In this document: positions 1 through 59,969 of the stretch, in pieces
Numbering within the stretch: the stretch's first letter is position 1
How the letters are laid out: every line of letters starts with the position of its first letter
IMG/VR virus record: IMGVR_UViG_3300032330_001114
Span: 1 to 59,969 of that record
DNA: 59,969 nt
Strand: one strand, 5' to 3'
From: a virus
Taxonomy: Duplodnaviria; Caudoviricetes
The notes under the pieces: model-generated
Databases searched by the model: none
What the model was told of the DNA's origin: nothing
What the model saw: the letters and a program-made list of their open reading frames with translations, nothing else
Translations under genes and position numbers: made by a program

Positions 1-228
1 ATTCCTGAGATGACTACTGAAGCACCTGCAAAGGCTGATGCTAAGGCAGACAAAGCTTCTAAGCTAATCACGCTTACCAAAGGATCAGAGAATTGGGCAA
101 ACGTAGTTAAGTACGTTGAGGCTAACAAGGATTTGGGCTTTGAGAAAATTAAACAGCAGCTTTCAAGAAAGTATACGTTGAGTCCGGCTGTAGCTAAGGA
201 ACTATCATCTTTAACCGATAAATCATAA
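1..228 (+). CDS. C-terminal part of probable ssDNA-annealing/recombination protein (5'-truncated by window)
   Basis: Frame open from base 1; sits directly upstream of exonuclease and SSB, the usual recombinase position; only the low-complexity C-terminus is visible. Confidence 0.4.
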   Translation: MPEMTTEAPAKADAKADKASKLITLTKGSENWANVVKYVEANKDLGFEKIKQQLSRKYTLSPAVAKELSSLTDKS

Positions 229-230
229 CC

Positions 231-992
231 ATGGCAGAAATTATTTTAGACAGCTTAAAAAAGCTTGTCGTTGACATCTTAAAGGATGATAAAGAATATT
301 ATTCAGGTGTTGGAAAGAATTACTTGTCCAACTCTGACATTGGAGTTCTGCTTAATAATCCTAAGGACTTTGGAAAACCAAGAGAGGACAACAAGAATTT
401 TGCTGATGGACGTTATTTCCATCAGCTAATTCTTGAGCCTGAAAAGGCTGAGGCTACACCATTTGTTGATGTAAGTACACGTACAACGAAAGAATACAAG
501 AATTATTGTGAGGATAACAATTTAGAGTTTTGTATGCTTAAGAAAGAGCAGGACGAAATCAAAAAACTTGTATCGATAATGAAAGGTAATATCCAATTTT
601 ATGACGACATTTACAGTGACGGAAATGAATTTGAGATACCTGCCGTTAATCAAATACAAGGTATGGATTGGAAAGGAAAGGCAGATATAGTAGGAAAAGA
701 TTTTATCATTGACTTAAAAACTACAAGTGATATACATAAATTCAAATGGTCAGCGAAGTCTTATAACTATGACTCCCAGTGCTACATCTATCAGCAATTA
801 TTTGGACGTCCGTTGGCATTCTACGTTATCGACAAAGGTACCGGTCAGCTCGGTATCTTCAGGCCTTCCGAAAGCTTCATCAAAGGCGGAGAAATCAAAG
901 TAGCAAGAGCAATTGAAGTTTTTAATAAGTTTTTTGGAGACACACCTAAAGATGACATTGCCAATTATTATATTGACGAGACTCTTGATTAA
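231..992 (+). CDS. PD-(D/E)XK exonuclease, RecE/Exo VIII-like
   Basis: LSNSDI N-terminal motif, GRYFH, KGKAD..IIDLKTT, YNYDSQCYIYQ motifs. Confidence 0.85.
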   Translation: MAEIILDSLKKLVVDILKDDKEYYSGVGKNYLSNSDIGVLLNNPKDFGKPREDNKNFADGRYFHQLILEPEKAEATPFVDVSTRTTKEYKNYCEDNNLEFCMLKKEQDEIKKLVSIMKGNIQFYDDIYSDGNEFEIPAVNQIQGMDWKGKADIVGKDFIIDLKTTSDIHKFKWSAKSYNYDSQCYIYQQLFGRPLAFYVIDKGTGQLGIFRPSESFIKGGEIKVARAIEVFNKFFGDTPKDDIANYYIDETLD

Positions 993-996
993 AATA

Positions 997-1050
997 CTTG
1001 TTAGTTCGCTCAGCCTCAGGGGTGTGCTGACAAGATAAATAGACTGAGGC
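997..1050 (+). promoter_or_regulatory. Predicted H-type RNA pseudoknot in the SSB leader
   Basis: S1 997-1011 pairs with 1020-1034; loop GCCTCAG 1013-1019 pairs with CTGAGGC 1044-1050. Confidence 0.65.
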
Positions 1051-1068
1051 AAATTTAAAAAACAAACA

Positions 1069-1389
1069 ATGCAACAAGACGAAAAAATCTTTGCAGACGG
1101 ATTCAGCTTCAAGAGAAGCGAGAACGCACCCGATTTTGTTATCGGAAGACTTTCAATGAAAGTAGATGATGCTATCGCTTTTATGCGTCAGCATGACAAG
1201 AAGGGTTGGGTCAACCTAAACATTAAAACAGCTCGCAGTGGCAACCACTACGTTGAGTTGGATACCTTTGAACCGAAAGGTTCACAGGGTAATGATTCAG
1301 GAAGCTCCTCCGGTTCTAAACCTAAACCATCAAAGCCAAAAGTAAAAGAGGCTCTTGAATCTGATGACGATGGTGGTTTGCCGTTCTAA
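1069..1389 (+). CDS. Single-stranded DNA-binding protein (phage type)
   Basis: Small beta-rich N-terminus, G/S/P/K linker, acidic tail ending DDDGGLPF; position next to exonuclease. Confidence 0.75.
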   Translation: MQQDEKIFADGFSFKRSENAPDFVIGRLSMKVDDAIAFMRQHDKKGWVNLNIKTARSGNHYVELDTFEPKGSQGNDSGSSSGSKPKPSKPKVKEALESDDDGGLPF

Positions 1390-1411
1390 CCTAACGCCGA
1401 AGCCTGAAAAT

Positions 1412-1435
1412 GGGGAGCTCGTCTCCCCTTTTTTT
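1412..1435 (+). terminator. Rho-independent terminator
   Basis: GGGGAG-ctcgt-CTCCCC followed by T7. Confidence 0.85.
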
Positions 1436-1446
1436 ACCTTCAAACC

Positions 1447-1576
1447 ATGTCAAATGTGATAAATAAAGACCTTCTACTCTCTCTATATATATTTATACTA
1501 TCTCTCTTTTTTTTATTATTATATTTTAAATTTAAAATCGACATAAAAGACATTAGTATTAATAATCAATTAGTTA
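1447..1576. other. Origin-like element copy 1 (ATGTC/GACAT repeats, AT-rich core, IHF-box match)
   Basis: ATGTCAAAT..(TA)n/T-rich..GACAT..GACATTAGT.TTAATAATCAATTAGTTA; AATCAATTAGTTA at 1564-1576 matches WATCAANNNNTTR; same layout at 48448-48568. Confidence 0.5.
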
Positions 1577-1608
1577 GAAAAAATAATCAAACATAAAACC
1601 GGTATAAC

Positions 1609-4035
1609 ATGGCATTACACGACATTACAATATTTAAGAACATCAGAGACACTGATACTCCGTTCTTCAGACCTGTCCAAACAATCCTTGAAAGGATTAA
1701 GGATGGGGCAACAAAAGACCTAATCAAGAAGATACGATTAGAGAAAGACAAGTCTGACCGAAACGAGATGAAGAAGCAGTTACCTGCCATATGCTTTAGC
1801 GGTACGTTCAACAAGAGAGCAGACAATGCGCTGTTAGAACACAGCGGACTTATATGCTTGGACTTTGACGGATACGACAAGCAGAAGACATTACTGCAGG
1901 ATAAGGAGAACTTATCTAAAAACAAATACGTTTACTCAGTATTCATATCTCCCTCAGGAGATGGGTTAAAAGTCTTGGTTAAGATACCTGCCGACCCTGA
2001 GAACCACACAAATTACTTTAATAGCTTAGAAAGGTACCTAAATTCGCCTTTCTTTGACAAAACGAGTAAGAACCTTAGTCGAGTGTGTTATGAGTCCTAT
2101 GACCCTCTAATACACGTAAACGAGAACTCGTCCATTTGGGACGTGATAGAGGAGCCGGAGTACAACGAGATAAGCAAGGTTAAAGACTCCCCTACCATAC
2201 CAATCACGGATGAGAATAAGATAGTGGAGATACTCGTTAAGTGGTGGACAAGCAAATACCCAATGCATGAGGGACAACGTAACCACAACGCTTACGTTCT
2301 CGCCATGGCGTTTAACGACTTCGGTATCAACAAGAGCCTCGCCTCATACGTACTCAATCAGTATGCTACCAATGACTTTCCAATCAGAGAGATATCCATT
2401 ACGATTGACTCGGCCTACAAGAACACCTCGAACTTCGGCACTAAGTACTACGAGGATGAGGAGCGTATCAATCAGATAAAGGGAAAGATTAGGCGTGGCG
2501 TATCAAAAAAAGAAATTCGCTTCCAATTGCAAGACTCCAACTTGGATAGCGATATAATCGACGCTGTCCTTAACAAGATTGAGGAAGAGAATGCAAAGCA
2601 GACGTTTTGGACAAAGAACGATAAGGGAGTCATCAAGATAGTACACATACTATTCAAGCAGTTCTTGGAAGACTCAGGGTTCTACAAGTACTGTCCGGAG
2701 GGTGGCAAGAACTACATCTTCGTGAAGGTAACGAACAACCTGATAGACCACACATCAGAAAAGGAGATTAAAGACTACGTGCTCGCTCATCTGTTGGACA
2801 TTGATGACATCAGTATATACAACTACTTCGCTGACAACACCCGGTTCTTTAAGGAAGAGTTCTTGTCTTTGCTATCAACCATTGACATTTACTTCATCGA
2901 GGACACTAAGGATGCCTCATACCTGTACTACAAAAACTGTGGCGTTAAGGTAACTAAGGATGAGATTATACCAATCGACTACCTTGACCTCGGTGGATAC
3001 GTATGGAAAGACCATGTCATTGACCGCAACTTCAACCTGTGTAGCGTAACAGATAGATGCGACTTCAAGCAGTTCATCAGTAACATCAACGGAAGCGATG
3101 CAAGTAGAGTTAAGTCCATGGAGAGCACGATGGGATTTCTGATGCACGGATACAAGAACCTATCGTTCTGTCCTGCGGTCATCCTTAACGATGAGGTTAT
3201 CAGCGACAACCCTGAGGGTGGTACAGGTAAGGGATTAATCATGAGTGCACTTGGTAAGATGAAGAAGCTTGTCGTGATTGACGGTAAGTCATTCGCATTT
3301 GAGAAGAGTTTCGCTTATCAGTTGGTATCAGCAGACACGCAGATACTTTGTTTTGATGACGTGAAGAAACATTTTGACTTTGAACGACTCTTTAGTGTCG
3401 TTACAGAAGGCTTAACTCTTGAGAAGAAGAACAAGGACGCTATCAAGATACCATTCAGTAGGTCGCCTAAGATAGCTATCACAACCAACTACGCTATCAA
3501 AGGTGCTGGTAATTCATTCGCAAGGCGTAAGTGGGAGTTGGAGTTGCATCAGTACTATTCAAAAGCTTTCACGCCACTCGATGAGTTTGGTAAGCTTATG
3601 TTCGGAGATTGGAACGATGACGATTGGTGCGAGTTTGACAACTACATGATCAGTTGTCTTAAAGATTATTTAAGGACAGGTCTTGTCAAGTCAAAATTTG
3701 TCAACTTAAAAATACGTCAGCTATCAGCAGAGACATGCCACGAGTTTATAGAATGGTGTGGACTTGTAAGCGGACAGCAACACAGCACATCTCTTGACTC
3801 AGGGGTGCGATTATACAAGAACGATTTATACTATAACTTTATAGATGAGTATCCTGACTATGGCCCGAAGGCTAAGATGACCATAAGCAGAACACGCTTC
3901 TACAAATGGTTAGTGTCTTACGCAATCTACAAGGAAGGCGTTATGCCGGAGGAAGGCAGAGACCAAGCAGGCCGTTGGATAATAATAAGAAAGAAACAAG
4001 ATTCCGAATATCAAAATCAATTGGATTATGAATAG
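1609..4035 (+). CDS. Primase-helicase (BT4734/VirE-N-like N-terminal domain, PriCT, SF3-type P-loop helicase)
   Basis: KKQLPAICFSG, SGLICLDFD, FISPSGDGLK motifs; EGQRNH PriCT; Walker A GGTGKG and Walker B ILCFDD. Confidence 0.85.
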   Translation: MALHDITIFKNIRDTDTPFFRPVQTILERIKDGATKDLIKKIRLEKDKSDRNEMKKQLPAICFSGTFNKRADNALLEHSGLICLDFDGYDKQKTLLQDKENLSKNKYVYSVFISPSGDGLKVLVKIPADPENHTNYFNSLERYLNSPFFDKTSKNLSRVCYESYDPLIHVNENSSIWDVIEEPEYNEISKVKDSPTIPITDENKIVEILVKWWTSKYPMHEGQRNHNAYVLAMAFNDFGINKSLASYVLNQYATNDFPIREISITIDSAYKNTSNFGTKYYEDEERINQIKGKIRRGVSKKEIRFQLQDSNLDSDIIDAVLNKIEEENAKQTFWTKNDKGVIKIVHILFKQFLEDSGFYKYCPEGGKNYIFVKVTNNLIDHTSEKEIKDYVLAHLLDIDDISIYNYFADNTRFFKEEFLSLLSTIDIYFIEDTKDASYLYYKNCGVKVTKDEIIPIDYLDLGGYVWKDHVIDRNFNLCSVTDRCDFKQFISNINGSDASRVKSMESTMGFLMHGYKNLSFCPAVILNDEVISDNPEGGTGKGLIMSALGKMKKLVVIDGKSFAFEKSFAYQLVSADTQILCFDDVKKHFDFERLFSVVTEGLTLEKKNKDAIKIPFSRSPKIAITTNYAIKGAGNSFARRKWELELHQYYSKAFTPLDEFGKLMFGDWNDDDWCEFDNYMISCLKDYLRTGLVKSKFVNLKIRQLSAETCHEFIEWCGLVSGQQHSTSLDSGVRLYKNDLYYNFIDEYPDYGPKAKMTISRTRFYKWLVSYAIYKEGVMPEEGRDQAGRWIIIRKKQDSEYQNQLDYE

Positions 4036-4396
4036 TATAGATTATTTAATAAAAGAATTTAGTGCAATATTAGGTGTATTAAAAACAGAACCAATGCAAG
4101 ATTTATTATTAGTAGATGCTATGGCTAAAGCCAAAGAAATGCATTACAAAGAACTTATGGATAGTATGCAGAGAGGAATGGAACTACAGGATAAGGAAAA
4201 TAATCGTATAGGATTTAGAGAAAGAAATGGATTACTTCCCCAACAAAAAGAAACTCTATATACAGAGGAACAAGTTAGGGAAGCAATAGAGTTAGCAAGA
4301 GAAACAAGATGGATACCAAATTGTGGTAATCAATATCCATATAATCATACTTGTGATGAAATCATCCAATCACTTAAACAACCTAAAAAAGATTAA
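4028..4396 (+). CDS. Hypothetical protein (mosaic small-gene family)
   Basis: ORF overlapping the primase stop; AKEMH and LYTEEQVREAI modules. Confidence 0.7.
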   Translation: MNSIDYLIKEFSAILGVLKTEPMQDLLLVDAMAKAKEMHYKELMDSMQRGMELQDKENNRIGFRERNGLLPQQKETLYTEEQVREAIELARETRWIPNCGNQYPYNHTCDEIIQSLKQPKKD

Positions 4397-4401
4397 TTAT
4401 G
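4383..4401 (+). repeat. 19-bp gene-boundary direct repeat, copy 1
   Basis: CTAAAAAAGATTAATTATG, identical at 4646-4664. Confidence 0.85.
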
Positions 4402-4659
4402 GAAAATAAATTGGATTCATTGAAGGAACAAGTTGAAAAAAATAAAGAAGAGTTTTTACATAGTGTAAGAACTTTTAATTATGCGTTAAAAGTGTCTGAA
4501 GAATCTCCTAACACATTTACTGATGATACGTTGGGTAGATTGATTGGAGGTATAAACACTTCTTATTACGAATATGTAAATAGTAGACTTGAATTTACAG
4601 ATGAATATGTAAAGAGTATTTTAGATAATAAATCAGACAACAATACTAAAAAAGATTAA
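4399..4659 (+). CDS. Hypothetical protein
   Basis: 86-aa ORF tightly packed between the 19-bp repeats. Confidence 0.7.
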   Translation: MENKLDSLKEQVEKNKEEFLHSVRTFNYALKVSEESPNTFTDDTLGRLIGGINTSYYEYVNSRLEFTDEYVKSILDNKSDNNTKKD

Positions 4660-4664
4660 TTATG
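4646..4664 (+). repeat. 19-bp gene-boundary direct repeat, copy 2
   Basis: CTAAAAAAGATTAATTATG. Confidence 0.85.
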
Positions 4665-4901
4665 ACATCAGAAAAAGACATAAACTATTGGAAAAATAAT
4701 TGTGAAGAAGATTATATCACTACACCAATTAGTGTGTTAAGATATATTTCTGAACTTGAAAAACTTGTTCCCCAACAAGAAATATCAGATGAAGAAATAG
4801 AGAAGTTTGCAGATGAAGAACTTGGAACTATTAGAACTGATTTTGATTTTGGCGTTATTCAAGGAATGAAATGGTATAGAGAACAATTAAAAAGTAAATA
4901 A
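4662..4901 (+). CDS. Hypothetical protein
   Basis: 79-aa ORF; TTPISVLRYISELE and PQQEISDEEI modules. Confidence 0.7.
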   Translation: MTSEKDINYWKNNCEEDYITTPISVLRYISELEKLVPQQEISDEEIEKFADEELGTIRTDFDFGVIQGMKWYREQLKSK

Positions 4902-5188
4902 TGAAAGAGTTAGAGCAATACGAAAAGGTAAATCAAGAAGTTGTTATTCCTGTTAAATCAGAAATGAAATTGCTTGGTAAAATAAGACCAAACAAAGGGC
5001 ATAAAGTTTTTAAAATAAACACAACTACTAATGAGATATCAGAAGCTGAATATTTTTATGATGCTGTAAGTATGTTCTCTTCAAGCTATGAAAGAAAAAA
5101 GAAGCTATCAATGGAAGAAGGATTTGCTTACATATCAGCACTGAACAAACAAAATGCTATTAAAAAGTATAAAAAATTAAAGAAATGA
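4901..5188 (+). CDS. Hypothetical protein
   Basis: 95-aa ORF coupled via TAATG. Confidence 0.7.
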   Translation: MKELEQYEKVNQEVVIPVKSEMKLLGKIRPNKGHKVFKINTTTNEISEAEYFYDAVSMFSSSYERKKKLSMEEGFAYISALNKQNAIKKYKKLKK

Positions 5189-5520
5189 ATAAACAACAAA
5201 CAATGCATGTTGGCATGATGAACTCATACAACCTGCTTATGGATAAGGTATCATTAGATACCGTAGTACAATCAGGAGTAGGAATATTTGCACACGTGCC
5301 TGATGACGAGCCAAGACTCGATGATATAGAGATGATGATTATATATTTTCAAGACCACGACATGTTTGAAATATGCTCAGAACTTGTAAAGTACATTGAA
5401 GAAAACTATAATCAGAACGGTAGCCTTAAAGGAGAGCAGTGCGACTGCGAATATCCAACCCTAAAAGAATACACACGTAAAATGAAATGTGCAACATGTA
5501 ACAAAAGACTTAGAAAATAA
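5185..5520 (+). CDS. Hypothetical protein with C-terminal Zn-ribbon
   Basis: CDC...CATC; ATGA/TAATG coupling. Confidence 0.7.
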   Translation: MNKQQTMHVGMMNSYNLLMDKVSLDTVVQSGVGIFAHVPDDEPRLDDIEMMIIYFQDHDMFEICSELVKYIEENYNQNGSLKGEQCDCEYPTLKEYTRKMKCATCNKRLRK

Positions 5521-6962
5521 TGGAAATAATACAAAGGAGATTAGGCTACAGCAATACAGATATGCTGAAGCACTGCGAAATATTAAAATCAGTTATGTCA
5601 AAATCAAAAGAAGCTAAGATAGGTAGAGGCAAGACCGTTGAGACAATTCAGATACCTAAGTACAAAGAAGATAAGGCTATTGTTGAGAAGATTAATAATA
5701 GCCTTACTCATTACGCAAAGCACGACTTTGACTTCAGAGATTATCAGCGTGACATCATAAGCAGAGGAGTTGAGATAATAAACAAGCACCGCTTCTTATA
5801 CTTAGCCATGGAGGTTCGTACAGGTAAAACACTAACAAGTCTCGGTATCGCAAACGAAATAAACGCAACAGATGTATTGTTTGTTACAAAGAAGAAAGCC
5901 ATATCATCAATAGAGAACGATTTCAATATTCTTAAGCCATCTTTCTCTTTGTGTGTAATAAATTACGAGAGCCTTCATACTATCGACCCTGACATTTGTT
6001 GGGATTTAATAATCTTAGATGAGGCTCATGGCATTGGTGCGTTTCCCAAGCCAAACCTTAGGGCAACCATGGTAAGAGACTTGATTAGGAAAATGAAACC
6101 AAAGATTATATTGCTATCAGGAACTCCAACGCCTGAGTCTTACTCTCAGATGTACCATCAAGTGTTTGCCATACCGGGCAATCCTTTTGCTGAGTTCCCT
6201 AACTTCTATCGTTTCTGCGATAAGTATGTGAAGGTTAAAGAGAAAAAAGTGAATGGACTTATGATACGTGACTACACTGATGCGTATGATACAATACTTG
6301 AGAAGATGAAGCCGTACACCATCAACTACACACAGCAGGAGGCAGGCTTTAAAACGGAGACTATTGAAGAGGTACTTGAGGTTGCTATGAAGCCATCGAC
6401 CTATAAGATAATCAAGAAGCTTAAGCGTGACTTGGTTGTGGAGGGAAAGGATGACGTGATACTTGCTGACACGCCTGTTAAACTTATGATGAAGGTGCAT
6501 CAGCTATGCTCAGGAACTATAAAGTTTGAGAGTGGCAAGTCAATGATACTCGATCTGTCTAAGGCTGAGTTTATCAAGGAGCACTTTGAAGGATTTAAGA
6601 TAGGCATCTTCTATAAGTTTAAAGAAGAACTAAATGCGCTTCAGGAAGTGTTTGGCAATATGATTACGACAGATCTTGATGAATTTAACGAAACAAATAA
6701 AATCATAGCTTTACAAATAGTTTCCGGGAGGGAAGGCATATCGTTAAAGGCCGCTGATTATTTGGTATATTACAATATTGACTTTAGTGCAACAAGTTAT
6801 TGGCAGTCAAAGGATAGGATGACAACAAAAGACAGATTACATAATAAAGTGTATTGGATATTTAGCAAAGGCGGAATAGAACATGATATATATAAAGCTG
6901 TTACAAAAAAGAAAGACTTTACTATTAATCATTTCAAAAAAACGCTATGTACAGATTCCTAA
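5520..6962 (+). CDS. SNF2-like superfamily 2 helicase
   Basis: FRDYQ, MEVRTGKT, ILDEAH, LSGTP, SGREGISL, QSKDR motifs. Confidence 0.9.
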   Translation: MEIIQRRLGYSNTDMLKHCEILKSVMSKSKEAKIGRGKTVETIQIPKYKEDKAIVEKINNSLTHYAKHDFDFRDYQRDIISRGVEIINKHRFLYLAMEVRTGKTLTSLGIANEINATDVLFVTKKKAISSIENDFNILKPSFSLCVINYESLHTIDPDICWDLIILDEAHGIGAFPKPNLRATMVRDLIRKMKPKIILLSGTPTPESYSQMYHQVFAIPGNPFAEFPNFYRFCDKYVKVKEKKVNGLMIRDYTDAYDTILEKMKPYTINYTQQEAGFKTETIEEVLEVAMKPSTYKIIKKLKRDLVVEGKDDVILADTPVKLMMKVHQLCSGTIKFESGKSMILDLSKAEFIKEHFEGFKIGIFYKFKEELNALQEVFGNMITTDLDEFNETNKIIALQIVSGREGISLKAADYLVYYNIDFSATSYWQSKDRMTTKDRLHNKVYWIFSKGGIEHDIYKAVTKKKDFTINHFKKTLCTDS

Positions 6963-7040
6963 TGATACCTGTGATTATGTTTTTAGTTGCATGTATTGGA
7001 TATGTTTATACTATTATTATTTACTTTAATGACGATAAAA

Positions 7041-7322
7041 ATGGCAAAAAATAAATTAGCAGGGAAGCACCCCTCTTACGACAAATTAAATATGTCGCCT
7101 GAAAGAAGGAAAAAGAAAATAGCTTACGACAAGAAGTATGCTGCTTCTGAAGAAAGAAAAAGCTACAGGGTAGAACTCAATCGTGCTAACAGAAAAGCAG
7201 GAACCTATGGCAATGGAGATGGTAAAGATATGAGCCATACTAAGGTAGGCAAGTTAATATTAGAAAGCGCACGTAATAACAGAGCAAGAAACGGACACAA
7301 TGGTAAATCAAGCAAGAAGTGA
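7041..7322 (+). CDS. Small basic HNH-type endonuclease-like protein
   Basis: GDGKDMSH...NNRARN motif; ATG at 7041 after an A-rich leader preferred over the TTG at 6987. Confidence 0.6.
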   Translation: MAKNKLAGKHPSYDKLNMSPERRKKKIAYDKKYAASEERKSYRVELNRANRKAGTYGNGDGKDMSHTKVGKLILESARNNRARNGHNGKSSKK

Positions 7323-7558
7323 CAGAGCAACAAATACAAACCAAGAAGATAAAAGAACTTGAGGACAAGGGGTACTATGTAATAAAGCTTATCAATACCA
7401 ACAAGAATGGAATACCTGACCTCATAGCCATACCTCGTGGCTCCGATGTATTATTTGTAGAAGTCAAAGGCCCTAATGGGAAGCTTAGCAAACTACAGGA
7501 ATTTAGAATCAAAGAACTTGAATCATATCAAATCAAAACAGAAGTACACAAAGGATGA
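7319..7558 (+). CDS. VRR-NUC domain nuclease (Holliday-junction-resolvase-like)
   Basis: EQQIQ...GIPDL...FVEVKGPNGKLSKLQ. Confidence 0.9.
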   Translation: MTEQQIQTKKIKELEDKGYYVIKLINTNKNGIPDLIAIPRGSDVLFVEVKGPNGKLSKLQEFRIKELESYQIKTEVHKG

Positions 7559-8073
7559 AACCACAATCAAAAGAAATAATACTGTCTGACATGGACCTTC
7601 TCAAAGGAATAATTGAAGAATCGTTCAAGACGAAGATAATAACAAAAAGAAGGCATAGAGAAATTGTAGACGCGCGCATGGTGTTTGCAAAAATACTTAG
7701 AGAGAGAGGTCACATATATAAGTCAATAGGAGTCTATCTTAATAAAGACCACTCAACAATTATACACTATGTAGAGCAAGCTCCTAATATCTTTAAGACA
7801 GACAAGAAGTTAATGGACTTGTACCTTGAGTGTAGAAATAAGTTTCTTGAGAACAGAGAACCTATAGTGCTGCACACAGACAGAGATTTAGTCAGAGAAG
7901 TGCTATCTTTAAGGAGCCAACTTGATGATCTCATATCTCAGTATGAGGCTATAAAAGAAATAGAAAAAAAGTACGAAAGACTAAATTCTATTATAAATCT
8001 AATTGACCTGCGCACACCGGTTGGCAGTGAAAATCTAATCAAAAGGAAAATAAATGAATTGTTTAATGAGTAA
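7555..8073 (+). CDS. DnaA C-terminal (domain IV) HTH-like DNA-binding protein with coiled coil
   Basis: RHREIVDAR...SIGVYLNKDHSTIIH resembles the DnaA domain IV signature. Confidence 0.7.
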   Translation: MKPQSKEIILSDMDLLKGIIEESFKTKIITKRRHREIVDARMVFAKILRERGHIYKSIGVYLNKDHSTIIHYVEQAPNIFKTDKKLMDLYLECRNKFLENREPIVLHTDRDLVREVLSLRSQLDDLISQYEAIKEIEKKYERLNSIINLIDLRTPVGSENLIKRKINELFNE

Positions 8074-8076
8074 TTT

Positions 8077-8271
8077 ATGGAGCAAAATAAAAACCTCGAT
8101 AATGACAGGGCATTCAGGATACACCTGAGAATACATCATTGTCACATTACATTGTCTAACATCTACGAAAATTTAGTAGATAGAGACTTTGACTCCGTAA
8201 ACAAAGACGCTAAACTAATTATAACTGAAATCAAATTTATTTTAAAAGCATTAGAAGATGATGACTTTTGA
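8077..8271 (+). CDS. Hypothetical protein
   Basis: 64-aa ORF in operon. Confidence 0.65.
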   Translation: MEQNKNLDNDRAFRIHLRIHHCHITLSNIYENLVDRDFDSVNKDAKLIITEIKFILKALEDDDF

Positions 8272-8641
8272 TACACCTGAAGACCTAAGAAGAGAAAAGA
8301 AAGCCATTGAACTATTCGTGAGTATGTTCAGTGGCTCATACCAAAAGCTTGACCCACAAGATGTAGACTATAAAGTCTTTGACAAAGACAATAAGTTAAT
8401 AGCATACGCTGAGGTTGTTAGTCGCGTGAGAACAATGGTTAATGCTTACCCACTTCCAGTACCTGCAAAGAAACTTGTCAAGCTGTTTGACAAAAGAATA
8501 CCGCCTGTTATTATATGGTCTTGTGATGACGGCATCATATACGCCAAAGCAAACGAGCTCAGAGGGGAAATAATTTTCGACTCTGAGCTCATTGTTTATT
8601 ACAAGAAAAGTAAGGAGTTTAAGTATATTAGGTTTACTTAG
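8258..8641 (+). CDS. Hypothetical protein, possible degenerate PD-(D/E)XK fold
   Basis: DY...YAEV.SR pattern; last gene of + arm, stop overlaps the stop of the converging gene. Confidence 0.55.
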   Translation: MMTFDTPEDLRREKKAIELFVSMFSGSYQKLDPQDVDYKVFDKDNKLIAYAEVVSRVRTMVNAYPLPVPAKKLVKLFDKRIPPVIIWSCDDGIIYAKANELRGEIIFDSELIVYYKKSKEFKYIRFT

Positions 8642-11600
8642 TATCTTTTAAAATATGACTTGTAGTATGATTTCTTATAGGTACCATCCCTATTCTTTTT
8701 TCTTTTTTTTCGTTTAGAATAATCGTACTCTTCATCTTCAATTATCTTTTTCTCTTTTGTTAGGTCAGACTTCACTTCTTTTTCTGTATTATTTTTTTCG
8801 TAATAATCACTACCCTCTCCAAATGTCTTTTCGTATAAATCAGGGTCATACCTTTTCATGTCTGACTTGCTATCGTATCCTTGAAGCATCTCCTCTAACT
8901 TTTCCTTTTCTTCTCGTCTCGTCATCTTCTCCTCTTCCTTCTGATCCTTTCCTTTGTATGGAGCTTCTTTTGCTTCTCTTATCTTTAACTTTATTTCTTT
9001 TCTTTTGTCAGGCTCTGTTTCTTCTTCAAGCATTCTATTAAGTGCCTCTACCTCAATTTTCATTTTATCTTCTTTCTTTTTAAGAACATCAGCTCTTTTG
9101 CTTTCTACTTCACGAGTGTACGCTTCTTTACCCCCTTGCTTTGTACTACTATTTTTCTTTGCCAATCTAAGAGAGTTTCTAAGGACAGCGTTCATCTCCG
9201 CAGGGAAACCAATAAGAGAACTACCTGTCGACATCAGTGCAACATCCCCTAATGCATCAGCCGTTTTTCTTGAAACGTATTTTTCTCTTCCATACTCATC
9301 CGTATACTTTCCGGTTGTAGCAATTTCAAATGCATCAATTATTGAATTGGCTTTGTCAACAGCAATACCATATAAACCCAAAGATTTCGCTCCATTTTGT
9401 TTGAAGCTTGTCATAAGATTGAACTTATCCTCTTCATCTATATCCTCTAAGTCTTGAAAATAGCTGAGTGCCTTATCTGCGCCAATAGCTACCGGAACGT
9501 CAAGCACAGGTAATGGAGAAAGTACATCAGTAACTGTTCCTGTAGTCTGAGACTTATTCAGCATTTCCTCTCTTTTCTTTTTATCATCATCCGTCTCATT
9601 TATACCCATTGCCTGAACGGCTAAACCTCCAATATAAGAAGCAATGAGATATTGAGTATACTTAAAAGTAGCCATTTCTGCGCCATAACCTGCAAGTGAT
9701 TTAAACGCAGTTATCCTGTCTTCTTTTGTAGCATTACCTTTTTTTGAAAAAAGAGATTTCAAGTCGCTATACATTCTCATTGTCTGATTCATTCTAAAGC
9801 TTGCAAAAGGCATAACTGTTTTTACCATTACACTTTTTATTGGGTCTTTAGTATTCATGAGCTTTCCTTGCAAGTCAGCGTCTGATATGTTCTGTTGTCT
9901 ATCAACCATATCTTGAGCGTAATCTGCTGCCTCTTCATTTATCTTATCTTTTGCATAATCAAACTTTGATGGGTCTATGCCTTGTTTCTTCAATCCTTTT
10001 TCATAATAAGTAATCCAAGAGGCTTTTGCTATCCATACGTCAGGCTTTTCAACAAAGGCCTTTAGTGCTATCTCATTTGCCTTCCCCAACAATTCAATTA
10101 CTTTTGAAGCCTTTGATGTAGCGGCAGCCTCTGCTAATTTATTTATTGAGTCAACGCTAACTCTCGACTTGCCACCTCTGATAGCAATACCTCTTTGTGA
10201 GTTGTTAATAAAATTTACCTTGTCTTTGTTTCTGAAATAAAAGAAATCAGGCATCTTACCGGCATTGATAATTGTATTTATAGCAACAGGAATGGTCTGC
10301 TTAACAGGCTGAGTTACACCTGCCAAAGCTGTAGCTGCACCTGCCGTACCGAGGTTGCTAAGTTTTCTAAAAACACTTGTCAATTCATCTGTAACAACAA
10401 CTTGCCTTTGCCTTGTAGTTCTTATCAAGTCAGGTATAACTCCTTCTTTTCCGCTATTTCTAAACAACAAATCACGGTCTTCCTTATTAGGTATGATTTT
10501 CTTTATGGCTTTGGAAGAAAAGAACGACTCTATCTGTCTTACTGTTCCTGCAGTATTAATGTCCATCAAAGCGTCCTGATATGCATTAATCATATTCCTG
10601 TCAAAAGATAAATCAAAGTATCTATCCTCCATACCATCAGCCTCAGGTCTTGTTGACTTCTCAAGTACGCCTGTCTTCTTTTTGTATACACCCTTACCGA
10701 ATATGTCATTGTTGCTATTAAGAAATACAGACTCTCTTGAAGATAACTCAGGAGCTTTCTCCCCTCCTGAAAGCAAAGAGAATTTAAAGTTGGTATAGTT
10801 CAAATCTCTATCTAACTTTTTATTGTAGATGCTCTCAGATACATCAGCCAATTGGTCGTATATATCAGACCACTTATCAATCCACCAATCAACAGCCTCA
10901 ATGTTTTTATCGTCTGATTTTTTTAATACCTCATCAACTGTGTTAGAATCTTTCAATACTTTGTCGTATGATTTCTGATATACATCAGCCATTTTGCGCT
11001 CCTGCTCGGTTCCGTCTCTTAAAAGTTCTATGCTCTTTTCTACTAACTCCTTCTTTCTTTTAAACTCAGCCTTTTGTTGCTCCGGGGTCCCGGGTATATC
11101 TCTTTTCATGGCTGCGATAATACCTCTCTCAGCTACGTTATCAGCCGTGTCAAACGCCTTGCCATTTGCTTTTTGATTGTAGAACTGCTTAATGAATGAA
11201 TCAGTAAGCACATTCATCGTTCTTTGTACAGAAGCTTTTTTGTTTACCAACTCAGTAATTCCTGACAATCTCTTAAACTCTTCTGATGCTGCTACACCAC
11301 GAAACATTTGTTCTGTTAGGTTAGGTAGTGTTGATATCTGTTGACCAAAGGCTCTACCTGTCTTTTTGCTGAAGAATAGCTTTAGCTTCTTAGCTACCAC
11401 ATTATTTTCTATTGCTTTTGCTAAACTATCTTTTGCTTTGTAGTCAGCATAAACTGTCTCCATGTTTGCAACTGATCCATTGCGAATGAAATTGTTTAAC
11501 GCATCAATAACACCAAGCTTCTCTTTGTCGCTTAAATCCCTCATGTCCATAGACATAAACCTCTCGGCAATCTTCTTTCTGTTTTCAGACAAATCAATGT

Positions 11601-14600
11601 CCTCTCCGGTTAATGGGTCTTTGCCTGTGCGAAGCATTTCATCAACCATGGCAGCGCTTGAGTCAAATATCTTGTTTACTCTTTCAGTTATCTTCTTGAG
11701 AAGACTATCATCAACTTTAGTATTGCCTTCAACCTGACCCGTCTTAATTAATTCAAGAACCTCGTCATCACTTAAAAACGTAGCGTCATCGCCCATTATT
11801 CCTCTTGCTGATTTTATTAACTTGTCCTTATCAATTTTATACTGCGCCTCAAGCATCTTATCAACATATTCGCCCATCTTAGCGATGTCAATCATGTCCG
11901 CTATTTTTATGGGATTATTCTTATCCTTTGTAATCTTAGAACCCTCTAGTGACTCTCTTAGCTTTTTAGCCATTTCATTATACTCGTCAATATTTTCAAC
12001 ATCAGATGGACGTATTTTCAAGAATTGTTTTGCAAATACAGATAATTCTGCGTTCTTCTTTTTGTTACTTGCAAGTGCTTTTATTGCTGCTCTTACGCCA
12101 TTAGCGTCATTTAGTTTGTTATCATACTCTGCATCCTCAAATAACTTCTCAGCATACTCGATAACTTTTTCAACTGCTGCATCATCCTCTAAGTTAACCT
12201 TGCTTATCTTGTTTAATAAGGCGTCTACTTTTTTTGTGCTAATGGCTCCTGACTTTTCTATTTGCTTTATGGCTGCCGCAAATACCTTTCTTCTCTCCAT
12301 CAAATCCTTAGCCGTCTTTAATCCTTCTTTAACGCCTCTGCCAAATGCTTTTATCTGCTCTTTCAATGCAGCCTTTTCAGTCATGGTAACCACTTTAGGC
12401 GGTTCAATACCAAGTATTGTCTCTGCGCTTGGAGCTTTCTTTACTCTCTCTCCAAACTTCCTAACTACTTCTTTTACCATTGCATCTTGCTGAACTTGAC
12501 TAGCGGTCTTATATTCATTCGACTCTGTCAATATCTTTAATGCCTCTTTCTTTTTTGCCTCAACTTCAGCCTTATATTCTTCAGCAGCAGCCTTAGCCTT
12601 ATCAAGCGTTTTCTTGGCCTCTTCTATCTTAGTGGCATTACCATTCTTCTTTGCAACTTTAAGCTTGTCCTTAGCCTTGTTTAAATCCCTATCAACATAC
12701 TCCTTGTACTTAGGTATGAGCAGTTCAATATCATCCATTATAGATGTCTTTGTTTCATTACCTTCAGCCATGGTAACATTAGTAGGTTTGCCTTCAGATA
12801 CGGTAGCGCTTCCTGTTTTTATCGTAGTACCTAACGCTTCATTAACTGAGGATACAAGTTGCTTTTGTTGTTCTGTTCTTTCTTGTTCAGGAACTTTTAA
12901 TGCTTCATTGTATGCTTCAGCAGGAGTGCTTACTGTTCCTTCTTTTAGATCAAATATTGCACTACCTTCAGTGAAGCTATCGGGAGACGCCTCATCTGCT
13001 GTTTCTTTTGCATCTCTAACATCAACTCCCTCATATCCCATTTTCTTTAATATGCGAGTTTCTAATCTATCTGTTTTATAATCATCTTTAGATGTCTCTT
13101 TTGAGTATTCTTTTAATTCAGAAGAAAAATCTGTATTTTTTATTTTATTTAAAAATTCAGGCATCCAATATTCTAACATTTGAGAATATCCATATCCTCT
13201 TGAATTGTTTTCTATTGATTCTTCAACAGTTAATTTGTTTTTAACTAAGTCGGTAGCTAATCTTTTTAGTGCATTTTTTACTACCCAATATTGAGGTGTT
13301 GTCAATTTGAGTAAATTGTATTTTGAAAAATCAACTATTTTAAATCCTTTTTCTGTAGATTTTCTTGATTCTTTTCCTACAACTTTGTTGGGATCTGATA
13401 CAAAATAATATCCTGTAAATGGCATATCTCCATTGTAAGATTCTGTAGCATAATCTGATTTATCTTGTAAATTTCCAACATGATATCCTGCATCTTCAAA
13501 AACTTTAGATGCAGCATTAGCGATTAATTTAGGATTTTTTTCTGCAATATTATTAAGTTCTTTCTCAACATCAACTCCTCCTGTCTTAGTCTCCGTTCCT
13601 TCAGCCATAGTAACATCGCCACGCTTTGCCTCACTATTTCTTTTTAGTAATTCATTTACTGCCTGTTCTTGCGTTCTGCCAAGAACATCTCCATAAAAAG
13701 ACTTTGCAGTGTATGGCTTTGCTTCTGCTTTATTGAAATCAGCATTAACAAAGTTTCCAAATTCCTTATCAATGACCATTCTACCTATTGGTTTGCCATC
13801 TAAAGTAACTGTTAGATTGCCCCTACCATCATCCTCAATTTTTGTATTTTCAAACTCATACCTCCATGATCCTGTCTTAGTTTCCGTTCCTTCGGCACTG
13901 GTAACATCGGCACGAGTTTTTGGTTCCCTGCTCATTGGAACAGCTTCAGATTCATTTTCTAAAGCATAGTCAATAAGTTCTTGTTCTGTTTTAAATGCAC
14001 CACCAAAAGCATCTTCGAAATCAACCTTAAATCCGTTCTTTTTATAGAAATCAATAAGTTGCTTTTTGCTTAATCCATCACGGCCAAATGGCTTTGCATC
14101 AAGAGTGAGTTTTACACCAAGCGCATCAGCAGCATCTGTTATATCTTTCATAACAGCCTTGCCGGTGCCTTTGCCTTTATCAAGAGATAATATTGATTCA
14201 ATAGATATTTCATTCCTATCTCTCTTGTCAAACCTATTAAATTCTAAAGAAGCCTTATTTCCATAAACAAATGACTTGTTATCAATAGGATTTTTTTGAA
14301 GCGGATTTAAACTGTTAAGTTTATTAAGAAACCTATTTAGTATATTATCTTTTACAAATTGAACTTTTTGAGGTTCTTCTTTTTGAGGTTCTTGCTTTTC
14401 ATTTTTATTAGGCTCAGGAATTTTGAAGAAATTATTTTCAATATTCTTATCAGGATTTTTGCTTCTTTTTACTAACTCATCAATAGCTTCTTGCTTAGAC
14501 TCTCCAAGTACATCTCCATAAATCCATTCAACAGAATAAGGTTTAACTCCTGCTCTACTAAAGTTTGCATTTTGCCAAGTTTTTTGACTTGGATCGTAAT

Positions 14601-17169
14601 ACATTTTACCTATCTCTTTACCATTAAGAGTTACTGTATGCTCGTTATCTTCATTCTTTTTGGTTTTAACTATATCTGTTCCACTTGTCATTGTCTCCGT
14701 TCCTTCGCCACCGGTAGTAACCTCAGTAGGACCACCACTTGTAGTAGCGGTAGCACCGCCTGCACCAATGGTAATTGTTGTGCCTTTAGCAGAAGCAGGA
14801 GTAGCTGTAACCTCAGGAGTAGACTCACTAACTGTAGCACTACTACCTGCTTGAATAGTTGTGCCTTCAGGCCTAGACTCAGCAGCTTTATGCGCCTCAA
14901 GCATTTTCTTGAAGTAGTCTAACGAAGCGACGTCATCCTCTGTTGGATTAGCTTCCTCTTCATAAAACTTAATCTTCTCCTCGTAATACTTTATAGGGTC
15001 AGCAAAGTAATCCTTAGCCTCTTGTACATCAGTCTCATCATGATTATCGGGGTTATCTAAGATTTCTTGGAACGCGTCTTTCTCATCAGCGATGGCTTGA
15101 CTTTGTTCGGGAGTGATTTCAAGTTTGGCGTTTCCTTCGCCCACTTCTTGCAATCCCAATTCGGGTTGTTGGCCGAGTAGCACGCTTTCATTTGTTGTTT
15201 GCTTTTGAACGGCATCTTCTTTCTGTTTATTGGTTACTAATTCAGTTAACTCATTATTTAATTCTGCAAGTTTTGCTCTTTTCGCATCAATAAATGCTTT
15301 TATAGACGCTCTCTCTGAAGGTAATTTTGAATTTGTGAACTTATCTGACAAGTCACTCAGTTCAGCATCCAAATTCATTATCTCTGTATTCAGTTCTCTT
15401 TTTCTTGTGCCAAACGTAGAGTTATCATAAGCATCAGCAATAGCCGATATCTTATCAATTATCATCTTCTTCTCATTTGCTCCAAAGCTCTTATTGTTAT
15501 TCATTAAATTAATAAGCGCGTCTCTATGCTCAACAATGTCATTGATTGTATTGTGAGCATCTATTTTATTTTGCAACTTAACAGCCTCATCTCCAAGCGT
15601 CTTCTTTTTTTGCATGTCAGGCTCCCTCAGTATTGCTTTTTTTATAGCATCTCTTGCGGTCATCATGGCTTGTATATCGTCCTGAGTAAGATTTGGGTCG
15701 TAAGATATATCAAGGTTCGCCTTAGTCTCATTTATGACTCTTCCAAGAGAGTTAATTGGATTGTCACTGAGTACGCTCTCATAGTAGTGGTTAGCTTCAT
15801 TTTGGTTCTTATATATTGAACCTGCATGCAACAAACTAAAACCAACGCCAGTACCTGCCTCCATAATCATTTCTTCAGGCGTTAATGCTCTCCTTTCTGT
15901 AGCAGCAACTCTTAATGCCTTAGCTGACGTAAATACACCTGCATTTGCAAGTGGATTTGATATAGCCGTAGCTATAGCGCTATTAAGACCTGTCTTTGAT
16001 ATTAATTTAGCTATAGCAGGAGAGACCTCCCCTGCAGTTACACCAAGCACATGCATATACGCACCTTCAGCCGCTCCTTCTAATGCACCATATAGTGAGT
16101 TAACATATGGGTCTTCTCCTTCTTTAGTCTCAGCCATGCCTTTTATAGCACCTTTCGTTGCCATTATCTTAGTGAATGGAGAAGTGACTGATTCTTTTAC
16201 AAGCTTTGTAGTTTTAGGTAAGTATTTTTCTACTACCTTAGCAGCTTGAGGAGAATATTTTTCAATAACGGGAACTGCTTTTTTAGTTGTTGTTTCAGCC
16301 CATTTAGCCGCTGCTGATTCAGCATATGCAGGATTGTCCATAGCTGCAGCCAATACCAAATCAGGAGCCATCCCTGCTATATTCTTAGTTATCTCATAAG
16401 GTATCTTCATTACTCCTTCAGGAGCTACTTTTTGCTGATACTCCTCTATGTCTTTTAATTGGTCTTTTATATTTGAAGAGGCATTGGCAAGCGCTGTTAT
16501 AGATTTTGTTTTTTGCTCTTGAGGTAAGACTGAATTGATTATCAAGCTTGATACATTACCAATTCCTTGCAATATCGCTCTTGGGTCAATAGGAGACATA
16601 TCTCCTCCCTTTTTCTTACTTAATTGCTCTAATTGGTTTTTTACAGCATCACTCGCAGGCTTATCTGTATCAGGAATATCTCCTCCAAAAAAATTGCTTT
16701 CATTTAATTGATTTTTAAATGCATTCAATACGTCATCAACAGGCTTTAAGAAACCTTCAGACCATATATTTGAGGCTATACCTGATACTGCATCTGCAAC
16801 TTTCTTTGTACCAAGCATTGTATATGCCTGTGCTTTAAGTGCAGCATTGCCAATCTTAGATAGGATACCATCATCCTCAGTCTCTTGCGATGATGACCCC
16901 GATGAAGCATCTGCCGAAGACGAACCCGAAACGACTGAATTTTTTTTTTCAACGGAAGGTTCAGTAGCCTTTATTTTGTTCAAAAAAGAGTCTATAGGAA
17001 TATCTTTTGTAAACGAAGGGTCAATAGAACCTACCCATCCATGCATTTCCTTTGCATAAGAAGGGTCCTGCATTTTCTGAATGAATGTAGCGTATGGAAC
17101 ATCGGTTCCGTATGTTGAATCATTTTGCACAATCCAACCATATAGGTCTTTTAAATACTTCTCGTTCAT
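8638..17169 (-). CDS. Giant internal virion (ejection) protein, polyvalent type with GNAT and ADP-ribosyltransferase-like domains
   Basis: 2843 aa, last late gene; GNAT motif KGKGTGKAVM..LIDFYKKNGF; ART-like YH..G.YF..GYEGV..SAIF; helical C-terminal half. Confidence 0.8.
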   Translation of the reverse strand: MNEKYLKDLYGWIVQNDSTYGTDVPYATFIQKMQDPSYAKEMHGWVGSIDPSFTKDIPIDSFLNKIKATEPSVEKKNSVVSGSSSADASSGSSSQETEDDGILSKIGNAALKAQAYTMLGTKKVADAVSGIASNIWSEGFLKPVDDVLNAFKNQLNESNFFGGDIPDTDKPASDAVKNQLEQLSKKKGGDMSPIDPRAILQGIGNVSSLIINSVLPQEQKTKSITALANASSNIKDQLKDIEEYQQKVAPEGVMKIPYEITKNIAGMAPDLVLAAAMDNPAYAESAAAKWAETTTKKAVPVIEKYSPQAAKVVEKYLPKTTKLVKESVTSPFTKIMATKGAIKGMAETKEGEDPYVNSLYGALEGAAEGAYMHVLGVTAGEVSPAIAKLISKTGLNSAIATAISNPLANAGVFTSAKALRVAATERRALTPEEMIMEAGTGVGFSLLHAGSIYKNQNEANHYYESVLSDNPINSLGRVINETKANLDISYDPNLTQDDIQAMMTARDAIKKAILREPDMQKKKTLGDEAVKLQNKIDAHNTINDIVEHRDALINLMNNNKSFGANEKKMIIDKISAIADAYDNSTFGTRKRELNTEIMNLDAELSDLSDKFTNSKLPSERASIKAFIDAKRAKLAELNNELTELVTNKQKEDAVQKQTTNESVLLGQQPELGLQEVGEGNAKLEITPEQSQAIADEKDAFQEILDNPDNHDETDVQEAKDYFADPIKYYEEKIKFYEEEANPTEDDVASLDYFKKMLEAHKAAESRPEGTTIQAGSSATVSESTPEVTATPASAKGTTITIGAGGATATTSGGPTEVTTGGEGTETMTSGTDIVKTKKNEDNEHTVTLNGKEIGKMYYDPSQKTWQNANFSRAGVKPYSVEWIYGDVLGESKQEAIDELVKRSKNPDKNIENNFFKIPEPNKNEKQEPQKEEPQKVQFVKDNILNRFLNKLNSLNPLQKNPIDNKSFVYGNKASLEFNRFDKRDRNEISIESILSLDKGKGTGKAVMKDITDAADALGVKLTLDAKPFGRDGLSKKQLIDFYKKNGFKVDFEDAFGGAFKTEQELIDYALENESEAVPMSREPKTRADVTSAEGTETKTGSWRYEFENTKIEDDGRGNLTVTLDGKPIGRMVIDKEFGNFVNADFNKAEAKPYTAKSFYGDVLGRTQEQAVNELLKRNSEAKRGDVTMAEGTETKTGGVDVEKELNNIAEKNPKLIANAASKVFEDAGYHVGNLQDKSDYATESYNGDMPFTGYYFVSDPNKVVGKESRKSTEKGFKIVDFSKYNLLKLTTPQYWVVKNALKRLATDLVKNKLTVEESIENNSRGYGYSQMLEYWMPEFLNKIKNTDFSSELKEYSKETSKDDYKTDRLETRILKKMGYEGVDVRDAKETADEASPDSFTEGSAIFDLKEGTVSTPAEAYNEALKVPEQERTEQQKQLVSSVNEALGTTIKTGSATVSEGKPTNVTMAEGNETKTSIMDDIELLIPKYKEYVDRDLNKAKDKLKVAKKNGNATKIEEAKKTLDKAKAAAEEYKAEVEAKKKEALKILTESNEYKTASQVQQDAMVKEVVRKFGERVKKAPSAETILGIEPPKVVTMTEKAALKEQIKAFGRGVKEGLKTAKDLMERRKVFAAAIKQIEKSGAISTKKVDALLNKISKVNLEDDAAVEKVIEYAEKLFEDAEYDNKLNDANGVRAAIKALASNKKKNAELSVFAKQFLKIRPSDVENIDEYNEMAKKLRESLEGSKITKDKNNPIKIADMIDIAKMGEYVDKMLEAQYKIDKDKLIKSARGIMGDDATFLSDDEVLELIKTGQVEGNTKVDDSLLKKITERVNKIFDSSAAMVDEMLRTGKDPLTGEDIDLSENRKKIAERFMSMDMRDLSDKEKLGVIDALNNFIRNGSVANMETVYADYKAKDSLAKAIENNVVAKKLKLFFSKKTGRAFGQQISTLPNLTEQMFRGVAASEEFKRLSGITELVNKKASVQRTMNVLTDSFIKQFYNQKANGKAFDTADNVAERGIIAAMKRDIPGTPEQQKAEFKRKKELVEKSIELLRDGTEQERKMADVYQKSYDKVLKDSNTVDEVLKKSDDKNIEAVDWWIDKWSDIYDQLADVSESIYNKKLDRDLNYTNFKFSLLSGGEKAPELSSRESVFLNSNNDIFGKGVYKKKTGVLEKSTRPEADGMEDRYFDLSFDRNMINAYQDALMDINTAGTVRQIESFFSSKAIKKIIPNKEDRDLLFRNSGKEGVIPDLIRTTRQRQVVVTDELTSVFRKLSNLGTAGAATALAGVTQPVKQTIPVAINTIINAGKMPDFFYFRNKDKVNFINNSQRGIAIRGGKSRVSVDSINKLAEAAATSKASKVIELLGKANEIALKAFVEKPDVWIAKASWITYYEKGLKKQGIDPSKFDYAKDKINEEAADYAQDMVDRQQNISDADLQGKLMNTKDPIKSVMVKTVMPFASFRMNQTMRMYSDLKSLFSKKGNATKEDRITAFKSLAGYGAEMATFKYTQYLIASYIGGLAVQAMGINETDDDKKKREEMLNKSQTTGTVTDVLSPLPVLDVPVAIGADKALSYFQDLEDIDEEDKFNLMTSFKQNGAKSLGLYGIAVDKANSIIDAFEIATTGKYTDEYGREKYVSRKTADALGDVALMSTGSSLIGFPAEMNAVLRNSLRLAKKNSSTKQGGKEAYTREVESKRADVLKKKEDKMKIEVEALNRMLEEETEPDKRKEIKLKIREAKEAPYKGKDQKEEEKMTRREEKEKLEEMLQGYDSKSDMKRYDPDLYEKTFGEGSDYYEKNNTEKEVKSDLTKEKKIIEDEEYDYSKRKKRKKNRDGTYKKSYYKSYFKRY
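12742..14725 (-). repeat. Four linker repeats VTxAEGxETKT separating domains in the giant protein
   Basis: Copies at ~14680-14725, 13868-13912, 13577-13620, 12742-12783. Confidence 0.8.
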
Positions 17170-17190
17170 TTGCTTTGTTTTAATTTGTTG

Positions 17191-19080
17191 TTATTTGCCT
17201 CCCGGTCTTGGTGCAGGTGTTTTCTTCACCGGCGCAGGCGCAGGCGCAGAAGCAGGAGTCGGCTCAGCCTTTGCTTTTTTATCAGGATTGCTTTCAAAAA
17301 AGTTTTGAGCTTCTGTTGCATTTGCATTTTGAGACAACCAATTTAAAATGTTTTTAACTTGTGATTTATCATCTACAGAAAAAGTAACACCCTTTTCTTT
17401 TGATATGTCCTGTCCTTTCTTGTATATAATAATGTCATCTGTAGTTCCAAGTGTGCTTTCATCAGCCTCAAATGTAAATCCAAGACCACCAAATGTAGAG
17501 TTTAAATTAGATGCAGTTTCTGTAGCTTTATTTGGCATTATCTGACTGTCTAAGCTTGAAGACACATACTCATTTATGTCTTTAGTATAAGACTTTTGCC
17601 CAGTCTCTTCTGAGCCAATTGCTTTTCCGGGTTTATTTACAGTTTTCCCTTGAGAGAACTCTCTCGCATACTTAACAGCGTCTGTCTCATCAATTTGAGT
17701 GTCTGAAATATACTTTTTAGCATATCCCATGATACTTGATATAGCGCTTCTTACCTCATCAGGTGTTTTAGGAGCAAACTGAACATATTGCCCATCTGGT
17801 CCCATTACGTTGAAAATAGGATTCTTGTCTGCGTCTTCTGTTATATAGTTAGAAATGCCTATTTTATTTAAATAATTACTTGCATCACTTTGCTCGTTAA
17901 CGCTACCTGTAAAGAATTTTCCTACGTTCTCTCCAAGATTTTTAGCGCCTTGCTCTTCTTTTTTAACTCCATATTCAAACTGCTTTCTTCCAAGTGTAAC
18001 ATCACTTAATTGACCTGTAGATGATTGAATTTTTTTCTCTACATCAATCTTGCTGATTATTTGGTTTCTTGCATAATCAAACGCTTCTTGTCTCTGCTCT
18101 TTATAATGAGGACCATTAGGGTCTATTACATTTAATCCTGTTGATGGGTCAACCATTGCCAATATTTTAGTCTTATCTTTTGCCGCCAACTCCTTATCAT
18201 AAGTATATGATTCAGCGCCATACTTACCTGTATTTTGAGTTAGTATAGACATCATGTTGTATGGCACAGATAAATACTTTTCTACGTTATTATCTATTGA
18301 CCTTAAGAACTCGTCAGCAGCTTTTTTACCCCCCGGAAAAGTCTTCTCCATCATCTCAGGAGAGTTTAAATATTCAGTAACGCTACCTGCTCTTGACATT
18401 TTAGCCGCTTGCAAAACAGCCGTTCTTAAAGCTCCCTTAGATTCAGCGTCCCTTGTAGTATTGCCATCTAAATCAAACGTAGGTATATCTGTCTGCATAT
18501 TCTTCATGCCTGTACCAACAGGAATAATTTCTCCTGTAAGTTCCATTAGTCCCGTCTTCTCATTTTTTTTCATCTTGGCTAAATTGATAACCCCTGTTGC
18601 AGGGTCTACAACAGCTTTTGAATTAGAGAAATCAGCATACGCTTCTATTGTAGACATATTAAAAGCATTTACAGCCTGAAGGGAATTGTCTGTTATTCCT
18701 TTCATTTTTTTTGCGTATTCGCTTTGATATGTTTTTTGAAGATCAAATAACGTGTTTGTCCCATCTAATATATTGTTGTTAATTAAATTAATTTGCTTTT
18801 CACTTATTTTGCCTGCTTTAAAAAGTTTCATGGCAATTTGTTTTTGCTTAGTAATAGCATCAACGGCATTACTCGTAAATGCATTACCATCCCTATATTG
18901 GCCCATAGGAGAATTAGCCAATGTTTGAGAAAGTTTTCTATCTCTCTCTTCAATACCAGCTTTTCTGTTCTCCCTATCCTTTATATCGGCATCAATAACG
19001 TCAGTAAATCCTTTTGCGACTGACGCCCAATCCACATAACTTGAATTTTCTCTTGATTGATATCCGTAACCTATTGGCAT
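17191..19080 (-). CDS. Probable internal virion (ejection) protein
   Basis: 629 aa, VDWASVAKG N-terminal motif, helical, position before giant protein. Confidence 0.65.
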   Translation of the reverse strand: MPIGYGYQSRENSSYVDWASVAKGFTDVIDADIKDRENRKAGIEERDRKLSQTLANSPMGQYRDGNAFTSNAVDAITKQKQIAMKLFKAGKISEKQINLINNNILDGTNTLFDLQKTYQSEYAKKMKGITDNSLQAVNAFNMSTIEAYADFSNSKAVVDPATGVINLAKMKKNEKTGLMELTGEIIPVGTGMKNMQTDIPTFDLDGNTTRDAESKGALRTAVLQAAKMSRAGSVTEYLNSPEMMEKTFPGGKKAADEFLRSIDNNVEKYLSVPYNMMSILTQNTGKYGAESYTYDKELAAKDKTKILAMVDPSTGLNVIDPNGPHYKEQRQEAFDYARNQIISKIDVEKKIQSSTGQLSDVTLGRKQFEYGVKKEEQGAKNLGENVGKFFTGSVNEQSDASNYLNKIGISNYITEDADKNPIFNVMGPDGQYVQFAPKTPDEVRSAISSIMGYAKKYISDTQIDETDAVKYAREFSQGKTVNKPGKAIGSEETGQKSYTKDINEYVSSSLDSQIMPNKATETASNLNSTFGGLGFTFEADESTLGTTDDIIIYKKGQDISKEKGVTFSVDDKSQVKNILNWLSQNANATEAQNFFESNPDKKAKAEPTPASAPAPAPVKKTPAPRPGGK

Positions 19081-19091
19081 GTGTTTTTATT

Positions 19092-19982
19092 TTAAAACTT
19101 AAAGTAATTGTAAGCATCCATCCAATTTGGAGTTTTAAATCCCGAACCAAGTTTAGAGCCTTCGTTGAAATTTGTATTATTATACATCTGTTGCTCCGCA
19201 AGAGATTTCCAAGAAGGCATTGTCTGAAAAGAACTTACATTTAATTTAGATGATGGAACTTGTTGGGCCCCTGATGGTTTTTGTACATTTGGTATACTTG
19301 AAACTTGACCTTGATTATCAGTTTTATTTGTATCATTCCCTTTCCCTCTTCCAATAATCAATGGCACTTGCCCAAGACCATACTCCAGTGCTTTTGCTCC
19401 GGTCTGATATCCTTGTTGTATAGCCATAGCTCTTGCTTTAGCAGCGTCTTCAGACTGTTTATTATATCCTTCAGCTTCTGATAAACTAATTTGTGCCAAA
19501 TTCGTTTTGATTTTAGCATCTTCTTCAGCGCTCATCTTCTCAAGGTTTAATAAATCAGCATTAAGAGCATCTCTTTGAGCGCCTTGAGCTTCATTTTGAG
19601 CCAATTGAATACGTCCTGCTGTAGCTGCTGCGCCTCTGTCTCCTTCTTGACCTGCCGCTATAGCCTGAGCTCCTTGAGCAAGTAACGCTTCTCTTTCTCT
19701 TTCGTAAGCCTCTTTATTGATACCAAGCGCATCGAATGGATTAATGTTTATTTGTCTTTTAGCTTCTTCAAGCGCCTTTGTGGCATTTTGTTCGGCTTCT
19801 CTTTGCAACTTCATTTGTTTGCTTGCCTGAATAAAAGATGTAGCAGCAAGGCCCGTAGCAATTAATCCTCCTATAGGCCCCCCTGTTGCAAGACCTGTGG
19901 CAATTCCTGCGCCTGCGTTAGCTAATGACGCTGCTGATGCAGGGTCTTGTGCTCCTGTTGCGTTTCCTGTTGATGCTCCCAT
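19092..19982 (-). CDS. Probable internal virion/pilot protein
   Basis: G/A-rich hydrophobic N-terminus then A/Q-rich coiled coil. Confidence 0.65.
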   Translation of the reverse strand: MGASTGNATGAQDPASAASLANAGAGIATGLATGGPIGGLIATGLAATSFIQASKQMKLQREAEQNATKALEEAKRQININPFDALGINKEAYEREREALLAQGAQAIAAGQEGDRGAAATAGRIQLAQNEAQGAQRDALNADLLNLEKMSAEEDAKIKTNLAQISLSEAEGYNKQSEDAAKARAMAIQQGYQTGAKALEYGLGQVPLIIGRGKGNDTNKTDNQGQVSSIPNVQKPSGAQQVPSSKLNVSSFQTMPSWKSLAEQQMYNNTNFNEGSKLGSGFKTPNWMDAYNYFKF

Positions 19983-19984
19983 AA

Positions 19985-20395
19985 TTATAAATATTTAATA
20001 AGTTCCTCTGTATATGACGCACTCTTTATATAACCAAGTTTCTCGTATGTTTCAACTAGACCTTTATTGTCCATTAAAGAGTATGCATATTTGTATCCTA
20101 AATTTCTTGCAATATTTGTAAGTGTCATTATAAGCAATGATACTGACTCTTTTCTTTCAGGCTTTTTTCTGTAAGTTTTGCTTGATATAATCCAATCAAC
20201 CCAAGCTATTTTAGAATTTGTGCTATACAAAAAACCTGCACAAATCGGTTCATCTTCATCCACAATCATACACCCCCCAATTCCATTGTCAGGTAAGAAG
20301 TCTTTAGATGGAGGAGTAAACCCCCAATCCTTCCACCAACCTACAAGAATGTCATCGTAATCTGAGCTATTTAGTATTCTTACATCTAAAGCCAT
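19985..20395 (-). CDS. GNAT-fold acetyltransferase-like protein
   Basis: ICAGFLY..AWVDWIIS..ARNLGYKY..LVETYEKLGY; typical podovirus position between tail and ejection genes. Confidence 0.7.
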   Translation of the reverse strand: MALDVRILNSSDYDDILVGWWKDWGFTPPSKDFLPDNGIGGCMIVDEDEPICAGFLYSTNSKIAWVDWIISSKTYRKKPERKESVSLLIMTLTNIARNLGYKYAYSLMDNKGLVETYEKLGYIKSASYTEELIKYL

Positions 20396-20403
20396 ATTGA
20401 TTA

Positions 20404-20411
20404 CAAATATA
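20404..20411 (-). promoter_or_regulatory. Bacteroidota sigmaA -7 element TATATTTG
   Basis: TAnnTTTG in a short intergenic gap just upstream of a start codon. Confidence 0.6.
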
Positions 20412-20418
20412 TCAATTA

Positions 20419-21243
20419 TTAAGGAAAACTTTTCATGACCTCTGAGCCAACTCCAAACAATTCAATCTTGCTTGACGAGCCATTGGTTATGTCAAACACG
20501 CAGTAGTGACCTAATACTCCATGAGATTCAGCAACTGAGTTTTTAACTGTGAAAAAGTAGTCGTCATCGTCCGGTATGGAAACAGTTCCCGGAGGAGTTG
20601 TATCTATAACTAATTGGTTTATTCCTGCAGGATAATTTTGAATTATATTTGACACCACGCCTGCAAAGAATGTTGTTGTATAAGCAGGAGGTATAGCAAA
20701 ATAAACGCTATCTCCAATACTAACAACTCCTCCTATTGATATTAGCGGCACAATAGAGAAGTTTACCTCTGTATAACCTGCTTGTATATCTCTACTTATA
20801 CTTCTGCCTATTCCCGTAACCGCTCTTGTAGACAATTCTCCTGAAGCATCATTTCTAATAAACGCAAAGAATGTCTGCTCTTTCTTTTCAAACCACGTTG
20901 ATGTAATAAATCCTGAGTTCTGAAGGTCAGTTACCAATGTAGCATCCCACTTAGAGTCTCCTTGCAGCACAATGGTTTTAAAAAGCTTGTTCTCAAGAAC
21001 TCCTTCGTTGATAACGCCAACTAACCTTGTCGGAACAAATGGACCGGGGGGAGGCGGAACTAAAAATTTGTCATACCACTGCTGATAGAAAGTATTTCTG
21101 CTTTCATTCACATTGTGTTTATAAAGGTCTCCGCCTTTAAATGTGTACAGGTAGTTGTTCATCCCTATTATCCAATCAGGATAAAAAGAGTAGAATGACG
21201 GCCAACCTTTTGCGCCTTCACTATATGTTAATGTATATGACAT
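20419..21243 (-). CDS. Tail protein, probable C-terminal half of a split tail stabilisation/nozzle protein
   Basis: TLTYSE..KGWPSFYSF.PD..IGMNN.LYTFKGG.LYKHN...KLFKTI pattern. Confidence 0.6.
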   Translation of the reverse strand: MSYTLTYSEGAKGWPSFYSFYPDWIIGMNNYLYTFKGGDLYKHNVNESRNTFYQQWYDKFLVPPPPGPFVPTRLVGVINEGVLENKLFKTIVLQGDSKWDATLVTDLQNSGFITSTWFEKKEQTFFAFIRNDASGELSTRAVTGIGRSISRDIQAGYTEVNFSIVPLISIGGVVSIGDSVYFAIPPAYTTTFFAGVVSNIIQNYPAGINQLVIDTTPPGTVSIPDDDDYFFTVKNSVAESHGVLGHYCVFDITNGSSSKIELFGVGSEVMKSFP

Positions 21244-21255
21244 AGTTTATTATTT

Positions 21256-21831
21256 TTATTTTTCACACCCACAACTATCGAATCCTATAAATCCTATACC
21301 TGAAATAACTGTTGGTGTTGTATTATTTTTACAACAAAAAGTTGATCCGTTATATGCAAAATAAACATTTTGCTCAATGCCTGAACAATTTATAAATGAA
21401 ACTCCAAGTATACCTTCAATACCAAATACTACATATCTATTGCAATCTTGACTACAGCAACCACAAGTTTGATAATGAACTAAGTCTGCCTTACCAAATA
21501 TTATATCAGGCGTTGTGCCATATACTACACATAACGACTCATCAAAAGGGCCTGTAAATGTTTGCTCAACAACTGCTTGTTCTGCGCAACTTTCATACCT
21601 AACCGTTACCGTTCCTAACAAAGCAGTAATAGTCCATCCTGAGCATGGGTCTGAGCAACATGCTGTGCATATCTGCTCAGGTAAAAGAACGCATTCAACT
21701 TGCTCTCTTGTTACGATGCCATCAGAATAAAATCCGTTAGGAGAACAAATAGTAAGTGCTGCATCGTCAAACACAGCAGTCGATGAACTTAAAGATGGTC
21801 CGTTGATGTAAAAAGGTTGTGTATATGGCAT
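21256..21831 (-). CDS. Cysteine-rich structural/tail-associated protein
   Basis: 191 aa, many Cys including CC pairs, two internal repeats. Confidence 0.65.
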   Translation of the reverse strand: MPYTQPFYINGPSLSSSTAVFDDAALTICSPNGFYSDGIVTREQVECVLLPEQICTACCSDPCSGWTITALLGTVTVRYESCAEQAVVEQTFTGPFDESLCVVYGTTPDIIFGKADLVHYQTCGCCSQDCNRYVVFGIEGILGVSFINCSGIEQNVYFAYNGSTFCCKNNTTPTVISGIGFIGFDSCGCEK

Positions 21832-21842
21832 ATATTTATTTT

Positions 21843-24800
21843 TTAAGCTCCACTAATACAATCGCAACAAGATGCAATTGGGTCATTTTCGCTATAACAT
21901 AATTGAACAGGAACAGAATCTCTCAAATCCCATATCAAATACAATGTATCTCCATCTACCGTATCAGGCGTAGAAAACTCTGCATAGTTTACATTGTATA
22001 TTGTTACATTTGGACTTGCCACACTTGATGCTGCAATCATTGCACTAATATCAGAAACATTATTTTCATACAGAGTATTTGTTCTAAGGTATCTAAACTT
22101 ATCTGATGCAGGGTCAAATACATAATCATCATCTCCTATCTTGTTTGTTTGTATTCTAACTGTGCTTCCTTGCGTAGGGAATGAGCCTGCTCCTGCAAAT
22201 CCTGAAATCAAACTATACCAAGAAACAAGAGGGTTCTCTGTACCTGATAAGAATGTTACAAGATTAGATTGTGTTGGTCCAACAAAAGAACCTACATCAT
22301 ATCTGTATTCTGCATGTATTGTCTTTTCTGAATCGTAATTATTGGTAAGTACAACTTGAACTACCTTCATAGCCTCAGGTGTAGGGCAATTAACAGTTAC
22401 ATCTAAAACGACGTTGCCTGAATGTTCAATTTCAATTTGAACTGTGTCTACATAGTTAAGGTTTTTATTAAACGTAAGGCTGTCGCTAAAATCTATAAAC
22501 CCTGAAGTAAAATCATTTCCATTATAAAATGCTGTAACTTTAAAATCTTCCCCTGAATCAATGCTTACTACTGTCCATACTATATCAACAGGTCCAACAA
22601 GAGCACCTAAGTTTACACAATAGTTTTGTGTTGTATTCCCTGACAACGTAAATGTTTGAGATGTACCACAAGCCAAGCATGATGGGTTGTTTGACAACTC
22701 TCTATCAGTCATGCATAACACATACTCATTCATGTATGGGTCAAACCCTCCAAGTTTCTGAGTAGAGAATGACGCATTGAATGTATCTCTAAACCATGTC
22801 CTCATGTTCAAATCTGAGATTACATTTAACTGCTCATTAGAATATGAGTTACCTTGAAGCTGAATTACTGCTCCTCTTTTGGCATCTGTAAAGAACCTAT
22901 CGTAACCCCATTGTACATAGCTCTCAGGATTGAAACTAATGCCGTATTTTTCGGTTCTTGCAATCTGTGTACCCAACACCTCAGGAACTGATGAAATAGC
23001 TCCTCCTGCGGCTGAATCAGACAGCAAATTCTTACCTGCTAATACATAGGATATTTTATCCTCTTGCAAAACAAGCACGTCAGTTTCTCTTCCGTCCATT
23101 TTGTATATCTCTCCAAAAGAAATCTCTAAAGCCTTATAGTTAAGCAATCCTGAGTTAAACTCATTTAGCTTATTTAAATTGGTCTCAGGATTATAAATAC
23201 CACTATAAGTAATGTCAGCAAATCTATCTGACTCTTTATAATCTTGAGCAGCAACTGTAGTTACTCTATTCCCTAAATTAAAAGAACGTCCTGAAATAGA
23301 GTCTCTTATTTTATAACTCTCTACACCATTTCCAAAAGCAAAGCAATTAAAGAATTGAGTATCAACTATACCGGGAGTATTTGTAGCAATATCTTGATTT
23401 TGAATATTGCCCATGTGATTACCATCTGCATCAACTTCAAAAGACAAATCATTCTCAAAAAACACATCAGGCAAAGCTTCGTCAGGTTCTGTTTCAAATA
23501 CAAATACGGTATCTGCTCTAAATACTTGAATGTCTAATATTATTGACGATGCTCTTGCTGCAGTGGGTCCGCAAGACTGAACGGCGCTTATGCATAAACT
23601 AAGTCTATTATTTGACTCTCTGCACCATTGCCAATGATTTGTATCAAAAGTATATCCAATAAATATTGGGCTAGCTAACAATGCAGTAAAATATTCATTT
23701 CCCACCGGAGTAGCTCCAGATCCAACAGTAGAAGTGCCATTATTTATAAACTCTTTTATATTATCTCCATTCCACCAATCTCTCATATCATTATACGTAG
23801 TGGAAGAAATAAAAGTTTGAGACCAAGTATATATTCTTTTTTCGCAACTCCTATTGCCATCTCCCGGGCCTAATCTCTGAGTGGTTATATTTATGCTAAT
23901 TTTGCTTCCTGCAGGAACGGTATAATCAACCCAAACGCCGGGAGATGTTTCCGTATTCATATCGTATGACATTATAGGGAATCCTCCATTTAATGCAGTC
24001 TCTGTTTTAGTTCCGGGAGAAATTATAGCGTATGGGTCATCTGTTACCGAAAATGAGTTTGGATTTATTTTCATGTATACGCCACCGGGAGGAGTAACTC
24101 CTGTAACAGGCTCAATAAATCCTTTTATTTTTGACTCTATCTCAAGCACAGTAGCATATACGCAAGTTTGCGTTGGGCCATTAGAGTCTCTTTTAACAAT
24201 AAACCTATCTCCACGTTCCACCTTTCTTGCATTTTCTCCTTCAAGAAGAAAATATACTGCATTATCTGTTGGGCTAGAAAAAAATATGCTTGAGTATATA
24301 GTATCGTAATTCTCTTGGTCAGGCTTAATTACAAACTTATATCTCTTTGCCCAATAAGGAGCGACTTGTGAAGTTGGTATAGTTACATAAATAGAGTTCT
24401 TTGTATCTGAATTTGAACATGGCACATACTCTGTATTGTTCAAACTTACTAATGCTGTACTTGACCTGTTAAACTCATCCATATAAACAATACCAATCTC
24501 GTAACCCCTATTGCTATGCAAGCTTTTTGGACTTGCTATTTCTTGGAATGTAGCACTTGCCGAAGTGACACTATAATACTCAAAAGCATAATCAACAGGA
24601 GTGGTAAGGTTATCTACGTACTGCATAGCAATCATTTGGAAACCTATAATCTTACTTCCCGGACTTGTTATTATTTTAATAGGCTGACCCAATCCTGATA
24701 TACCACTTGCATATTTTTCTAACGCATCTAAATTTTGAGGTAGTGCACAATTAAGCTTGTCTGTAAATGTAAACCCATTGCAAGGGTTTGTAAGGCCTGC

Positions 24801-26267
24801 AGGATCATATACAGGAAGTATATTAGCAAGAGTACCAACGGCATTTTGAAACTCGGCGCTTGTTGCCATCTGATAAACAGATGTATAATCTTGAGAAAGT
24901 GTAAAGTAAAAAGAAACATTTACGTTTGATGTTGTTTCTGCAGGAGTTAAAGGTCCTGAGAATGATTCATGCGTAATCGTTATGTCTAATGAAAATGACG
25001 CTCCATTTTTTAAATTTGGCTCAACTGATATAAAATCTACATTTACTACTGAATTAGGAACTACAACACTTCCATTGACAGTATAAGCATCGCCTGTTGT
25101 TGTATTATCAAAAAGCAATGTATCTCCTATTATTTCTGTAACAAGACTTGTTTGATAATTAAGGCTTATTGTCCTTCCTGTTTTGTCAATCAAATCGTAT
25201 CCTTCAACATAGTTTCCATACATAAGCCTATTACCCATAATGGTCTGAGCCTTTGCGAATCTTGGAACATTATCAAATAATCTTAAAAGTTCAGATTCAG
25301 GAAGTATTGTGAATATTTTGCTATTATCAAAATAGTATTGATAATTAGTATCGTCATTTAACCCCAAATCTTTCTTATCAAGCTTCTCTATAATTTTTAT
25401 TATATTGTTATTGGCTTGCTTAAAAAGTAAATCCACACCCACTACAAGCGGACCTCCTGTATTGTATGTAATCCTTGCAGCATTACAAAGATTCACCATT
25501 CCCTCATTCAAGTAGCTGTTTATGCTAAACTCAAAATTCTGAGGAAGAAAAGCAGGAGCAGACCATTGAGATGTAGCAGAATATTCGCCATCGGCATATC
25601 TATATCTATAAGCAAAGCAAATGAATCTTGTATCCATATAGTTTTGCTGACCACCTGTAACTATAGGTTCAGCTCCGGGAGACTCAATAGGAGGCTTCTT
25701 AACTACAAGTAAACACTCTGCGCTAAATTGATCTATAGACGCTACAGGATTTGGATACCTATTCGTAGTTGGTTTTACATTGAAAAATCTTGGAGGGTTA
25801 TAATCATCCGTAAAAAATATCAAATTCTCTATCTTATCAACCCCTGTAATTAAATACTGCGGATTAAAATTCAATGTAGTAGCTAAACCTGACCCATCGT
25901 CTGTACTTATTATATGATAAGTCAATATACCTGTAAGTACATTTAAGGAAACTATCATATCTAATTTACCTGTTAGACTATCTCCTCCAAAGGTTGAGTC
26001 GTGAACAAACCAATAAATAGTTTCGTTTGCGCTATCGGCTATTGCGCCAATGCAAATCGCATCTGTACTTAATGGCGTGCCATCTATATATGTTAGAGCA
26101 GTTAAAGCTAAATTACCCTTTGAATTTTCAATGGCGCCAATCTCGGAGTTCTCTGTAGAACCCATACGTACATTCATGGCATCTATGTATTCTCCATTTG
26201 GGATTACACGTTGGTCATAGACCTTATTCATTCTGCCTGCTAAGAAATTCCTTGTAAGATTTGCCAT
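21843..26267 (-). CDS. Tail stabilisation/nozzle (tubular B-like) protein
   Basis: NF..GRMNK..D.R..PNGEY.DAMN N-terminus, NRLMYGNY, YGISFNPES, FTDAKRG, GGFDPY motifs. Confidence 0.8.
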   Translation of the reverse strand: MANLTRNFLAGRMNKVYDQRVIPNGEYIDAMNVRMGSTENSEIGAIENSKGNLALTALTYIDGTPLSTDAICIGAIADSANETIYWFVHDSTFGGDSLTGKLDMIVSLNVLTGILTYHIISTDDGSGLATTLNFNPQYLITGVDKIENLIFFTDDYNPPRFFNVKPTTNRYPNPVASIDQFSAECLLVVKKPPIESPGAEPIVTGGQQNYMDTRFICFAYRYRYADGEYSATSQWSAPAFLPQNFEFSINSYLNEGMVNLCNAARITYNTGGPLVVGVDLLFKQANNNIIKIIEKLDKKDLGLNDDTNYQYYFDNSKIFTILPESELLRLFDNVPRFAKAQTIMGNRLMYGNYVEGYDLIDKTGRTISLNYQTSLVTEIIGDTLLFDNTTTGDAYTVNGSVVVPNSVVNVDFISVEPNLKNGASFSLDITITHESFSGPLTPAETTSNVNVSFYFTLSQDYTSVYQMATSAEFQNAVGTLANILPVYDPAGLTNPCNGFTFTDKLNCALPQNLDALEKYASGISGLGQPIKIITSPGSKIIGFQMIAMQYVDNLTTPVDYAFEYYSVTSASATFQEIASPKSLHSNRGYEIGIVYMDEFNRSSTALVSLNNTEYVPCSNSDTKNSIYVTIPTSQVAPYWAKRYKFVIKPDQENYDTIYSSIFFSSPTDNAVYFLLEGENARKVERGDRFIVKRDSNGPTQTCVYATVLEIESKIKGFIEPVTGVTPPGGVYMKINPNSFSVTDDPYAIISPGTKTETALNGGFPIMSYDMNTETSPGVWVDYTVPAGSKISINITTQRLGPGDGNRSCEKRIYTWSQTFISSTTYNDMRDWWNGDNIKEFINNGTSTVGSGATPVGNEYFTALLASPIFIGYTFDTNHWQWCRESNNRLSLCISAVQSCGPTAARASSIILDIQVFRADTVFVFETEPDEALPDVFFENDLSFEVDADGNHMGNIQNQDIATNTPGIVDTQFFNCFAFGNGVESYKIRDSISGRSFNLGNRVTTVAAQDYKESDRFADITYSGIYNPETNLNKLNEFNSGLLNYKALEISFGEIYKMDGRETDVLVLQEDKISYVLAGKNLLSDSAAGGAISSVPEVLGTQIARTEKYGISFNPESYVQWGYDRFFTDAKRGAVIQLQGNSYSNEQLNVISDLNMRTWFRDTFNASFSTQKLGGFDPYMNEYVLCMTDRELSNNPSCLACGTSQTFTLSGNTTQNYCVNLGALVGPVDIVWTVVSIDSGEDFKVTAFYNGNDFTSGFIDFSDSLTFNKNLNYVDTVQIEIEHSGNVVLDVTVNCPTPEAMKVVQVVLTNNYDSEKTIHAEYRYDVGSFVGPTQSNLVTFLSGTENPLVSWYSLISGFAGAGSFPTQGSTVRIQTNKIGDDDYVFDPASDKFRYLRTNTLYENNVSDISAMIAASSVASPNVTIYNVNYAEFSTPDTVDGDTLYLIWDLRDSVPVQLCYSENDPIASCCDCISGA

Positions 26268-26268
26268 T

Positions 26269-27192
26269 TTATTTTATTGTCTTGTCCATACCCCTAAGAT
26301 TCATTAATAGTCTACCGGGATGAATATTACTCATTCTTATTTTTGCATTTCTAAGTAAAGCACCCCTCTCTTTTCTTGCTCTATTTACAACATACTCTTG
26401 CACACCAAATTTAGAATTTAATAACTCAAATCTAATGGCTGCATAAATATACTGCTCAAACAATTTATTAACCGTAACTAAAGAGTTATCTCCATTCTCC
26501 ATGCCATCAGAAATATACTCAAGAATACAAGTCTGACCTGCCATTCCTGAGTCAAAGTTAATAACACCATTCTTCTTATCAATATTAAACGTAGGATTAA
26601 AATTAGCCGTTTCTGTATTCAATCCATAAGCAGCACCTATGCCATAATCAAAGTACCACATACCGTCTACATACCATCCCCATTGGCCATTAAACTGATG
26701 TCCTTCGTTAAGATATATACTCTTCTTTGTTCTGTGTATTCTATCGTAGTCAATATTTGAGTCTTGAGGTCTTAAGATATTCCCAAATTGGTCAAATAAT
26801 ATGTTGCCTTGATTGTCCTGAAGGTAAGCATTTGAAGATAGAGTTTGAATATTCTCAGTCAATGGCCTTAAGTATCCATCCTTGTAAAGAGATATTCTAA
26901 CCCAATTAACAAAGTCAGAAGGCAATACATATCTGAGAGAATCAACTACTGATAACTCAAGAACTTTAATTTCTTTGAATGCATCGTAATTCAATTCCTG
27001 TATTGCTCTTTTAGCATGGAATAGTATTTTATACTTCTTTTCATTATTTACTAAAGAGTGATTTCCAGTATGCATCAACATGAAGTTGTTGACTATATCA
27101 AACAAGCTAACATATTGGTAAGAACCCCAATTTGCATCTTGGGGTGTATTACCTGAGTTTGCATAGTATTGATAATCTGATATATATGCCAT
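26269..27192 (-). CDS. Tail ring/adaptor structural protein
   Basis: FHAKRAIQELNYD, LP.DFVNWVRIS, LEYISDG motifs; position after head genes. Confidence 0.7.
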   Translation of the reverse strand: MAYISDYQYYANSGNTPQDANWGSYQYVSLFDIVNNFMLMHTGNHSLVNNEKKYKILFHAKRAIQELNYDAFKEIKVLELSVVDSLRYVLPSDFVNWVRISLYKDGYLRPLTENIQTLSSNAYLQDNQGNILFDQFGNILRPQDSNIDYDRIHRTKKSIYLNEGHQFNGQWGWYVDGMWYFDYGIGAAYGLNTETANFNPTFNIDKKNGVINFDSGMAGQTCILEYISDGMENGDNSLVTVNKLFEQYIYAAIRFELLNSKFGVQEYVVNRARKERGALLRNAKIRMSNIHPGRLLMNLRGMDKTIK

Positions 27193-27198
27193 TGTCTA

Positions 27199-28194
27199 TT
27201 ATTGTTGTTGACTGAATGTTGGTTGTTCGTGTTGCTCTTGAGCCATTGCAAATTGAGTAACCTCGCTCTCACGTATAGAAACACCACAATATTGTAAAAT
27301 CTTCATTACTAATTTAAACTCATCTTCTTGAGGCAATTCAAAATCTTGATAGTCAGGTTGAGATTGGTCAAACACAGGCTCGCCTGCAGCAAGTGTAATA
27401 TAAGTCCATTTTGGCTCCTTAGGATATCTAAAGTAAGCGCATTTAACTTGACCCAATAAACCAAGCGTAAATGTTGTAGAGAATGGGTACAATTGAATCA
27501 AAGTAGAGTCTTGAGTATAAGCAGGAAACATACTGCTTGGTGCTGTTAGATTAGAAAGATTAAGGCTTGTAATCTTGCCTGTACTTACTTTTTCAGACTC
27601 TACATAGTTCTGAGCAGATACGATATAATAATCATCTCCTGTAGAAGTAAATATATCAGCACTTAAAAATAATTCTGTGTCTGTAAGAACTTCATAGACA
27701 GTTGCAAGCTGAGGAGGAGCTGCGCTCCAATTAGCAACTATATCTCCGGCTTTAACACCATCTGCTATAAATGTTGCTGTACTATCTATTAATCTAAATG
27801 CCGAAACGCCATCATTGAAGCTATTGTCTTTTAATATTGTTGGATAACAAACCAATCTATTAATCATGTACGCCTCATTGCCTGTAGTCGTAAGAGATGG
27901 TATATAAAATCTGTTTCTTGTTATACTTGGCAAATCGTAATTAAAAGGCTTTAAGAAATCATCAACAAAAAAATACTCCATCGTTTCTCCAATTGCCTTA
28001 TTGATATCAGCATAATCGCTTCCTGATGTACGAATATTCTCAGCAGTAACAGTTTTATTATAGTTACTAAAGTATTCTTCGTAAGCTTCCAATTGCGCTT
28101 GCTTTGCATAAAGATTAAAATCGGATGGAGATATATATCCGTAGTTATTTTTATTAAGCACAGACAGCACTGTGTTTCTAACCGAGTTTATCAT
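27199..28194 (-). CDS. Tail ring/head-tail connector protein
   Basis: VL..LNKNNYGYISP.DFNLYAKQAQ, Y.RYPKEPKW, DFELP motifs. Confidence 0.7.
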   Translation of the reverse strand: MINSVRNTVLSVLNKNNYGYISPSDFNLYAKQAQLEAYEEYFSNYNKTVTAENIRTSGSDYADINKAIGETMEYFFVDDFLKPFNYDLPSITRNRFYIPSLTTTGNEAYMINRLVCYPTILKDNSFNDGVSAFRLIDSTATFIADGVKAGDIVANWSAAPPQLATVYEVLTDTELFLSADIFTSTGDDYYIVSAQNYVESEKVSTGKITSLNLSNLTAPSSMFPAYTQDSTLIQLYPFSTTFTLGLLGQVKCAYFRYPKEPKWTYITLAAGEPVFDQSQPDYQDFELPQEDEFKLVMKILQYCGVSIRESEVTQFAMAQEQHEQPTFSQQQ

Positions 28195-28208
28195 TGCTCA
28201 CTTTTTTA

Positions 28209-28216
28209 CAAATATA
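28209..28216 (-). promoter_or_regulatory. Bacteroidota -7 element TATATTTG
   Basis: Directly after the terminator and upstream of the 28194 start. Confidence 0.6.
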
Positions 28217-28246
28217 CAAAAAAAAAGAGGGCGTAGAAACGCCCTC
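28217..28246 (-). terminator. Rho-independent terminator
   Basis: GAGGGCGT-ttct-ACGCCCTC then T9 on the - strand. Confidence 0.9.
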
Positions 28247-28289
28247 ACACATGAATCATCTTTAACAAAAAACAAATCAAAAACAAATA

Positions 28290-29033
28290 TTAAGACATTG
28301 ACGCGTCTAGCATTTTTAATGAGTCTATACCTTCGTCACTTTGAAGGTAAGATGCCGCTGATTCATAAGGATCATCTCCAAATGGAATAGACATCATTTT
28401 CTTTTTATTAGTTGCGGTGTTAAACCAAATTTCTTTCTCGTTATTTTTAAGCACCAGTAATTTGTTGTCAAAAAACTGACGAATTTTAGCTTGGAATTTT
28501 AGCTCAGGGTCATTGATTAGATTTAAGAAATCTTTAGGTTCGTTCTTAGCAAATACCAATATATCCCTTTTTAATTCCGCTGTTGATATTGTAGATGGGT
28601 CTTTTCCAAACATAACTCTAGTTATCATCTCAATTTGCTCTATTGAAAGCTGACGAGCTTCAATTAAAGCATCAACCTCAATATTTAATTCATAAACCTC
28701 TTCACTTGCTTCTTTTTCTTTATCTACCTCTCCAAATATAATCCCATTCAATGGATGGTAGTGTAAAAACTGTTGTAATACAGGATTGTTTTTTGGTACA
28801 TGCAAAAGACCATCGGTAAAAACAACAGGCTCTAAAATTGCATTTCCGTCTTGTTCATCTTCAAATGGAGACTTTTGGTTAACCGCATATCTAAGAGCAC
28901 GGTTTACATTATTTTTTTCATCATACCACATTAAAGGAAAACGTGGATGGTTTCTTGATGAAAGCGTATAAGACAATGGATTGCCTTGTTTTAATTTATA
29001 CGTCTTATTTGTTGGTGTTGTATTTTTTGACAT
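28290..29033 (-). CDS. Conserved hypothetical protein downstream of capsid gene
   Basis: Start at MSKNTT (29033), since the longer ORF runs through the capsid terminator; RALRYAVNQKSPF.DEQ. Confidence 0.75.
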   Translation of the reverse strand: MSKNTTPTNKTYKLKQGNPLSYTLSSRNHPRFPLMWYDEKNNVNRALRYAVNQKSPFEDEQDGNAILEPVVFTDGLLHVPKNNPVLQQFLHYHPLNGIIFGEVDKEKEASEEVYELNIEVDALIEARQLSIEQIEMITRVMFGKDPSTISTAELKRDILVFAKNEPKDFLNLINDPELKFQAKIRQFFDNKLLVLKNNEKEIWFNTATNKKKMMSIPFGDDPYESAASYLQSDEGIDSLKMLDASMS

Positions 29034-29063
29034 TTTATAAGATTTAATTTGATTTAAGTTATT

Positions 29064-29096
29064 AAAAAAGCAGGGGATTTTAATGCCCCCTGCTTT
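29064..29096 (-). terminator. Rho-independent terminator after major capsid gene
   Basis: AAAGCAGGGG..CCCCTGCTTT + T-tract on the - strand. Confidence 0.85.
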
Positions 29097-29113
29097 ATTA
29101 TTCTTCTTACCTA

Positions 29114-30550
29114 CTATCCATAACGGAAAAGTACGAAGTTGTTTGCACCTAAAGTACACACGCAACGCTCAGAAAGGAAGTTGACCTCCATTGCATCCAA
29201 GTCGCTCGTTTGAGCACCACCGGCAGAACCTGTAATCCAAGTTTTATATCTGCGGTCTTCAGCTTCAGAAGCACGGTATCTAACGTGTAAGAATGGTCTC
29301 TTAGCGTTTTTGCCCATGATTTGATCGTAAACTGATGTAGAACCTGCAGGAACTAACAAACCTGTAACGGTACCTGTTGCAGTAGCAAGAGTTGAGTTCA
29401 AACCACCACGCATTGTTGGGTCGTTTAAGTACTTCCAATCAGACTTGTAGAAATCGTAACCTCTACGGAATCCTGTGAAGCCTAAGTTCAACGCCATATT
29501 TACGTCATTGTCGAACAAACCGAAAGAAGCAGACTGAGCAACACCGCCCGAAGTGTAACCATTCAACTGAGCCAACATATTATCTACATCAAAGCTCAAT
29601 CCACGATTACAGAACAATACGTTCTCTTCAATCGCTCCTTGCTTATCCAAACGAGATACGATTGAATCCCAATCAGCAAGAGTTGTAGGAGTACCTGCGC
29701 CCCATACGTTACCACGAGTATTTACAACGTAGAAGATACCTTCAGAACCTTTGTTACCAACGGTTGTGTTAGTAGTCTGAGTTGCAACACCTGAACCGGA
29801 AGCAGCAGGAACAGCTTCAATCATAGCAGTCTCAAGATAATCTTCAAAACGAAGACGAGTCTCGTGCTCTGATTTCAAATACCAAAGGTATCCTGTTGCG
29901 CCATTCTCAGTTGTTACTTCTACCCATCCAATCTGAGCCATATCAGAGCCATTTACAGCGTATTTGTCTTTGATAATAATTGGAGAGTTTGAATAGATAT
30001 CATCTTCTGCTTCTAAAGAACCAACCATCCCGTTTTGTCCTTTTTTAAATTCAGAACCATAGATGAATACAGTACAAACTGTTGACACTGCGAAAGCTTG
30101 GCCACCTGATTCGTAGTAAGCTACAGTGAAAGTTGTTGCACTTGGAACAGCAATAACGATTCCTTTGTTGAAAACACCTGAAGTGTTTGACTGAATCATT
30201 ACAGTTTGACCTACACGAATTGCAATGTAAGTAACACCTGAATCAGCTACTGTGTAAGTTGCTGTAGTAGCAGCCGCAGCTCCTGCAGTTGTACATGAAG
30301 TGTACTTAATGTGAAGACGACCTTGTTCTGCCCATTTGATTTGGTCAGAGTTAGAAGGCATCTCAGCACCTACCATTCTTAAGAATGAAGATACTGTTCT
30401 GTTACCATAACGCTCAAATTCTTTCTCATAAGTATCAGGAAGATACTGATTCAAGAAGTTAAAACTTGTTATGTAGTTTGTTGCTAATGCCACCTGTTCT
30501 GCTGCCGGTTGCAGCGCGAAAGTTGGCGTACTTAATAAATTACCTGCCAT
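29114..30550 (-). CDS. Major capsid protein
   Basis: 478 aa, after portal and scaffold, followed by a terminator, biased codon usage; WAEQGRLH, GSEF.KG, FLSERC motifs. Confidence 0.85.
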   Translation of the reverse strand: MAGNLLSTPTFALQPAAEQVALATNYITSFNFLNQYLPDTYEKEFERYGNRTVSSFLRMVGAEMPSNSDQIKWAEQGRLHIKYTSCTTAGAAAATTATYTVADSGVTYIAIRVGQTVMIQSNTSGVFNKGIVIAVPSATTFTVAYYESGGQAFAVSTVCTVFIYGSEFKKGQNGMVGSLEAEDDIYSNSPIIIKDKYAVNGSDMAQIGWVEVTTENGATGYLWYLKSEHETRLRFEDYLETAMIEAVPAASGSGVATQTTNTTVGNKGSEGIFYVVNTRGNVWGAGTPTTLADWDSIVSRLDKQGAIEENVLFCNRGLSFDVDNMLAQLNGYTSGGVAQSASFGLFDNDVNMALNLGFTGFRRGYDFYKSDWKYLNDPTMRGGLNSTLATATGTVTGLLVPAGSTSVYDQIMGKNAKRPFLHVRYRASEAEDRRYKTWITGSAGGAQTSDLDAMEVNFLSERCVCTLGANNFVLFRYG

Positions 30551-30572
30551 TTTCTTTAATTTTTAAATGTTT

Positions 30573-31700
30573 TTAAATACGTTTTATACTGCGGATTTTC
30601 AGGCTTTTACCTGAATCGGGGTTTACCGCCCTCACCTGCACTCCATCAGAAGACTTAGTAATTTCAGGTGCTCTGCGCTCAGACATGTTTATATTCTTTG
30701 TCTTACGCATTACATCATCAGTAGCATCAGCCATTCCTTGCTCGTAAAAATACTTTGCAAACTTATCGGGATGCATCGCAATAGCTAAAGACTTATGGTA
30801 TCCTGTTGCGTCTTTCATCAGTCCATTCTCGTCTAAGAATCTATTAATGAAACTTGCAGGGTTAGATTGAACTTTCTTTAACTCAGTGGCATCTCCCGGA
30901 GAGAACGAAAATGACTTGTCATTTATTTTGAACTCAAAACCTTTGAACTCATTACTAAATACGTCATTCGTCTTTTGGTCAAACCAACTGCGCTTACGTT
31001 CATTTTCTTCTTGAACCGTCTTAGCTTGCTTTATGTATTGTTTATAAGACTCATACTCTTCTTTCTCTGCCTCAGGAACAAATCCCGCACTTGACTCAAG
31101 GGGTATTTTGTACTTTTCCTTCTGCTCGTTAAAGAATTTCTTTGCCTCAGCTACAATCTTTTTCTTTGCAATTTTAACCTTCTTTATAGTTGACTCATCA
31201 TCAATATCTTCGTCATATCTATAATCATCCATCAGCGTTTCGATATCATCTTCATCAAGACCTTGCTGTGTAGATGAGAGGTACTCTTTTAATAATTGGT
31301 CTGAATCAACTGTTTCATAATCCTTCTTTAATTTAAGGAAATCCTCAAATCCCCTTCCTGTTTCTTTCTTATATTTCATATAAGCAGCTACATCTTCGGG
31401 CAAAGGCTCAGACTCTTGTCTTTCAGCAACTAAATCATCAAAAGAGTTTATTTGCTTGTTATATCTCTTGCCAATATATGAAAGAACTTTTTGTTCATCT
31501 AAATCATCTTCTTCTACTTTCTTTTCTTCTAATACCGGTTCTAATATTTCTCTTTCCGGTTCAGGTTTATTAGTAGAAGATAAGTCTAATTTAATGACTC
31601 CATTTACTTCCTCTTCGTGTTTTTTGAGCAACTCTTCTTCTACTTGAGCAACTCCTTTTTCTTCTCCTCCGCCTAATACTTTTACTGATTTAAATTCCAT
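30573..31700 (-). CDS. Capsid scaffolding-like protein
   Basis: Very acidic, helical; between portal and capsid. Confidence 0.7.
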   Translation of the reverse strand: MEFKSVKVLGGGEEKGVAQVEEELLKKHEEEVNGVIKLDLSSTNKPEPEREILEPVLEEKKVEEDDLDEQKVLSYIGKRYNKQINSFDDLVAERQESEPLPEDVAAYMKYKKETGRGFEDFLKLKKDYETVDSDQLLKEYLSSTQQGLDEDDIETLMDDYRYDEDIDDESTIKKVKIAKKKIVAEAKKFFNEQKEKYKIPLESSAGFVPEAEKEEYESYKQYIKQAKTVQEENERKRSWFDQKTNDVFSNEFKGFEFKINDKSFSFSPGDATELKKVQSNPASFINRFLDENGLMKDATGYHKSLAIAMHPDKFAKYFYEQGMADATDDVMRKTKNINMSERRAPEITKSSDGVQVRAVNPDSGKSLKIRSIKRI

Positions 31701-31721
31701 TTGATTAAATTTTATTTGTTA

Positions 31722-31729
31722 CAAAATTA
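31722..31729 (-). promoter_or_regulatory. Bacteroidota -7 element TAATTTTG
   Basis: Intergenic, upstream of scaffold/capsid genes. Confidence 0.55.
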
Positions 31730-31748
31730 TATTAAATATTTGACTTTT

Positions 31749-34184
31749 TTAACGAGGCTCAAACTCGCCCATATCAAATCCATCTAAGCTATCTTCATTC
31801 GACTCAAAGTTTAATGGAGGAAGATTATTTTTCCTTTGATCTATTAACTTTGATTGCTGAGTATTCTGTATGCTTATTCTCTTATTCTTTTCGTCCTCTT
31901 TCATTTTATCTCTCTGAGATATTTTACCTATCTCCATGTCATGCAATTGAAGATTATAATTAAATTCCTCTGCCATCAACTGAGACTTAAACTGCATTTC
32001 TTGTTGAAGCTTCTGTATCTCATATTGAACCTCTGCTTGTTTAATTTTTATCTTCGAATTGGTCTCTGCTTCTATTTTCATCATAGCTGTTTGAGCCGCC
32101 ATTTGCTGAGATTGCATTTGTTGCTGAGCAACCATGGATTGCTTTTGCATTTCCATCTTGTCAGCATTATCTTGCTTCTTAACTCTTTTCATCTTCAAAA
32201 GCTGATTGGCGAGTTTAAGATTTTTAATCTCCCTTATGTCAATAGCATCCTCAAGATTAATGTCTCCCTTTGATAATGCCATTTGGATATTTGCTTCAAG
32301 CTGTGCTTTTTGTTCTTCATCGGGAGATACCTCAATGAATATACCAAAATCGTAAATGTATAAATCCGATATGTCATTTAGTATAGATACATTGTATTTG
32401 CCAATTTTATTTACAAAGTCATCTTTAAAATCAGCATACTCAAGAATATCTGCAACTCTATATGTCAAAGCTTCTGCCATAGTTCTATATACAAATAAAC
32501 TTCCATCAAGAATATGTCTTGTTGCTGTATTTGAATTAAGTGCAGCCAATTTCTGTAGACCAACTAATGAATCAGGGTCAGGCATTGAGCCATCCCTAGC
32601 TTCATTTAATCCGGTTACAGACCTAATCATATCCATGTAATGATTATAGTTGGCTATAAGCATTTGAGTTTTACTTGCGCCTGAATTAGACGTCAACTGC
32701 GTAATAGGAACTCTTGCATTATTAAACTCTCCATCTTGAGTATAACTACGCCCAATAACACTACCTGTTTGGAAGTATAATCTAAGTGCATCTTCAGGAT
32801 TATAAGCATTGCCTGTTCCTAAGTCAACCTCATTCAATCCATCTGCATCTATAAATACACCATCAGGGACAACACGAGCAATTACTTGCTGAAGTTTTAA
32901 ATGGGTAATTTGAATTAAATCAGCAAATGGTATCATTCTTCTTACTAATGACTCAATAACCCCTTTATACATACGTGGAGCACAAGCAACGTAATTTGGA
33001 ATTGCATGTTGAGATGCAGATTTTGGACGAACCATATTTTGGGACAATTCCCATTTAAGCAATATGTTTGTTCCCATTACCATAATCCCCTCATACCACA
33101 CATCAATAGTCTTCTCCATTTTCTCAAAGTTGCCCTCCTCCATCATTTCAACAGGAGGATTGAACGTATCGTCTTTCTCAATTACACGAGAACCGCCATT
33201 TTCAAGTATCTTTTTTTTGTAAACAAACTTCTTTGTTGATTTATAATTAAAGTACATCAATGTACAAGTGTCACGATGAAACAGACTATTCTGATAGAAC
33301 TGAGCAACATTGTAGTAATCATACCAACTTTGACTGTACTGAGTTATCTCTTGCAAATCTTCTTTAGTCAATGATTGGTCAATCTTCATCAACTCAGTTA
33401 GCGGCATTGTTTTAATCTCTCCCCAATAGAAACAATCCCTAAAATATGGGTCTTCTGTATAACTATAAACCACATTTGCAGGGTCCACATAAGAAACCTT
33501 TACTCCTGAGCCGGGAAGGAACTCGTGTTTAACAATAGCTATGCCTATAACAGTCATGTCATAGTCAAGGCGCTTGCGTATATCTTGGTAGTGGTTTTCG
33601 TCAAATATTGTATTGATAGCTTCTTCTTCAGCAATCTCTATTGCAGGTTTATAATTAAGCTGCATATACAGGCTTAACTCTTCATCAGTATTTGGTAACT
33701 CTTCAGGATCCATTGTAAAGCCATTAAAACCTGTCTTTTCTTTTACAAGAGTTAATATGTCTTTTGATACCATCTGAGTTTCAATCATGTCCTGATACTT
33801 GCTTCTCTTTGCCTGAGACATAGCATCTTGAGCATACGCCTTTACTTTAAACAATCTATCAGACATTCCATTAACAACGATATCAACAAACTTAGGGATT
33901 ATGGGAACAGGAGTCCAGTCTAAATTGAGATAAGATAAATCTCCGTCAATAGCTAATTCATTTTTGTATTTAGCAATAGACTGCTCCCCTCTTGCATATA
34001 ATCTAACCTTATGGAAGTCTCTCCATTGTGCATAATACCTACATGAATTACTGTCTTTTCTAAACCATTCATATTGGATTGCTTGTCCTACTTGAAGTCC
34101 AAATTCTTGTGATGCCTTTTCAGCATCAGAAGCTAATTGACTTGGAAATGTTGTAGATTTTATGTCTATTACTATATTTTTCAT
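31749..34184 (-). CDS. Portal protein
   Basis: 811 aa after terminase; WTPVPIIPKFVDIVVNG, TGLNEARDG, Q-rich C-terminal coiled coil. Confidence 0.9.
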   Translation of the reverse strand: MKNIVIDIKSTTFPSQLASDAEKASQEFGLQVGQAIQYEWFRKDSNSCRYYAQWRDFHKVRLYARGEQSIAKYKNELAIDGDLSYLNLDWTPVPIIPKFVDIVVNGMSDRLFKVKAYAQDAMSQAKRSKYQDMIETQMVSKDILTLVKEKTGFNGFTMDPEELPNTDEELSLYMQLNYKPAIEIAEEEAINTIFDENHYQDIRKRLDYDMTVIGIAIVKHEFLPGSGVKVSYVDPANVVYSYTEDPYFRDCFYWGEIKTMPLTELMKIDQSLTKEDLQEITQYSQSWYDYYNVAQFYQNSLFHRDTCTLMYFNYKSTKKFVYKKKILENGGSRVIEKDDTFNPPVEMMEEGNFEKMEKTIDVWYEGIMVMGTNILLKWELSQNMVRPKSASQHAIPNYVACAPRMYKGVIESLVRRMIPFADLIQITHLKLQQVIARVVPDGVFIDADGLNEVDLGTGNAYNPEDALRLYFQTGSVIGRSYTQDGEFNNARVPITQLTSNSGASKTQMLIANYNHYMDMIRSVTGLNEARDGSMPDPDSLVGLQKLAALNSNTATRHILDGSLFVYRTMAEALTYRVADILEYADFKDDFVNKIGKYNVSILNDISDLYIYDFGIFIEVSPDEEQKAQLEANIQMALSKGDINLEDAIDIREIKNLKLANQLLKMKRVKKQDNADKMEMQKQSMVAQQQMQSQQMAAQTAMMKIEAETNSKIKIKQAEVQYEIQKLQQEMQFKSQLMAEEFNYNLQLHDMEIGKISQRDKMKEDEKNKRISIQNTQQSKLIDQRKNNLPPLNFESNEDSLDGFDMGEFEPR

Positions 34185-36427
34185 CTAATCAATTGACTTA
34201 TGTTTCCATCATTGCTATACCTTGCGAAGTTAATACTAATTTTTGACTCTTTTTTTTCAGGCATATACATATGTTTTTGATTTGCCATGATGGCCAATCC
34301 TGAACTTATACACGCATCAAATCGAGTTCTATCGTTAATATCAAACTTTGCCCAATCTTCTAATGTTCTTGTGAATGGCATTGTGCCCATTTCATCTTGA
34401 GGTCTATACATTCCCGTAAAGTCCATTCCTACAAACTTTTCTATGTACGACTCTATTGCTGCAGCATGAACTTGCTTGACATCTTCAGAAGAGTTTGGTA
34501 TCCCTCCAAGCTCTCTCTCTGTAGCATTGAGTTTATTGTACTGCTTGTCAGGCCTATTCAAACAGAATCCTCTGTATCCTCTATTCTTAAAGTGATACAA
34601 AAGCCTTGGTTTGTTGTTCTCTATAAGTATTGGCATCCCAAAGAATACACAAGCCATAAGCACCTCCTCAAAGAATATCTCAGCCGTTTGAGGACGTGCT
34701 ATATACTCTAAAAAGAATTGATTGGTTGGTGCGTCATCCATATGGAACTTAGTCATACCATGCAACGCTCCATTTGATCCTCTTCCTCCTACAACTGCAG
34801 ATATATCATAAGAGTCACACCCAAAAGACCCAATATGCTCATTGCCCGGATACTTAATGCCATTTCTATCGTGCACATTATTCTGAAGATGCTTGGCAGG
34901 AGTCCAACTAACTAAAAATCTTCCTCTGTTATCAGGAGACCAAATAACTTGCGTATCCTTTATTCCATCCTTCCAATAAAATGTTCCACGAGTCAAGTAG
35001 TGTGCTTGAATCATAGAATCATTATAGTCAATCTGTTGGTAAATCTTTGTAAGATTAAAAAGAGATTGCTTGCTCTCATCCCTAAACGCATGAGACTCTG
35101 TTCTTGGGAACTGACGATAAAATTCATTGAGCGCGTCTGCATCATTTTTCAAAGAATCAACCTCTGCCTCCCAATAATCTATCGCTCCGTTTCTAATCCA
35201 ACCGCCATCAACGCCCTTAATGTCTACAGCAGGCTTCTTGAATACAGGCATTCCGTACAAGTCTATAAATCCCTCCATATTCCACTCCATGGGGATAAAC
35301 AAAGCGTATAACCCACTCTTTGTCTGCCCATTTGCATTACGACTTGCAACTCGAGAGTCTTCATATATGTCTTTGAAGTTCTGACCGCCCTTATTCAATG
35401 CATTTGATGTAGAACCCATCATACATTTGCCAATTATCTTACTACCTAAACGCAAACATGTCTTAGTAACACGCCAATTCTCCTTTATATTCTGAGGCTT
35501 GGTCCACTTTCCACTCTCGTCATGAGCCAAAAATAGCAGTTTCTCTCCATCATATGAGTTATCCTCTGTATTTTTCCAATCTATTGTTGTATCCAATCCT
35601 TTTATATCCTCAGTTTCTATGTCATACATGTTTTTCTTGGTAATCTTAGCTGCAGGAACCCTAAATGCCAACTCGGTTTTAGGCTTATCCATACCATCCA
35701 TGATTGGCTTGAAGAAGAATGGCAGTCTGCTATTGATTGGAACGACCTTATCTGTAAACATTTTCTTTGCATCGGAACCTGTTTTAGACAACATACCAAC
35801 ACGAGCATCACTTGCAAGCGTTCCTATGTTAATACACTCTGAAGACGCCATAAATGAGAAGCCTGAACGCCTTATCTTAAGGTATATCATTCCAAAAGAC
35901 CTTGTATCTGCCTTACACGCCTCCCAAAACAACCAATATATCCTATTGGCCTCTCTAAAATCAGGATAGCCAACATCTATACTTGCCCACTGAAGATAAA
36001 TCCAATGAGACCCGGTTATATAAGTAGGCTTGCCATTATTCATGAACCAAAAACCTTCTTCTCTATAATCAAATTGCTTCTCGATATAATCTACCCAATG
36101 GTCTTTAAATTGAGCAGGCTTTTCGTTCCAATGAAATATTGATTGAATCTTAGCAAGTTCTTTCGGGTAATCTTCTCTTTGCCAATATTGCTCAGATTTC
36201 TTGTCGCTTCTTTTCTTACAATCCTTAGGCGCAAGTGGAAGTGCTACATTTAATCCTGAAATGTTATATACTTCTCCTATTTGCCCTGTCTTTGATATAA
36301 CAACCATGTCATACTTTGGGTCATATCCATACTCCCATTTACTCGACTTGTTCTTTGTTGAAAGAACAGACGATGGTATGAAGTTATCCAATACCCTGTA
36401 TAAATTATTTTGACCTTCTTTCTGCAA
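34181..36427 (-). CDS. terL: Terminase large subunit
   Basis: KIRRSGFS Walker A, HDESGK Walker B, MGST, RQFPRT..AF, nuclease GCDSYD and ILIENNK motifs. Confidence 0.9.
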   Translation of the reverse strand: MQKEGQNNLYRVLDNFIPSSVLSTKNKSSKWEYGYDPKYDMVVISKTGQIGEVYNISGLNVALPLAPKDCKKRSDKKSEQYWQREDYPKELAKIQSIFHWNEKPAQFKDHWVDYIEKQFDYREEGFWFMNNGKPTYITGSHWIYLQWASIDVGYPDFREANRIYWLFWEACKADTRSFGMIYLKIRRSGFSFMASSECINIGTLASDARVGMLSKTGSDAKKMFTDKVVPINSRLPFFFKPIMDGMDKPKTELAFRVPAAKITKKNMYDIETEDIKGLDTTIDWKNTEDNSYDGEKLLFLAHDESGKWTKPQNIKENWRVTKTCLRLGSKIIGKCMMGSTSNALNKGGQNFKDIYEDSRVASRNANGQTKSGLYALFIPMEWNMEGFIDLYGMPVFKKPAVDIKGVDGGWIRNGAIDYWEAEVDSLKNDADALNEFYRQFPRTESHAFRDESKQSLFNLTKIYQQIDYNDSMIQAHYLTRGTFYWKDGIKDTQVIWSPDNRGRFLVSWTPAKHLQNNVHDRNGIKYPGNEHIGSFGCDSYDISAVVGGRGSNGALHGMTKFHMDDAPTNQFFLEYIARPQTAEIFFEEVLMACVFFGMPILIENNKPRLLYHFKNRGYRGFCLNRPDKQYNKLNATERELGGIPNSSEDVKQVHAAAIESYIEKFVGMDFTGMYRPQDEMGTMPFTRTLEDWAKFDINDRTRFDACISSGLAIMANQKHMYMPEKKESKISINFARYSNDGNISQLIR

Positions 36428-36695
36428 ATCCTTGTTTTGTTTCGGTTTTACTAATGCCTTTATCTTCTGCGTCTATGTTTTCTCTTTCCATTTCTATTCT
36501 ATTCAATATTTCAAATGCGTCAAATATGGCTAATTTCTTTGTAGCTGCAGCATTCTTTAATTTATCTGCAGCCAAATCGTTTCCATCGTCATCAGGTTTC
36601 AATATTGAATCCTCAGCAACTTTAATTAATTCTTGAACAGCCTTATGTCCTGCCTCTATAATTCTTAATTTAATTTGTTTGGTATCTTTCATCAC
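36405..36695 (-). CDS. Possible terminase small subunit
   Basis: 96-aa helical protein overlapping the terL start. Confidence 0.5.
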   Translation of the reverse strand: MMKDTKQIKLRIIEAGHKAVQELIKVAEDSILKPDDDGNDLAADKLKNAAATKKLAIFDAFEILNRIEMERENIDAEDKGISKTETKQGFAERRSK

Positions 36696-37255
36696 AATTT
36701 GATTGTTATTTGATTGTCATACATTCTATACAATTTCTCTCCATCAACCTCAAATAAATATTCGCTATCAGGAGCAAAGCACACCATATCTCCGGCATTA
36801 ATACCTTGACTTATTAGATACTCATTTGGGTATTTCATCACTGCCATAAGCGGTTCATTGCTAAAAGGCTTCTTAATGTATGAGTCGATTGCAGGTATAG
36901 GCTTTACAAAACAATACCTATCGTATGCGTTCCATGTGGAACCTTTTTTGTAGAGGAAAAACTGATCTGTTTCTATGAAGAAACTATCATCGCGAAAGAA
37001 GCTTCTGCCACTTTTTTGACGACCCCTCATGTCGTTATAATACTTGAAAACATTGTGATGCACAAGAAGAATGTCTCCGGGTGCAATAGGACCCTTGTAG
37101 CCTAATGGCAACTCAACGACTTCAGCATATCTGTTAGAAAACTGATGGTCTTCTTCAGATGTGCTCACAATAAAATCAATGCCTCCTATCTCCCTTGTGT
37201 TGTCGTATCGTTTTCCATTTACCGGCTTCGCTATGAAGTAGAATGGTGAACGCAT
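36692..37255 (-). CDS. GroES-like co-chaperonin, tandem-domain type
   Basis: Loop EIGGIDFIVS, AEVVELP..IAPGDILLVHH and second GINAGDMVCF..EYLFEVDGEKLYRM GroES-like barrels. Confidence 0.6.
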   Translation of the reverse strand: MRSPFYFIAKPVNGKRYDNTREIGGIDFIVSTSEEDHQFSNRYAEVVELPLGYKGPIAPGDILLVHHNVFKYYNDMRGRQKSGRSFFRDDSFFIETDQFFLYKKGSTWNAYDRYCFVKPIPAIDSYIKKPFSNEPLMAVMKYPNEYLISQGINAGDMVCFAPDSEYLFEVDGEKLYRMYDNQITIKL

Positions 37256-37483
37256 TTAGAAATTTATATTATATTCGATTGAAATTGGTATTGCTGAATT
37301 AAACTCTTTCCATAGCACAATCTCCCCTTTCTGATTGATTATGTAAATCAAAACAGACTCAGAGTTTGCACTATATTTTATAAGGTGTATCTCATTAGTA
37401 TCCCCAAGTATTTTCTGCCCTACAAGATAATGCATTGCTCCTCCTTTATAATCAGGTCCTATCGATATTTTTCTAATGTCCAT
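37256..37483 (-). CDS. Conserved hypothetical protein
   Basis: IRKISIGPDYK..AMHY.VGQ; coupled in operon. Confidence 0.75.
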   Translation of the reverse strand: MDIRKISIGPDYKGGAMHYLVGQKILGDTNEIHLIKYSANSESVLIYIINQKGEIVLWKEFNSAIPISIEYNINF

Positions 37484-37893
37484 TATTGATAAACTCTTAT
37501 TTCGATTGAATAGTTTGCAAGTTGACCATCTCCATACAAAGATAAAATGACAGCAACTCCCGAACCCATAGACGTACTCACGTATGGACTGTTTTGAGAT
37601 AGAAATACAGTTTTATTAATATTAAATAATGCTGAATAACCTTTATATATTCCTTCATCATCGTAGGTCCAATAAATATTCCCAATAGTATTCTCAAGAA
37701 CTATAGCAGTTGGAGGATTTGTTCCTGATTGAGTTAATAATGCTACGTAAACATTATAAGGCTTTACAAAATCAGATACTTCCTGAACGCTAAAGTTTTT
37801 TGTATCATTATTATTATTAGAATCTGTTCCAATCAATTTATCTGCACCTGCTATAGGAGACGCTGCTAAATTATATGTTTCTATTCTTGCCAT
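37483..37893 (-). CDS. Short tail-fibre-related protein (MARIETY paralog 1)
   Basis: Shares N-terminal module and VY.ALLTQ..VL.NTIGN..WTY..IEIRVY domain with 37904-38545. Confidence 0.7.
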   Translation of the reverse strand: MARIETYNLAASPIAGADKLIGTDSNNNNDTKNFSVQEVSDFVKPYNVYVALLTQSGTNPPTAIVLENTIGNIYWTYDDEGIYKGYSALFNINKTVFLSQNSPYVSTSMGSGVAVILSLYGDGQLANYSIEIRVYQ

Positions 37894-37903
37894 TGTTATA
37901 TAT

Positions 37904-38545
37904 TTAATTGTATACTCTTATTTCTATTGGTGTACCTGCTAATAATCCATCAGTCCAAGTGTTTGAAAAATTTGCTACTTCTATATAAATATAAGTTCCT
38001 TGAACATCAGGATATATCTTATTTATATCATTAATATTAGTTGGAGTTACAAATACTACAGTTTTATTATAATTAAAAATAGAATCATCAGCATTGCATT
38101 TATAAAAACCTACGCTATCATAAGTCCACCACACATTCCCAATAGTATTCTGAAGAACTGTTACTACAGGAGCTCCTGTGTTATAATTAAGTTCGCTATT
38201 ACTCCCCCAACTAATTGGCGTAGTTCCTGTAGCTACAAAAGATGTACCTATATTATTATTAGGCGCTCCTACATTTGTCCAATTAGCAAGATTATCATCA
38301 TTAGTAGTAATTGTATATGTAACACCTAATATTAAATCTCCATTTGATGTATATTGGTCGCTACTTCCCCCATTCTGTGTTAATAAAGCTGTATACACTT
38401 TATACGGACCTAACCCTACAAAATCAGATATCTCTTGAATAGTAAAGTTTTTTGTCTCATTATTATTGGCTGAATCTGTGCCAATTAACTTGTCTGCTCC
38501 TGATATGGGAGAAGCGGCTCTTACGTATGTTTCTATTCTTGCCAT
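37904..38545 (-). CDS. Short tail-fibre-related protein (MARIETY paralog 2)
   Basis: Paralog of neighbour with an internal insertion. Confidence 0.7.
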   Translation of the reverse strand: MARIETYVRAASPISGADKLIGTDSANNNETKNFTIQEISDFVGLGPYKVYTALLTQNGGSSDQYTSNGDLILGVTYTITTNDDNLANWTNVGAPNNNIGTSFVATGTTPISWGSNSELNYNTGAPVVTVLQNTIGNVWWTYDSVGFYKCNADDSIFNYNKTVVFVTPTNINDINKIYPDVQGTYIYIEVANFSNTWTDGLLAGTPIEIRVYN

Positions 38546-38551
38546 TGTTAT

Positions 38552-38830
38552 TTAAATTAAGATTAATCCTAAAGTTGTTGATACGTAATCCCAAATAACA
38601 TCGTCATCTGTTCCCCATTGCTGAATAATATTAGAAGGTATATCCAAATTGTTGACTACATAATCTACAGCAGCTTCAGGTTCCCCTTCCATTGCTATAA
38701 GTTTGTATGTAACTTTTCCTGCTCCATTATCAAAATGGTAATCAAAAAAATCAGCCAATGCTAAATATGTCAAAGACTTTTCTCCTTGAGGGGTCCATAT
38801 TGATATTGGTTGTATAGGTCTTACGTTCAT
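38552..38830 (-). CDS. Hypothetical protein, possible fibre assembly chaperone
   Basis: IQPISIW...WGTDDDVIWDYV..LGL; directly after fibre gene. Confidence 0.6.
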   Translation of the reverse strand: MNVRPIQPISIWTPQGEKSLTYLALADFFDYHFDNGAGKVTYKLIAMEGEPEAAVDYVVNNLDIPSNIIQQWGTDDDVIWDYVSTTLGLILI

Positions 38831-38847
38831 CTTATATATAGTTTTTA

Positions 38848-40968
38848 TTAATATAAAAATAGTCCATAGTTATTACCGCTATTAGTAAATCCACTTGTAG
38901 CTTGCGTTGACGGTAAAGAAGTTCCAACAAGTAATGGTGAAAATCTATTTGAATTTGTCATATCAACTAATGAAAATACACCAAACCCTATCGATGAAAC
39001 GCCTATACCTATATTCGCATGCGTTCCTGCTCCTGTAGTATTATAACATAAGGCAACATAATAAACACCTGCCGCTGCTGAATAAGGAGTAGTAAATGCT
39101 TTACTTTTCCAAGTGTTTGCTCCTGTTGTAAATACGGTAGAATCATCAGTTGATGATGCAACAAGCGTCAATGTACCTCCTGATACGCTATATAGTCCAA
39201 AACCATTATAAGTTGCAGCAGTAAAAGTAGAAACTATTGATTGCCACCATCTCATGCCTGTTACTGTAACTGCAGTTGGCAAATAGTATGCAGAAAGAAT
39301 AATATTTCCGGGAGTTAAAGAAACAACACCATTTATATCCTTTGGTTGATAAACAGCTAATGAAGCACCTTTTATTGTACTACCTAAAGCTTGGTACCCT
39401 AGCCTAACAGGATCATTAGACAATTTGTTATTAAAAGTTGTCCAATCTGTAGTAGACAATGCTCCTCTATTTGCTGCAGATGCTGTAGGAACATTTAAAG
39501 TAATTATAGGAGTAGTTGTTCCTGTAGCTACAGTAGAAGATAAATCTGTCCCACTCGTTCCTAATGTTAATGCTGCTACTGACGTAACTGTTCCTGCAGG
39601 AATCGTTGCGACACCTAGTTTGCCTGTACTATCTGCAGTAACCATTCTTGTACTACCTCCTGATAAATTTCCATGTATTATATCTCCTGATGTATTCTCA
39701 TAAGCTATATGAGTAGTGTTAACCAAAGAAGTCAATGTAGGATTGTAATACGTACCTCTTATTTTAGTTCCTGTATTTGCAGCATTGGTTATATTTATTT
39801 TTGGATTTATTAGCAAGGTATTCCCATCATAATTACTACTATTAGGGTCTTGCCAACCAAGATTAATATTTAAAATTGAAGAGTTAGCTTGATAAAAAGC
39901 TCTTGTTTGGTCAAATCCATCTCTTCTAACAAATGCCCATTTGTGTTGTGCACCGCCTTGCTCATCCTCTTTTAAATAAGTATAATTACCATTGCCAAAT
40001 TTTCTCCAAAATCCAAGTGTATTTGGTAGTGTTGCAGATAGTGTATTTATATCAAATTGAGAAGACCCTGCGGCCCCTGCATAAAAATCTCCTTGGGCAC
40101 CAAGCAATCCTGTAAATCTTCCTGTACCACTAATATCTAATTTGAATGAAGGAGATGCAGTACCAATGCCTACATTTGTTCCATTGTCAAATATCTGAGA
40201 ATCTGTAAGAGCAGATGATGAACTCCATTTAGATATATAGTTTGTGGTACCTGCTCCTGTTACATCTCCACCGCCACTTGATACTGTAATATTCCCTGAC
40301 GAATCAGCAAAGTTTCCATTTACTGATATAGGAATAAATCCTCCATTTGTTGGAAGTATAAAAGACTGATTATTGTAATTATTTGGTATTATGTCAACAT
40401 AGTTAGCACCAAGCGTATATCTTATCTTATTTGCTGAATAATCTGCCTTGTAAACAGTACTTTCAAGGTGCAGATTATTAATTGCCCAAGATGAATTAGT
40501 AGATAGCGTATTGCTATGCAAATACATAGCAGGTTCTCCATAAATCTTCTCCACATCTATCCTTGCATAGCCATTTATAGTGTCCAAGTTTATGTTCCTG
40601 ATACCTGTATTGCCAATATTTAAAACACTTGCTAAGTCTTGACTACCTACAACATAACCCCAAGTAGCAGGAGAACCCGTACCTGTACTCAAAAGAGCTT
40701 GTCCGGGTAAGCCTGCCGTTCCATCAGCTATAAAAATTCCACTTATTGTTATATCTGTTGCAAATAAATTAAAGTCACCTAAGTTAACATTGTCATTTGC
40801 TCCAACATACGGAACAAGAAAATCATTGCCTATAGATGCTGCAAAAAAACCGACTAAGTCGCCCATCCTATAATTTTTCGTCTGTAAGTCATTATTAGCA
40901 TCACTACCAATAACCTTATCATCGTCAACTATAGTTCCGTCAATGACGTATGTACTTATCTTAGCCAA
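38848..40968 (-). CDS. Tail fibre protein
   Basis: 706 aa G/S/T-rich; GTTNYISKW..DSQIFDNGTNVGIGT and GTVTSV..GALSTTDWTTFNNK repeats. Confidence 0.8.
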   Translation of the reverse strand: MAKISTYVIDGTIVDDDKVIGSDANNDLQTKNYRMGDLVGFFAASIGNDFLVPYVGANDNVNLGDFNLFATDITISGIFIADGTAGLPGQALLSTGTGSPATWGYVVGSQDLASVLNIGNTGIRNINLDTINGYARIDVEKIYGEPAMYLHSNTLSTNSSWAINNLHLESTVYKADYSANKIRYTLGANYVDIIPNNYNNQSFILPTNGGFIPISVNGNFADSSGNITVSSGGGDVTGAGTTNYISKWSSSSALTDSQIFDNGTNVGIGTASPSFKLDISGTGRFTGLLGAQGDFYAGAAGSSQFDINTLSATLPNTLGFWRKFGNGNYTYLKEDEQGGAQHKWAFVRRDGFDQTRAFYQANSSILNINLGWQDPNSSNYDGNTLLINPKINITNAANTGTKIRGTYYNPTLTSLVNTTHIAYENTSGDIIHGNLSGGSTRMVTADSTGKLGVATIPAGTVTSVAALTLGTSGTDLSSTVATGTTTPIITLNVPTASAANRGALSTTDWTTFNNKLSNDPVRLGYQALGSTIKGASLAVYQPKDINGVVSLTPGNIILSAYYLPTAVTVTGMRWWQSIVSTFTAATYNGFGLYSVSGGTLTLVASSTDDSTVFTTGANTWKSKAFTTPYSAAAGVYYVALCYNTTGAGTHANIGIGVSSIGFGVFSLVDMTNSNRFSPLLVGTSLPSTQATSGFTNSGNNYGLFLY

Positions 40969-40978
40969 TTATTTAAAT

Positions 40979-41320
40979 TTAATTTAGTGTCAAAAGATAT
41001 AAAATTTCATCAACCAATCCAAGCATCTCATCGATGATGTTCTGAAGCTCAGAAGGATAATTATTCCTTTCTGTTTCCATTATAGACATTAACTCTCTTA
41101 AATGAGAAACAGCATCCATATTTTTTGATTCAGGAATAATAAGTTCAACTCTTTTATTTTTACCAAAATATTTTTCAGTAAATGAGTCAGTCAACTCAAG
41201 TATGCCATCATAATACTGATTTAATGCTTTATGCTCAGCAAAAGATGTTGTTTGGAGATGCGCTATATGCATCATGTCTCTTGATTGGAACAATGTTCCG
41301 ATGAATTTTCCCGGTGTCAT
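40979..41320 (-). CDS. Ferritin/Dps-like four-helix protein (DUF5856-like)
   Basis: HIAHLQTTSFAEHKALNQYYD..D.F.E.Y.G..LQNIIDEM..YLLTL. Confidence 0.75.
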   Translation of the reverse strand: MTPGKFIGTLFQSRDMMHIAHLQTTSFAEHKALNQYYDGILELTDSFTEKYFGKNKRVELIIPESKNMDAVSHLRELMSIMETERNNYPSELQNIIDEMLGLVDEILYLLTLN

Positions 41321-41321
41321 A

Positions 41322-41558
41322 TTAATTTTGTTTTTTAGTTACTTCTCCTGTTTGCATGTTAATTACTGAATCTGCGCCATATTTTTCAATCAACATCTTC
41401 TCGTGCTGACCAAATACGGTTTTTAATTCATCAATGTGCTTTAGTAAACCTTGCTTTTGTAACTCAATATCTCCAAGACCCATTTTTGCTTTTGCAAAGT
41501 CTGAGTTCATTGTTTGAATTAGAGTTAATTCTTCTTGAGTAATAAATACTGTTTCCAT
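41322..41558 (-). CDS. Hypothetical coiled-coil protein
   Basis: LGDIELQK...LIEKYG..INMQTGE. Confidence 0.7.
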   Translation of the reverse strand: METVFITQEELTLIQTMNSDFAKAKMGLGDIELQKQGLLKHIDELKTVFGQHEKMLIEKYGADSVINMQTGEVTKKQN

Positions 41559-41584
41559 TTAATTAAATTTTTTGGTTATGGAAA

Positions 41585-41592
41585 CAAAGATA
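41585..41592 (-). promoter_or_regulatory. Bacteroidota -7 element TATCTTTG
   Basis: Intergenic, upstream of 41558. Confidence 0.6.
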
Positions 41593-41596
41593 ATAT

Positions 41597-42064
41597 TTAT
41601 TGATGAATATTTCTTTTAATGGAGCTTCCGAAATAATAACCAAAAATAGATAACACAACGCCTTCTGAAATTCCAATAAGATGTATCCATATCTCTTTAT
41701 TTTGGTCAGGTATTTGTAGGTATACAATTGCGTAGACTATAAAACAAAAAACTGATAAGCCTATTATGCCTGTCAGATAAAATAAAAAATCAAACCTATG
41801 AACTTTAGCTATTTCAATTTCTCTGTTACGAGCGGACTCTCTATCCTGAACCTCAAGTGCAAAAACTTCTTTAAGATGGTCAAGGGCAATGGCTTTGTCT
41901 TCGGGGGACAATTCGTCTGATGACGAGATGAGATTTTTAACGATACCTAAAACTCCCTTGTCAGGGAGTACATCACCTACGGTATCTAATATTTTAGGCG
42001 CTTTATCATTTAAGAATTTACCAACCTTGGTGTCTTTAAACTTCTTTCTTTCTTTATCTTCCAT
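41597..42064 (-). CDS. Holin-like membrane protein
   Basis: DRESARNRE then two TM helices ending YYFGSS; follows endolysin. Confidence 0.7.
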   Translation of the reverse strand: MEDKERKKFKDTKVGKFLNDKAPKILDTVGDVLPDKGVLGIVKNLISSSDELSPEDKAIALDHLKEVFALEVQDRESARNREIEIAKVHRFDFLFYLTGIIGLSVFCFIVYAIVYLQIPDQNKEIWIHLIGISEGVVLSIFGYYFGSSIKRNIHQ

Positions 42065-42066
42065 TA

Positions 42067-42528
42067 CTATTTTATTTCAAAATGCATCCAATCATAATTC
42101 TTTTCAACACCTAATGAAATGAATCCGTGCTTATAAAAAATGTCGATCATTGGCTTGTATTCAGGACGAGCAAACCTTGCTGTCCTGTTTGTTTCTTTAA
42201 GTGTGTTTCTTGCGGGGTCTAAATCAATTGCTATGCCCCATGCATGCATTGACCATGCAGTGCCATTTCTCATTCTCCTATAATTGAAGCAACCGCCAAA
42301 TAAATCAATGCCCAATTCTTTAATCTTGTTGTATCCATACTCAACCATCAATTCGTTGAATACAGATGTTAACCTATCTGCTATCAACTTGTGACACATA
42401 ATTGTCGTAACAGTGGTGTCAGTATCCCATGCAATGCGCATAGGGTATGGTAATGTTATTTTTGTCAAGTAACCTAATCCTGTATCATTAGGAGTGCCAT
42501 ATTTTTTAATTGCAGATTGTGTTGTCAT
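42067..42528 (-). CDS. Endolysin, M15-family (L-Ala-D-Glu) peptidase
   Basis: [20 protein letters not shown]...DWMHFE. Confidence 0.9.
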
Positions 42529-42552
42529 CTTCCTTATTCTTTATATGGCTTT

Positions 42553-42843
42553 TTATTTAGTTAGGAACTCAACAATAATTTTTAAAGCACCAATTCCTAT
42601 TAATGTCATTGTAGCGTAAAAATAAGCTTTGTATTTTTTTAATTGGTCTTTGATATCGTCCAACTCAGATTTCATTTCTTTAAAGTCGCTAATTAAACCT
42701 CCTGATGTCTTATCAATAGGATTGCCTGTAAGTAAAGTATGTATATCCTTTAACATAACTTTCATTTCAGAAACCTCTCCTTTTATTCCCTCTAATTCTT
42801 GTGCCATAGAATCAAGTCTGATATTTTCAGTATCGGTGCTCAT
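42553..42843 (-). CDS. Coiled-coil protein with C-terminal TM helix (lysis-associated)
   Basis: Coiled coil plus hydrophobic C-terminus upstream of endolysin. Confidence 0.6.
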   Translation of the reverse strand: MSTDTENIRLDSMAQELEGIKGEVSEMKVMLKDIHTLLTGNPIDKTSGGLISDFKEMKSELDDIKDQLKKYKAYFYATMTLIGIGALKIIVEFLTK

Positions 42844-42858
42844 TTTTATTTTTTTATT

Positions 42859-43347
42859 TTACCAAAGTGCATTAACTAATGTTGCTGTTGTACTTGTAGA
42901 CCTAAGTCTTTTTACTTGAATAGGAAGTGTTGTTCCTGCAGGTACACCTGCAAAAGTAAGTTGATCTCCTCCTATTGTTATTACAGATACATTCCCTGTT
43001 CCACCTACATACAAAAAGCAACCTGTATTTCCCAATCCTGCTTGTGCAGACATAGAGTAAATGGTATAAGTTTGTGCTGTTGTTGTAAATATATCAGCGT
43101 TCAACGTCAACTGAGTTGCGCTGTCTACACTAACTACAGTTGCAGCCGTACTACCTGTGTCATTATGCACAACATCTCCCGGATAAACAGGATTTGTTAA
43201 AAAGTTTGCAGCAGAATTTATTAGCTTAAGCGCTGTTGCAGTGGTATTTGTTCCTGATGAATTAACTGCTCCCGGAAATGCAACGTCAGCATTATCTGAA
43301 GGATGCGCTCTTAACGCTCTCGAGAAGGTTGTTTTAAATACAGACAT
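42859..43347 (-). CDS. Probable virion structural/decoration protein
   Basis: LYVGGTGNVSV..LTFAGVPAGTTLPIQVKR..TTAT.VNALW. Confidence 0.65.
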   Translation of the reverse strand: MSVFKTTFSRALRAHPSDNADVAFPGAVNSSGTNTTATALKLINSAANFLTNPVYPGDVVHNDTGSTAATVVSVDSATQLTLNADIFTTTAQTYTIYSMSAQAGLGNTGCFLYVGGTGNVSVITIGGDQLTFAGVPAGTTLPIQVKRLRSTSTTATLVNALW

Positions 43348-43350
43348 GGT

Positions 43351-43533
43351 TTATTTTTTTTCGTTGTTATTATAAGGAAATGCTTTGTTCATTTTCTTTC
43401 TTCTTTCTTCGCATCCACAGTCATCTTTGCCTACGGCCTTTGCTACTGCGTGTACTACTTTCTTGATTCCTGTTGCTGTTGTAATCTTGTCGATTGTATC
43501 TCCAAGACCTCTGCTTTTTTTATTTGATTCCAT
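43351..43533 (-). CDS. Conserved small phage protein
   Basis: SRGLGDTIDKITTATGIK..DCGCEERR..N. Confidence 0.75.
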   Translation of the reverse strand: MESNKKSRGLGDTIDKITTATGIKKVVHAVAKAVGKDDCGCEERRKKMNKAFPYNNNEKK

Positions 43534-43539
43534 TTGATT

Positions 43540-43692
43540 TTATTTTTTCTTTTTACCGGCTACTGCCATCTTAGTAAATTGTTCTTTGCCATATTTCTTA
43601 CGGCCTATGTATGCAGCAAGAGCATTCGCTCCTTCTTTGCTTACACCTTTTTTCTTGTCTAACTTAGACGCTAACTGTGTGAACTTGCTCAT
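43540..43692 (-). CDS. Small basic protein (50 aa, not in ORF track)
   Basis: MSKFTQLASKL..ALAAYIGRKKYGKEQFTKMAVAGKKKK; fills the gap exactly. Confidence 0.75.
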   Translation of the reverse strand: MSKFTQLASKLDKKKGVSKEGANALAAYIGRKKYGKEQFTKMAVAGKKKK

Positions 43693-43694
43693 GA

Positions 43695-43856
43695 TTATCT
43701 ATTTTTAATTAGTGACCAAATAGATCCTATTGCTGTTATTGCAATACCAATAGTCTCATTGATTACTTCTTCACTTGATACTCCTTTGATGATAAGTATA
43801 CCACCAATAAAAGTCAATGTGTGTCTGATTATTCCTAATACTTGTTCTTTGTTCAT
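43695..43856 (-). CDS. Small two-TM membrane protein, putative holin
   Basis: MNKEQVLGIIRHTLTFIGGILI..G..IG..WS; start at 43856. Confidence 0.7.
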   Translation of the reverse strand: MNKEQVLGIIRHTLTFIGGILIIKGVSSEEVINETIGIAITAIGSIWSLIKNR

Positions 43857-43860
43857 AGTT

Positions 43861-44151
43861 TTAATATTTACCTTTTCTTCCTTTCGGATTAGATGTTGTT
43901 GAACCTCCCGGACCTGCCCAAAGATTTTTGCATGCCCAATACCTTGCAGATAATTTGTCATTAGCTGTGTCACAACTATGCCTTGCCTTGAAACTCTTAC
44001 GAGCCGCAGCAGAATAGTTGTTGCCATAACCGGTTGCACCAAAATGAATAAGTTTCTCCTGACCATTGGCGCAGGCCTTAACCATCTTTTTCTTTCCCGG
44101 CCTATCAGATGCGACAGGCCGGTTGCAACTCATTTTTGACTTATCTGCCAT
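43861..44151 (-). CDS. Conserved basic phage protein
   Basis: KKMVKAC..KLIHFG..GY..ARKSFKARH.C..SARYWACK.LW. Confidence 0.8.
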   Translation of the reverse strand: MADKSKMSCNRPVASDRPGKKKMVKACANGQEKLIHFGATGYGNNYSAAARKSFKARHSCDTANDKLSARYWACKNLWAGPGGSTTSNPKGRKGKY

Positions 44152-44300
44152 TATCCTTCATTTACAGGTGTAGTAAAATCTCTGCTTGGATGACCTTGTA
44201 ATTTAGGATCAACTTCTTGAGTTGTTTCCTCAACTACAGGAGCAGCAGTCGGTTGTGTTACTTGCTCTTCAGTTGTTTCAAGTGCTGTTTTTTTTGCCAT
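44151..44300 (-). CDS. Small acidic protein (49 aa, not in ORF track)
   Basis: MAKKTALETTEEQ..GHPSRDFTTPVNEG; TAATG-coupled to next gene. Confidence 0.7.
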   Translation of the reverse strand: MAKKTALETTEEQVTQPTAAPVVEETTQEVDPKLQGHPSRDFTTPVNEG

Positions 44301-44306
44301 TGTTGT

Positions 44307-44573
44307 TTATTTTAAAGTTGCTTTATTTGTAATCTTGTTGTAATTGTAATCAGATGCTTTATGCTTTGATGATTTTACCGCACGAGCTACCGCCCTTTCA
44401 GAAGCAGTCATTGCATTTTTCTTAGCACCCTGAGATGTGAAAGTCTTTCCATCAAGTTTTAAGTCTCCGCGATTTATTAAGAGACCTACTGCCATTGAGC
44501 GAGAACCAACTTGAGAAGCAAGTCTGTTTATCAGTTGGTTCCTGCCCATGTATTTCTGACTCTCAAATTTCAT
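44307..44573 (-). CDS. Small basic hypothetical protein
   Basis: 88-aa ORF in operon. Confidence 0.75.
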   Translation of the reverse strand: MKFESQKYMGRNQLINRLASQVGSRSMAVGLLINRGDLKLDGKTFTSQGAKKNAMTASERAVARAVKSSKHKASDYNYNKITNKATLK

Positions 44574-44770
44574 TAATACATTTTTTTAGCCATGCTTTTA
44601 CCTTTGGCATCTTTTACCATTTTCTTTGCTACGCCGCCTGCTTTCACAGCCATGCTTGATTTGCCTTTCATACCTTTTGTTTCTTTGATTTTAGAAGCCA
44701 TTGCGCCGCCGCCACCGCTTGGCATTTGCATTCTTGAAGATGCAGGTAAACTTGGTGTTGCTTTTTTCAT
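44573..44770 (-). CDS. Small K/M/G-rich basic protein
   Basis: 65 aa, low complexity, coupled to next gene. Confidence 0.7.
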   Translation of the reverse strand: MKKATPSLPASSRMQMPSGGGGAMASKIKETKGMKGKSSMAVKAGGVAKKMVKDAKGKSMAKKMY

Positions 44771-44794
44771 TTTTTTATTTTTAATTGTTAGTGA

Positions 44795-45022
44795 TTAATT
44801 GTATCCTGAAAAACCCATTCCTGACCCTTGACCCGGACATCCTCTTCTTCCACAACGAGGACTTCTAAATGAGTGCCTAACCTCTCTGTTAGTTTGTCTT
44901 TGCGCTTTTCTTTCTTCTCTTTTCTCCTTGTTACCGAGACCAAGAAATGATGGACTTGAAGAAACTGCACTTAATTCTGGAGTTGCTGATAATGGATAAT
45001 CGCGTCCTGATAATTTTGGCAT
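44795..45022 (-). CDS. Small basic protein with GRDYPLSATP motif
   Basis: Motif shared with three neighbours. Confidence 0.7.
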   Translation of the reverse strand: MPKLSGRDYPLSATPELSAVSSSPSFLGLGNKEKREERKAQRQTNREVRHSFRSPRCGRRGCPGQGSGMGFSGYN

Positions 45023-45037
45023 AGTTTTAATTTTTAA

Positions 45038-45373
45038 TTATGATTTTTTAGATTTAGTAATTCTATCTACATATCCTTTTGAAACTTTACGATAAGTTTC
45101 TTTTCCGCCATGAAGTGTTGCTTTTTGAGTAAATTCTTTTTTACCTGAAGACAATCCGAATGTGTCCGTAGATAACTTTTGCAACATCTGTGTTTTATTT
45201 TTATTTTGCCATTCAACTTTTGGAGCTGAATTGCTATAGTCTTTTTTCAATGCTTCCTTAGATGCATTTCTTTCTGCAGATTTTTTTTCTCTACTACTCA
45301 TTGGAGTAGGAATAGAATCAAATGCAGGTGTTGTTGACAATGGATAGTCGCGTCCAATAGTTTTATCTTTCAT
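45038..45373 (-). CDS. Small basic protein with GRDYPLSTTP motif
   Basis: Motif shared with neighbours. Confidence 0.75.
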   Translation of the reverse strand: MKDKTIGRDYPLSTTPAFDSIPTPMSSREKKSAERNASKEALKKDYSNSAPKVEWQNKNKTQMLQKLSTDTFGLSSGKKEFTQKATLHGGKETYRKVSKGYVDRITKSKKS

Positions 45374-45375
45374 AA

Positions 45376-45573
45376 TTAGATTATCATTTTAGGTATAGGT
45401 GTTGCTGCAAGTGGGGTGTCAGGTCTAAAGTTGGTTTTATTAACAAGAGCTCTACCGCCAACCTGTGCAGTATTTGGTATTGCTACCGGCTGCGCACCAC
45501 GATTAACAAGTGCCCTGCCATCAGGGTTTGTAGTTTTCTGAACTCCGCCTTTATTTACTAATGCACGTCCCAT
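45376..45573 (-). CDS. Small protein with 3x GRALVN[KR] and RPDTPLAATP motif
   Basis: Internal repeats conserved at protein level with synonymous differences. Confidence 0.75.
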   Translation of the reverse strand: MGRALVNKGGVQKTTNPDGRALVNRGAQPVAIPNTAQVGGRALVNKTNFRPDTPLAATPIPKMII

Positions 45574-45575
45574 AA

Positions 45576-45788
45576 TTAATTGTTTTTAACAATTGGTTTT
45601 TTTACATAAGTATTATCAATTGCTGCAGGAGTAGGAGTTGCAGCCAAAGGAGTGTCAGGCCTATTGATTCTGCTTCTTGATTGCTTTTGAAGCATTGTCG
45701 GACGAACCTTATTTGCTAACTCTACAGCTTTATTGTATTTGATTGATACTGGAGTATCTGTTGCAATTGGTTTTTTCTTATCAGGCAT
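45576..45788 (-). CDS. Small basic protein with RPDTPLAATP motif
   Basis: ATG at 45788 (MPDKKK) lies downstream of the -7 promoter element. Confidence 0.7.
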   Translation of the reverse strand: MPDKKKPIATDTPVSIKYNKAVELANKVRPTMLQKQSRSRINRPDTPLAATPTPAAIDNTYVKKPIVKNN

Positions 45789-45794
45789 AATTTT

Positions 45795-45815
45795 TATCTT
45801 TACCAAACAAAGATA
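45795..45815. promoter_or_regulatory. Closely spaced opposite-strand -7 elements
   Basis: TATCTTTG on - (45808-45815) and TATCTTTA on + (45795-45802). Confidence 0.5.
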
Positions 45816-45829
45816 ATAAATTTAATTAA

Positions 45830-46282
45830 ATGAAATCACGTAAGAACGACTACATGAAATATTGGAAAATAGTCAGACAATTTATTAAGGCAAAATATAA
45901 ATTAACCCAAGCAGATTTGGATATCCTGCTCTTTTTATACTCAGAAGATTATTTTAGCAAAGACAAATTCAAGGAGTTTAACAACCTATTGAGTTGGGAC
46001 GTAAAGAGATTTAATAGGTTATTCTCAGAAGGATGGATAGAATCTTTTAGAAAAAGAACAGGAAACAGACGCGCATTGTACCATCTGACGTTCAAGGCAA
46101 CTCGAATGATTGACTCAATGTACAAAAAATTAAATGGGGAAGAAATACCTGATACACAGAATGGGAATCCTATGTTCTACAAGAATGTAAAGTATTCAGA
46201 TAAGGTTTACAAAAATATGATTATCAAAATGAATAAGGAGATTAAGGATTCAAGACAACAACAACATCTCTCTCCTGAATAA
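45830..46282 (+). CDS. Winged-helix (MarR-like) DNA-binding protein
   Basis: LTQADLDILLFLY...FNRLFSEGWI..R..R.LYHLT.K; only + strand gene in the late arm. Confidence 0.7.
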   Translation: MKSRKNDYMKYWKIVRQFIKAKYKLTQADLDILLFLYSEDYFSKDKFKEFNNLLSWDVKRFNRLFSEGWIESFRKRTGNRRALYHLTFKATRMIDSMYKKLNGEEIPDTQNGNPMFYKNVKYSDKVYKNMIIKMNKEIKDSRQQQHLSPE

Positions 46283-46505
46283 TGCTGAACTGCTCATCAT
46301 TGATTATCATGGTGTAACCATGAGCCTTGTCGTAGTATATCTCATCGCCTTCGTTGATAACCGTCACGTCAGTACCCGGCTTGTGTACGATGGCTCGCTT
46401 GTATCTCAATTGATTGGTATCTTCTCCTGACAGGATTAACCCTGACTGAGTCTTAACCTCTTCGTCAACATTTTTTACTACTATAAATTTTCCGATTGGT
46501 TTCAT
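46242..46505 (-). CDS. groES: Co-chaperonin GroES (Cpn10)
   Basis: MKPIGKFIVV..EEVKTQSGLIL..G..V..INEGDEIYY..IIQERDVVVV. Confidence 0.9.
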   Translation of the reverse strand: MKPIGKFIVVKNVDEEVKTQSGLILSGEDTNQLRYKRAIVHKPGTDVTVINEGDEIYYDKAHGYTMIINDEQFSIIQERDVVVVLNP

Positions 46506-46508
46506 AAT

Positions 46509-46763
46509 TTAAAATTCAGTGTTTACCCAAATTGGACCTTTCTCTTTGTTGTAGGCAGTCATGACATGCTCTTGGAAATAATCCTCAGCGTCCTCTATTG
46601 GCATGTTGTCAACATAGACCAACACGTCAATACATTTGCCTACTGAATATACAAGACGGCCTGAGTCTAAATCAACTCCAATAACCGCCTCGTTAAACCC
46701 ATTAGCAATCACAAACTCATGCTCAGGGTACGCATTTAAAATTTTACTTAATGTCTGACTCAT
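46509..46763 (-). CDS. Conserved hypothetical phage protein
   Basis: ANGFNEAVIG..RLVYS..KCI..L..EDAEDYF..AY..GPIWV; probable start MSQTLSK. Confidence 0.75.
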   Translation of the reverse strand: MSQTLSKILNAYPEHEFVIANGFNEAVIGVDLDSGRLVYSVGKCIDVLVYVDNMPIEDAEDYFQEHVMTAYNKEKGPIWVNTEF

Positions 46764-48351
46764 AACTCCTTGCCATTGTGATGATTGCATTAGTGCTTAA
46801 GATTGTAACTGCTACGCTGATTGCGTTCTGAAGTGCGCTTCTCGTAACCTTCAGTGGGTCAATAACACCCATCTTGATTAGGTCTCCCTTCTCTCCTGTT
46901 TTCAAATTATAGCCAAATCCTGCCTCTTCCTGCCCATTATAGATGTTTGTGACACATAGGCCTGCATTCTCCAATATCTGCGTCAGAGGAGCCTGTAATG
47001 CGTTCTCAAGTATAGACCAAGCTATATTCTCCTCATTACTACCTACAGTTGGGGCAATCTGCTCTGCGTCAATCTCAGCAAGTGCCTTGCCGGCACCGGG
47101 AAGTATACCCTCCTCCAAGGCAGAACGAACAGCACATACTGCGTCATCCACTCTGTCGTACAGTTCCTTCTGTTCTAAGTCTGTGTTGCCACCGACAAAA
47201 ATGACACCTATACCGCCCGTCAAAGACGCGATACGCTCTAACAGGAAGTCTTTGTCATTTTTGCGTGTAGCCTGAGCGTGTGCCTCCCAAAGTTGTGCAA
47301 CCCTCTCGTCCACTTTCTCCTTCTTTGCTCTTGCGTCAGACTTAAGGATAACAGTCTTGTCCTTGCTCACGATAACCTTTGCCGCATGACCAAGGTCAGC
47401 ATATGTGATATGGCTTAGGTCGTCACCTGTCTTCTCGCTGAAATATGTCGCACCTACACTAACCGCTATGTCATGCATCACCTCATGCTGCTTGTATCCA
47501 AAGTTCGGAGGAGGAACCGCACAAACTTTCAAATTCCCCTTCATCACATTCGCCGCCAACGTGTTTACCACATTGCCATTGCATGGAGAAATGATAAGAA
47601 GCTTCTTACCCTCGGTAATAATTGGTTTAAGAATATTCTCAATCTGAAGGATATTTGCTATCTCCATGTCAGCCACTAAAACCATCACGTCCTCAAAGAC
47701 ACACTCGTCCTTTTTTTGATCGTTAATGAACAGCGGACTGAGATACCCCCTGTCAAATTTTAACCCCATGGTTGTCTCAGCATACGTGTCATGTGTTTGA
47801 CTCTTCTCAACTGTGACGATGCCGGTCTTGCCCACGTCCTTATACACCTCAGCAATTATCTGCCCAATACTCTTGTCATTATTCGCCGATATAGTCGCCA
47901 CGTCAACCAACATCTTAGTCGTTACTTTTTTGCTCTTGGCTTTCAACTTCTCCACCACCTTACCGCTCATGTCCACCAAATGTCTCAACACCTCAGTACG
48001 ATTGTGGTTGTCCTTTATTTTCTCAAGACCTCCTAACACAAGCGCCTCTGTCAAAACAATTGCCGTAGTCGTTCCGTCCCCTGCCGCAGTAGCGGTCTTG
48101 TCCGCCGCCTCTTTCATCATCCGAACCGCAAGGTTCTCAACCGGGTCTATCAAGTCCACAGACTTAGCTACGGTTACACCGTCCTTGGTTACCGTAATGC
48201 CATGAGTATGCTCAGGAGATTCAATCAAGACAGTATTACCCGAAGGGCCTAATGTACTCTTAACAGCTCTGCACATTTTCATCACACCGCTGATAAGCTT
48301 CTGTCTTCCGCTTGCACCAAACTGCAAGTCTTTTGGAGAGTATCCGTTCAT
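46744..48351 (-). CDS. groEL: Chaperonin GroEL (Cpn60)
   Basis: TLGPSG, TKDGVTVAK, AGDGTTTA, FDRGYLSP, ERIASL.GG, RVDDAV.A..ALEEGILPGAG, GVIDP.KVTRSALQNA. Confidence 0.97.
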   Translation of the reverse strand: MNGYSPKDLQFGASGRQKLISGVMKMCRAVKSTLGPSGNTVLIESPEHTHGITVTKDGVTVAKSVDLIDPVENLAVRMMKEAADKTATAAGDGTTTAIVLTEALVLGGLEKIKDNHNRTEVLRHLVDMSGKVVEKLKAKSKKVTTKMLVDVATISANNDKSIGQIIAEVYKDVGKTGIVTVEKSQTHDTYAETTMGLKFDRGYLSPLFINDQKKDECVFEDVMVLVADMEIANILQIENILKPIITEGKKLLIISPCNGNVVNTLAANVMKGNLKVCAVPPPNFGYKQHEVMHDIAVSVGATYFSEKTGDDLSHITYADLGHAAKVIVSKDKTVILKSDARAKKEKVDERVAQLWEAHAQATRKNDKDFLLERIASLTGGIGVIFVGGNTDLEQKELYDRVDDAVCAVRSALEEGILPGAGKALAEIDAEQIAPTVGSNEENIAWSILENALQAPLTQILENAGLCVTNIYNGQEEAGFGYNLKTGEKGDLIKMGVIDPLKVTRSALQNAISVAVTILSTNAIITMARSYESDIK

Positions 48352-48373
48352 TTGATTCGATTTGATTATACCA

Positions 48374-48381
48374 CAAAGATA
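48374..48381 (-). promoter_or_regulatory. Bacteroidota -7 element TATCTTTG upstream of groEL
   Basis: TAnnTTTG 23 nt before ATG. Confidence 0.6.
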
Positions 48382-48447
48382 GAGAAGATGATTTAACAGA
48401 AAAATTTATTTAAGTCTGATAAAGACCTAAAGGTCTCTAACGACGGA

Positions 48448-48568
48448 ATGTCAAATTCATCCTTCCCTATATATATATATATATTTCTTCTTCTTCTTAT
48501 TTTTTTATGGCTATAGTTTCTCTTTTAAATTGACATTTTTGACATTAGTCTTAATAATCAATAAGTTA
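48448..48568. other. Origin-like element copy 2
   Basis: ATGTCAAAT..(TA)n..T-rich..GACAT..GACATTAGT.TTAATAATCAATAAGTTA; IHF-box match at 48556-48568. Confidence 0.5.
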
Positions 48569-48618
48569 AGTAAATATAATTGGTATAAATAGTCTCATAG
48601 AGATGTCGAATTTGTACA

Positions 48619-48647
48619 TAAAAGAAGGGAACCTAAAGAGGTCCCCC
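48619..48647 (-). terminator. Probable terminator after the 48683-48919 gene
   Basis: GGGGACCT-cttt-AGGTTCCC then TTCTTTT on the - strand. Confidence 0.55.
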
Positions 48648-48682
48648 GTTTGATTTATCCATTGAAAGCACAAAAAATAAAA

Positions 48683-48919
48683 TTACATGCAACAATCTCC
48701 TCCCATCATATCCTCTTTCATACTACCTAAAGCTACCGCCTCAGACATAGTAGAAATCTTTTCAGCACGCTTAATGGTCTTCTTTAACTCTACTGCTTTT
48801 TGGATTCCTGTAGTACTATTCATCCTGTTGTTGATCAACATACCGGCATTTACATTCAAGCCATATCCGGCTCCTCTCTGTTGGTAAATACTGTTCGATA
48901 AATTTAATGGCTTCTTCAT
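48683..48919 (-). CDS. Hypothetical protein, first gene of the late arm
   Basis: 78-aa ORF with TACCTTTA -7-like element upstream and a terminator downstream. Confidence 0.65.
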   Translation of the reverse strand: MKKPLNLSNSIYQQRGAGYGLNVNAGMLINNRMNSTTGIQKAVELKKTIKRAEKISTMSEAVALGSMKEDMMGGDCCM

Positions 48920-49039
48920 ATTGTTATGTTTTTAAGTTTACATAAAGGTAAGATATTTTTGAATACGAGATATGTGTAGTGTTGGGGTTATACCCCCATT
49001 TGACGTTGGCGTGCCCGAATCCGAAAGTGACTTTTTTTT

Positions 49040-49300
49040 GAGGGGTGGGGGTGCTACTTCGTCTATTCCTTGCCGTTATTTTGGCGTTTTCGTGTACACG
49101 TTCCCGTTACGTTAGTGCCGTTCGTGTATCCGTTCCCGTTAGCTTACTTCGTTTGTTGGTATCCGTTACCTAACTTCGTTTACACTTATCCGTTACCTAA
49201 CTGAAATGCATAAACGATTGATAATAACGGCATTGCATAGACGAACTAAACTAAATGATAAGCATAGACGAAGGCGATTACCCCTACGCGTCCCCGTTAG
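49040..49300. repeat. Patterned non-coding repeat region (23-bp inverted repeat enclosing CCGTT/TTCGT arrays)
   Basis: IR arms 49058-49080 and 49223-49245; TATCCGTTACCTAAC x2; GCATAGACGAA x2; G-tract at 49040. Confidence 0.75.
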
Positions 49301-49373
49301 TATCCAAACAAATTGCCATAATTACCAACCAAATTTTAAATGTTAAAATTTTCACAAAAAACTGTCATCGGCT

Positions 49374-49413
49374 TTAACAATTCGTTAACAAAATTCTTTT
49401 AACATTTCGTTAA
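49374..49413. promoter_or_regulatory. Two TTAAC-N5-GTTAA palindromes upstream of the early promoter
   Basis: 49374-49388 and 49399-49413, 25 bp apart. Confidence 0.55.
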
Positions 49414-49446
49414 GGAATTGATAGTGAATTATTCGAAATTTATTAC

Positions 49447-49454
49447 TATCTTCG
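49447..49454 (+). promoter_or_regulatory. Probable early promoter -7 element TATCTTCG
   Basis: TAnnTTYG variant at the head of the + arm. Confidence 0.45.
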
Positions 49455-49618
49455 CTATAGTTCTTTATTAGTTTGTTGCAGTGTGGCTGATGTCCCTTTC
49501 AGCTTGGAACGTTCTTTGAAATTAAAAAAAAATGTTATGTAAAAATATTTACATATTACAAATGAGTAAATTCGGTAAAGGCAATTTTATGCTCATTACT
49601 GAAAATACACTTCAAATA

Positions 49619-49633
49619 CGTATTTCAAATACG
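49619..49633. promoter_or_regulatory. Palindromic operator-like site, copy 1
   Basis: CGTATTT-C-AAATACG. Confidence 0.7.
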
Positions 49634-49682
49634 GGTTATTAAACTATAAATATTAATCATTAATCATTAAAAAACAAAAAAA

Positions 49683-50330
49683 ATGAGCACAAAAACAACA
49701 TTTGAAAAAGTACAAACAAGTACAGAATTAGTTAAAGGGTTATTATTTGACAAAGTGAATGAGAATAACCTAAATGTAACAAAATGTAACATTAAGAAGA
49801 TGGAAAGTAGTTTCAATTTAGCTGAAACATTCAGAAAAGTTGATATTTATTACAATTCAGAAACTTGTAAAAAAGAATTGGAAAGATTGAATATTCAAGA
49901 AACAAAAACAAAGTTTTTCAATTCTATTTTTGGTATTGCCGAAAGAATGATACAAAGATATATTCAAATAGGCAAAATTGTTTTTAAGGATAAAGAATTA
50001 AAAACACAATATCTAACAAGTAACAGAAATTTAGAATTAACTGACTTTATTAAATTCAGTAAAAATGAACCCGAAAATATAAAGGATAAAAAACTGAATG
50101 ATAACACAACAAAAACAAACAAGCCTAAAAAATACACCTCAGAAAATAAACACGTTGAAGCAAAAGTATTTGAGGGCACAACAAAAAAAGATGTTATTCA
50201 GTTAGTTAAACAATTTATGAATGATTACAAAATTAGTGTATCTGAATTAACGCCAAAAGTAGCAAAGAAAACTACAAAGAAAACTACAAAGAAAGTAACA
50301 AAGAAAGTAACGCCAAAAAATGCTGAATAG
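49683..50330 (+). CDS. First early gene; basic probable DNA-binding protein with histone-H1-like tail
   Basis: Possible HTH (FGIAERMIQRYI); C-terminal KKTT/KKVT 12-bp repeats at 50263-50310. Confidence 0.7.
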   Translation: MSTKTTFEKVQTSTELVKGLLFDKVNENNLNVTKCNIKKMESSFNLAETFRKVDIYYNSETCKKELERLNIQETKTKFFNSIFGIAERMIQRYIQIGKIVFKDKELKTQYLTSNRNLELTDFIKFSKNEPENIKDKKLNDNTTKTNKPKKYTSENKHVEAKVFEGTTKKDVIQLVKQFMNDYKISVSELTPKVAKKTTKKTTKKVTKKVTPKNAE

Positions 50331-50340
50331 TATTCAGCCG

Positions 50341-50379
50341 ATATTAGCCACTGGTTCGCCAGTGGTTAATATTTTTTTT
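50341..50379 (+). terminator. Strong Rho-independent terminator
   Basis: ATATTAGCCACTGG-TTCG-CCAGTGGTTAATAT + T-tract. Confidence 0.9.
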
Positions 50380-50403
50380 GTGCCCGCACTATCATCGGTC
50401 GGG

Positions 50404-50445
50404 CAATGTGGTCAATGTGGTCAATGTGGTCAATGTGGTCAATGT
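50404..50445. repeat. 9-bp tandem repeat (CAATGTGGT) x4.7
   Basis: Read directly. Confidence 0.95.
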
Positions 50446-50492
50446 CACAACAAGGCGTATTTCAAATACGGGTTCGATTCCCGATGTGACGC
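50443..50492 (+). ncRNA. Truncated tRNA-like structure (acceptor stem + T-arm, no D-arm)
   Basis: TGTCACA/TGTGACG 7-bp stem, CGGG-TTCGATT-CCCG T-arm; contains palindrome copy 2 (50456-50470). Confidence 0.45.
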
Positions 50493-50618
50493 GAACAACA
50501 AAAAAATATTGTTTGTCCTTTTTTTGCAACGCTACAGTTATAGCAACTGCAGTGTAGAGTGTTTTTTGGGCAAATTTCATAAAAAGTGCACTCGGGTGCA
50601 CTTCTAAAACAAATCAAA

Positions 50619-50840
50619 ATGAAAAAATCGCATCTCTATTACGCAACGAGAGTATTCTTATCAGCGTTTCTCACAATCTTCGCATTGTGGTCAGTTTACA
50701 ATGGCAAGTTGCCGTTATTTATGTTTTTCCTTCTAATCATCTCGAGCCTCGGCTCATTGGCACTATTCTCTTTTGAATGGGAGCAGTGGATAAGGAACAG
50801 GCAAAAGTGGAACAAATTTTTACAAAAACTAAATAAGTAA
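50619..50840 (+). CDS. Small two-TM membrane protein
   Basis: MKKSHLYY start after A-rich leader; two hydrophobic segments. Confidence 0.7.
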   Translation: MKKSHLYYATRVFLSAFLTIFALWSVYNGKLPLFMFFLLIISSLGSLALFSFEWEQWIRNRQKWNKFLQKLNK

Positions 50841-50843
50841 ACA

Positions 50844-51044
50844 ATGCAAAAAGAACAATTAGAAAGATTACTCAACACTGCTTGTGAAATCATAACCGAA
50901 TTAGAGCACAATGCAGACGAAGGGCAAATGAAAAGAATAGATGCTATGTTCAATGAAATATTATACTCAGACGAAATTGACATAGATATGAGAGCAGATG
51001 AGCAAGCACAAGATTGGGCAACCTTTAAACAAAATAAAATCTAA
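50844..51044 (+). CDS. Small acidic hypothetical protein
   Basis: 66-aa ORF in operon. Confidence 0.7.
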   Translation: MQKEQLERLLNTACEIITELEHNADEGQMKRIDAMFNEILYSDEIDIDMRADEQAQDWATFKQNKI

Positions 51045-51048
51045 TAAT

Positions 51049-51177
51049 ATGCACAGAGACACACTCAAGCTAATCGTAATCTATTTGATAGCATTGGCAG
51101 TCATCGGACTGTCATCATGCCGTATTTCGCGTCCTGCCGGCTGTCCTGACACATGGGGCAAAGTCGGTTATCGTTAA
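51049..51177 (+). CDS. Mini-lipoprotein (42 aa, not in ORF track)
   Basis: MHRDTLKLIVIYLIALAVIGLSS-CRIS.. signal peptide II/lipobox. Confidence 0.65.
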   Translation: MHRDTLKLIVIYLIALAVIGLSSCRISRPAGCPDTWGKVGYR

Positions 51178-51183
51178 CCAAAC

Positions 51184-51200
51184 CCGTATTTCAAATACGG
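51184..51200. promoter_or_regulatory. Palindromic operator-like site, copy 3
   Basis: CCGTATTT-C-AAATACGG, intergenic. Confidence 0.7.
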
Positions 51201-51215
51201 CTTAAATAAAATAAA

Positions 51216-51311
51216 ATGGTATCAACAATATTTGTATCAATTGCAATAATCTTCGTCTACGTAGTATGCCTAATGGCACTATTGGACGTACTAAACCAAC
51301 TTACAAAGTAA
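51216..51311 (+). CDS. 31-aa hydrophobic membrane peptide
   Basis: MVSTIFVSIAIIFVYVVCLMALLDVLNQLTK; TAATG-coupled to next gene. Confidence 0.55.
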   Translation: MVSTIFVSIAIIFVYVVCLMALLDVLNQLTK

Positions 51312-51550
51312 TGAAAATTTATCTACTCATGGTCTCAAGAGACCACAATCAAGAACAAACGGCTGAGTTTGCGTACTATAGTAAAGAGGAGGCCTATAGG
51401 GTAAGAAAGATGTGGAATGATACACAAGAGGCTTTGGACAGAAAAAATGCTGAGGAGCATGGGCAGTCTTACGAAGAGTGGGTGGGAGCATGGGCTGACT
51501 ATGCCTTTGTGGAGCAAGTGGAAATATTAGGCGAACCAATAAATCAATAA
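51311..51550 (+). CDS. Hypothetical protein
   Basis: MKIYLLMV start coupled to upstream stop. Confidence 0.7.
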   Translation: MKIYLLMVSRDHNQEQTAEFAYYSKEEAYRVRKMWNDTQEALDRKNAEEHGQSYEEWVGAWADYAFVEQVEILGEPINQ

Positions 51551-51552
51551 TA

Positions 51553-51789
51553 ATGGAGACAATACCATGTATCAAGTGTAGTAGTGCAATGCCACTGCTA
51601 CGGCTTACCAAATTCGGCTACAGAAACTGCATCAAGTGTTCAACAGTCCAGCGTGTCGGTGGAGTACCAATTACCAACCACAAGACAGGCAACACGATAC
51701 AGGTAGTGGACATGGACACAGCCAAACAAATTAACAGACTTGCCCAACGCAAAGGCTACGGAGTTTGCAGTGGCATGAAACATAATTAA
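51553..51789 (+). CDS. Zn-finger protein (CxxC..CxxC, DksA/TraR-like spacing)
   Basis: CIKC...LRL..GYRNCIKCS. Confidence 0.7.
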   Translation: METIPCIKCSSAMPLLRLTKFGYRNCIKCSTVQRVGGVPITNHKTGNTIQVVDMDTAKQINRLAQRKGYGVCSGMKHN

Positions 51790-51811
51790 ATCATCATTAA
51801 ATAAAACAAAC

Positions 51812-52162
51812 ATGGAACTAAAATTCAAAAACGGGTGGAATATTTCACTCAAAGAATGTGACTCAACTATTGAGTTGAGGGCATTGAAGGATGACTGCGA
51901 TAAGGTATTCTCAAATGAGTTTACTCATGATGAGTTGGCAAAAAAGTTGTCAGAAATAATGGAGTTGGGCGAAAACGACTACATCAAGTGGAAGGTTGTA
52001 TTTTATGAAGGTAACACGTACTATGGGTGGAATGAAGTCGGGTACAGATACTTTGACCAAGAACCGAGCGAGGACGAAGTATATGATGTGATAAAAGAAT
52101 TACATGCTGATGATGCTCGGATTTACGATACCGATATGAAATATTTAAAAACAATCAACTAA
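51812..52162 (+). CDS. Acidic hypothetical protein
   Basis: 116-aa ORF with A-rich leader. Confidence 0.7.
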   Translation: MELKFKNGWNISLKECDSTIELRALKDDCDKVFSNEFTHDELAKKLSEIMELGENDYIKWKVVFYEGNTYYGWNEVGYRYFDQEPSEDEVYDVIKELHADDARIYDTDMKYLKTIN

Positions 52163-52174
52163 AACCAAACAAAC

Positions 52175-52384
52175 ATGACACAGAAAGTATACGTAGTAGT
52201 GGAATTGTACATGGGCAGTTACGACGTTCGTACAAAACCAATACATTGTTTCACAGACAAAGAGGCGGCTGAACTATATGCCAAAGAAGGTAATGAAAGT
52301 CAAGAGGGCAAAGACTTCATACGAAGGCATGCCTGTGACGATGTCGAGTTCAAATTCTTTATTCAAGAAATTAAATACAATTAA
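52175..52384 (+). CDS. Hypothetical protein
   Basis: KVYVV..F.DKEAAE.Y pattern common in small phage early genes. Confidence 0.7.
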   Translation: MTQKVYVVVELYMGSYDVRTKPIHCFTDKEAAELYAKEGNESQEGKDFIRRHACDDVEFKFFIQEIKYN

Positions 52385-52386
52385 AC

Positions 52387-52761
52387 ATGGTAAAATTAAT
52401 CTTAGCATTAGACAGAGCCAAAGACTCATTCATTGAGCAGTTGGACAAGCAGTTATTTTTCTACATGCACATCGGCTCGGGTACAAATGAGAGCCCAATG
52501 TGGATGCAACTAAATCCTTCACGAGGCGGCAACACGTTGCAGTTTGAGAACTCTCAGAAGAGGGGTATCTCTTTCGAGGTGCCATTATCGGACAATGACA
52601 AAAGAATTATCAGTGATTGTTATAATGAGTCGTATGACTACTTCAAGCATGTCAAGTACGTACACATCAGGGACAACTACCCTACTGTTTGGAATGAATT
52701 GGCAGATGGTGTCAATGGAGAAAGAATTAATAACTTTTTAAAATCATACAACAATGGATAA
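52387..52761 (+). CDS. Hypothetical protein
   Basis: 124-aa ORF in operon. Confidence 0.7.
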   Translation: MVKLILALDRAKDSFIEQLDKQLFFYMHIGSGTNESPMWMQLNPSRGGNTLQFENSQKRGISFEVPLSDNDKRIISDCYNESYDYFKHVKYVHIRDNYPTVWNELADGVNGERINNFLKSYNNG

Positions 52762-53083
52762 CGTATTCAAATTAAAGGAGCACATCGCTAAGGTAAACAG
52801 ACACATGTCTATTATGAAGGATGCACTAAACGAATTAGAGGACGTCATCGTTAAAATAAACAACGATGAAAACTATCACTCTGTCCTCGAGGAAGTTTGG
52901 GTTGTATATAACCAAGACCTCGACTTGATTAACAAACTCGCAAACAATCGTGACGTGATTTTGTACGAAACATTAGAGGAGGCTTTAAAGGATGTATTCA
53001 GTGGAATGTCAAGACCGATGATGGCGTGTGATATCCCTATGAAATGGCGTAACTATATTATAAACCAACTAAAACATTCATAA
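52754..53083 (+). CDS. Hypothetical protein
   Basis: 109-aa ORF in operon. Confidence 0.7.
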   Translation: MDNVFKLKEHIAKVNRHMSIMKDALNELEDVIVKINNDENYHSVLEEVWVVYNQDLDLINKLANNRDVILYETLEEALKDVFSGMSRPMMACDIPMKWRNYIINQLKHS

Positions 53084-53085
53084 AC

Positions 53086-53406
53086 ATGGAATTTATCTGC
53101 GTAAACAAAAACAGAAAAGTATTCAACACGAGCAAAGGTGCAGTCGTGATTGACATTGTAAACGTACCAAAGTATCGCATTGGAGACAATGAGTTCACGG
53201 AGTACGACATGCGACATCTTCAACTTCAAGTGGCTCAGGGTTTAATAGACCACGAGGCAGCCACTGAATTAGGGATAGTAGACTCATTAGGTGTAAAGTT
53301 TGAGTTCCGTCCTGACGGGTGTCTTATAAACAATGTGCAGGGGTACGACCAAACATCAAGATATACGCTTGACTTACTTAAAGAGAAACGTAAAGAGCGT
53401 ATTTAA
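53086..53406 (+). CDS. Hypothetical protein
   Basis: 106-aa ORF in operon. Confidence 0.7.
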   Translation: MEFICVNKNRKVFNTSKGAVVIDIVNVPKYRIGDNEFTEYDMRHLQLQVAQGLIDHEAATELGIVDSLGVKFEFRPDGCLINNVQGYDQTSRYTLDLLKEKRKERI

Positions 53407-53413
53407 AATACGC
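53397..53413. promoter_or_regulatory. Palindromic operator-like site, copy 4
   Basis: GCGTATTT-A-AAATACGC across the stop codon. Confidence 0.65.
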
Positions 53414-53439
53414 ATCATTCATAATCAAAAACAAAAAAC

Positions 53440-53898
53440 ATGTTAACAGCACAAAACAACAACTTCTTTGAAGGCTTCACAATGACCTTCGCAAACGGAT
53501 ACACTATATCCGTACAATTTGGAATTGGTAATTACTGCTCAAGAAATGAAAATGACAAAGCAGTGTCGGCAGAGATTGCCATTTGGGACAAAGACAACAC
53601 ATGGTACAACTTCGGTGACGACTTAGTCAAAGGGCATTGTTCGCCTGATGAGATTGTGACGTGGATGAGAAAAGCAAAAGAGTGTGAGTACACAGGAGAC
53701 AAATGGGTATTGTATAACTCAGAGACAGAGCAGGTGTGGTGTAATAGTGAGGACAAGATGTATGTGTATGACAATAAAGATGAAGCAATGTGGGATTATT
53801 GGGGAGATACTTGCGTACCAACAATGGTAAAAGACTTGAAGGGAAATGAAAGAGAGAAGGCATTGACTCAAGAACTAAATCAAATCATTCTTTTTTAA
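53440..53898 (+). CDS. Conserved hypothetical phage protein
   Basis: GFTMTFANGYTISVQFG.GNYC..AEIAIW. Confidence 0.75.
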   Translation: MLTAQNNNFFEGFTMTFANGYTISVQFGIGNYCSRNENDKAVSAEIAIWDKDNTWYNFGDDLVKGHCSPDEIVTWMRKAKECEYTGDKWVLYNSETEQVWCNSEDKMYVYDNKDEAMWDYWGDTCVPTMVKDLKGNEREKALTQELNQIILF

Positions 53899-53917
53899 CC
53901 AATAAAATCAAATCAAC

Positions 53918-55189
53918 ATGCTACATGTAAGCAAGAGTTTCAGGAAGTTCCTGAACGACAGCGACAACAGAGTCGCTTATTTTCTAATGCGAGCCATCTA
54001 CTACGAAGGGTGGGGGTACAAAGCACATCGACTCATGGTTAAGACAGACGAGGTTAACTACCTCACGCTACGAGATGACGGCACAATTAGTTATCTACCT
54101 AAGGGTAAGGAGCACAAACTTACTGACGATGGTCGGTGGGCAAGGGATGGCAGACAGAATGGTACGGCAGGCAAGATTATCAAGAAGGTACTAACGCCTC
54201 GTGCTATCAAGTTATTCAAAGAGGTTGAGTTCACAAACTTTGTCAATCAGTACAAAGCAGCGTGTGACGCTGAGTGCAAAGAGTTTATCATACGTCCGAA
54301 CATTGACATTCCCAACATCTATTGTATGAATAGAGAGGAGGGGCATGCAGGTCTCAACGACTCATGCATGAATGGGGATGAGGAATACTTAGAAATTTAC
54401 AAACACTGCCCACATGTACGCATCCTTACAATGATGAACAAAGAGGGGCGATTGGCAGGTCGGGCACTGCTATGGAACACCGAGGACGGTGTGCTCATGG
54501 ACAGAGTGTATGTGGCAAAGGAGCACTACTATGACATGTTCGTAGAGTATGCTGAGACCAATGGGTTCATCCGCAAGGTCGAGTACAAATCGTATCGGGA
54601 CAAGGATAGGTATGTGAAGGAGGGAAATGTGTACAGAAAAGCGTACAAGATTGCCACTCCTACTGAGTTTGACTACTATCCATACATCGACACGTTCACG
54701 TATGGTGGCGATGGCTTTCTATGTAACGACAACTCTTTCTCAGGTATTCAGTATGAGTATTGTCAAACCGGAGGCACGAGGGATGGCGATGACTACGAAG
54801 AGTGTGCAGCGACGGGAGCAAGATACCATACTGATGACCTTAGGTACATAGAGCGTGGTAGGTATGCAGGAGAGAGTATTCACTACGAGTTGGCTGTGTA
54901 TTGTGAGACCGATAGGAACTACTACCATGAGGATGACGGCAACTTGATATACTTAGAAAGCAGAGGGGCACACTATCGAGCAGATGACGATGACATAGTA
55001 GAGATTGACGGAGACTACTACCATAAAGACTACGACGATGTAAAGTATTCTAATTGGACAGGAGAGTATCACTTAGGCGATGACGTTATATGGTGCGACC
55101 ATCATGACGATTACATACTTCGTGAGGATGCAGTGCAAACACCTGATGGAGGTGTATTCCATAAGGATGACATAACAAGCGTAGACTAA
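53918..55189 (+). CDS. Conserved hypothetical protein with acidic Cys/His/Tyr repeat tail
   Basis: SCM..GRALLW..MDRVY and YPYIDTF motifs; ~20-aa D/Y/H-rich repeats at C-terminus. Confidence 0.75.
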   Translation: MLHVSKSFRKFLNDSDNRVAYFLMRAIYYEGWGYKAHRLMVKTDEVNYLTLRDDGTISYLPKGKEHKLTDDGRWARDGRQNGTAGKIIKKVLTPRAIKLFKEVEFTNFVNQYKAACDAECKEFIIRPNIDIPNIYCMNREEGHAGLNDSCMNGDEEYLEIYKHCPHVRILTMMNKEGRLAGRALLWNTEDGVLMDRVYVAKEHYYDMFVEYAETNGFIRKVEYKSYRDKDRYVKEGNVYRKAYKIATPTEFDYYPYIDTFTYGGDGFLCNDNSFSGIQYEYCQTGGTRDGDDYEECAATGARYHTDDLRYIERGRYAGESIHYELAVYCETDRNYYHEDDGNLIYLESRGAHYRADDDDIVEIDGDYYHKDYDDVKYSNWTGEYHLGDDVIWCDHHDDYILREDAVQTPDGGVFHKDDITSVD

Positions 55190-55209
55190 TAACACATAAA
55201 ACAAATCAA

Positions 55210-56190
55210 ATGACAGAAAAATTAAAAGAGGTACTTAGTATCCAATCGGTCAGCCATGACCAATTCAGAATGTTTGCGTACATAGTACGCCAAGTCAAGC
55301 AGATACCCAACACCGTCATGTTCATTGACGATGGCAATCTGTATATCACAAAGGGTGACGCACCAACGTATCCGTGTATGGTAGCACACATGGATACGGT
55401 GCATGACATTACTGATGACTTGTTCCCATTGGAGTTCAATGGTATGATTACAGGCTTCGATCGAATTAACATGGAGCAGGTCGGTATCGGTGGCGATGAC
55501 AAGGTCGGTATCTTCATTGCACTTGAATGTCTCAGGGAGTTTGATGATATGAAGGTCGCGTTCTTCAGAGACGAGGAGGTAGGGTGCATGGGTAGTTATG
55601 GTGCACAGATGTCGTTCTTCGATGACTGCAGGTTTGTGCTTCAGTGCGATAGGCGTGGCAATAGTGACTTCATCATTGATGCGAGTGGAGTCGAGCTGAG
55701 TAGCAAATGCTTTCAGGATGACGTGCTCCCAATCATATCAAGCTATGGCTACAAGTTTGCCAATGGCATGATGACCGATGTCATGGCACTGAAAGAAAAT
55801 CAGATAGAGGTAAGCGTAGCTAACATATCGTGCGGCTATTACAATCCTCATTCGCCTCAAGAGTTCGTTGACATATTTGATGTGATGTCTTGCTTAGATA
55901 TGTGCAAAACTATCATCCGCTATTGTACCGACACGTACACGCACCGATACAAACCACGCTATGTTGCACCGGTTGCTCCGTATTCTAAATACGGCAAGCA
56001 CGCAAAAACAAACAAGTTTTGGGATTGGGGGGCACCCAAACAAACAAGTATATTTTGGGAAGAAGAAGAAATTAAAAAGACGCCCGTGGTAGATACGTAC
56101 TGCAAAGATTGTTGGAGAGAACAAGCGGTTACTGTAGACGGCTTATGTATGCAGTGTGAAAGTTGGTATTCAGATAACATGTTATGGTAA
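55210..56190 (+). CDS. M28/M20-family zinc peptidase
   Basis: VAHMDTV, GGDDKVG, DEEVG..GS, QCDRRG, YYNPH; C-terminal CxxC..CxxC. Confidence 0.85.
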   Translation: MTEKLKEVLSIQSVSHDQFRMFAYIVRQVKQIPNTVMFIDDGNLYITKGDAPTYPCMVAHMDTVHDITDDLFPLEFNGMITGFDRINMEQVGIGGDDKVGIFIALECLREFDDMKVAFFRDEEVGCMGSYGAQMSFFDDCRFVLQCDRRGNSDFIIDASGVELSSKCFQDDVLPIISSYGYKFANGMMTDVMALKENQIEVSVANISCGYYNPHSPQEFVDIFDVMSCLDMCKTIIRYCTDTYTHRYKPRYVAPVAPYSKYGKHAKTNKFWDWGAPKQTSIFWEEEEIKKTPVVDTYCKDCWREQAVTVDGLCMQCESWYSDNMLW

Positions 56191-56211
56191 ACAATTAAAA
56201 CAATTATACAA

Positions 56212-56349
56212 ATGAAAGAAAAATTAGTAGACAGAATTATTGAAGACTTGAAAGCAAATATATATGACTCAGAAGAGTATATATTCGACCTCGTAAGAGA
56301 GGCTCTCATGCAAAGAACTATTGATGACTTAAAAGAAATAAACAATTAA
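56212..56349 (+). CDS. Small acidic protein (45 aa)
   Basis: MKEKLVDRIIEDL..; fills gap, A-rich leader. Confidence 0.6.
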   Translation: MKEKLVDRIIEDLKANIYDSEEYIFDLVREALMQRTIDDLKEINN

Positions 56350-56361
56350 AATCAAATCAAT

Positions 56362-56610
56362 ATGACACTAAGCGAAACAATTCACGAGTACCTACATGAT
56401 TGGTACTGTGCAATGCCGATACCGGCACTAAATGAAATTCATCAGTTAACCCCAAATCATCTTTACATGGTACCAAACGACTCGTTTGATGATGAGTTAA
56501 ATGTTCTAAGAGATGAGTGGTATGAACTTGACTTAACAGAAAAGTTAGAGATACACGACAGATTACACGACAAATACGAATCATTCACAAATCAAATCAA
56601 ATTAAAATGA
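56362..56610 (+). CDS. Acidic hypothetical protein
   Basis: 82-aa ORF. Confidence 0.7.
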   Translation: MTLSETIHEYLHDWYCAMPIPALNEIHQLTPNHLYMVPNDSFDDELNVLRDEWYELDLTEKLEIHDRLHDKYESFTNQIKLK

Positions 56611-56717
56611 AAAAAACAATCCTGCTACTACTAATAGTAGCACTATGCTCATGCCGTTCAACATACCCGGCACAAAAAGGTATGGTATTAATAATCACAG
56701 ATAAACAATACAAATGA
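56607..56717 (+). CDS. Mini-lipoprotein (36 aa, not in ORF track)
   Basis: MKKTILLLLIVALCS-CRST..; ATGA-coupled on both sides. Confidence 0.65.
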   Translation: MKKTILLLLIVALCSCRSTYPAQKGMVLIITDKQYK

Positions 56718-56872
56718 CAAACAACATCTTTTACTTTGAAGATTGGATAATGACAATGCTATCAAATAGCGATTACTCGGAAATGGAGTTAATGGAGTTT
56801 GAGGAGCATTATCAAAATCTATTGAACTTCGAAACAAACACAAACAATTTCATAAAACTAAAAACAGATTAA
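56714..56872 (+). CDS. Small acidic protein (52 aa)
   Basis: MTNNIFYFEDW..; coupled to neighbours. Confidence 0.6.
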   Translation: MTNNIFYFEDWIMTMLSNSDYSEMELMEFEEHYQNLLNFETNTNNFIKLKTD

Positions 56873-56873
56873 C

Positions 56874-57395
56874 ATGTTAACAGACAATCAAAACAAATTA
56901 CTCGAGGACCTAAGAAGAGAGTTCTCGAAGATGAACACCCCCACTAAAGCAGTGGGGGGCGGACTAATCAACAGAGCAGAAATAGACAACAGACTAAACG
57001 AGTCGGCTAAACGAAAGGCTGAGTTGAATTGCATAACAGATGCTACAGAAAAGGCAGTATTAGAGTTGATGGACATAGACATGGAACGACTCAATTATGA
57101 CCTGATACCTATGGGTATTATTGCACAACGAAACGCAAACAATAAGTTCTTTGTACGTATAGATGGAATTGACAAGCAAGACCGAGACTTATACATACAG
57201 TTTCAGTACAGAATGGTCCGTGCATATGAGGACTTATCTGATAGGTCAGGTTGTACTTTCTACACTGGATTTCATAGCATAGAGTTTTCTGACTACAGAT
57301 TTGAATCTATTGATAAAGTGTGTCAGTACGATAGGTTCACAAGGAATATTGAAGACATGTATAAATTAATCAAAAATAAAAATAAATGCAAGTAA
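56874..57395 (+). CDS. Hypothetical protein
   Basis: 173-aa ORF. Confidence 0.7.
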   Translation: MLTDNQNKLLEDLRREFSKMNTPTKAVGGGLINRAEIDNRLNESAKRKAELNCITDATEKAVLELMDIDMERLNYDLIPMGIIAQRNANNKFFVRIDGIDKQDRDLYIQFQYRMVRAYEDLSDRSGCTFYTGFHSIEFSDYRFESIDKVCQYDRFTRNIEDMYKLIKNKNKCK

Positions 57396-57592
57396 CAAGA
57401 ACAAGTCAGTTATCAGGTGTGACACACACAATGGACTTAGACGTAACAAAAGAGCAACTCGATAGGTTTGAAGTAAGAAGAGAAACCGGAGAGTATATTC
57501 AAAACATTTTCAATAATCTATCCGCATCGGAAAGGGAGTTTATTCTATCGGGAATAACACCTGATGAGTGGAACAAAACTTTTAACATTTAA
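57386..57592 (+). CDS. Conserved hypothetical phage protein
   Basis: R.S.LSG..HTMDLDVT..IQ..F..LSA.EREFI.SGITP.EW. Confidence 0.75.
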   Translation: MQVTRTSQLSGVTHTMDLDVTKEQLDRFEVRRETGEYIQNIFNNLSASEREFILSGITPDEWNKTFNI

Positions 57593-57603
57593 AATTAAAC
57601 AAC

Positions 57604-57966
57604 ATGGGAAGATATTATTCAGGGGATATCGAAGGCAAGTTTTGGTTCGCTATCCAATCATCAAATGCAGCAGATCGTTTTGGTGTAACAGGAGAAACGC
57701 CAAGCACGTTGTGGTATTTCTTTGACGAATCTAACTTAGATGACATCAATGCAGAGATAAAAAACATTGAGGACAAGTTAGGATTCAAGAAGATTGTCAT
57801 AGACAAGTTCTTTGCAGACAACAACATGGGTTGGAGTGATGACAAGCTTAAGGAGGCACACATAACTAAGGCAGAGTTGGAAGACTATGCTGACTTAGAG
57901 TTAGGAAAGAAAATCAGAGACTGCGTAGTGGAGCAAGGCTCATGCAGTTTCGATGCAGAATGTTAA
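57604..57966 (+). CDS. Conserved hypothetical phage protein
   Basis: MGRYYSGDIEGKFWFAIQSS..YADLELG.KI..C..C.F.AE. Confidence 0.75.
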   Translation: MGRYYSGDIEGKFWFAIQSSNAADRFGVTGETPSTLWYFFDESNLDDINAEIKNIEDKLGFKKIVIDKFFADNNMGWSDDKLKEAHITKAELEDYADLELGKKIRDCVVEQGSCSFDAEC

Positions 57967-57984
57967 CAATTAAAACTATATACC

Positions 57985-58224
57985 ATGGTAACAAAAGCAA
58001 CACTTGCGATGCTCGAGATGACAATCATAGAAGATTACTTCGAGTACATTATTGACAGCCGTACTAACGGTCAGCATGAGCAATCTAAGGCGCTCTTCAG
58101 TGAGCTATCTGACAAGCAACAATCAGCGTTCTTTGATTGGGTAGAACAGACGTACTACTACGATGCTGATGACATGAGCGAGTACATAACCGAAATGCAG
58201 AACATTAAAAAATATTTCGAATGA
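57985..58224 (+). CDS. Acidic hypothetical protein
   Basis: DYFEYIIDSRTNGQ. Confidence 0.7.
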   Translation: MVTKATLAMLEMTIIEDYFEYIIDSRTNGQHEQSKALFSELSDKQQSAFFDWVEQTYYYDADDMSEYITEMQNIKKYFE

Positions 58225-58386
58225 GAAAACGTATAACGCCTAAGATTAAAGAGATACTGCAGTAATCATGCAATGAACTCAATTCGTGAGGATAATAAAA
58301 TCACTGATGCGTACAGAAGGTGCGTGTACAAAGGCTTTATGTATGTCCTAAAAGCTACACCTAATTTACTATTTTATAACAAATAA
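58221..58386 (+). pseudogene. Small gene apparently broken by a 1-nt insertion
   Basis: Removing A58254 joins MRKRITPKIKE to YCSNHAMNSIRED...NK (54 aa). Confidence 0.4.
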
Positions 58387-58398
58387 ACAATTACAAAA

Positions 58399-58647
58399 AT
58401 GACAATCGGAATTTACAAAATGACAATCGGAGACGGAAGTTCTCATTACTTTAAAGGCATTGATGACCTTAGAGACTTTGCAAAAGAAATCATACTTGAC
58501 TCATGGCCTACGGCTATGACTCTTGATGACTTAAAAGATGACAACAATGTTATCAAGTTTATAACCCAAGATTACGGAGAGAAGATAGAATTGCTTTTTG
58601 ATGTATCTATTAACGACTTTTTAAAACCAATCCCCCAATTAATCTAA
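58399..58647 (+). CDS. Hypothetical protein
   Basis: 82-aa ORF. Confidence 0.7.
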   Translation: MTIGIYKMTIGDGSSHYFKGIDDLRDFAKEIILDSWPTAMTLDDLKDDNNVIKFITQDYGEKIELLFDVSINDFLKPIPQLI

Positions 58648-58901
58648 TGGAACAAAAAGAAATCAGAGACATGCTCAGGCATGTAGAGACCTACCCACAG
58701 AGCGTGTTCAGTAGGTTTGTATTTAACAACAACAACAAAGCAGCCGACTTGATTGACTTTATGATGTGGGTGGAAGGCAACACTATTATGGTTGGCACCG
58801 ATGGCGGATGGGAACGCTATATGATAAACGCTGACAATTATCTGTTCAATCCGGAGACTTATGACACATTAGTAGAAAAATATTTAGCACAATTAAATTA
58901 A
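58647..58901 (+). CDS. Hypothetical protein
   Basis: 84-aa ORF, TAATG-coupled. Confidence 0.7.
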   Translation: MEQKEIRDMLRHVETYPQSVFSRFVFNNNNKAADLIDFMMWVEGNTIMVGTDGGWERYMINADNYLFNPETYDTLVEKYLAQLN

Positions 58902-58906
58902 ATCAA

Positions 58907-59137
58907 ATGAACATTTTTGAAATCCAAACAACATCAGACAGCGACAGCAACTTCTATCTACTTACTGACATCAACAGAATCACAATCGAATTAACAATCG
59001 AAAAGATGGTTCAAGGAGAAAGGGCAGAAGGTCCTAAGAAATTTTATTATAATGAAGACTACGTTGATAAACTCAGAGAATTGTTTCCAAAAGCAGTAAT
59101 CATTCAATACGACACAATACCATTAATTGAAATCTAA
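58907..59137 (+). CDS. Hypothetical protein
   Basis: 76-aa ORF. Confidence 0.7.
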   Translation: MNIFEIQTTSDSDSNFYLLTDINRITIELTIEKMVQGERAEGPKKFYYNEDYVDKLRELFPKAVIIQYDTIPLIEI

Positions 59138-59147
59138 ATTAAAGCAA

Positions 59148-59621
59148 ATGACATTACAAAAAGCAGAACAATTAGCCATCAAGCTGATGGAGAAACATGA
59201 GCTCAATCAAAAGGGTTGGAAGTTCAAATTTGATCAGGCAAAAAAGCGTTACGGATGCTGTATGCACTCACGAAGAATTATATCTTTGTCATCGCCACTG
59301 ACACAAATCAGGCAGGACGATAGGGTTAGAAATACGATATTGCATGAGATTGCACATGCACTTGTTGGACCGGGACATGGGCATGATGACGTGTGGAGAA
59401 GAAAAGCACTGGAGATTGGGTGTAATGGTCAGCGGTGCTCCAATGACGCAAGCATCAAAGGGAGTTGGGTAGGCGAGTGTCCCAATGGACATGTGTACTA
59501 CAAGCACCGAATGTCTAAGTCCCAAAAGTCTTGTGGTATATGCTATCCAAGCAAGTTCAATGAAAAGTATTTAATCACATTTAAAAAGAAAAAACATGAG
59601 CAACATCTTGTGCTGTCCTAA
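59148..59621 (+). CDS. SprT-like zinc metalloprotease
   Basis: KRYG.C..I.LS, TILHEIAHAL..GH...W, C-terminal CPNGH..CGIC. Confidence 0.9.
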   Translation: MTLQKAEQLAIKLMEKHELNQKGWKFKFDQAKKRYGCCMHSRRIISLSSPLTQIRQDDRVRNTILHEIAHALVGPGHGHDDVWRRKALEIGCNGQRCSNDASIKGSWVGECPNGHVYYKHRMSKSQKSCGICYPSKFNEKYLITFKKKKHEQHLVLS

Positions 59622-59969
59622 GTGCGGACAAAAAACTGTTCAGATAATCAGCCATGAGTACATGAGACTGAATGATTTTGAGTATCCGTTTCCTAAAAAA
59701 TTGTTTGGTAAGTTTCAATGCCTACAGATGCATTGCCACGAGGTATTCAATGCAATACTCGATGTAAGCTTTAAGCAAGAGGTTCATCCTCAGGAGGTGC
59801 TTAATGATGTAAGCAAAGCAATTATCTACCTGAAGAGCAAAGGGTACTACACTGACAACCTTTGGTGCATTGATGATGTGAAGATGGGTTATGAATGTAC
59901 TGATGAAGAAGCTATGAAGGTACTAGCAGATACATTCAATAACGATGCAACCTACAACACCATATGGGA
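59596..59969 (+). CDS. Hypothetical protein with N-terminal Zn-ribbon (3'-truncated by window)
   Basis: MSNILCCPKCG...C..HC, open to the window end. Confidence 0.65.
   Translation, partial: MSNILCCPKCGQKTVQIISHEYMRLNDFEYPFPKKLFGKFQCLQMHCHEVFNAILDVSFKQEVHPQEVLNDVSKAIIYLKSKGYYTDNLWCIDDVKMGYECTDEEAMKVLADTFNNDATYNTIW

Follow-up and report, generated by a model that had tools for sequence, protein, structure and literature searches.

Variable cassettes between repeated in-frame linkers in a giant protein of a Caudoviricetes phage

Introduction

Polyvalent proteins of phages and conjugative elements contain GNAT and ART-type domains as neighbours, and the main text of Iyer, Burroughs, Anand, de Souza & Aravind (2017; PMC5512222) describes their linkage to virion genes and their mosaic domain make-up and postulates their delivery together with the DNA. 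The same text describes two GNAT families from other phyla, mentions polymorphic-toxin cassettes, and presents T4 Alt as a host-modifying enzyme that the virion contains and that enters the host along with the DNA (PMC5512222). Polyvalent proteins of phages form a known class, and change in their domain sets has so far mostly been inferred from architecture lists.

In the CdiA and Rhs systems, a short conserved peptide at the boundary of the variable domain (VENN and PxxxxDPxGL, respectively) is an in-frame recombination joint; one C-terminal toxin tip varies, and the immunity genes are adjacent. Alt and the internal proteins of T4 are cut by a prohead protease; each is a small protein of its own that bears a targeting peptide at its N terminus. 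In the MARTX toxins of Vibrio, according to the sections drawn on here, conserved N- and C-terminal regions surround a modular effector centre, and the effector set differs between strains through gene exchange (PMC4453568, PMC5218395, PMC5555677). AcrVA5 is described in the relevant section of its source as a stand-alone protein of Moraxella prophages with a 96-residue chain (PDB 6IUF; PMC11021501).

The protein considered in this study, P0001, is encoded in a window of 59,969 nucleotides, by which we mean the whole stretch of viral DNA that was analysed (IMG/VR record IMGVR_UViG_3300032330_001114, positions 1 to 59,969; Duplodnaviria; Caudoviricetes). P0001 is a polyvalent protein in which three cassettes lie between conserved N- and C-terminal modules. 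Like the proteins of PMC5512222, it combines several effector-type domains in one very large phage polypeptide: a GNAT domain, the domains X and X′ and a third conserved domain occur in one ORF that is linked to virion and packaging genes. Unlike the proteins presented in that main text, its cassettes are set off by one conserved, repeated in-frame linker at which exchange points lie; the word 'linker' occurs zero times in the main text of PMC5512222, as distinct from the supplementary architecture files. In addition, P0001 contains no HExxH motif, unlike those proteins of PMC5512222 that carry a zincin-like peptidase. Its layout resembles that of MARTX toxins, but it is a phage protein and not a secreted bacterial toxin, no RTX repeats were found by Pfam, and the MARTX cysteine protease domain is absent because P0001 has no cysteines at all; the likeness is an analogy of layout and not homology. 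Unlike the CdiA and Rhs systems, the joint recurs up to four times internally and several internal cassettes vary. Unlike the T4 proteins, P0001 is neither small nor separate, and no prohead protease family was matched in its genome (0 of 4 HMMs). Finally, its GNAT domain differs from AcrVA5 in that it spans approximately 155 aa and lies behind domain X inside a protein of 2,843 aa.

Results

Genomic setting of the giant gene

The gene for P0001 is a single open frame on the minus strand (8638..17169), which ends a minus-strand block of virion-structural genes. A conserved N-module (aa 1-760; 14890..17169, minus strand) is followed by the variable array (aa 761-1476) and by a conserved C-module (aa 1477-2843; 8641..12741, minus strand) with a Lys/Glu-rich tail at aa 2701-2843. 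The G+C content is 0.386 in the N-module, 0.373 in the C-module and 0.37 in the whole window. P0001 contains 0 cysteines and 10 histidines, and in an alignment of 30 proteins none of the His and Cys columns comes close to invariance. No usable family match was obtained in PHROGs, PADLOC or NCBIfam, the four Pfam matches were all below the cut-off, and the profile of the 30-protein alignment matched nothing in the PDB. Searches of the isolated-phage collection by tblastn with the whole protein, the C-module and a conserved piece of 401 aa returned 0 matches; therefore, the family is known from metagenomes only. A candidate internal translation start past the last linker was rejected, as the conserved Met lies approximately 24 nt from the nearest purine-rich stretch.

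Upstream genes match PHROGs families for terminase, portal and 'virion structural protein', one of them has a crAss muzzle C-domain, and P0001 closes this terminase-portal-structural block and is encoded on its strand. In elemoD, the giant gene in syntenic position bears the annotation 'structural protein', and in Cellulophaga phage phi40:1 the product at the corresponding position is classed as structural 'based on experimental MS/MS proteomics'. However, the virion status of these positional analogues does not transfer to P0001, since they are not homologous to it: gp101 of phi40:1 has no BLAST similarity to P0001, and gp101, elemoD gp72 and the giant protein of MW202828.1 share with it either nothing or aa 644-751 alone, the sole stretch that recurs in the giant proteins at the syntenic position in MW202828.1 and elemoD. 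The gene context of P0001 itself suggests that the protein would be packaged in the virion and enter the cell with the DNA, and that its cassettes may act on host proteins inside the cell.

The repeated linker

Four linker cores begin at aa 817 (VTTGGEGTETMT), 1089 (VTSAEGTETKT), 1186 (VTMAEGTETKT) and 1465 (VTMAEGNETKT), with the consensus (D/E/N)VT(TGG|MA|SA)EG(T/N/R)ET(K/M)T(S/G). The linker is rich in Thr, Gly and Glu, and the reading frame is kept at each copy. The first-pass annotation had described a linker that recurs four times with similarity at the DNA level, and a repeat search recovered one such family, with four 45-nt copies at 12742-12786, 13579-13623, 13870-13914 and 14683-14727, within 3 nt of the positions first assigned; the copies are 62-87% identical to the reference copy over 45 nt. 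A degenerate core pattern, which was built from the same four copies that it matches, occurs 4 times in the window, always in the array, and 0 times in 100 dinucleotide shuffles. Moreover, the motif GTTI..GSATVSE, which had been noted as bracketing the array, is present on both sides of it, as GTTIQAGSSATVSE (aa 769-782) and GTTIKTGSATVSE (aa 1447-1459).

On the minus strand, extended linker 1 (aa 761-830; 14680..14889; G+C 0.50) consists of two GTTI..G..AT units followed by the core VTTGGEGTETMTSG. Linker 2 (aa 1087-1101; 13867..13911) reads RADVTSAEGTETKTG, linker 3 (aa 1184-1198; 13576..13620) reads RGDVTMAEGTETKTG, and extended linker 4 (aa 1438-1476; 12742..12858), likewise on the minus strand, ends in GTTIKTGSATVSEGKPTNVTMAEGNETKTS. 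The linkers are GC-rich, at 0.40-0.51.

The linker DNA available for comparison comprises 12 copies in 7 distinct versions from only 5 genes, all of them close relatives, so that selection at the DNA level and selection at the peptide level are inseparable. Synonymous changes are found at 4 of the 10 core codons while the peptide core is kept, and the core GDVTMAEGTETKTG is identical in P0029, a protein of 43% identity. This degree of conservation exceeds what a plain spacer would need, which points to an additional role of the linker core at the protein level. The Bacteroidetes O-glycosylation motif is D-S/T-x; it does not occur in the linker, and O-glycosylation sites were rejected as a candidate.

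The three cassettes

Cassette A begins with domain X (aa 831-905; 14455..14679, minus strand), which the AF2 model shows as small and beta-rich, with a helix after it. A low-complexity spacer (aa 906-930; 14380..14454, minus strand; pLDDT 44-51), which has length variants of 64-73 nt in contigs of the samples X3 and X4, leads to an AcrVA5-like acetyltransferase domain recognised by profile and by fold (aa 931-1086; 13912..14379, minus strand). The pairing of X with GNAT recurs in the small proteins P0065, P0070 and P0071. In GNAT enzymes, the acetyl-CoA pyrophosphate-binding loop is Q/R-x-x-G-x-G/A after strand 4. The GNAT profile of alignment A2 matched AcrVA5 (6iuf_A) in the PDB with an E-value of 1.9e-9 across 69 positions, the GxG loop among them; DKGKGTGKAVM is aligned to TKRQGIGSQLI of 6iuf_A, and G171 is nearly invariant in A2. 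The AF2 model of cassette A has a pLDDT of 85.8 and gave 31 PDB matches by Foldseek at E<=0.001; the matches listed are almost all GNAT acetyltransferases (GCN5, PCAF, Naa50 and AcrVA5), with a TMt of 0.78 and an rmsd of 2.5 against 6iuf_A. In Pfam the domain stays below the gathering threshold (Acetyltransf_7, 13.5 bits against a cut-off of 27), as do stand-alone homologues at 14-19 bits. By profile and predicted fold, cassette A contains a real GNAT, of which AcrVA5 is the closest solved relative. From its context, this domain would probably work against host defence as an AcrVA5-type acetyltransferase.

Cassette B (aa 1102-1183; 13621..13866, minus strand) is X′, a stand-alone paralogue of X that is 42-45% identical over 62-64 aa to the X domains of P0003, P0012, P0013 and P0016; phmmer searches of the PDB with X′ gave only chance-level matches. 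Cassette C (aa 1199-1437; 12859..13575, minus strand) is an alpha/beta domain with the conserved motifs GYHxG, FTGYYF and GSxIFD, and its AF2 model has a pLDDT of 88.9. The ART active-site triad consists of H on strand 1, Y on strand 2 and an acidic residue, according to the main text of PMC5512222. In alignment A1, GYHxG is conserved, FTGYYF has three invariant positions (T54, G55 and F58), and the D209 column in IFDL is almost invariant; these motif residues all lie on predicted strands, in an overall H..Y/F..D pattern. The top BFVD match of cassette C is a 'PolyVal ADP-Ribosyltransferase' (E 6.2e-4, probability 0.98), a weak match with TM 0.33/0.20 and an rmsd of 15. Neither P0001 nor 18 family members matched Pfam in this cassette by hmmscan, the ART-PolyVal HMM (PF18760) found nothing in the window even at E<=10, and the PDB gave no match by profile and 0 by Foldseek at E<=0.001. 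An hhalign comparison of A1 with P0019 and P0029 was set aside, as it aligned only a backbone-like extension of one A1 member and not the cassettes.

The first-pass annotation had read the three segments as X with GNAT, X′ and an ART-like domain. The GNAT is borne out by the AcrVA5 profile and by the fold of the AF2 model, and X′ by its homology to X; the ART reading found no ART-PolyVal match, and cassette C as an ART is unproven. Several segments had also been described as looking more AT-rich than the rest of the gene, and all of them are: the G+C content is 0.32 in X, 0.329 in GNAT, 0.362 in X′ and 0.301 in cassette C (0.30-0.36 for the cassettes, against 0.37-0.39 for the two backbone modules).

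Cassette variation and breakpoints among relatives

The linker was found in 17 of 58 giant orthologs with the strict motif and in 19 of 58 with the relaxed one. Splitting 18 proteins at the linker yielded at least 15 cassette families, with 1-4 cassettes per protein; Pfam assigned none of the cassettes of P0019, P0029 and P0004. The order also varies, since the ART-like cassette precedes X+GNAT in P0012 and follows it in the window. When viral contigs were scanned with back-translated EGTETKT, 76 sites in 75 stretches matched, of which 5 were true linkers in 4 contigs and one further match, at a contig end, was ambiguous; the remainder is close to a rough chance estimate. As further linker carriers, such scans added only L137 from the viral contigs and only L163 and L165 from metagenomes.

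The identity of a cassette is decoupled from that of its backbone. X+GNAT is 87% identical in P0014 on a backbone of 48%, and 76% in P0016 on one of 45%. X′ is 86% identical in P0015 against a backbone of 52%, and in P0004 and P0005 it is 71-74% identical against backbones of 91-92%. The ART-like cassette of P0018 is 85.7% identical over 237 aa, against a backbone of 41%. In P0018 and many other giant proteins the same cassettes are present but the linkers around them are unrelated, so that cassettes can move without this linker, and in other clades the same cassettes lie between different linkers rich in Thr, Glu and Pro. Both cassette families were also seen as small stand-alone proteins and in many unrelated giant proteins.

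In blastn comparisons of the window with L005, L006 and L007 of IMG/VR, the homology blocks stop at aa 779 and 1100 and restart at aa 1452/1460; the block of L006 terminates at aa 1100, in linker 2. Over 81 nt, linker 1 shares 95% identity with its counterparts in L005 and L007, compared with 83-86% in the backbone. Across all pairs, which share ancestry and so are not independent, 369 of 675 HSP ends (55%) fall within linker intervals, counted as whole intervals and not as the 7-aa core, compared with 24% for random positions (mean 160.7, maximum 189 in 200 draws); approximately 30% of the ends lie more than 20 aa from any linker.

In three other samples (X2, X3 and X4), compared as contigs and not reads at 90% likeness, contigs join or break at linkers 1-4. 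In X4, a contig runs from 12714 to 13889 across 46 other letters and skips cassettes B and C. In X2, a contig in which 13602 adjoins 14867 lacks cassettes A and B; cassette C of X2 differs at 7 of 438 and 4 of 332 positions, the backbone reaches 87-89% only in short pieces, and the homology stops at 12862. A contig of X3 departs from the window at 13870 into sequence that encodes GVEMSERDIQ, the start of a coiled-coil cassette found in P0002. A join of 13139 to 14959 was also seen in X3, at a low depth of 3.6, and is given no weight. Joints below 95 likeness may stem from other organisms or repeats, and neither the uncovered parts in X2-X4 nor the small word shares in X5-X9 indicate absence or habitat.

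The claim that the array is swappable with joints at the linkers is thus supported at the sequence level: cassette content, number and order vary, HSP ends are enriched in linker intervals, blastn blocks end at the linkers, and contigs join or break there. Fixed domain content and variation boundaries unrelated to the linkers, either of which would have spoken against this claim, were not what the orthologs displayed, and cassette and backbone identities part company in pairs such as that of P0014.

Discussion

We consider it quite likely that P0001 is a polyvalent protein whose linkers serve as in-frame exchange joints and flexible spacers and whose cassettes, including an anti-defence GNAT, are delivered with the virion and act on the host. 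Among close relatives, the linker DNA would supply a short stretch of common in-frame homology, and recombination at the linker between co-infecting phages could swap, remove or add whole cassettes with the frame and the domains intact; distant transfers would proceed through other joints. The linker peptide would most likely serve as a flexible spacer, allowing independent folding and action of each cassette. The packaged protein would enter the cell with the DNA, after which the cassettes may act on host proteins. For one clade, the comparisons provide a concrete rule in which an in-frame linker marks the slots and variants differ slot by slot, and near-identical cassettes on diverged backbones illustrate this rule of diversification. 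The AcrVA5-type acetyltransferase and about a dozen slot domains are candidates for pre-made, injected anti-defence factors, and in Flavobacteriia phages the remaining domains found in these slots can be given priority as candidates for counter-defence. Furthermore, the array offers defined insertion points, and delivery of a chosen protein by the virion becomes testable.

Other explanations assign the linkers or the whole protein a different role. The linkers could be primarily proteolytic sites at which a phage, host or intrinsic protease cuts at acidic x-x-E, releasing the individual effectors within the capsid or once inside the cell. This explanation is compatible with a role in recombination; the survival of the peptide core through synonymous codon changes, its identity in P0029 and the several x-x-E positions per full linker agree with it, and T4 and phiKZ prohead proteases cleave after Glu. 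Processing of polyvalent proteins by zincin-like or assemblin-like peptidases is proposed in the main text of PMC5512222. However, the models for Peptidase_S77, S78, ClpP and S49 (PF03420, PF04586, PF00574, PF01343) gave 0 of 4 matches in a record rated 99% complete, and Pfam recognised none of the ORFs that lie between portal and capsid. A single gene is peptidase-like, which lies in the early region and encodes an M42/M28-type aminopeptidase, and P0001 itself has neither HExxH nor cysteine, few histidines and no conserved His/Cys column. On this balance, we find a primarily proteolytic role doubtful. Somewhat less likely still is a full phage counterpart of MARTX, in which packaging of the protein and its passage through the tail and envelope would fall to the conserved N- and C-modules, and the TETKT linker would be both a recombination joint and a protease recognition and cleavage site that frees each cargo; if this were true, any protein set between two linkers would be virion-delivered. 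An external tail or fibre component with a variable, receptor-binding centre that determines host range, instead of an effector array, would suit a last gene past the tail and muzzle genes, a common fibre position, and receptor-binding proteins often have Thr/Gly-rich linkers and high variability. Against this, the GNAT cassette has an acetyl-CoA loop aligned to that of AcrVA5, and its cofactor is cytoplasmic; no fibre, lectin or depolymerase family was matched in Pfam or PHROGs, and the cassette families occur alone and in unrelated giant proteins, as polyvalent domains would (main text of PMC5512222). We regard a fibre as quite improbable.

The exchange that we propose at the linkers has two further competitors, to both of which we give very little credence. 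The linker might be a mere relic of internal duplication, with the ortholog differences reflecting lineage-specific deletions; X and X′ are indeed homologous with a short form of the linker after each, and deletion between direct repeats would yield some of the shorter architectures. Yet the slots hold at least 15 mutually unrelated cassette families in varying order, the identities of cassette and backbone run opposite to each other in several pairs, and a cassette C that is 98-99% identical lies on a backbone of less than 90% in the sample of another study. Alternatively, the shuffling might be an artefact of metagenome assemblers that cross at repeated linkers: the relatives are all metagenomic, the linker is repeated and common to co-occurring strains, and the joints below 95 likeness were flagged as doubtful. 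However, the copies of the window are only 62-87% alike over 45 nt and, by eye, seemingly have no 31-mer in common. In addition, one architecture recurs in several clusters (P0007, P0010 and P0011), P0008 and P0009 likewise have one architecture by their matching linker positions, and P0003 was found on two separate contigs, L006 and L165. Moreover, the form of the array present in the window is found whole in a contig of X1 of 18,483 nt, although X1 is possibly the source sample.

Linker copies and cassette exchange

The giant protein P0001 carries a TETKT-type linker in four copies, whose peptide cores begin at aa 817, 1089, 1186 and 1465 and which bound cassettes A (domain X plus GNAT), B (X′) and C (ART-like). 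The first-pass annotation had reported this repetition, its similarity at the DNA level, its GTTI..ATVSE bracketing and the AT-richness of several cassettes, and all of these observations were borne out. The four 45-nt copies form one family and are 62–87% identical to its reference copy. Linkers 1 and 4, at the two ends of the array, are extended and open with GTTI..G..ATVSE, and the inner linkers 2 and 3 consist of a short core with R(A/G)D in front. The GC content is 0.30–0.36 in the cassettes compared with 0.37–0.39 in the backbone (the flanking N- and C-modules), and it is 0.40–0.51 in the linkers. A core pattern built from these same copies matched four places in the window, all of them linkers, and none in shuffled sequences.

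The cassettes had been proposed to be swappable, and the orthologs agree that their content is not fixed. A whole-protein search yielded 58 giant relatives, the query included, of which 17 contain the strict linker motif and 19 the relaxed one. When the central regions of 18 proteins were split at the linker and the pieces clustered, at least 15 cassette families were obtained, with one to four per protein and in varying order; a coiled-coil cassette occurs in six proteins, one of the other families is a second GNAT-like cassette, and many are singletons. The locus L137 presents one further architecture. Moreover, the identities of cassette and backbone are decoupled. The ART-like cassette of P0018 is 85.7% identical vs 41% for the backbone (the latter taken from the whole-protein search listing), X+GNAT is 87% vs 48% identical in P0014 and 76% vs 45% in P0016, and X′ is 86% vs 52% identical in P0015; in P0004 and P0005, the relation is the reverse (X′ 71–74%, backbone 91–92%).

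The boundaries of this variation are tied to the linkers, as expected if they serve as in-frame recombination joints. In DNA comparisons of the window with three IMG/VR relatives, the N block stops at aa 779, cassette A, where present, is homologous up to aa 1100, and the C block starts at aa 1452/1460. Over 81 nt of linker 1, identity is 95% vs 83–86% in the backbone. When 15 proteins were compared in every pairing, 369 of the 675 HSP ends within their central regions fell in linker intervals compared with a mean of 160.7 and a maximum of 189 for random positions (200 draws), an excess that is not a probability, since the protein pairs are related by descent.

Contigs of four public sequencing runs were placed on 12000–15600 at 90% likeness. 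The window's form is present whole in X1, the possible source sample. In X4, from another study, 12714 is joined to 13889 across 46 other letters, which leaves cassette A, one linker and then the C-module. In X2, also from another study, 13602 (inside linker 3) is joined to 14867 (the upstream edge of linker 1); its cassette C has 7/438 and 4/332 differences, and the adjoining backbone is represented only by short pieces at 87–89%. X3 matches the window through cassette A and departs at 13870, the first base of the linker-2 repeat, beyond which the reverse complement encodes the start of the coiled-coil cassette. Therefore, all four linkers appear as break or join points among the run contigs. 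These are contigs rather than reads, joints below 95% likeness carry a method warning, and such joins could be chimera artefacts of repeated sequence; however, the linker copies within the genome are only 62–87% alike over 45 nt and, compared by eye, seem to have no common 31-mer, and the same architectures recur across several clusters and contigs. Genuine exchange at the linkers is the reading that we retain.

Two of these runs also differ from the window in the low-complexity stretch that separates X from GNAT (14384–14458), where X3 and X4 contigs have 13–22 other letters instead of 64–73 nt; this spacer is also shorter in P0003. At window 231–992 (+) lies a PDDEXK-like DUF3799 protein (E 4.5e-17). 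Nucleases of this type are often paired with a single-strand annealing protein, and such a pairing, if present, would suit short-homology recombination.

What the linker does

Other clades carry the same cassettes, with the same domain boundaries, between different Thr/Glu/Pro-rich linkers. Because of this, the TETKT linker is a homogenised version, particular to its clade, of a general beads-on-a-string design, and cassette mobility does not depend on it. Its peptide core is more conserved than the backbone and is identical in P0029 (43% identity in the whole-protein search). Among seven distinct DNA versions of the linker, 4 of 10 codons vary synonymously only and codon choice is otherwise fixed; these versions come from close relatives only, a sample on which selection at the DNA and peptide levels is inseparable.

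The linkers had alternatively been read as protease cleavage sites, a reading that gained no support from any of the tests. Proteases of the S77, S78, ClpP and S49 types were searched for in the genome and not found, the giant protein has no HExxH motif and no cysteine, and an alignment of giant proteins has no conserved His or Cys column. Cleavage by a host or unrecognised protease is possible. The only peptidase-like gene seen, an M42/M28-type metallo-aminopeptidase-like gene of the early region (55210–56190, +), has no known link to the giant protein.

Identity of the cassettes

In the model of cassette A (aa 831–1086; mean pLDDT 85.8), domain X, which is small and beta-rich, is separated from the GNAT domain by a disordered spacer. 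All Pfam GNAT models scored below threshold on the giant protein. Foldseek retrieved GCN5, Naa50 and other GNATs, including AcrVA5 (6iuf_A; TMt 0.78, rmsd 2.5), and a profile of 18 cassette-A homologues matched 6iuf_A at E 1.9e-9 with the GxG loop aligned, which upholds the GNAT assignment. PMC11021501 describes AcrVA5 (6IUF) as an N-acetyltransferase whose acetylation targets are Cas12a and Cas2. Cassette B (aa 1102–1183) is by sequence comparison a paralogue of X, as its earlier designation X′ implied; neither X nor X′ had a match in PDB or PADLOC.

The claim for cassette C (aa 1199–1437) stands only as a likeness. Its model is confident (pLDDT 88.9), and the motifs GYHxG, FTGYYF, DFSxYNL, YEGIDV and GSxIFDL, kept across the family, resemble the H-Y-D configuration reported for polyvalent-protein ARTs in the part of PMC5512222 covered. 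The Pfam ART-PolyVal model had no match in the window at E<=10, hmmscan and PDB searches were empty, and the sole support for ART is a low-TM BFVD match to a protein named PolyVal ADP-ribosyltransferase; therefore, we call it ART-like, with no assigned family. A search with a 734-aa query (309 proteins at E<=0.001) placed both the GNAT and the ART-like domain outside this array too: each is found in small proteins of its own and, at differing positions, in giant proteins that reach 5,653 aa.

Genome setting and virion status

The window is an entire IMG/VR virus record (59,969 bp; completeness rating 99%). Gene calls place a terminase at 34181–36427 (-) and a P22-like portal at 31749–34184 (-), and a series of minus-strand genes matches PHROGs labelled 'virion structural protein'; the last gene of this structural block is the giant ORF, 8638–17169 (2,843 aa). 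Judged by its portal, the phage is a Flavobacteriia-type podovirus, because the nearest portals belong to the uncultured podovirus MW202828.1 (78.7%), Flavobacterium elemo phages (47%) and Maribacter, Cellulophaga and Tenacibaculum phages. One of the PHROG-matched structural genes, at 20419–21243 (-), encodes a 274-aa protein that ends in the C-terminal domain of a crAss muzzle protein (PF25729, E 8.6e-11); the tail of the phage is thereby linked to those of crAss-like phages. Within the tail gene block, a 136-aa ORF at 19985–20395 (-) weakly matches GNAT (PF00583, E 0.009) and matches phrog_17252 (E 1e-38); its MW202828.1 counterpart is annotated as an acetyltransferase subunit, and it would be a second acetyltransferase of the structural module.

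That the giant protein is a virion protein, as first proposed, we infer from gene position. In the nearest public phage records, giant genes occupy the same position, namely in MW202828.1 (741–12320, L085; 3,859 aa) and in the Flavobacterium phage elemoD (NC_055855.1, 30639–41912, L086; 3,757 aa), where the gene is annotated 'structural protein'; in Cellulophaga phage phi40:1, the gene at the corresponding position carries a structural annotation derived from MS/MS, but its product is not similar to P0001. The first two differ from P0001 in almost their whole sequence and share only aa 644–751 (MW202828.1) and aa 648–691 (elemoD) with it; turnover between genera affects the entire giant-gene slot and not the central array alone. 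The stretch at aa 644–751 (window 14917–15240, -), around AVQKQTT…PELGLQEVGEGN, is thus the sole part common to these otherwise unrelated giants; the AVQKQTT motif also occurs in the distant giant proteins P0037, P0041 and P0053. The stretch lies just before the cassette array and may serve universally as a signal for packaging or docking. P0001 has 0 cysteines and only 10 histidines, and Lys makes up 21.7% and Glu 18.2% of its C-terminal 143 residues.

Comparison with known systems

In domain content and context, P0001 fits the phage polyvalent proteins as presented in the part of PMC5512222 covered, which proposes peptidase domains for their processing; the word 'linker' does not occur in its main text. 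The layout also resembles that of MARTX toxins, as far as the sources covered describe them, with conserved flanks and a central swappable effector region; unlike them, P0001 lacks both a cysteine protease domain and RTX repeats. Searches of the openly available literature, main texts only, turned up no phage protein reported to have its cassettes joined by a repeated in-frame linker. Polyvalent proteins are themselves already known, and a joint of this kind would be new among them.

Unrelated to the linker-cassette finding is a conserved stretch in L087, L088, L090, L092, L093 and approximately 25 more unrelated IMG/VR contigs; one of its frames gives …HSKLATPFQEGTETKT*. The stretch resembles a recurrent element, possibly an RNA gene, whose match to the linker pattern arose by chance.
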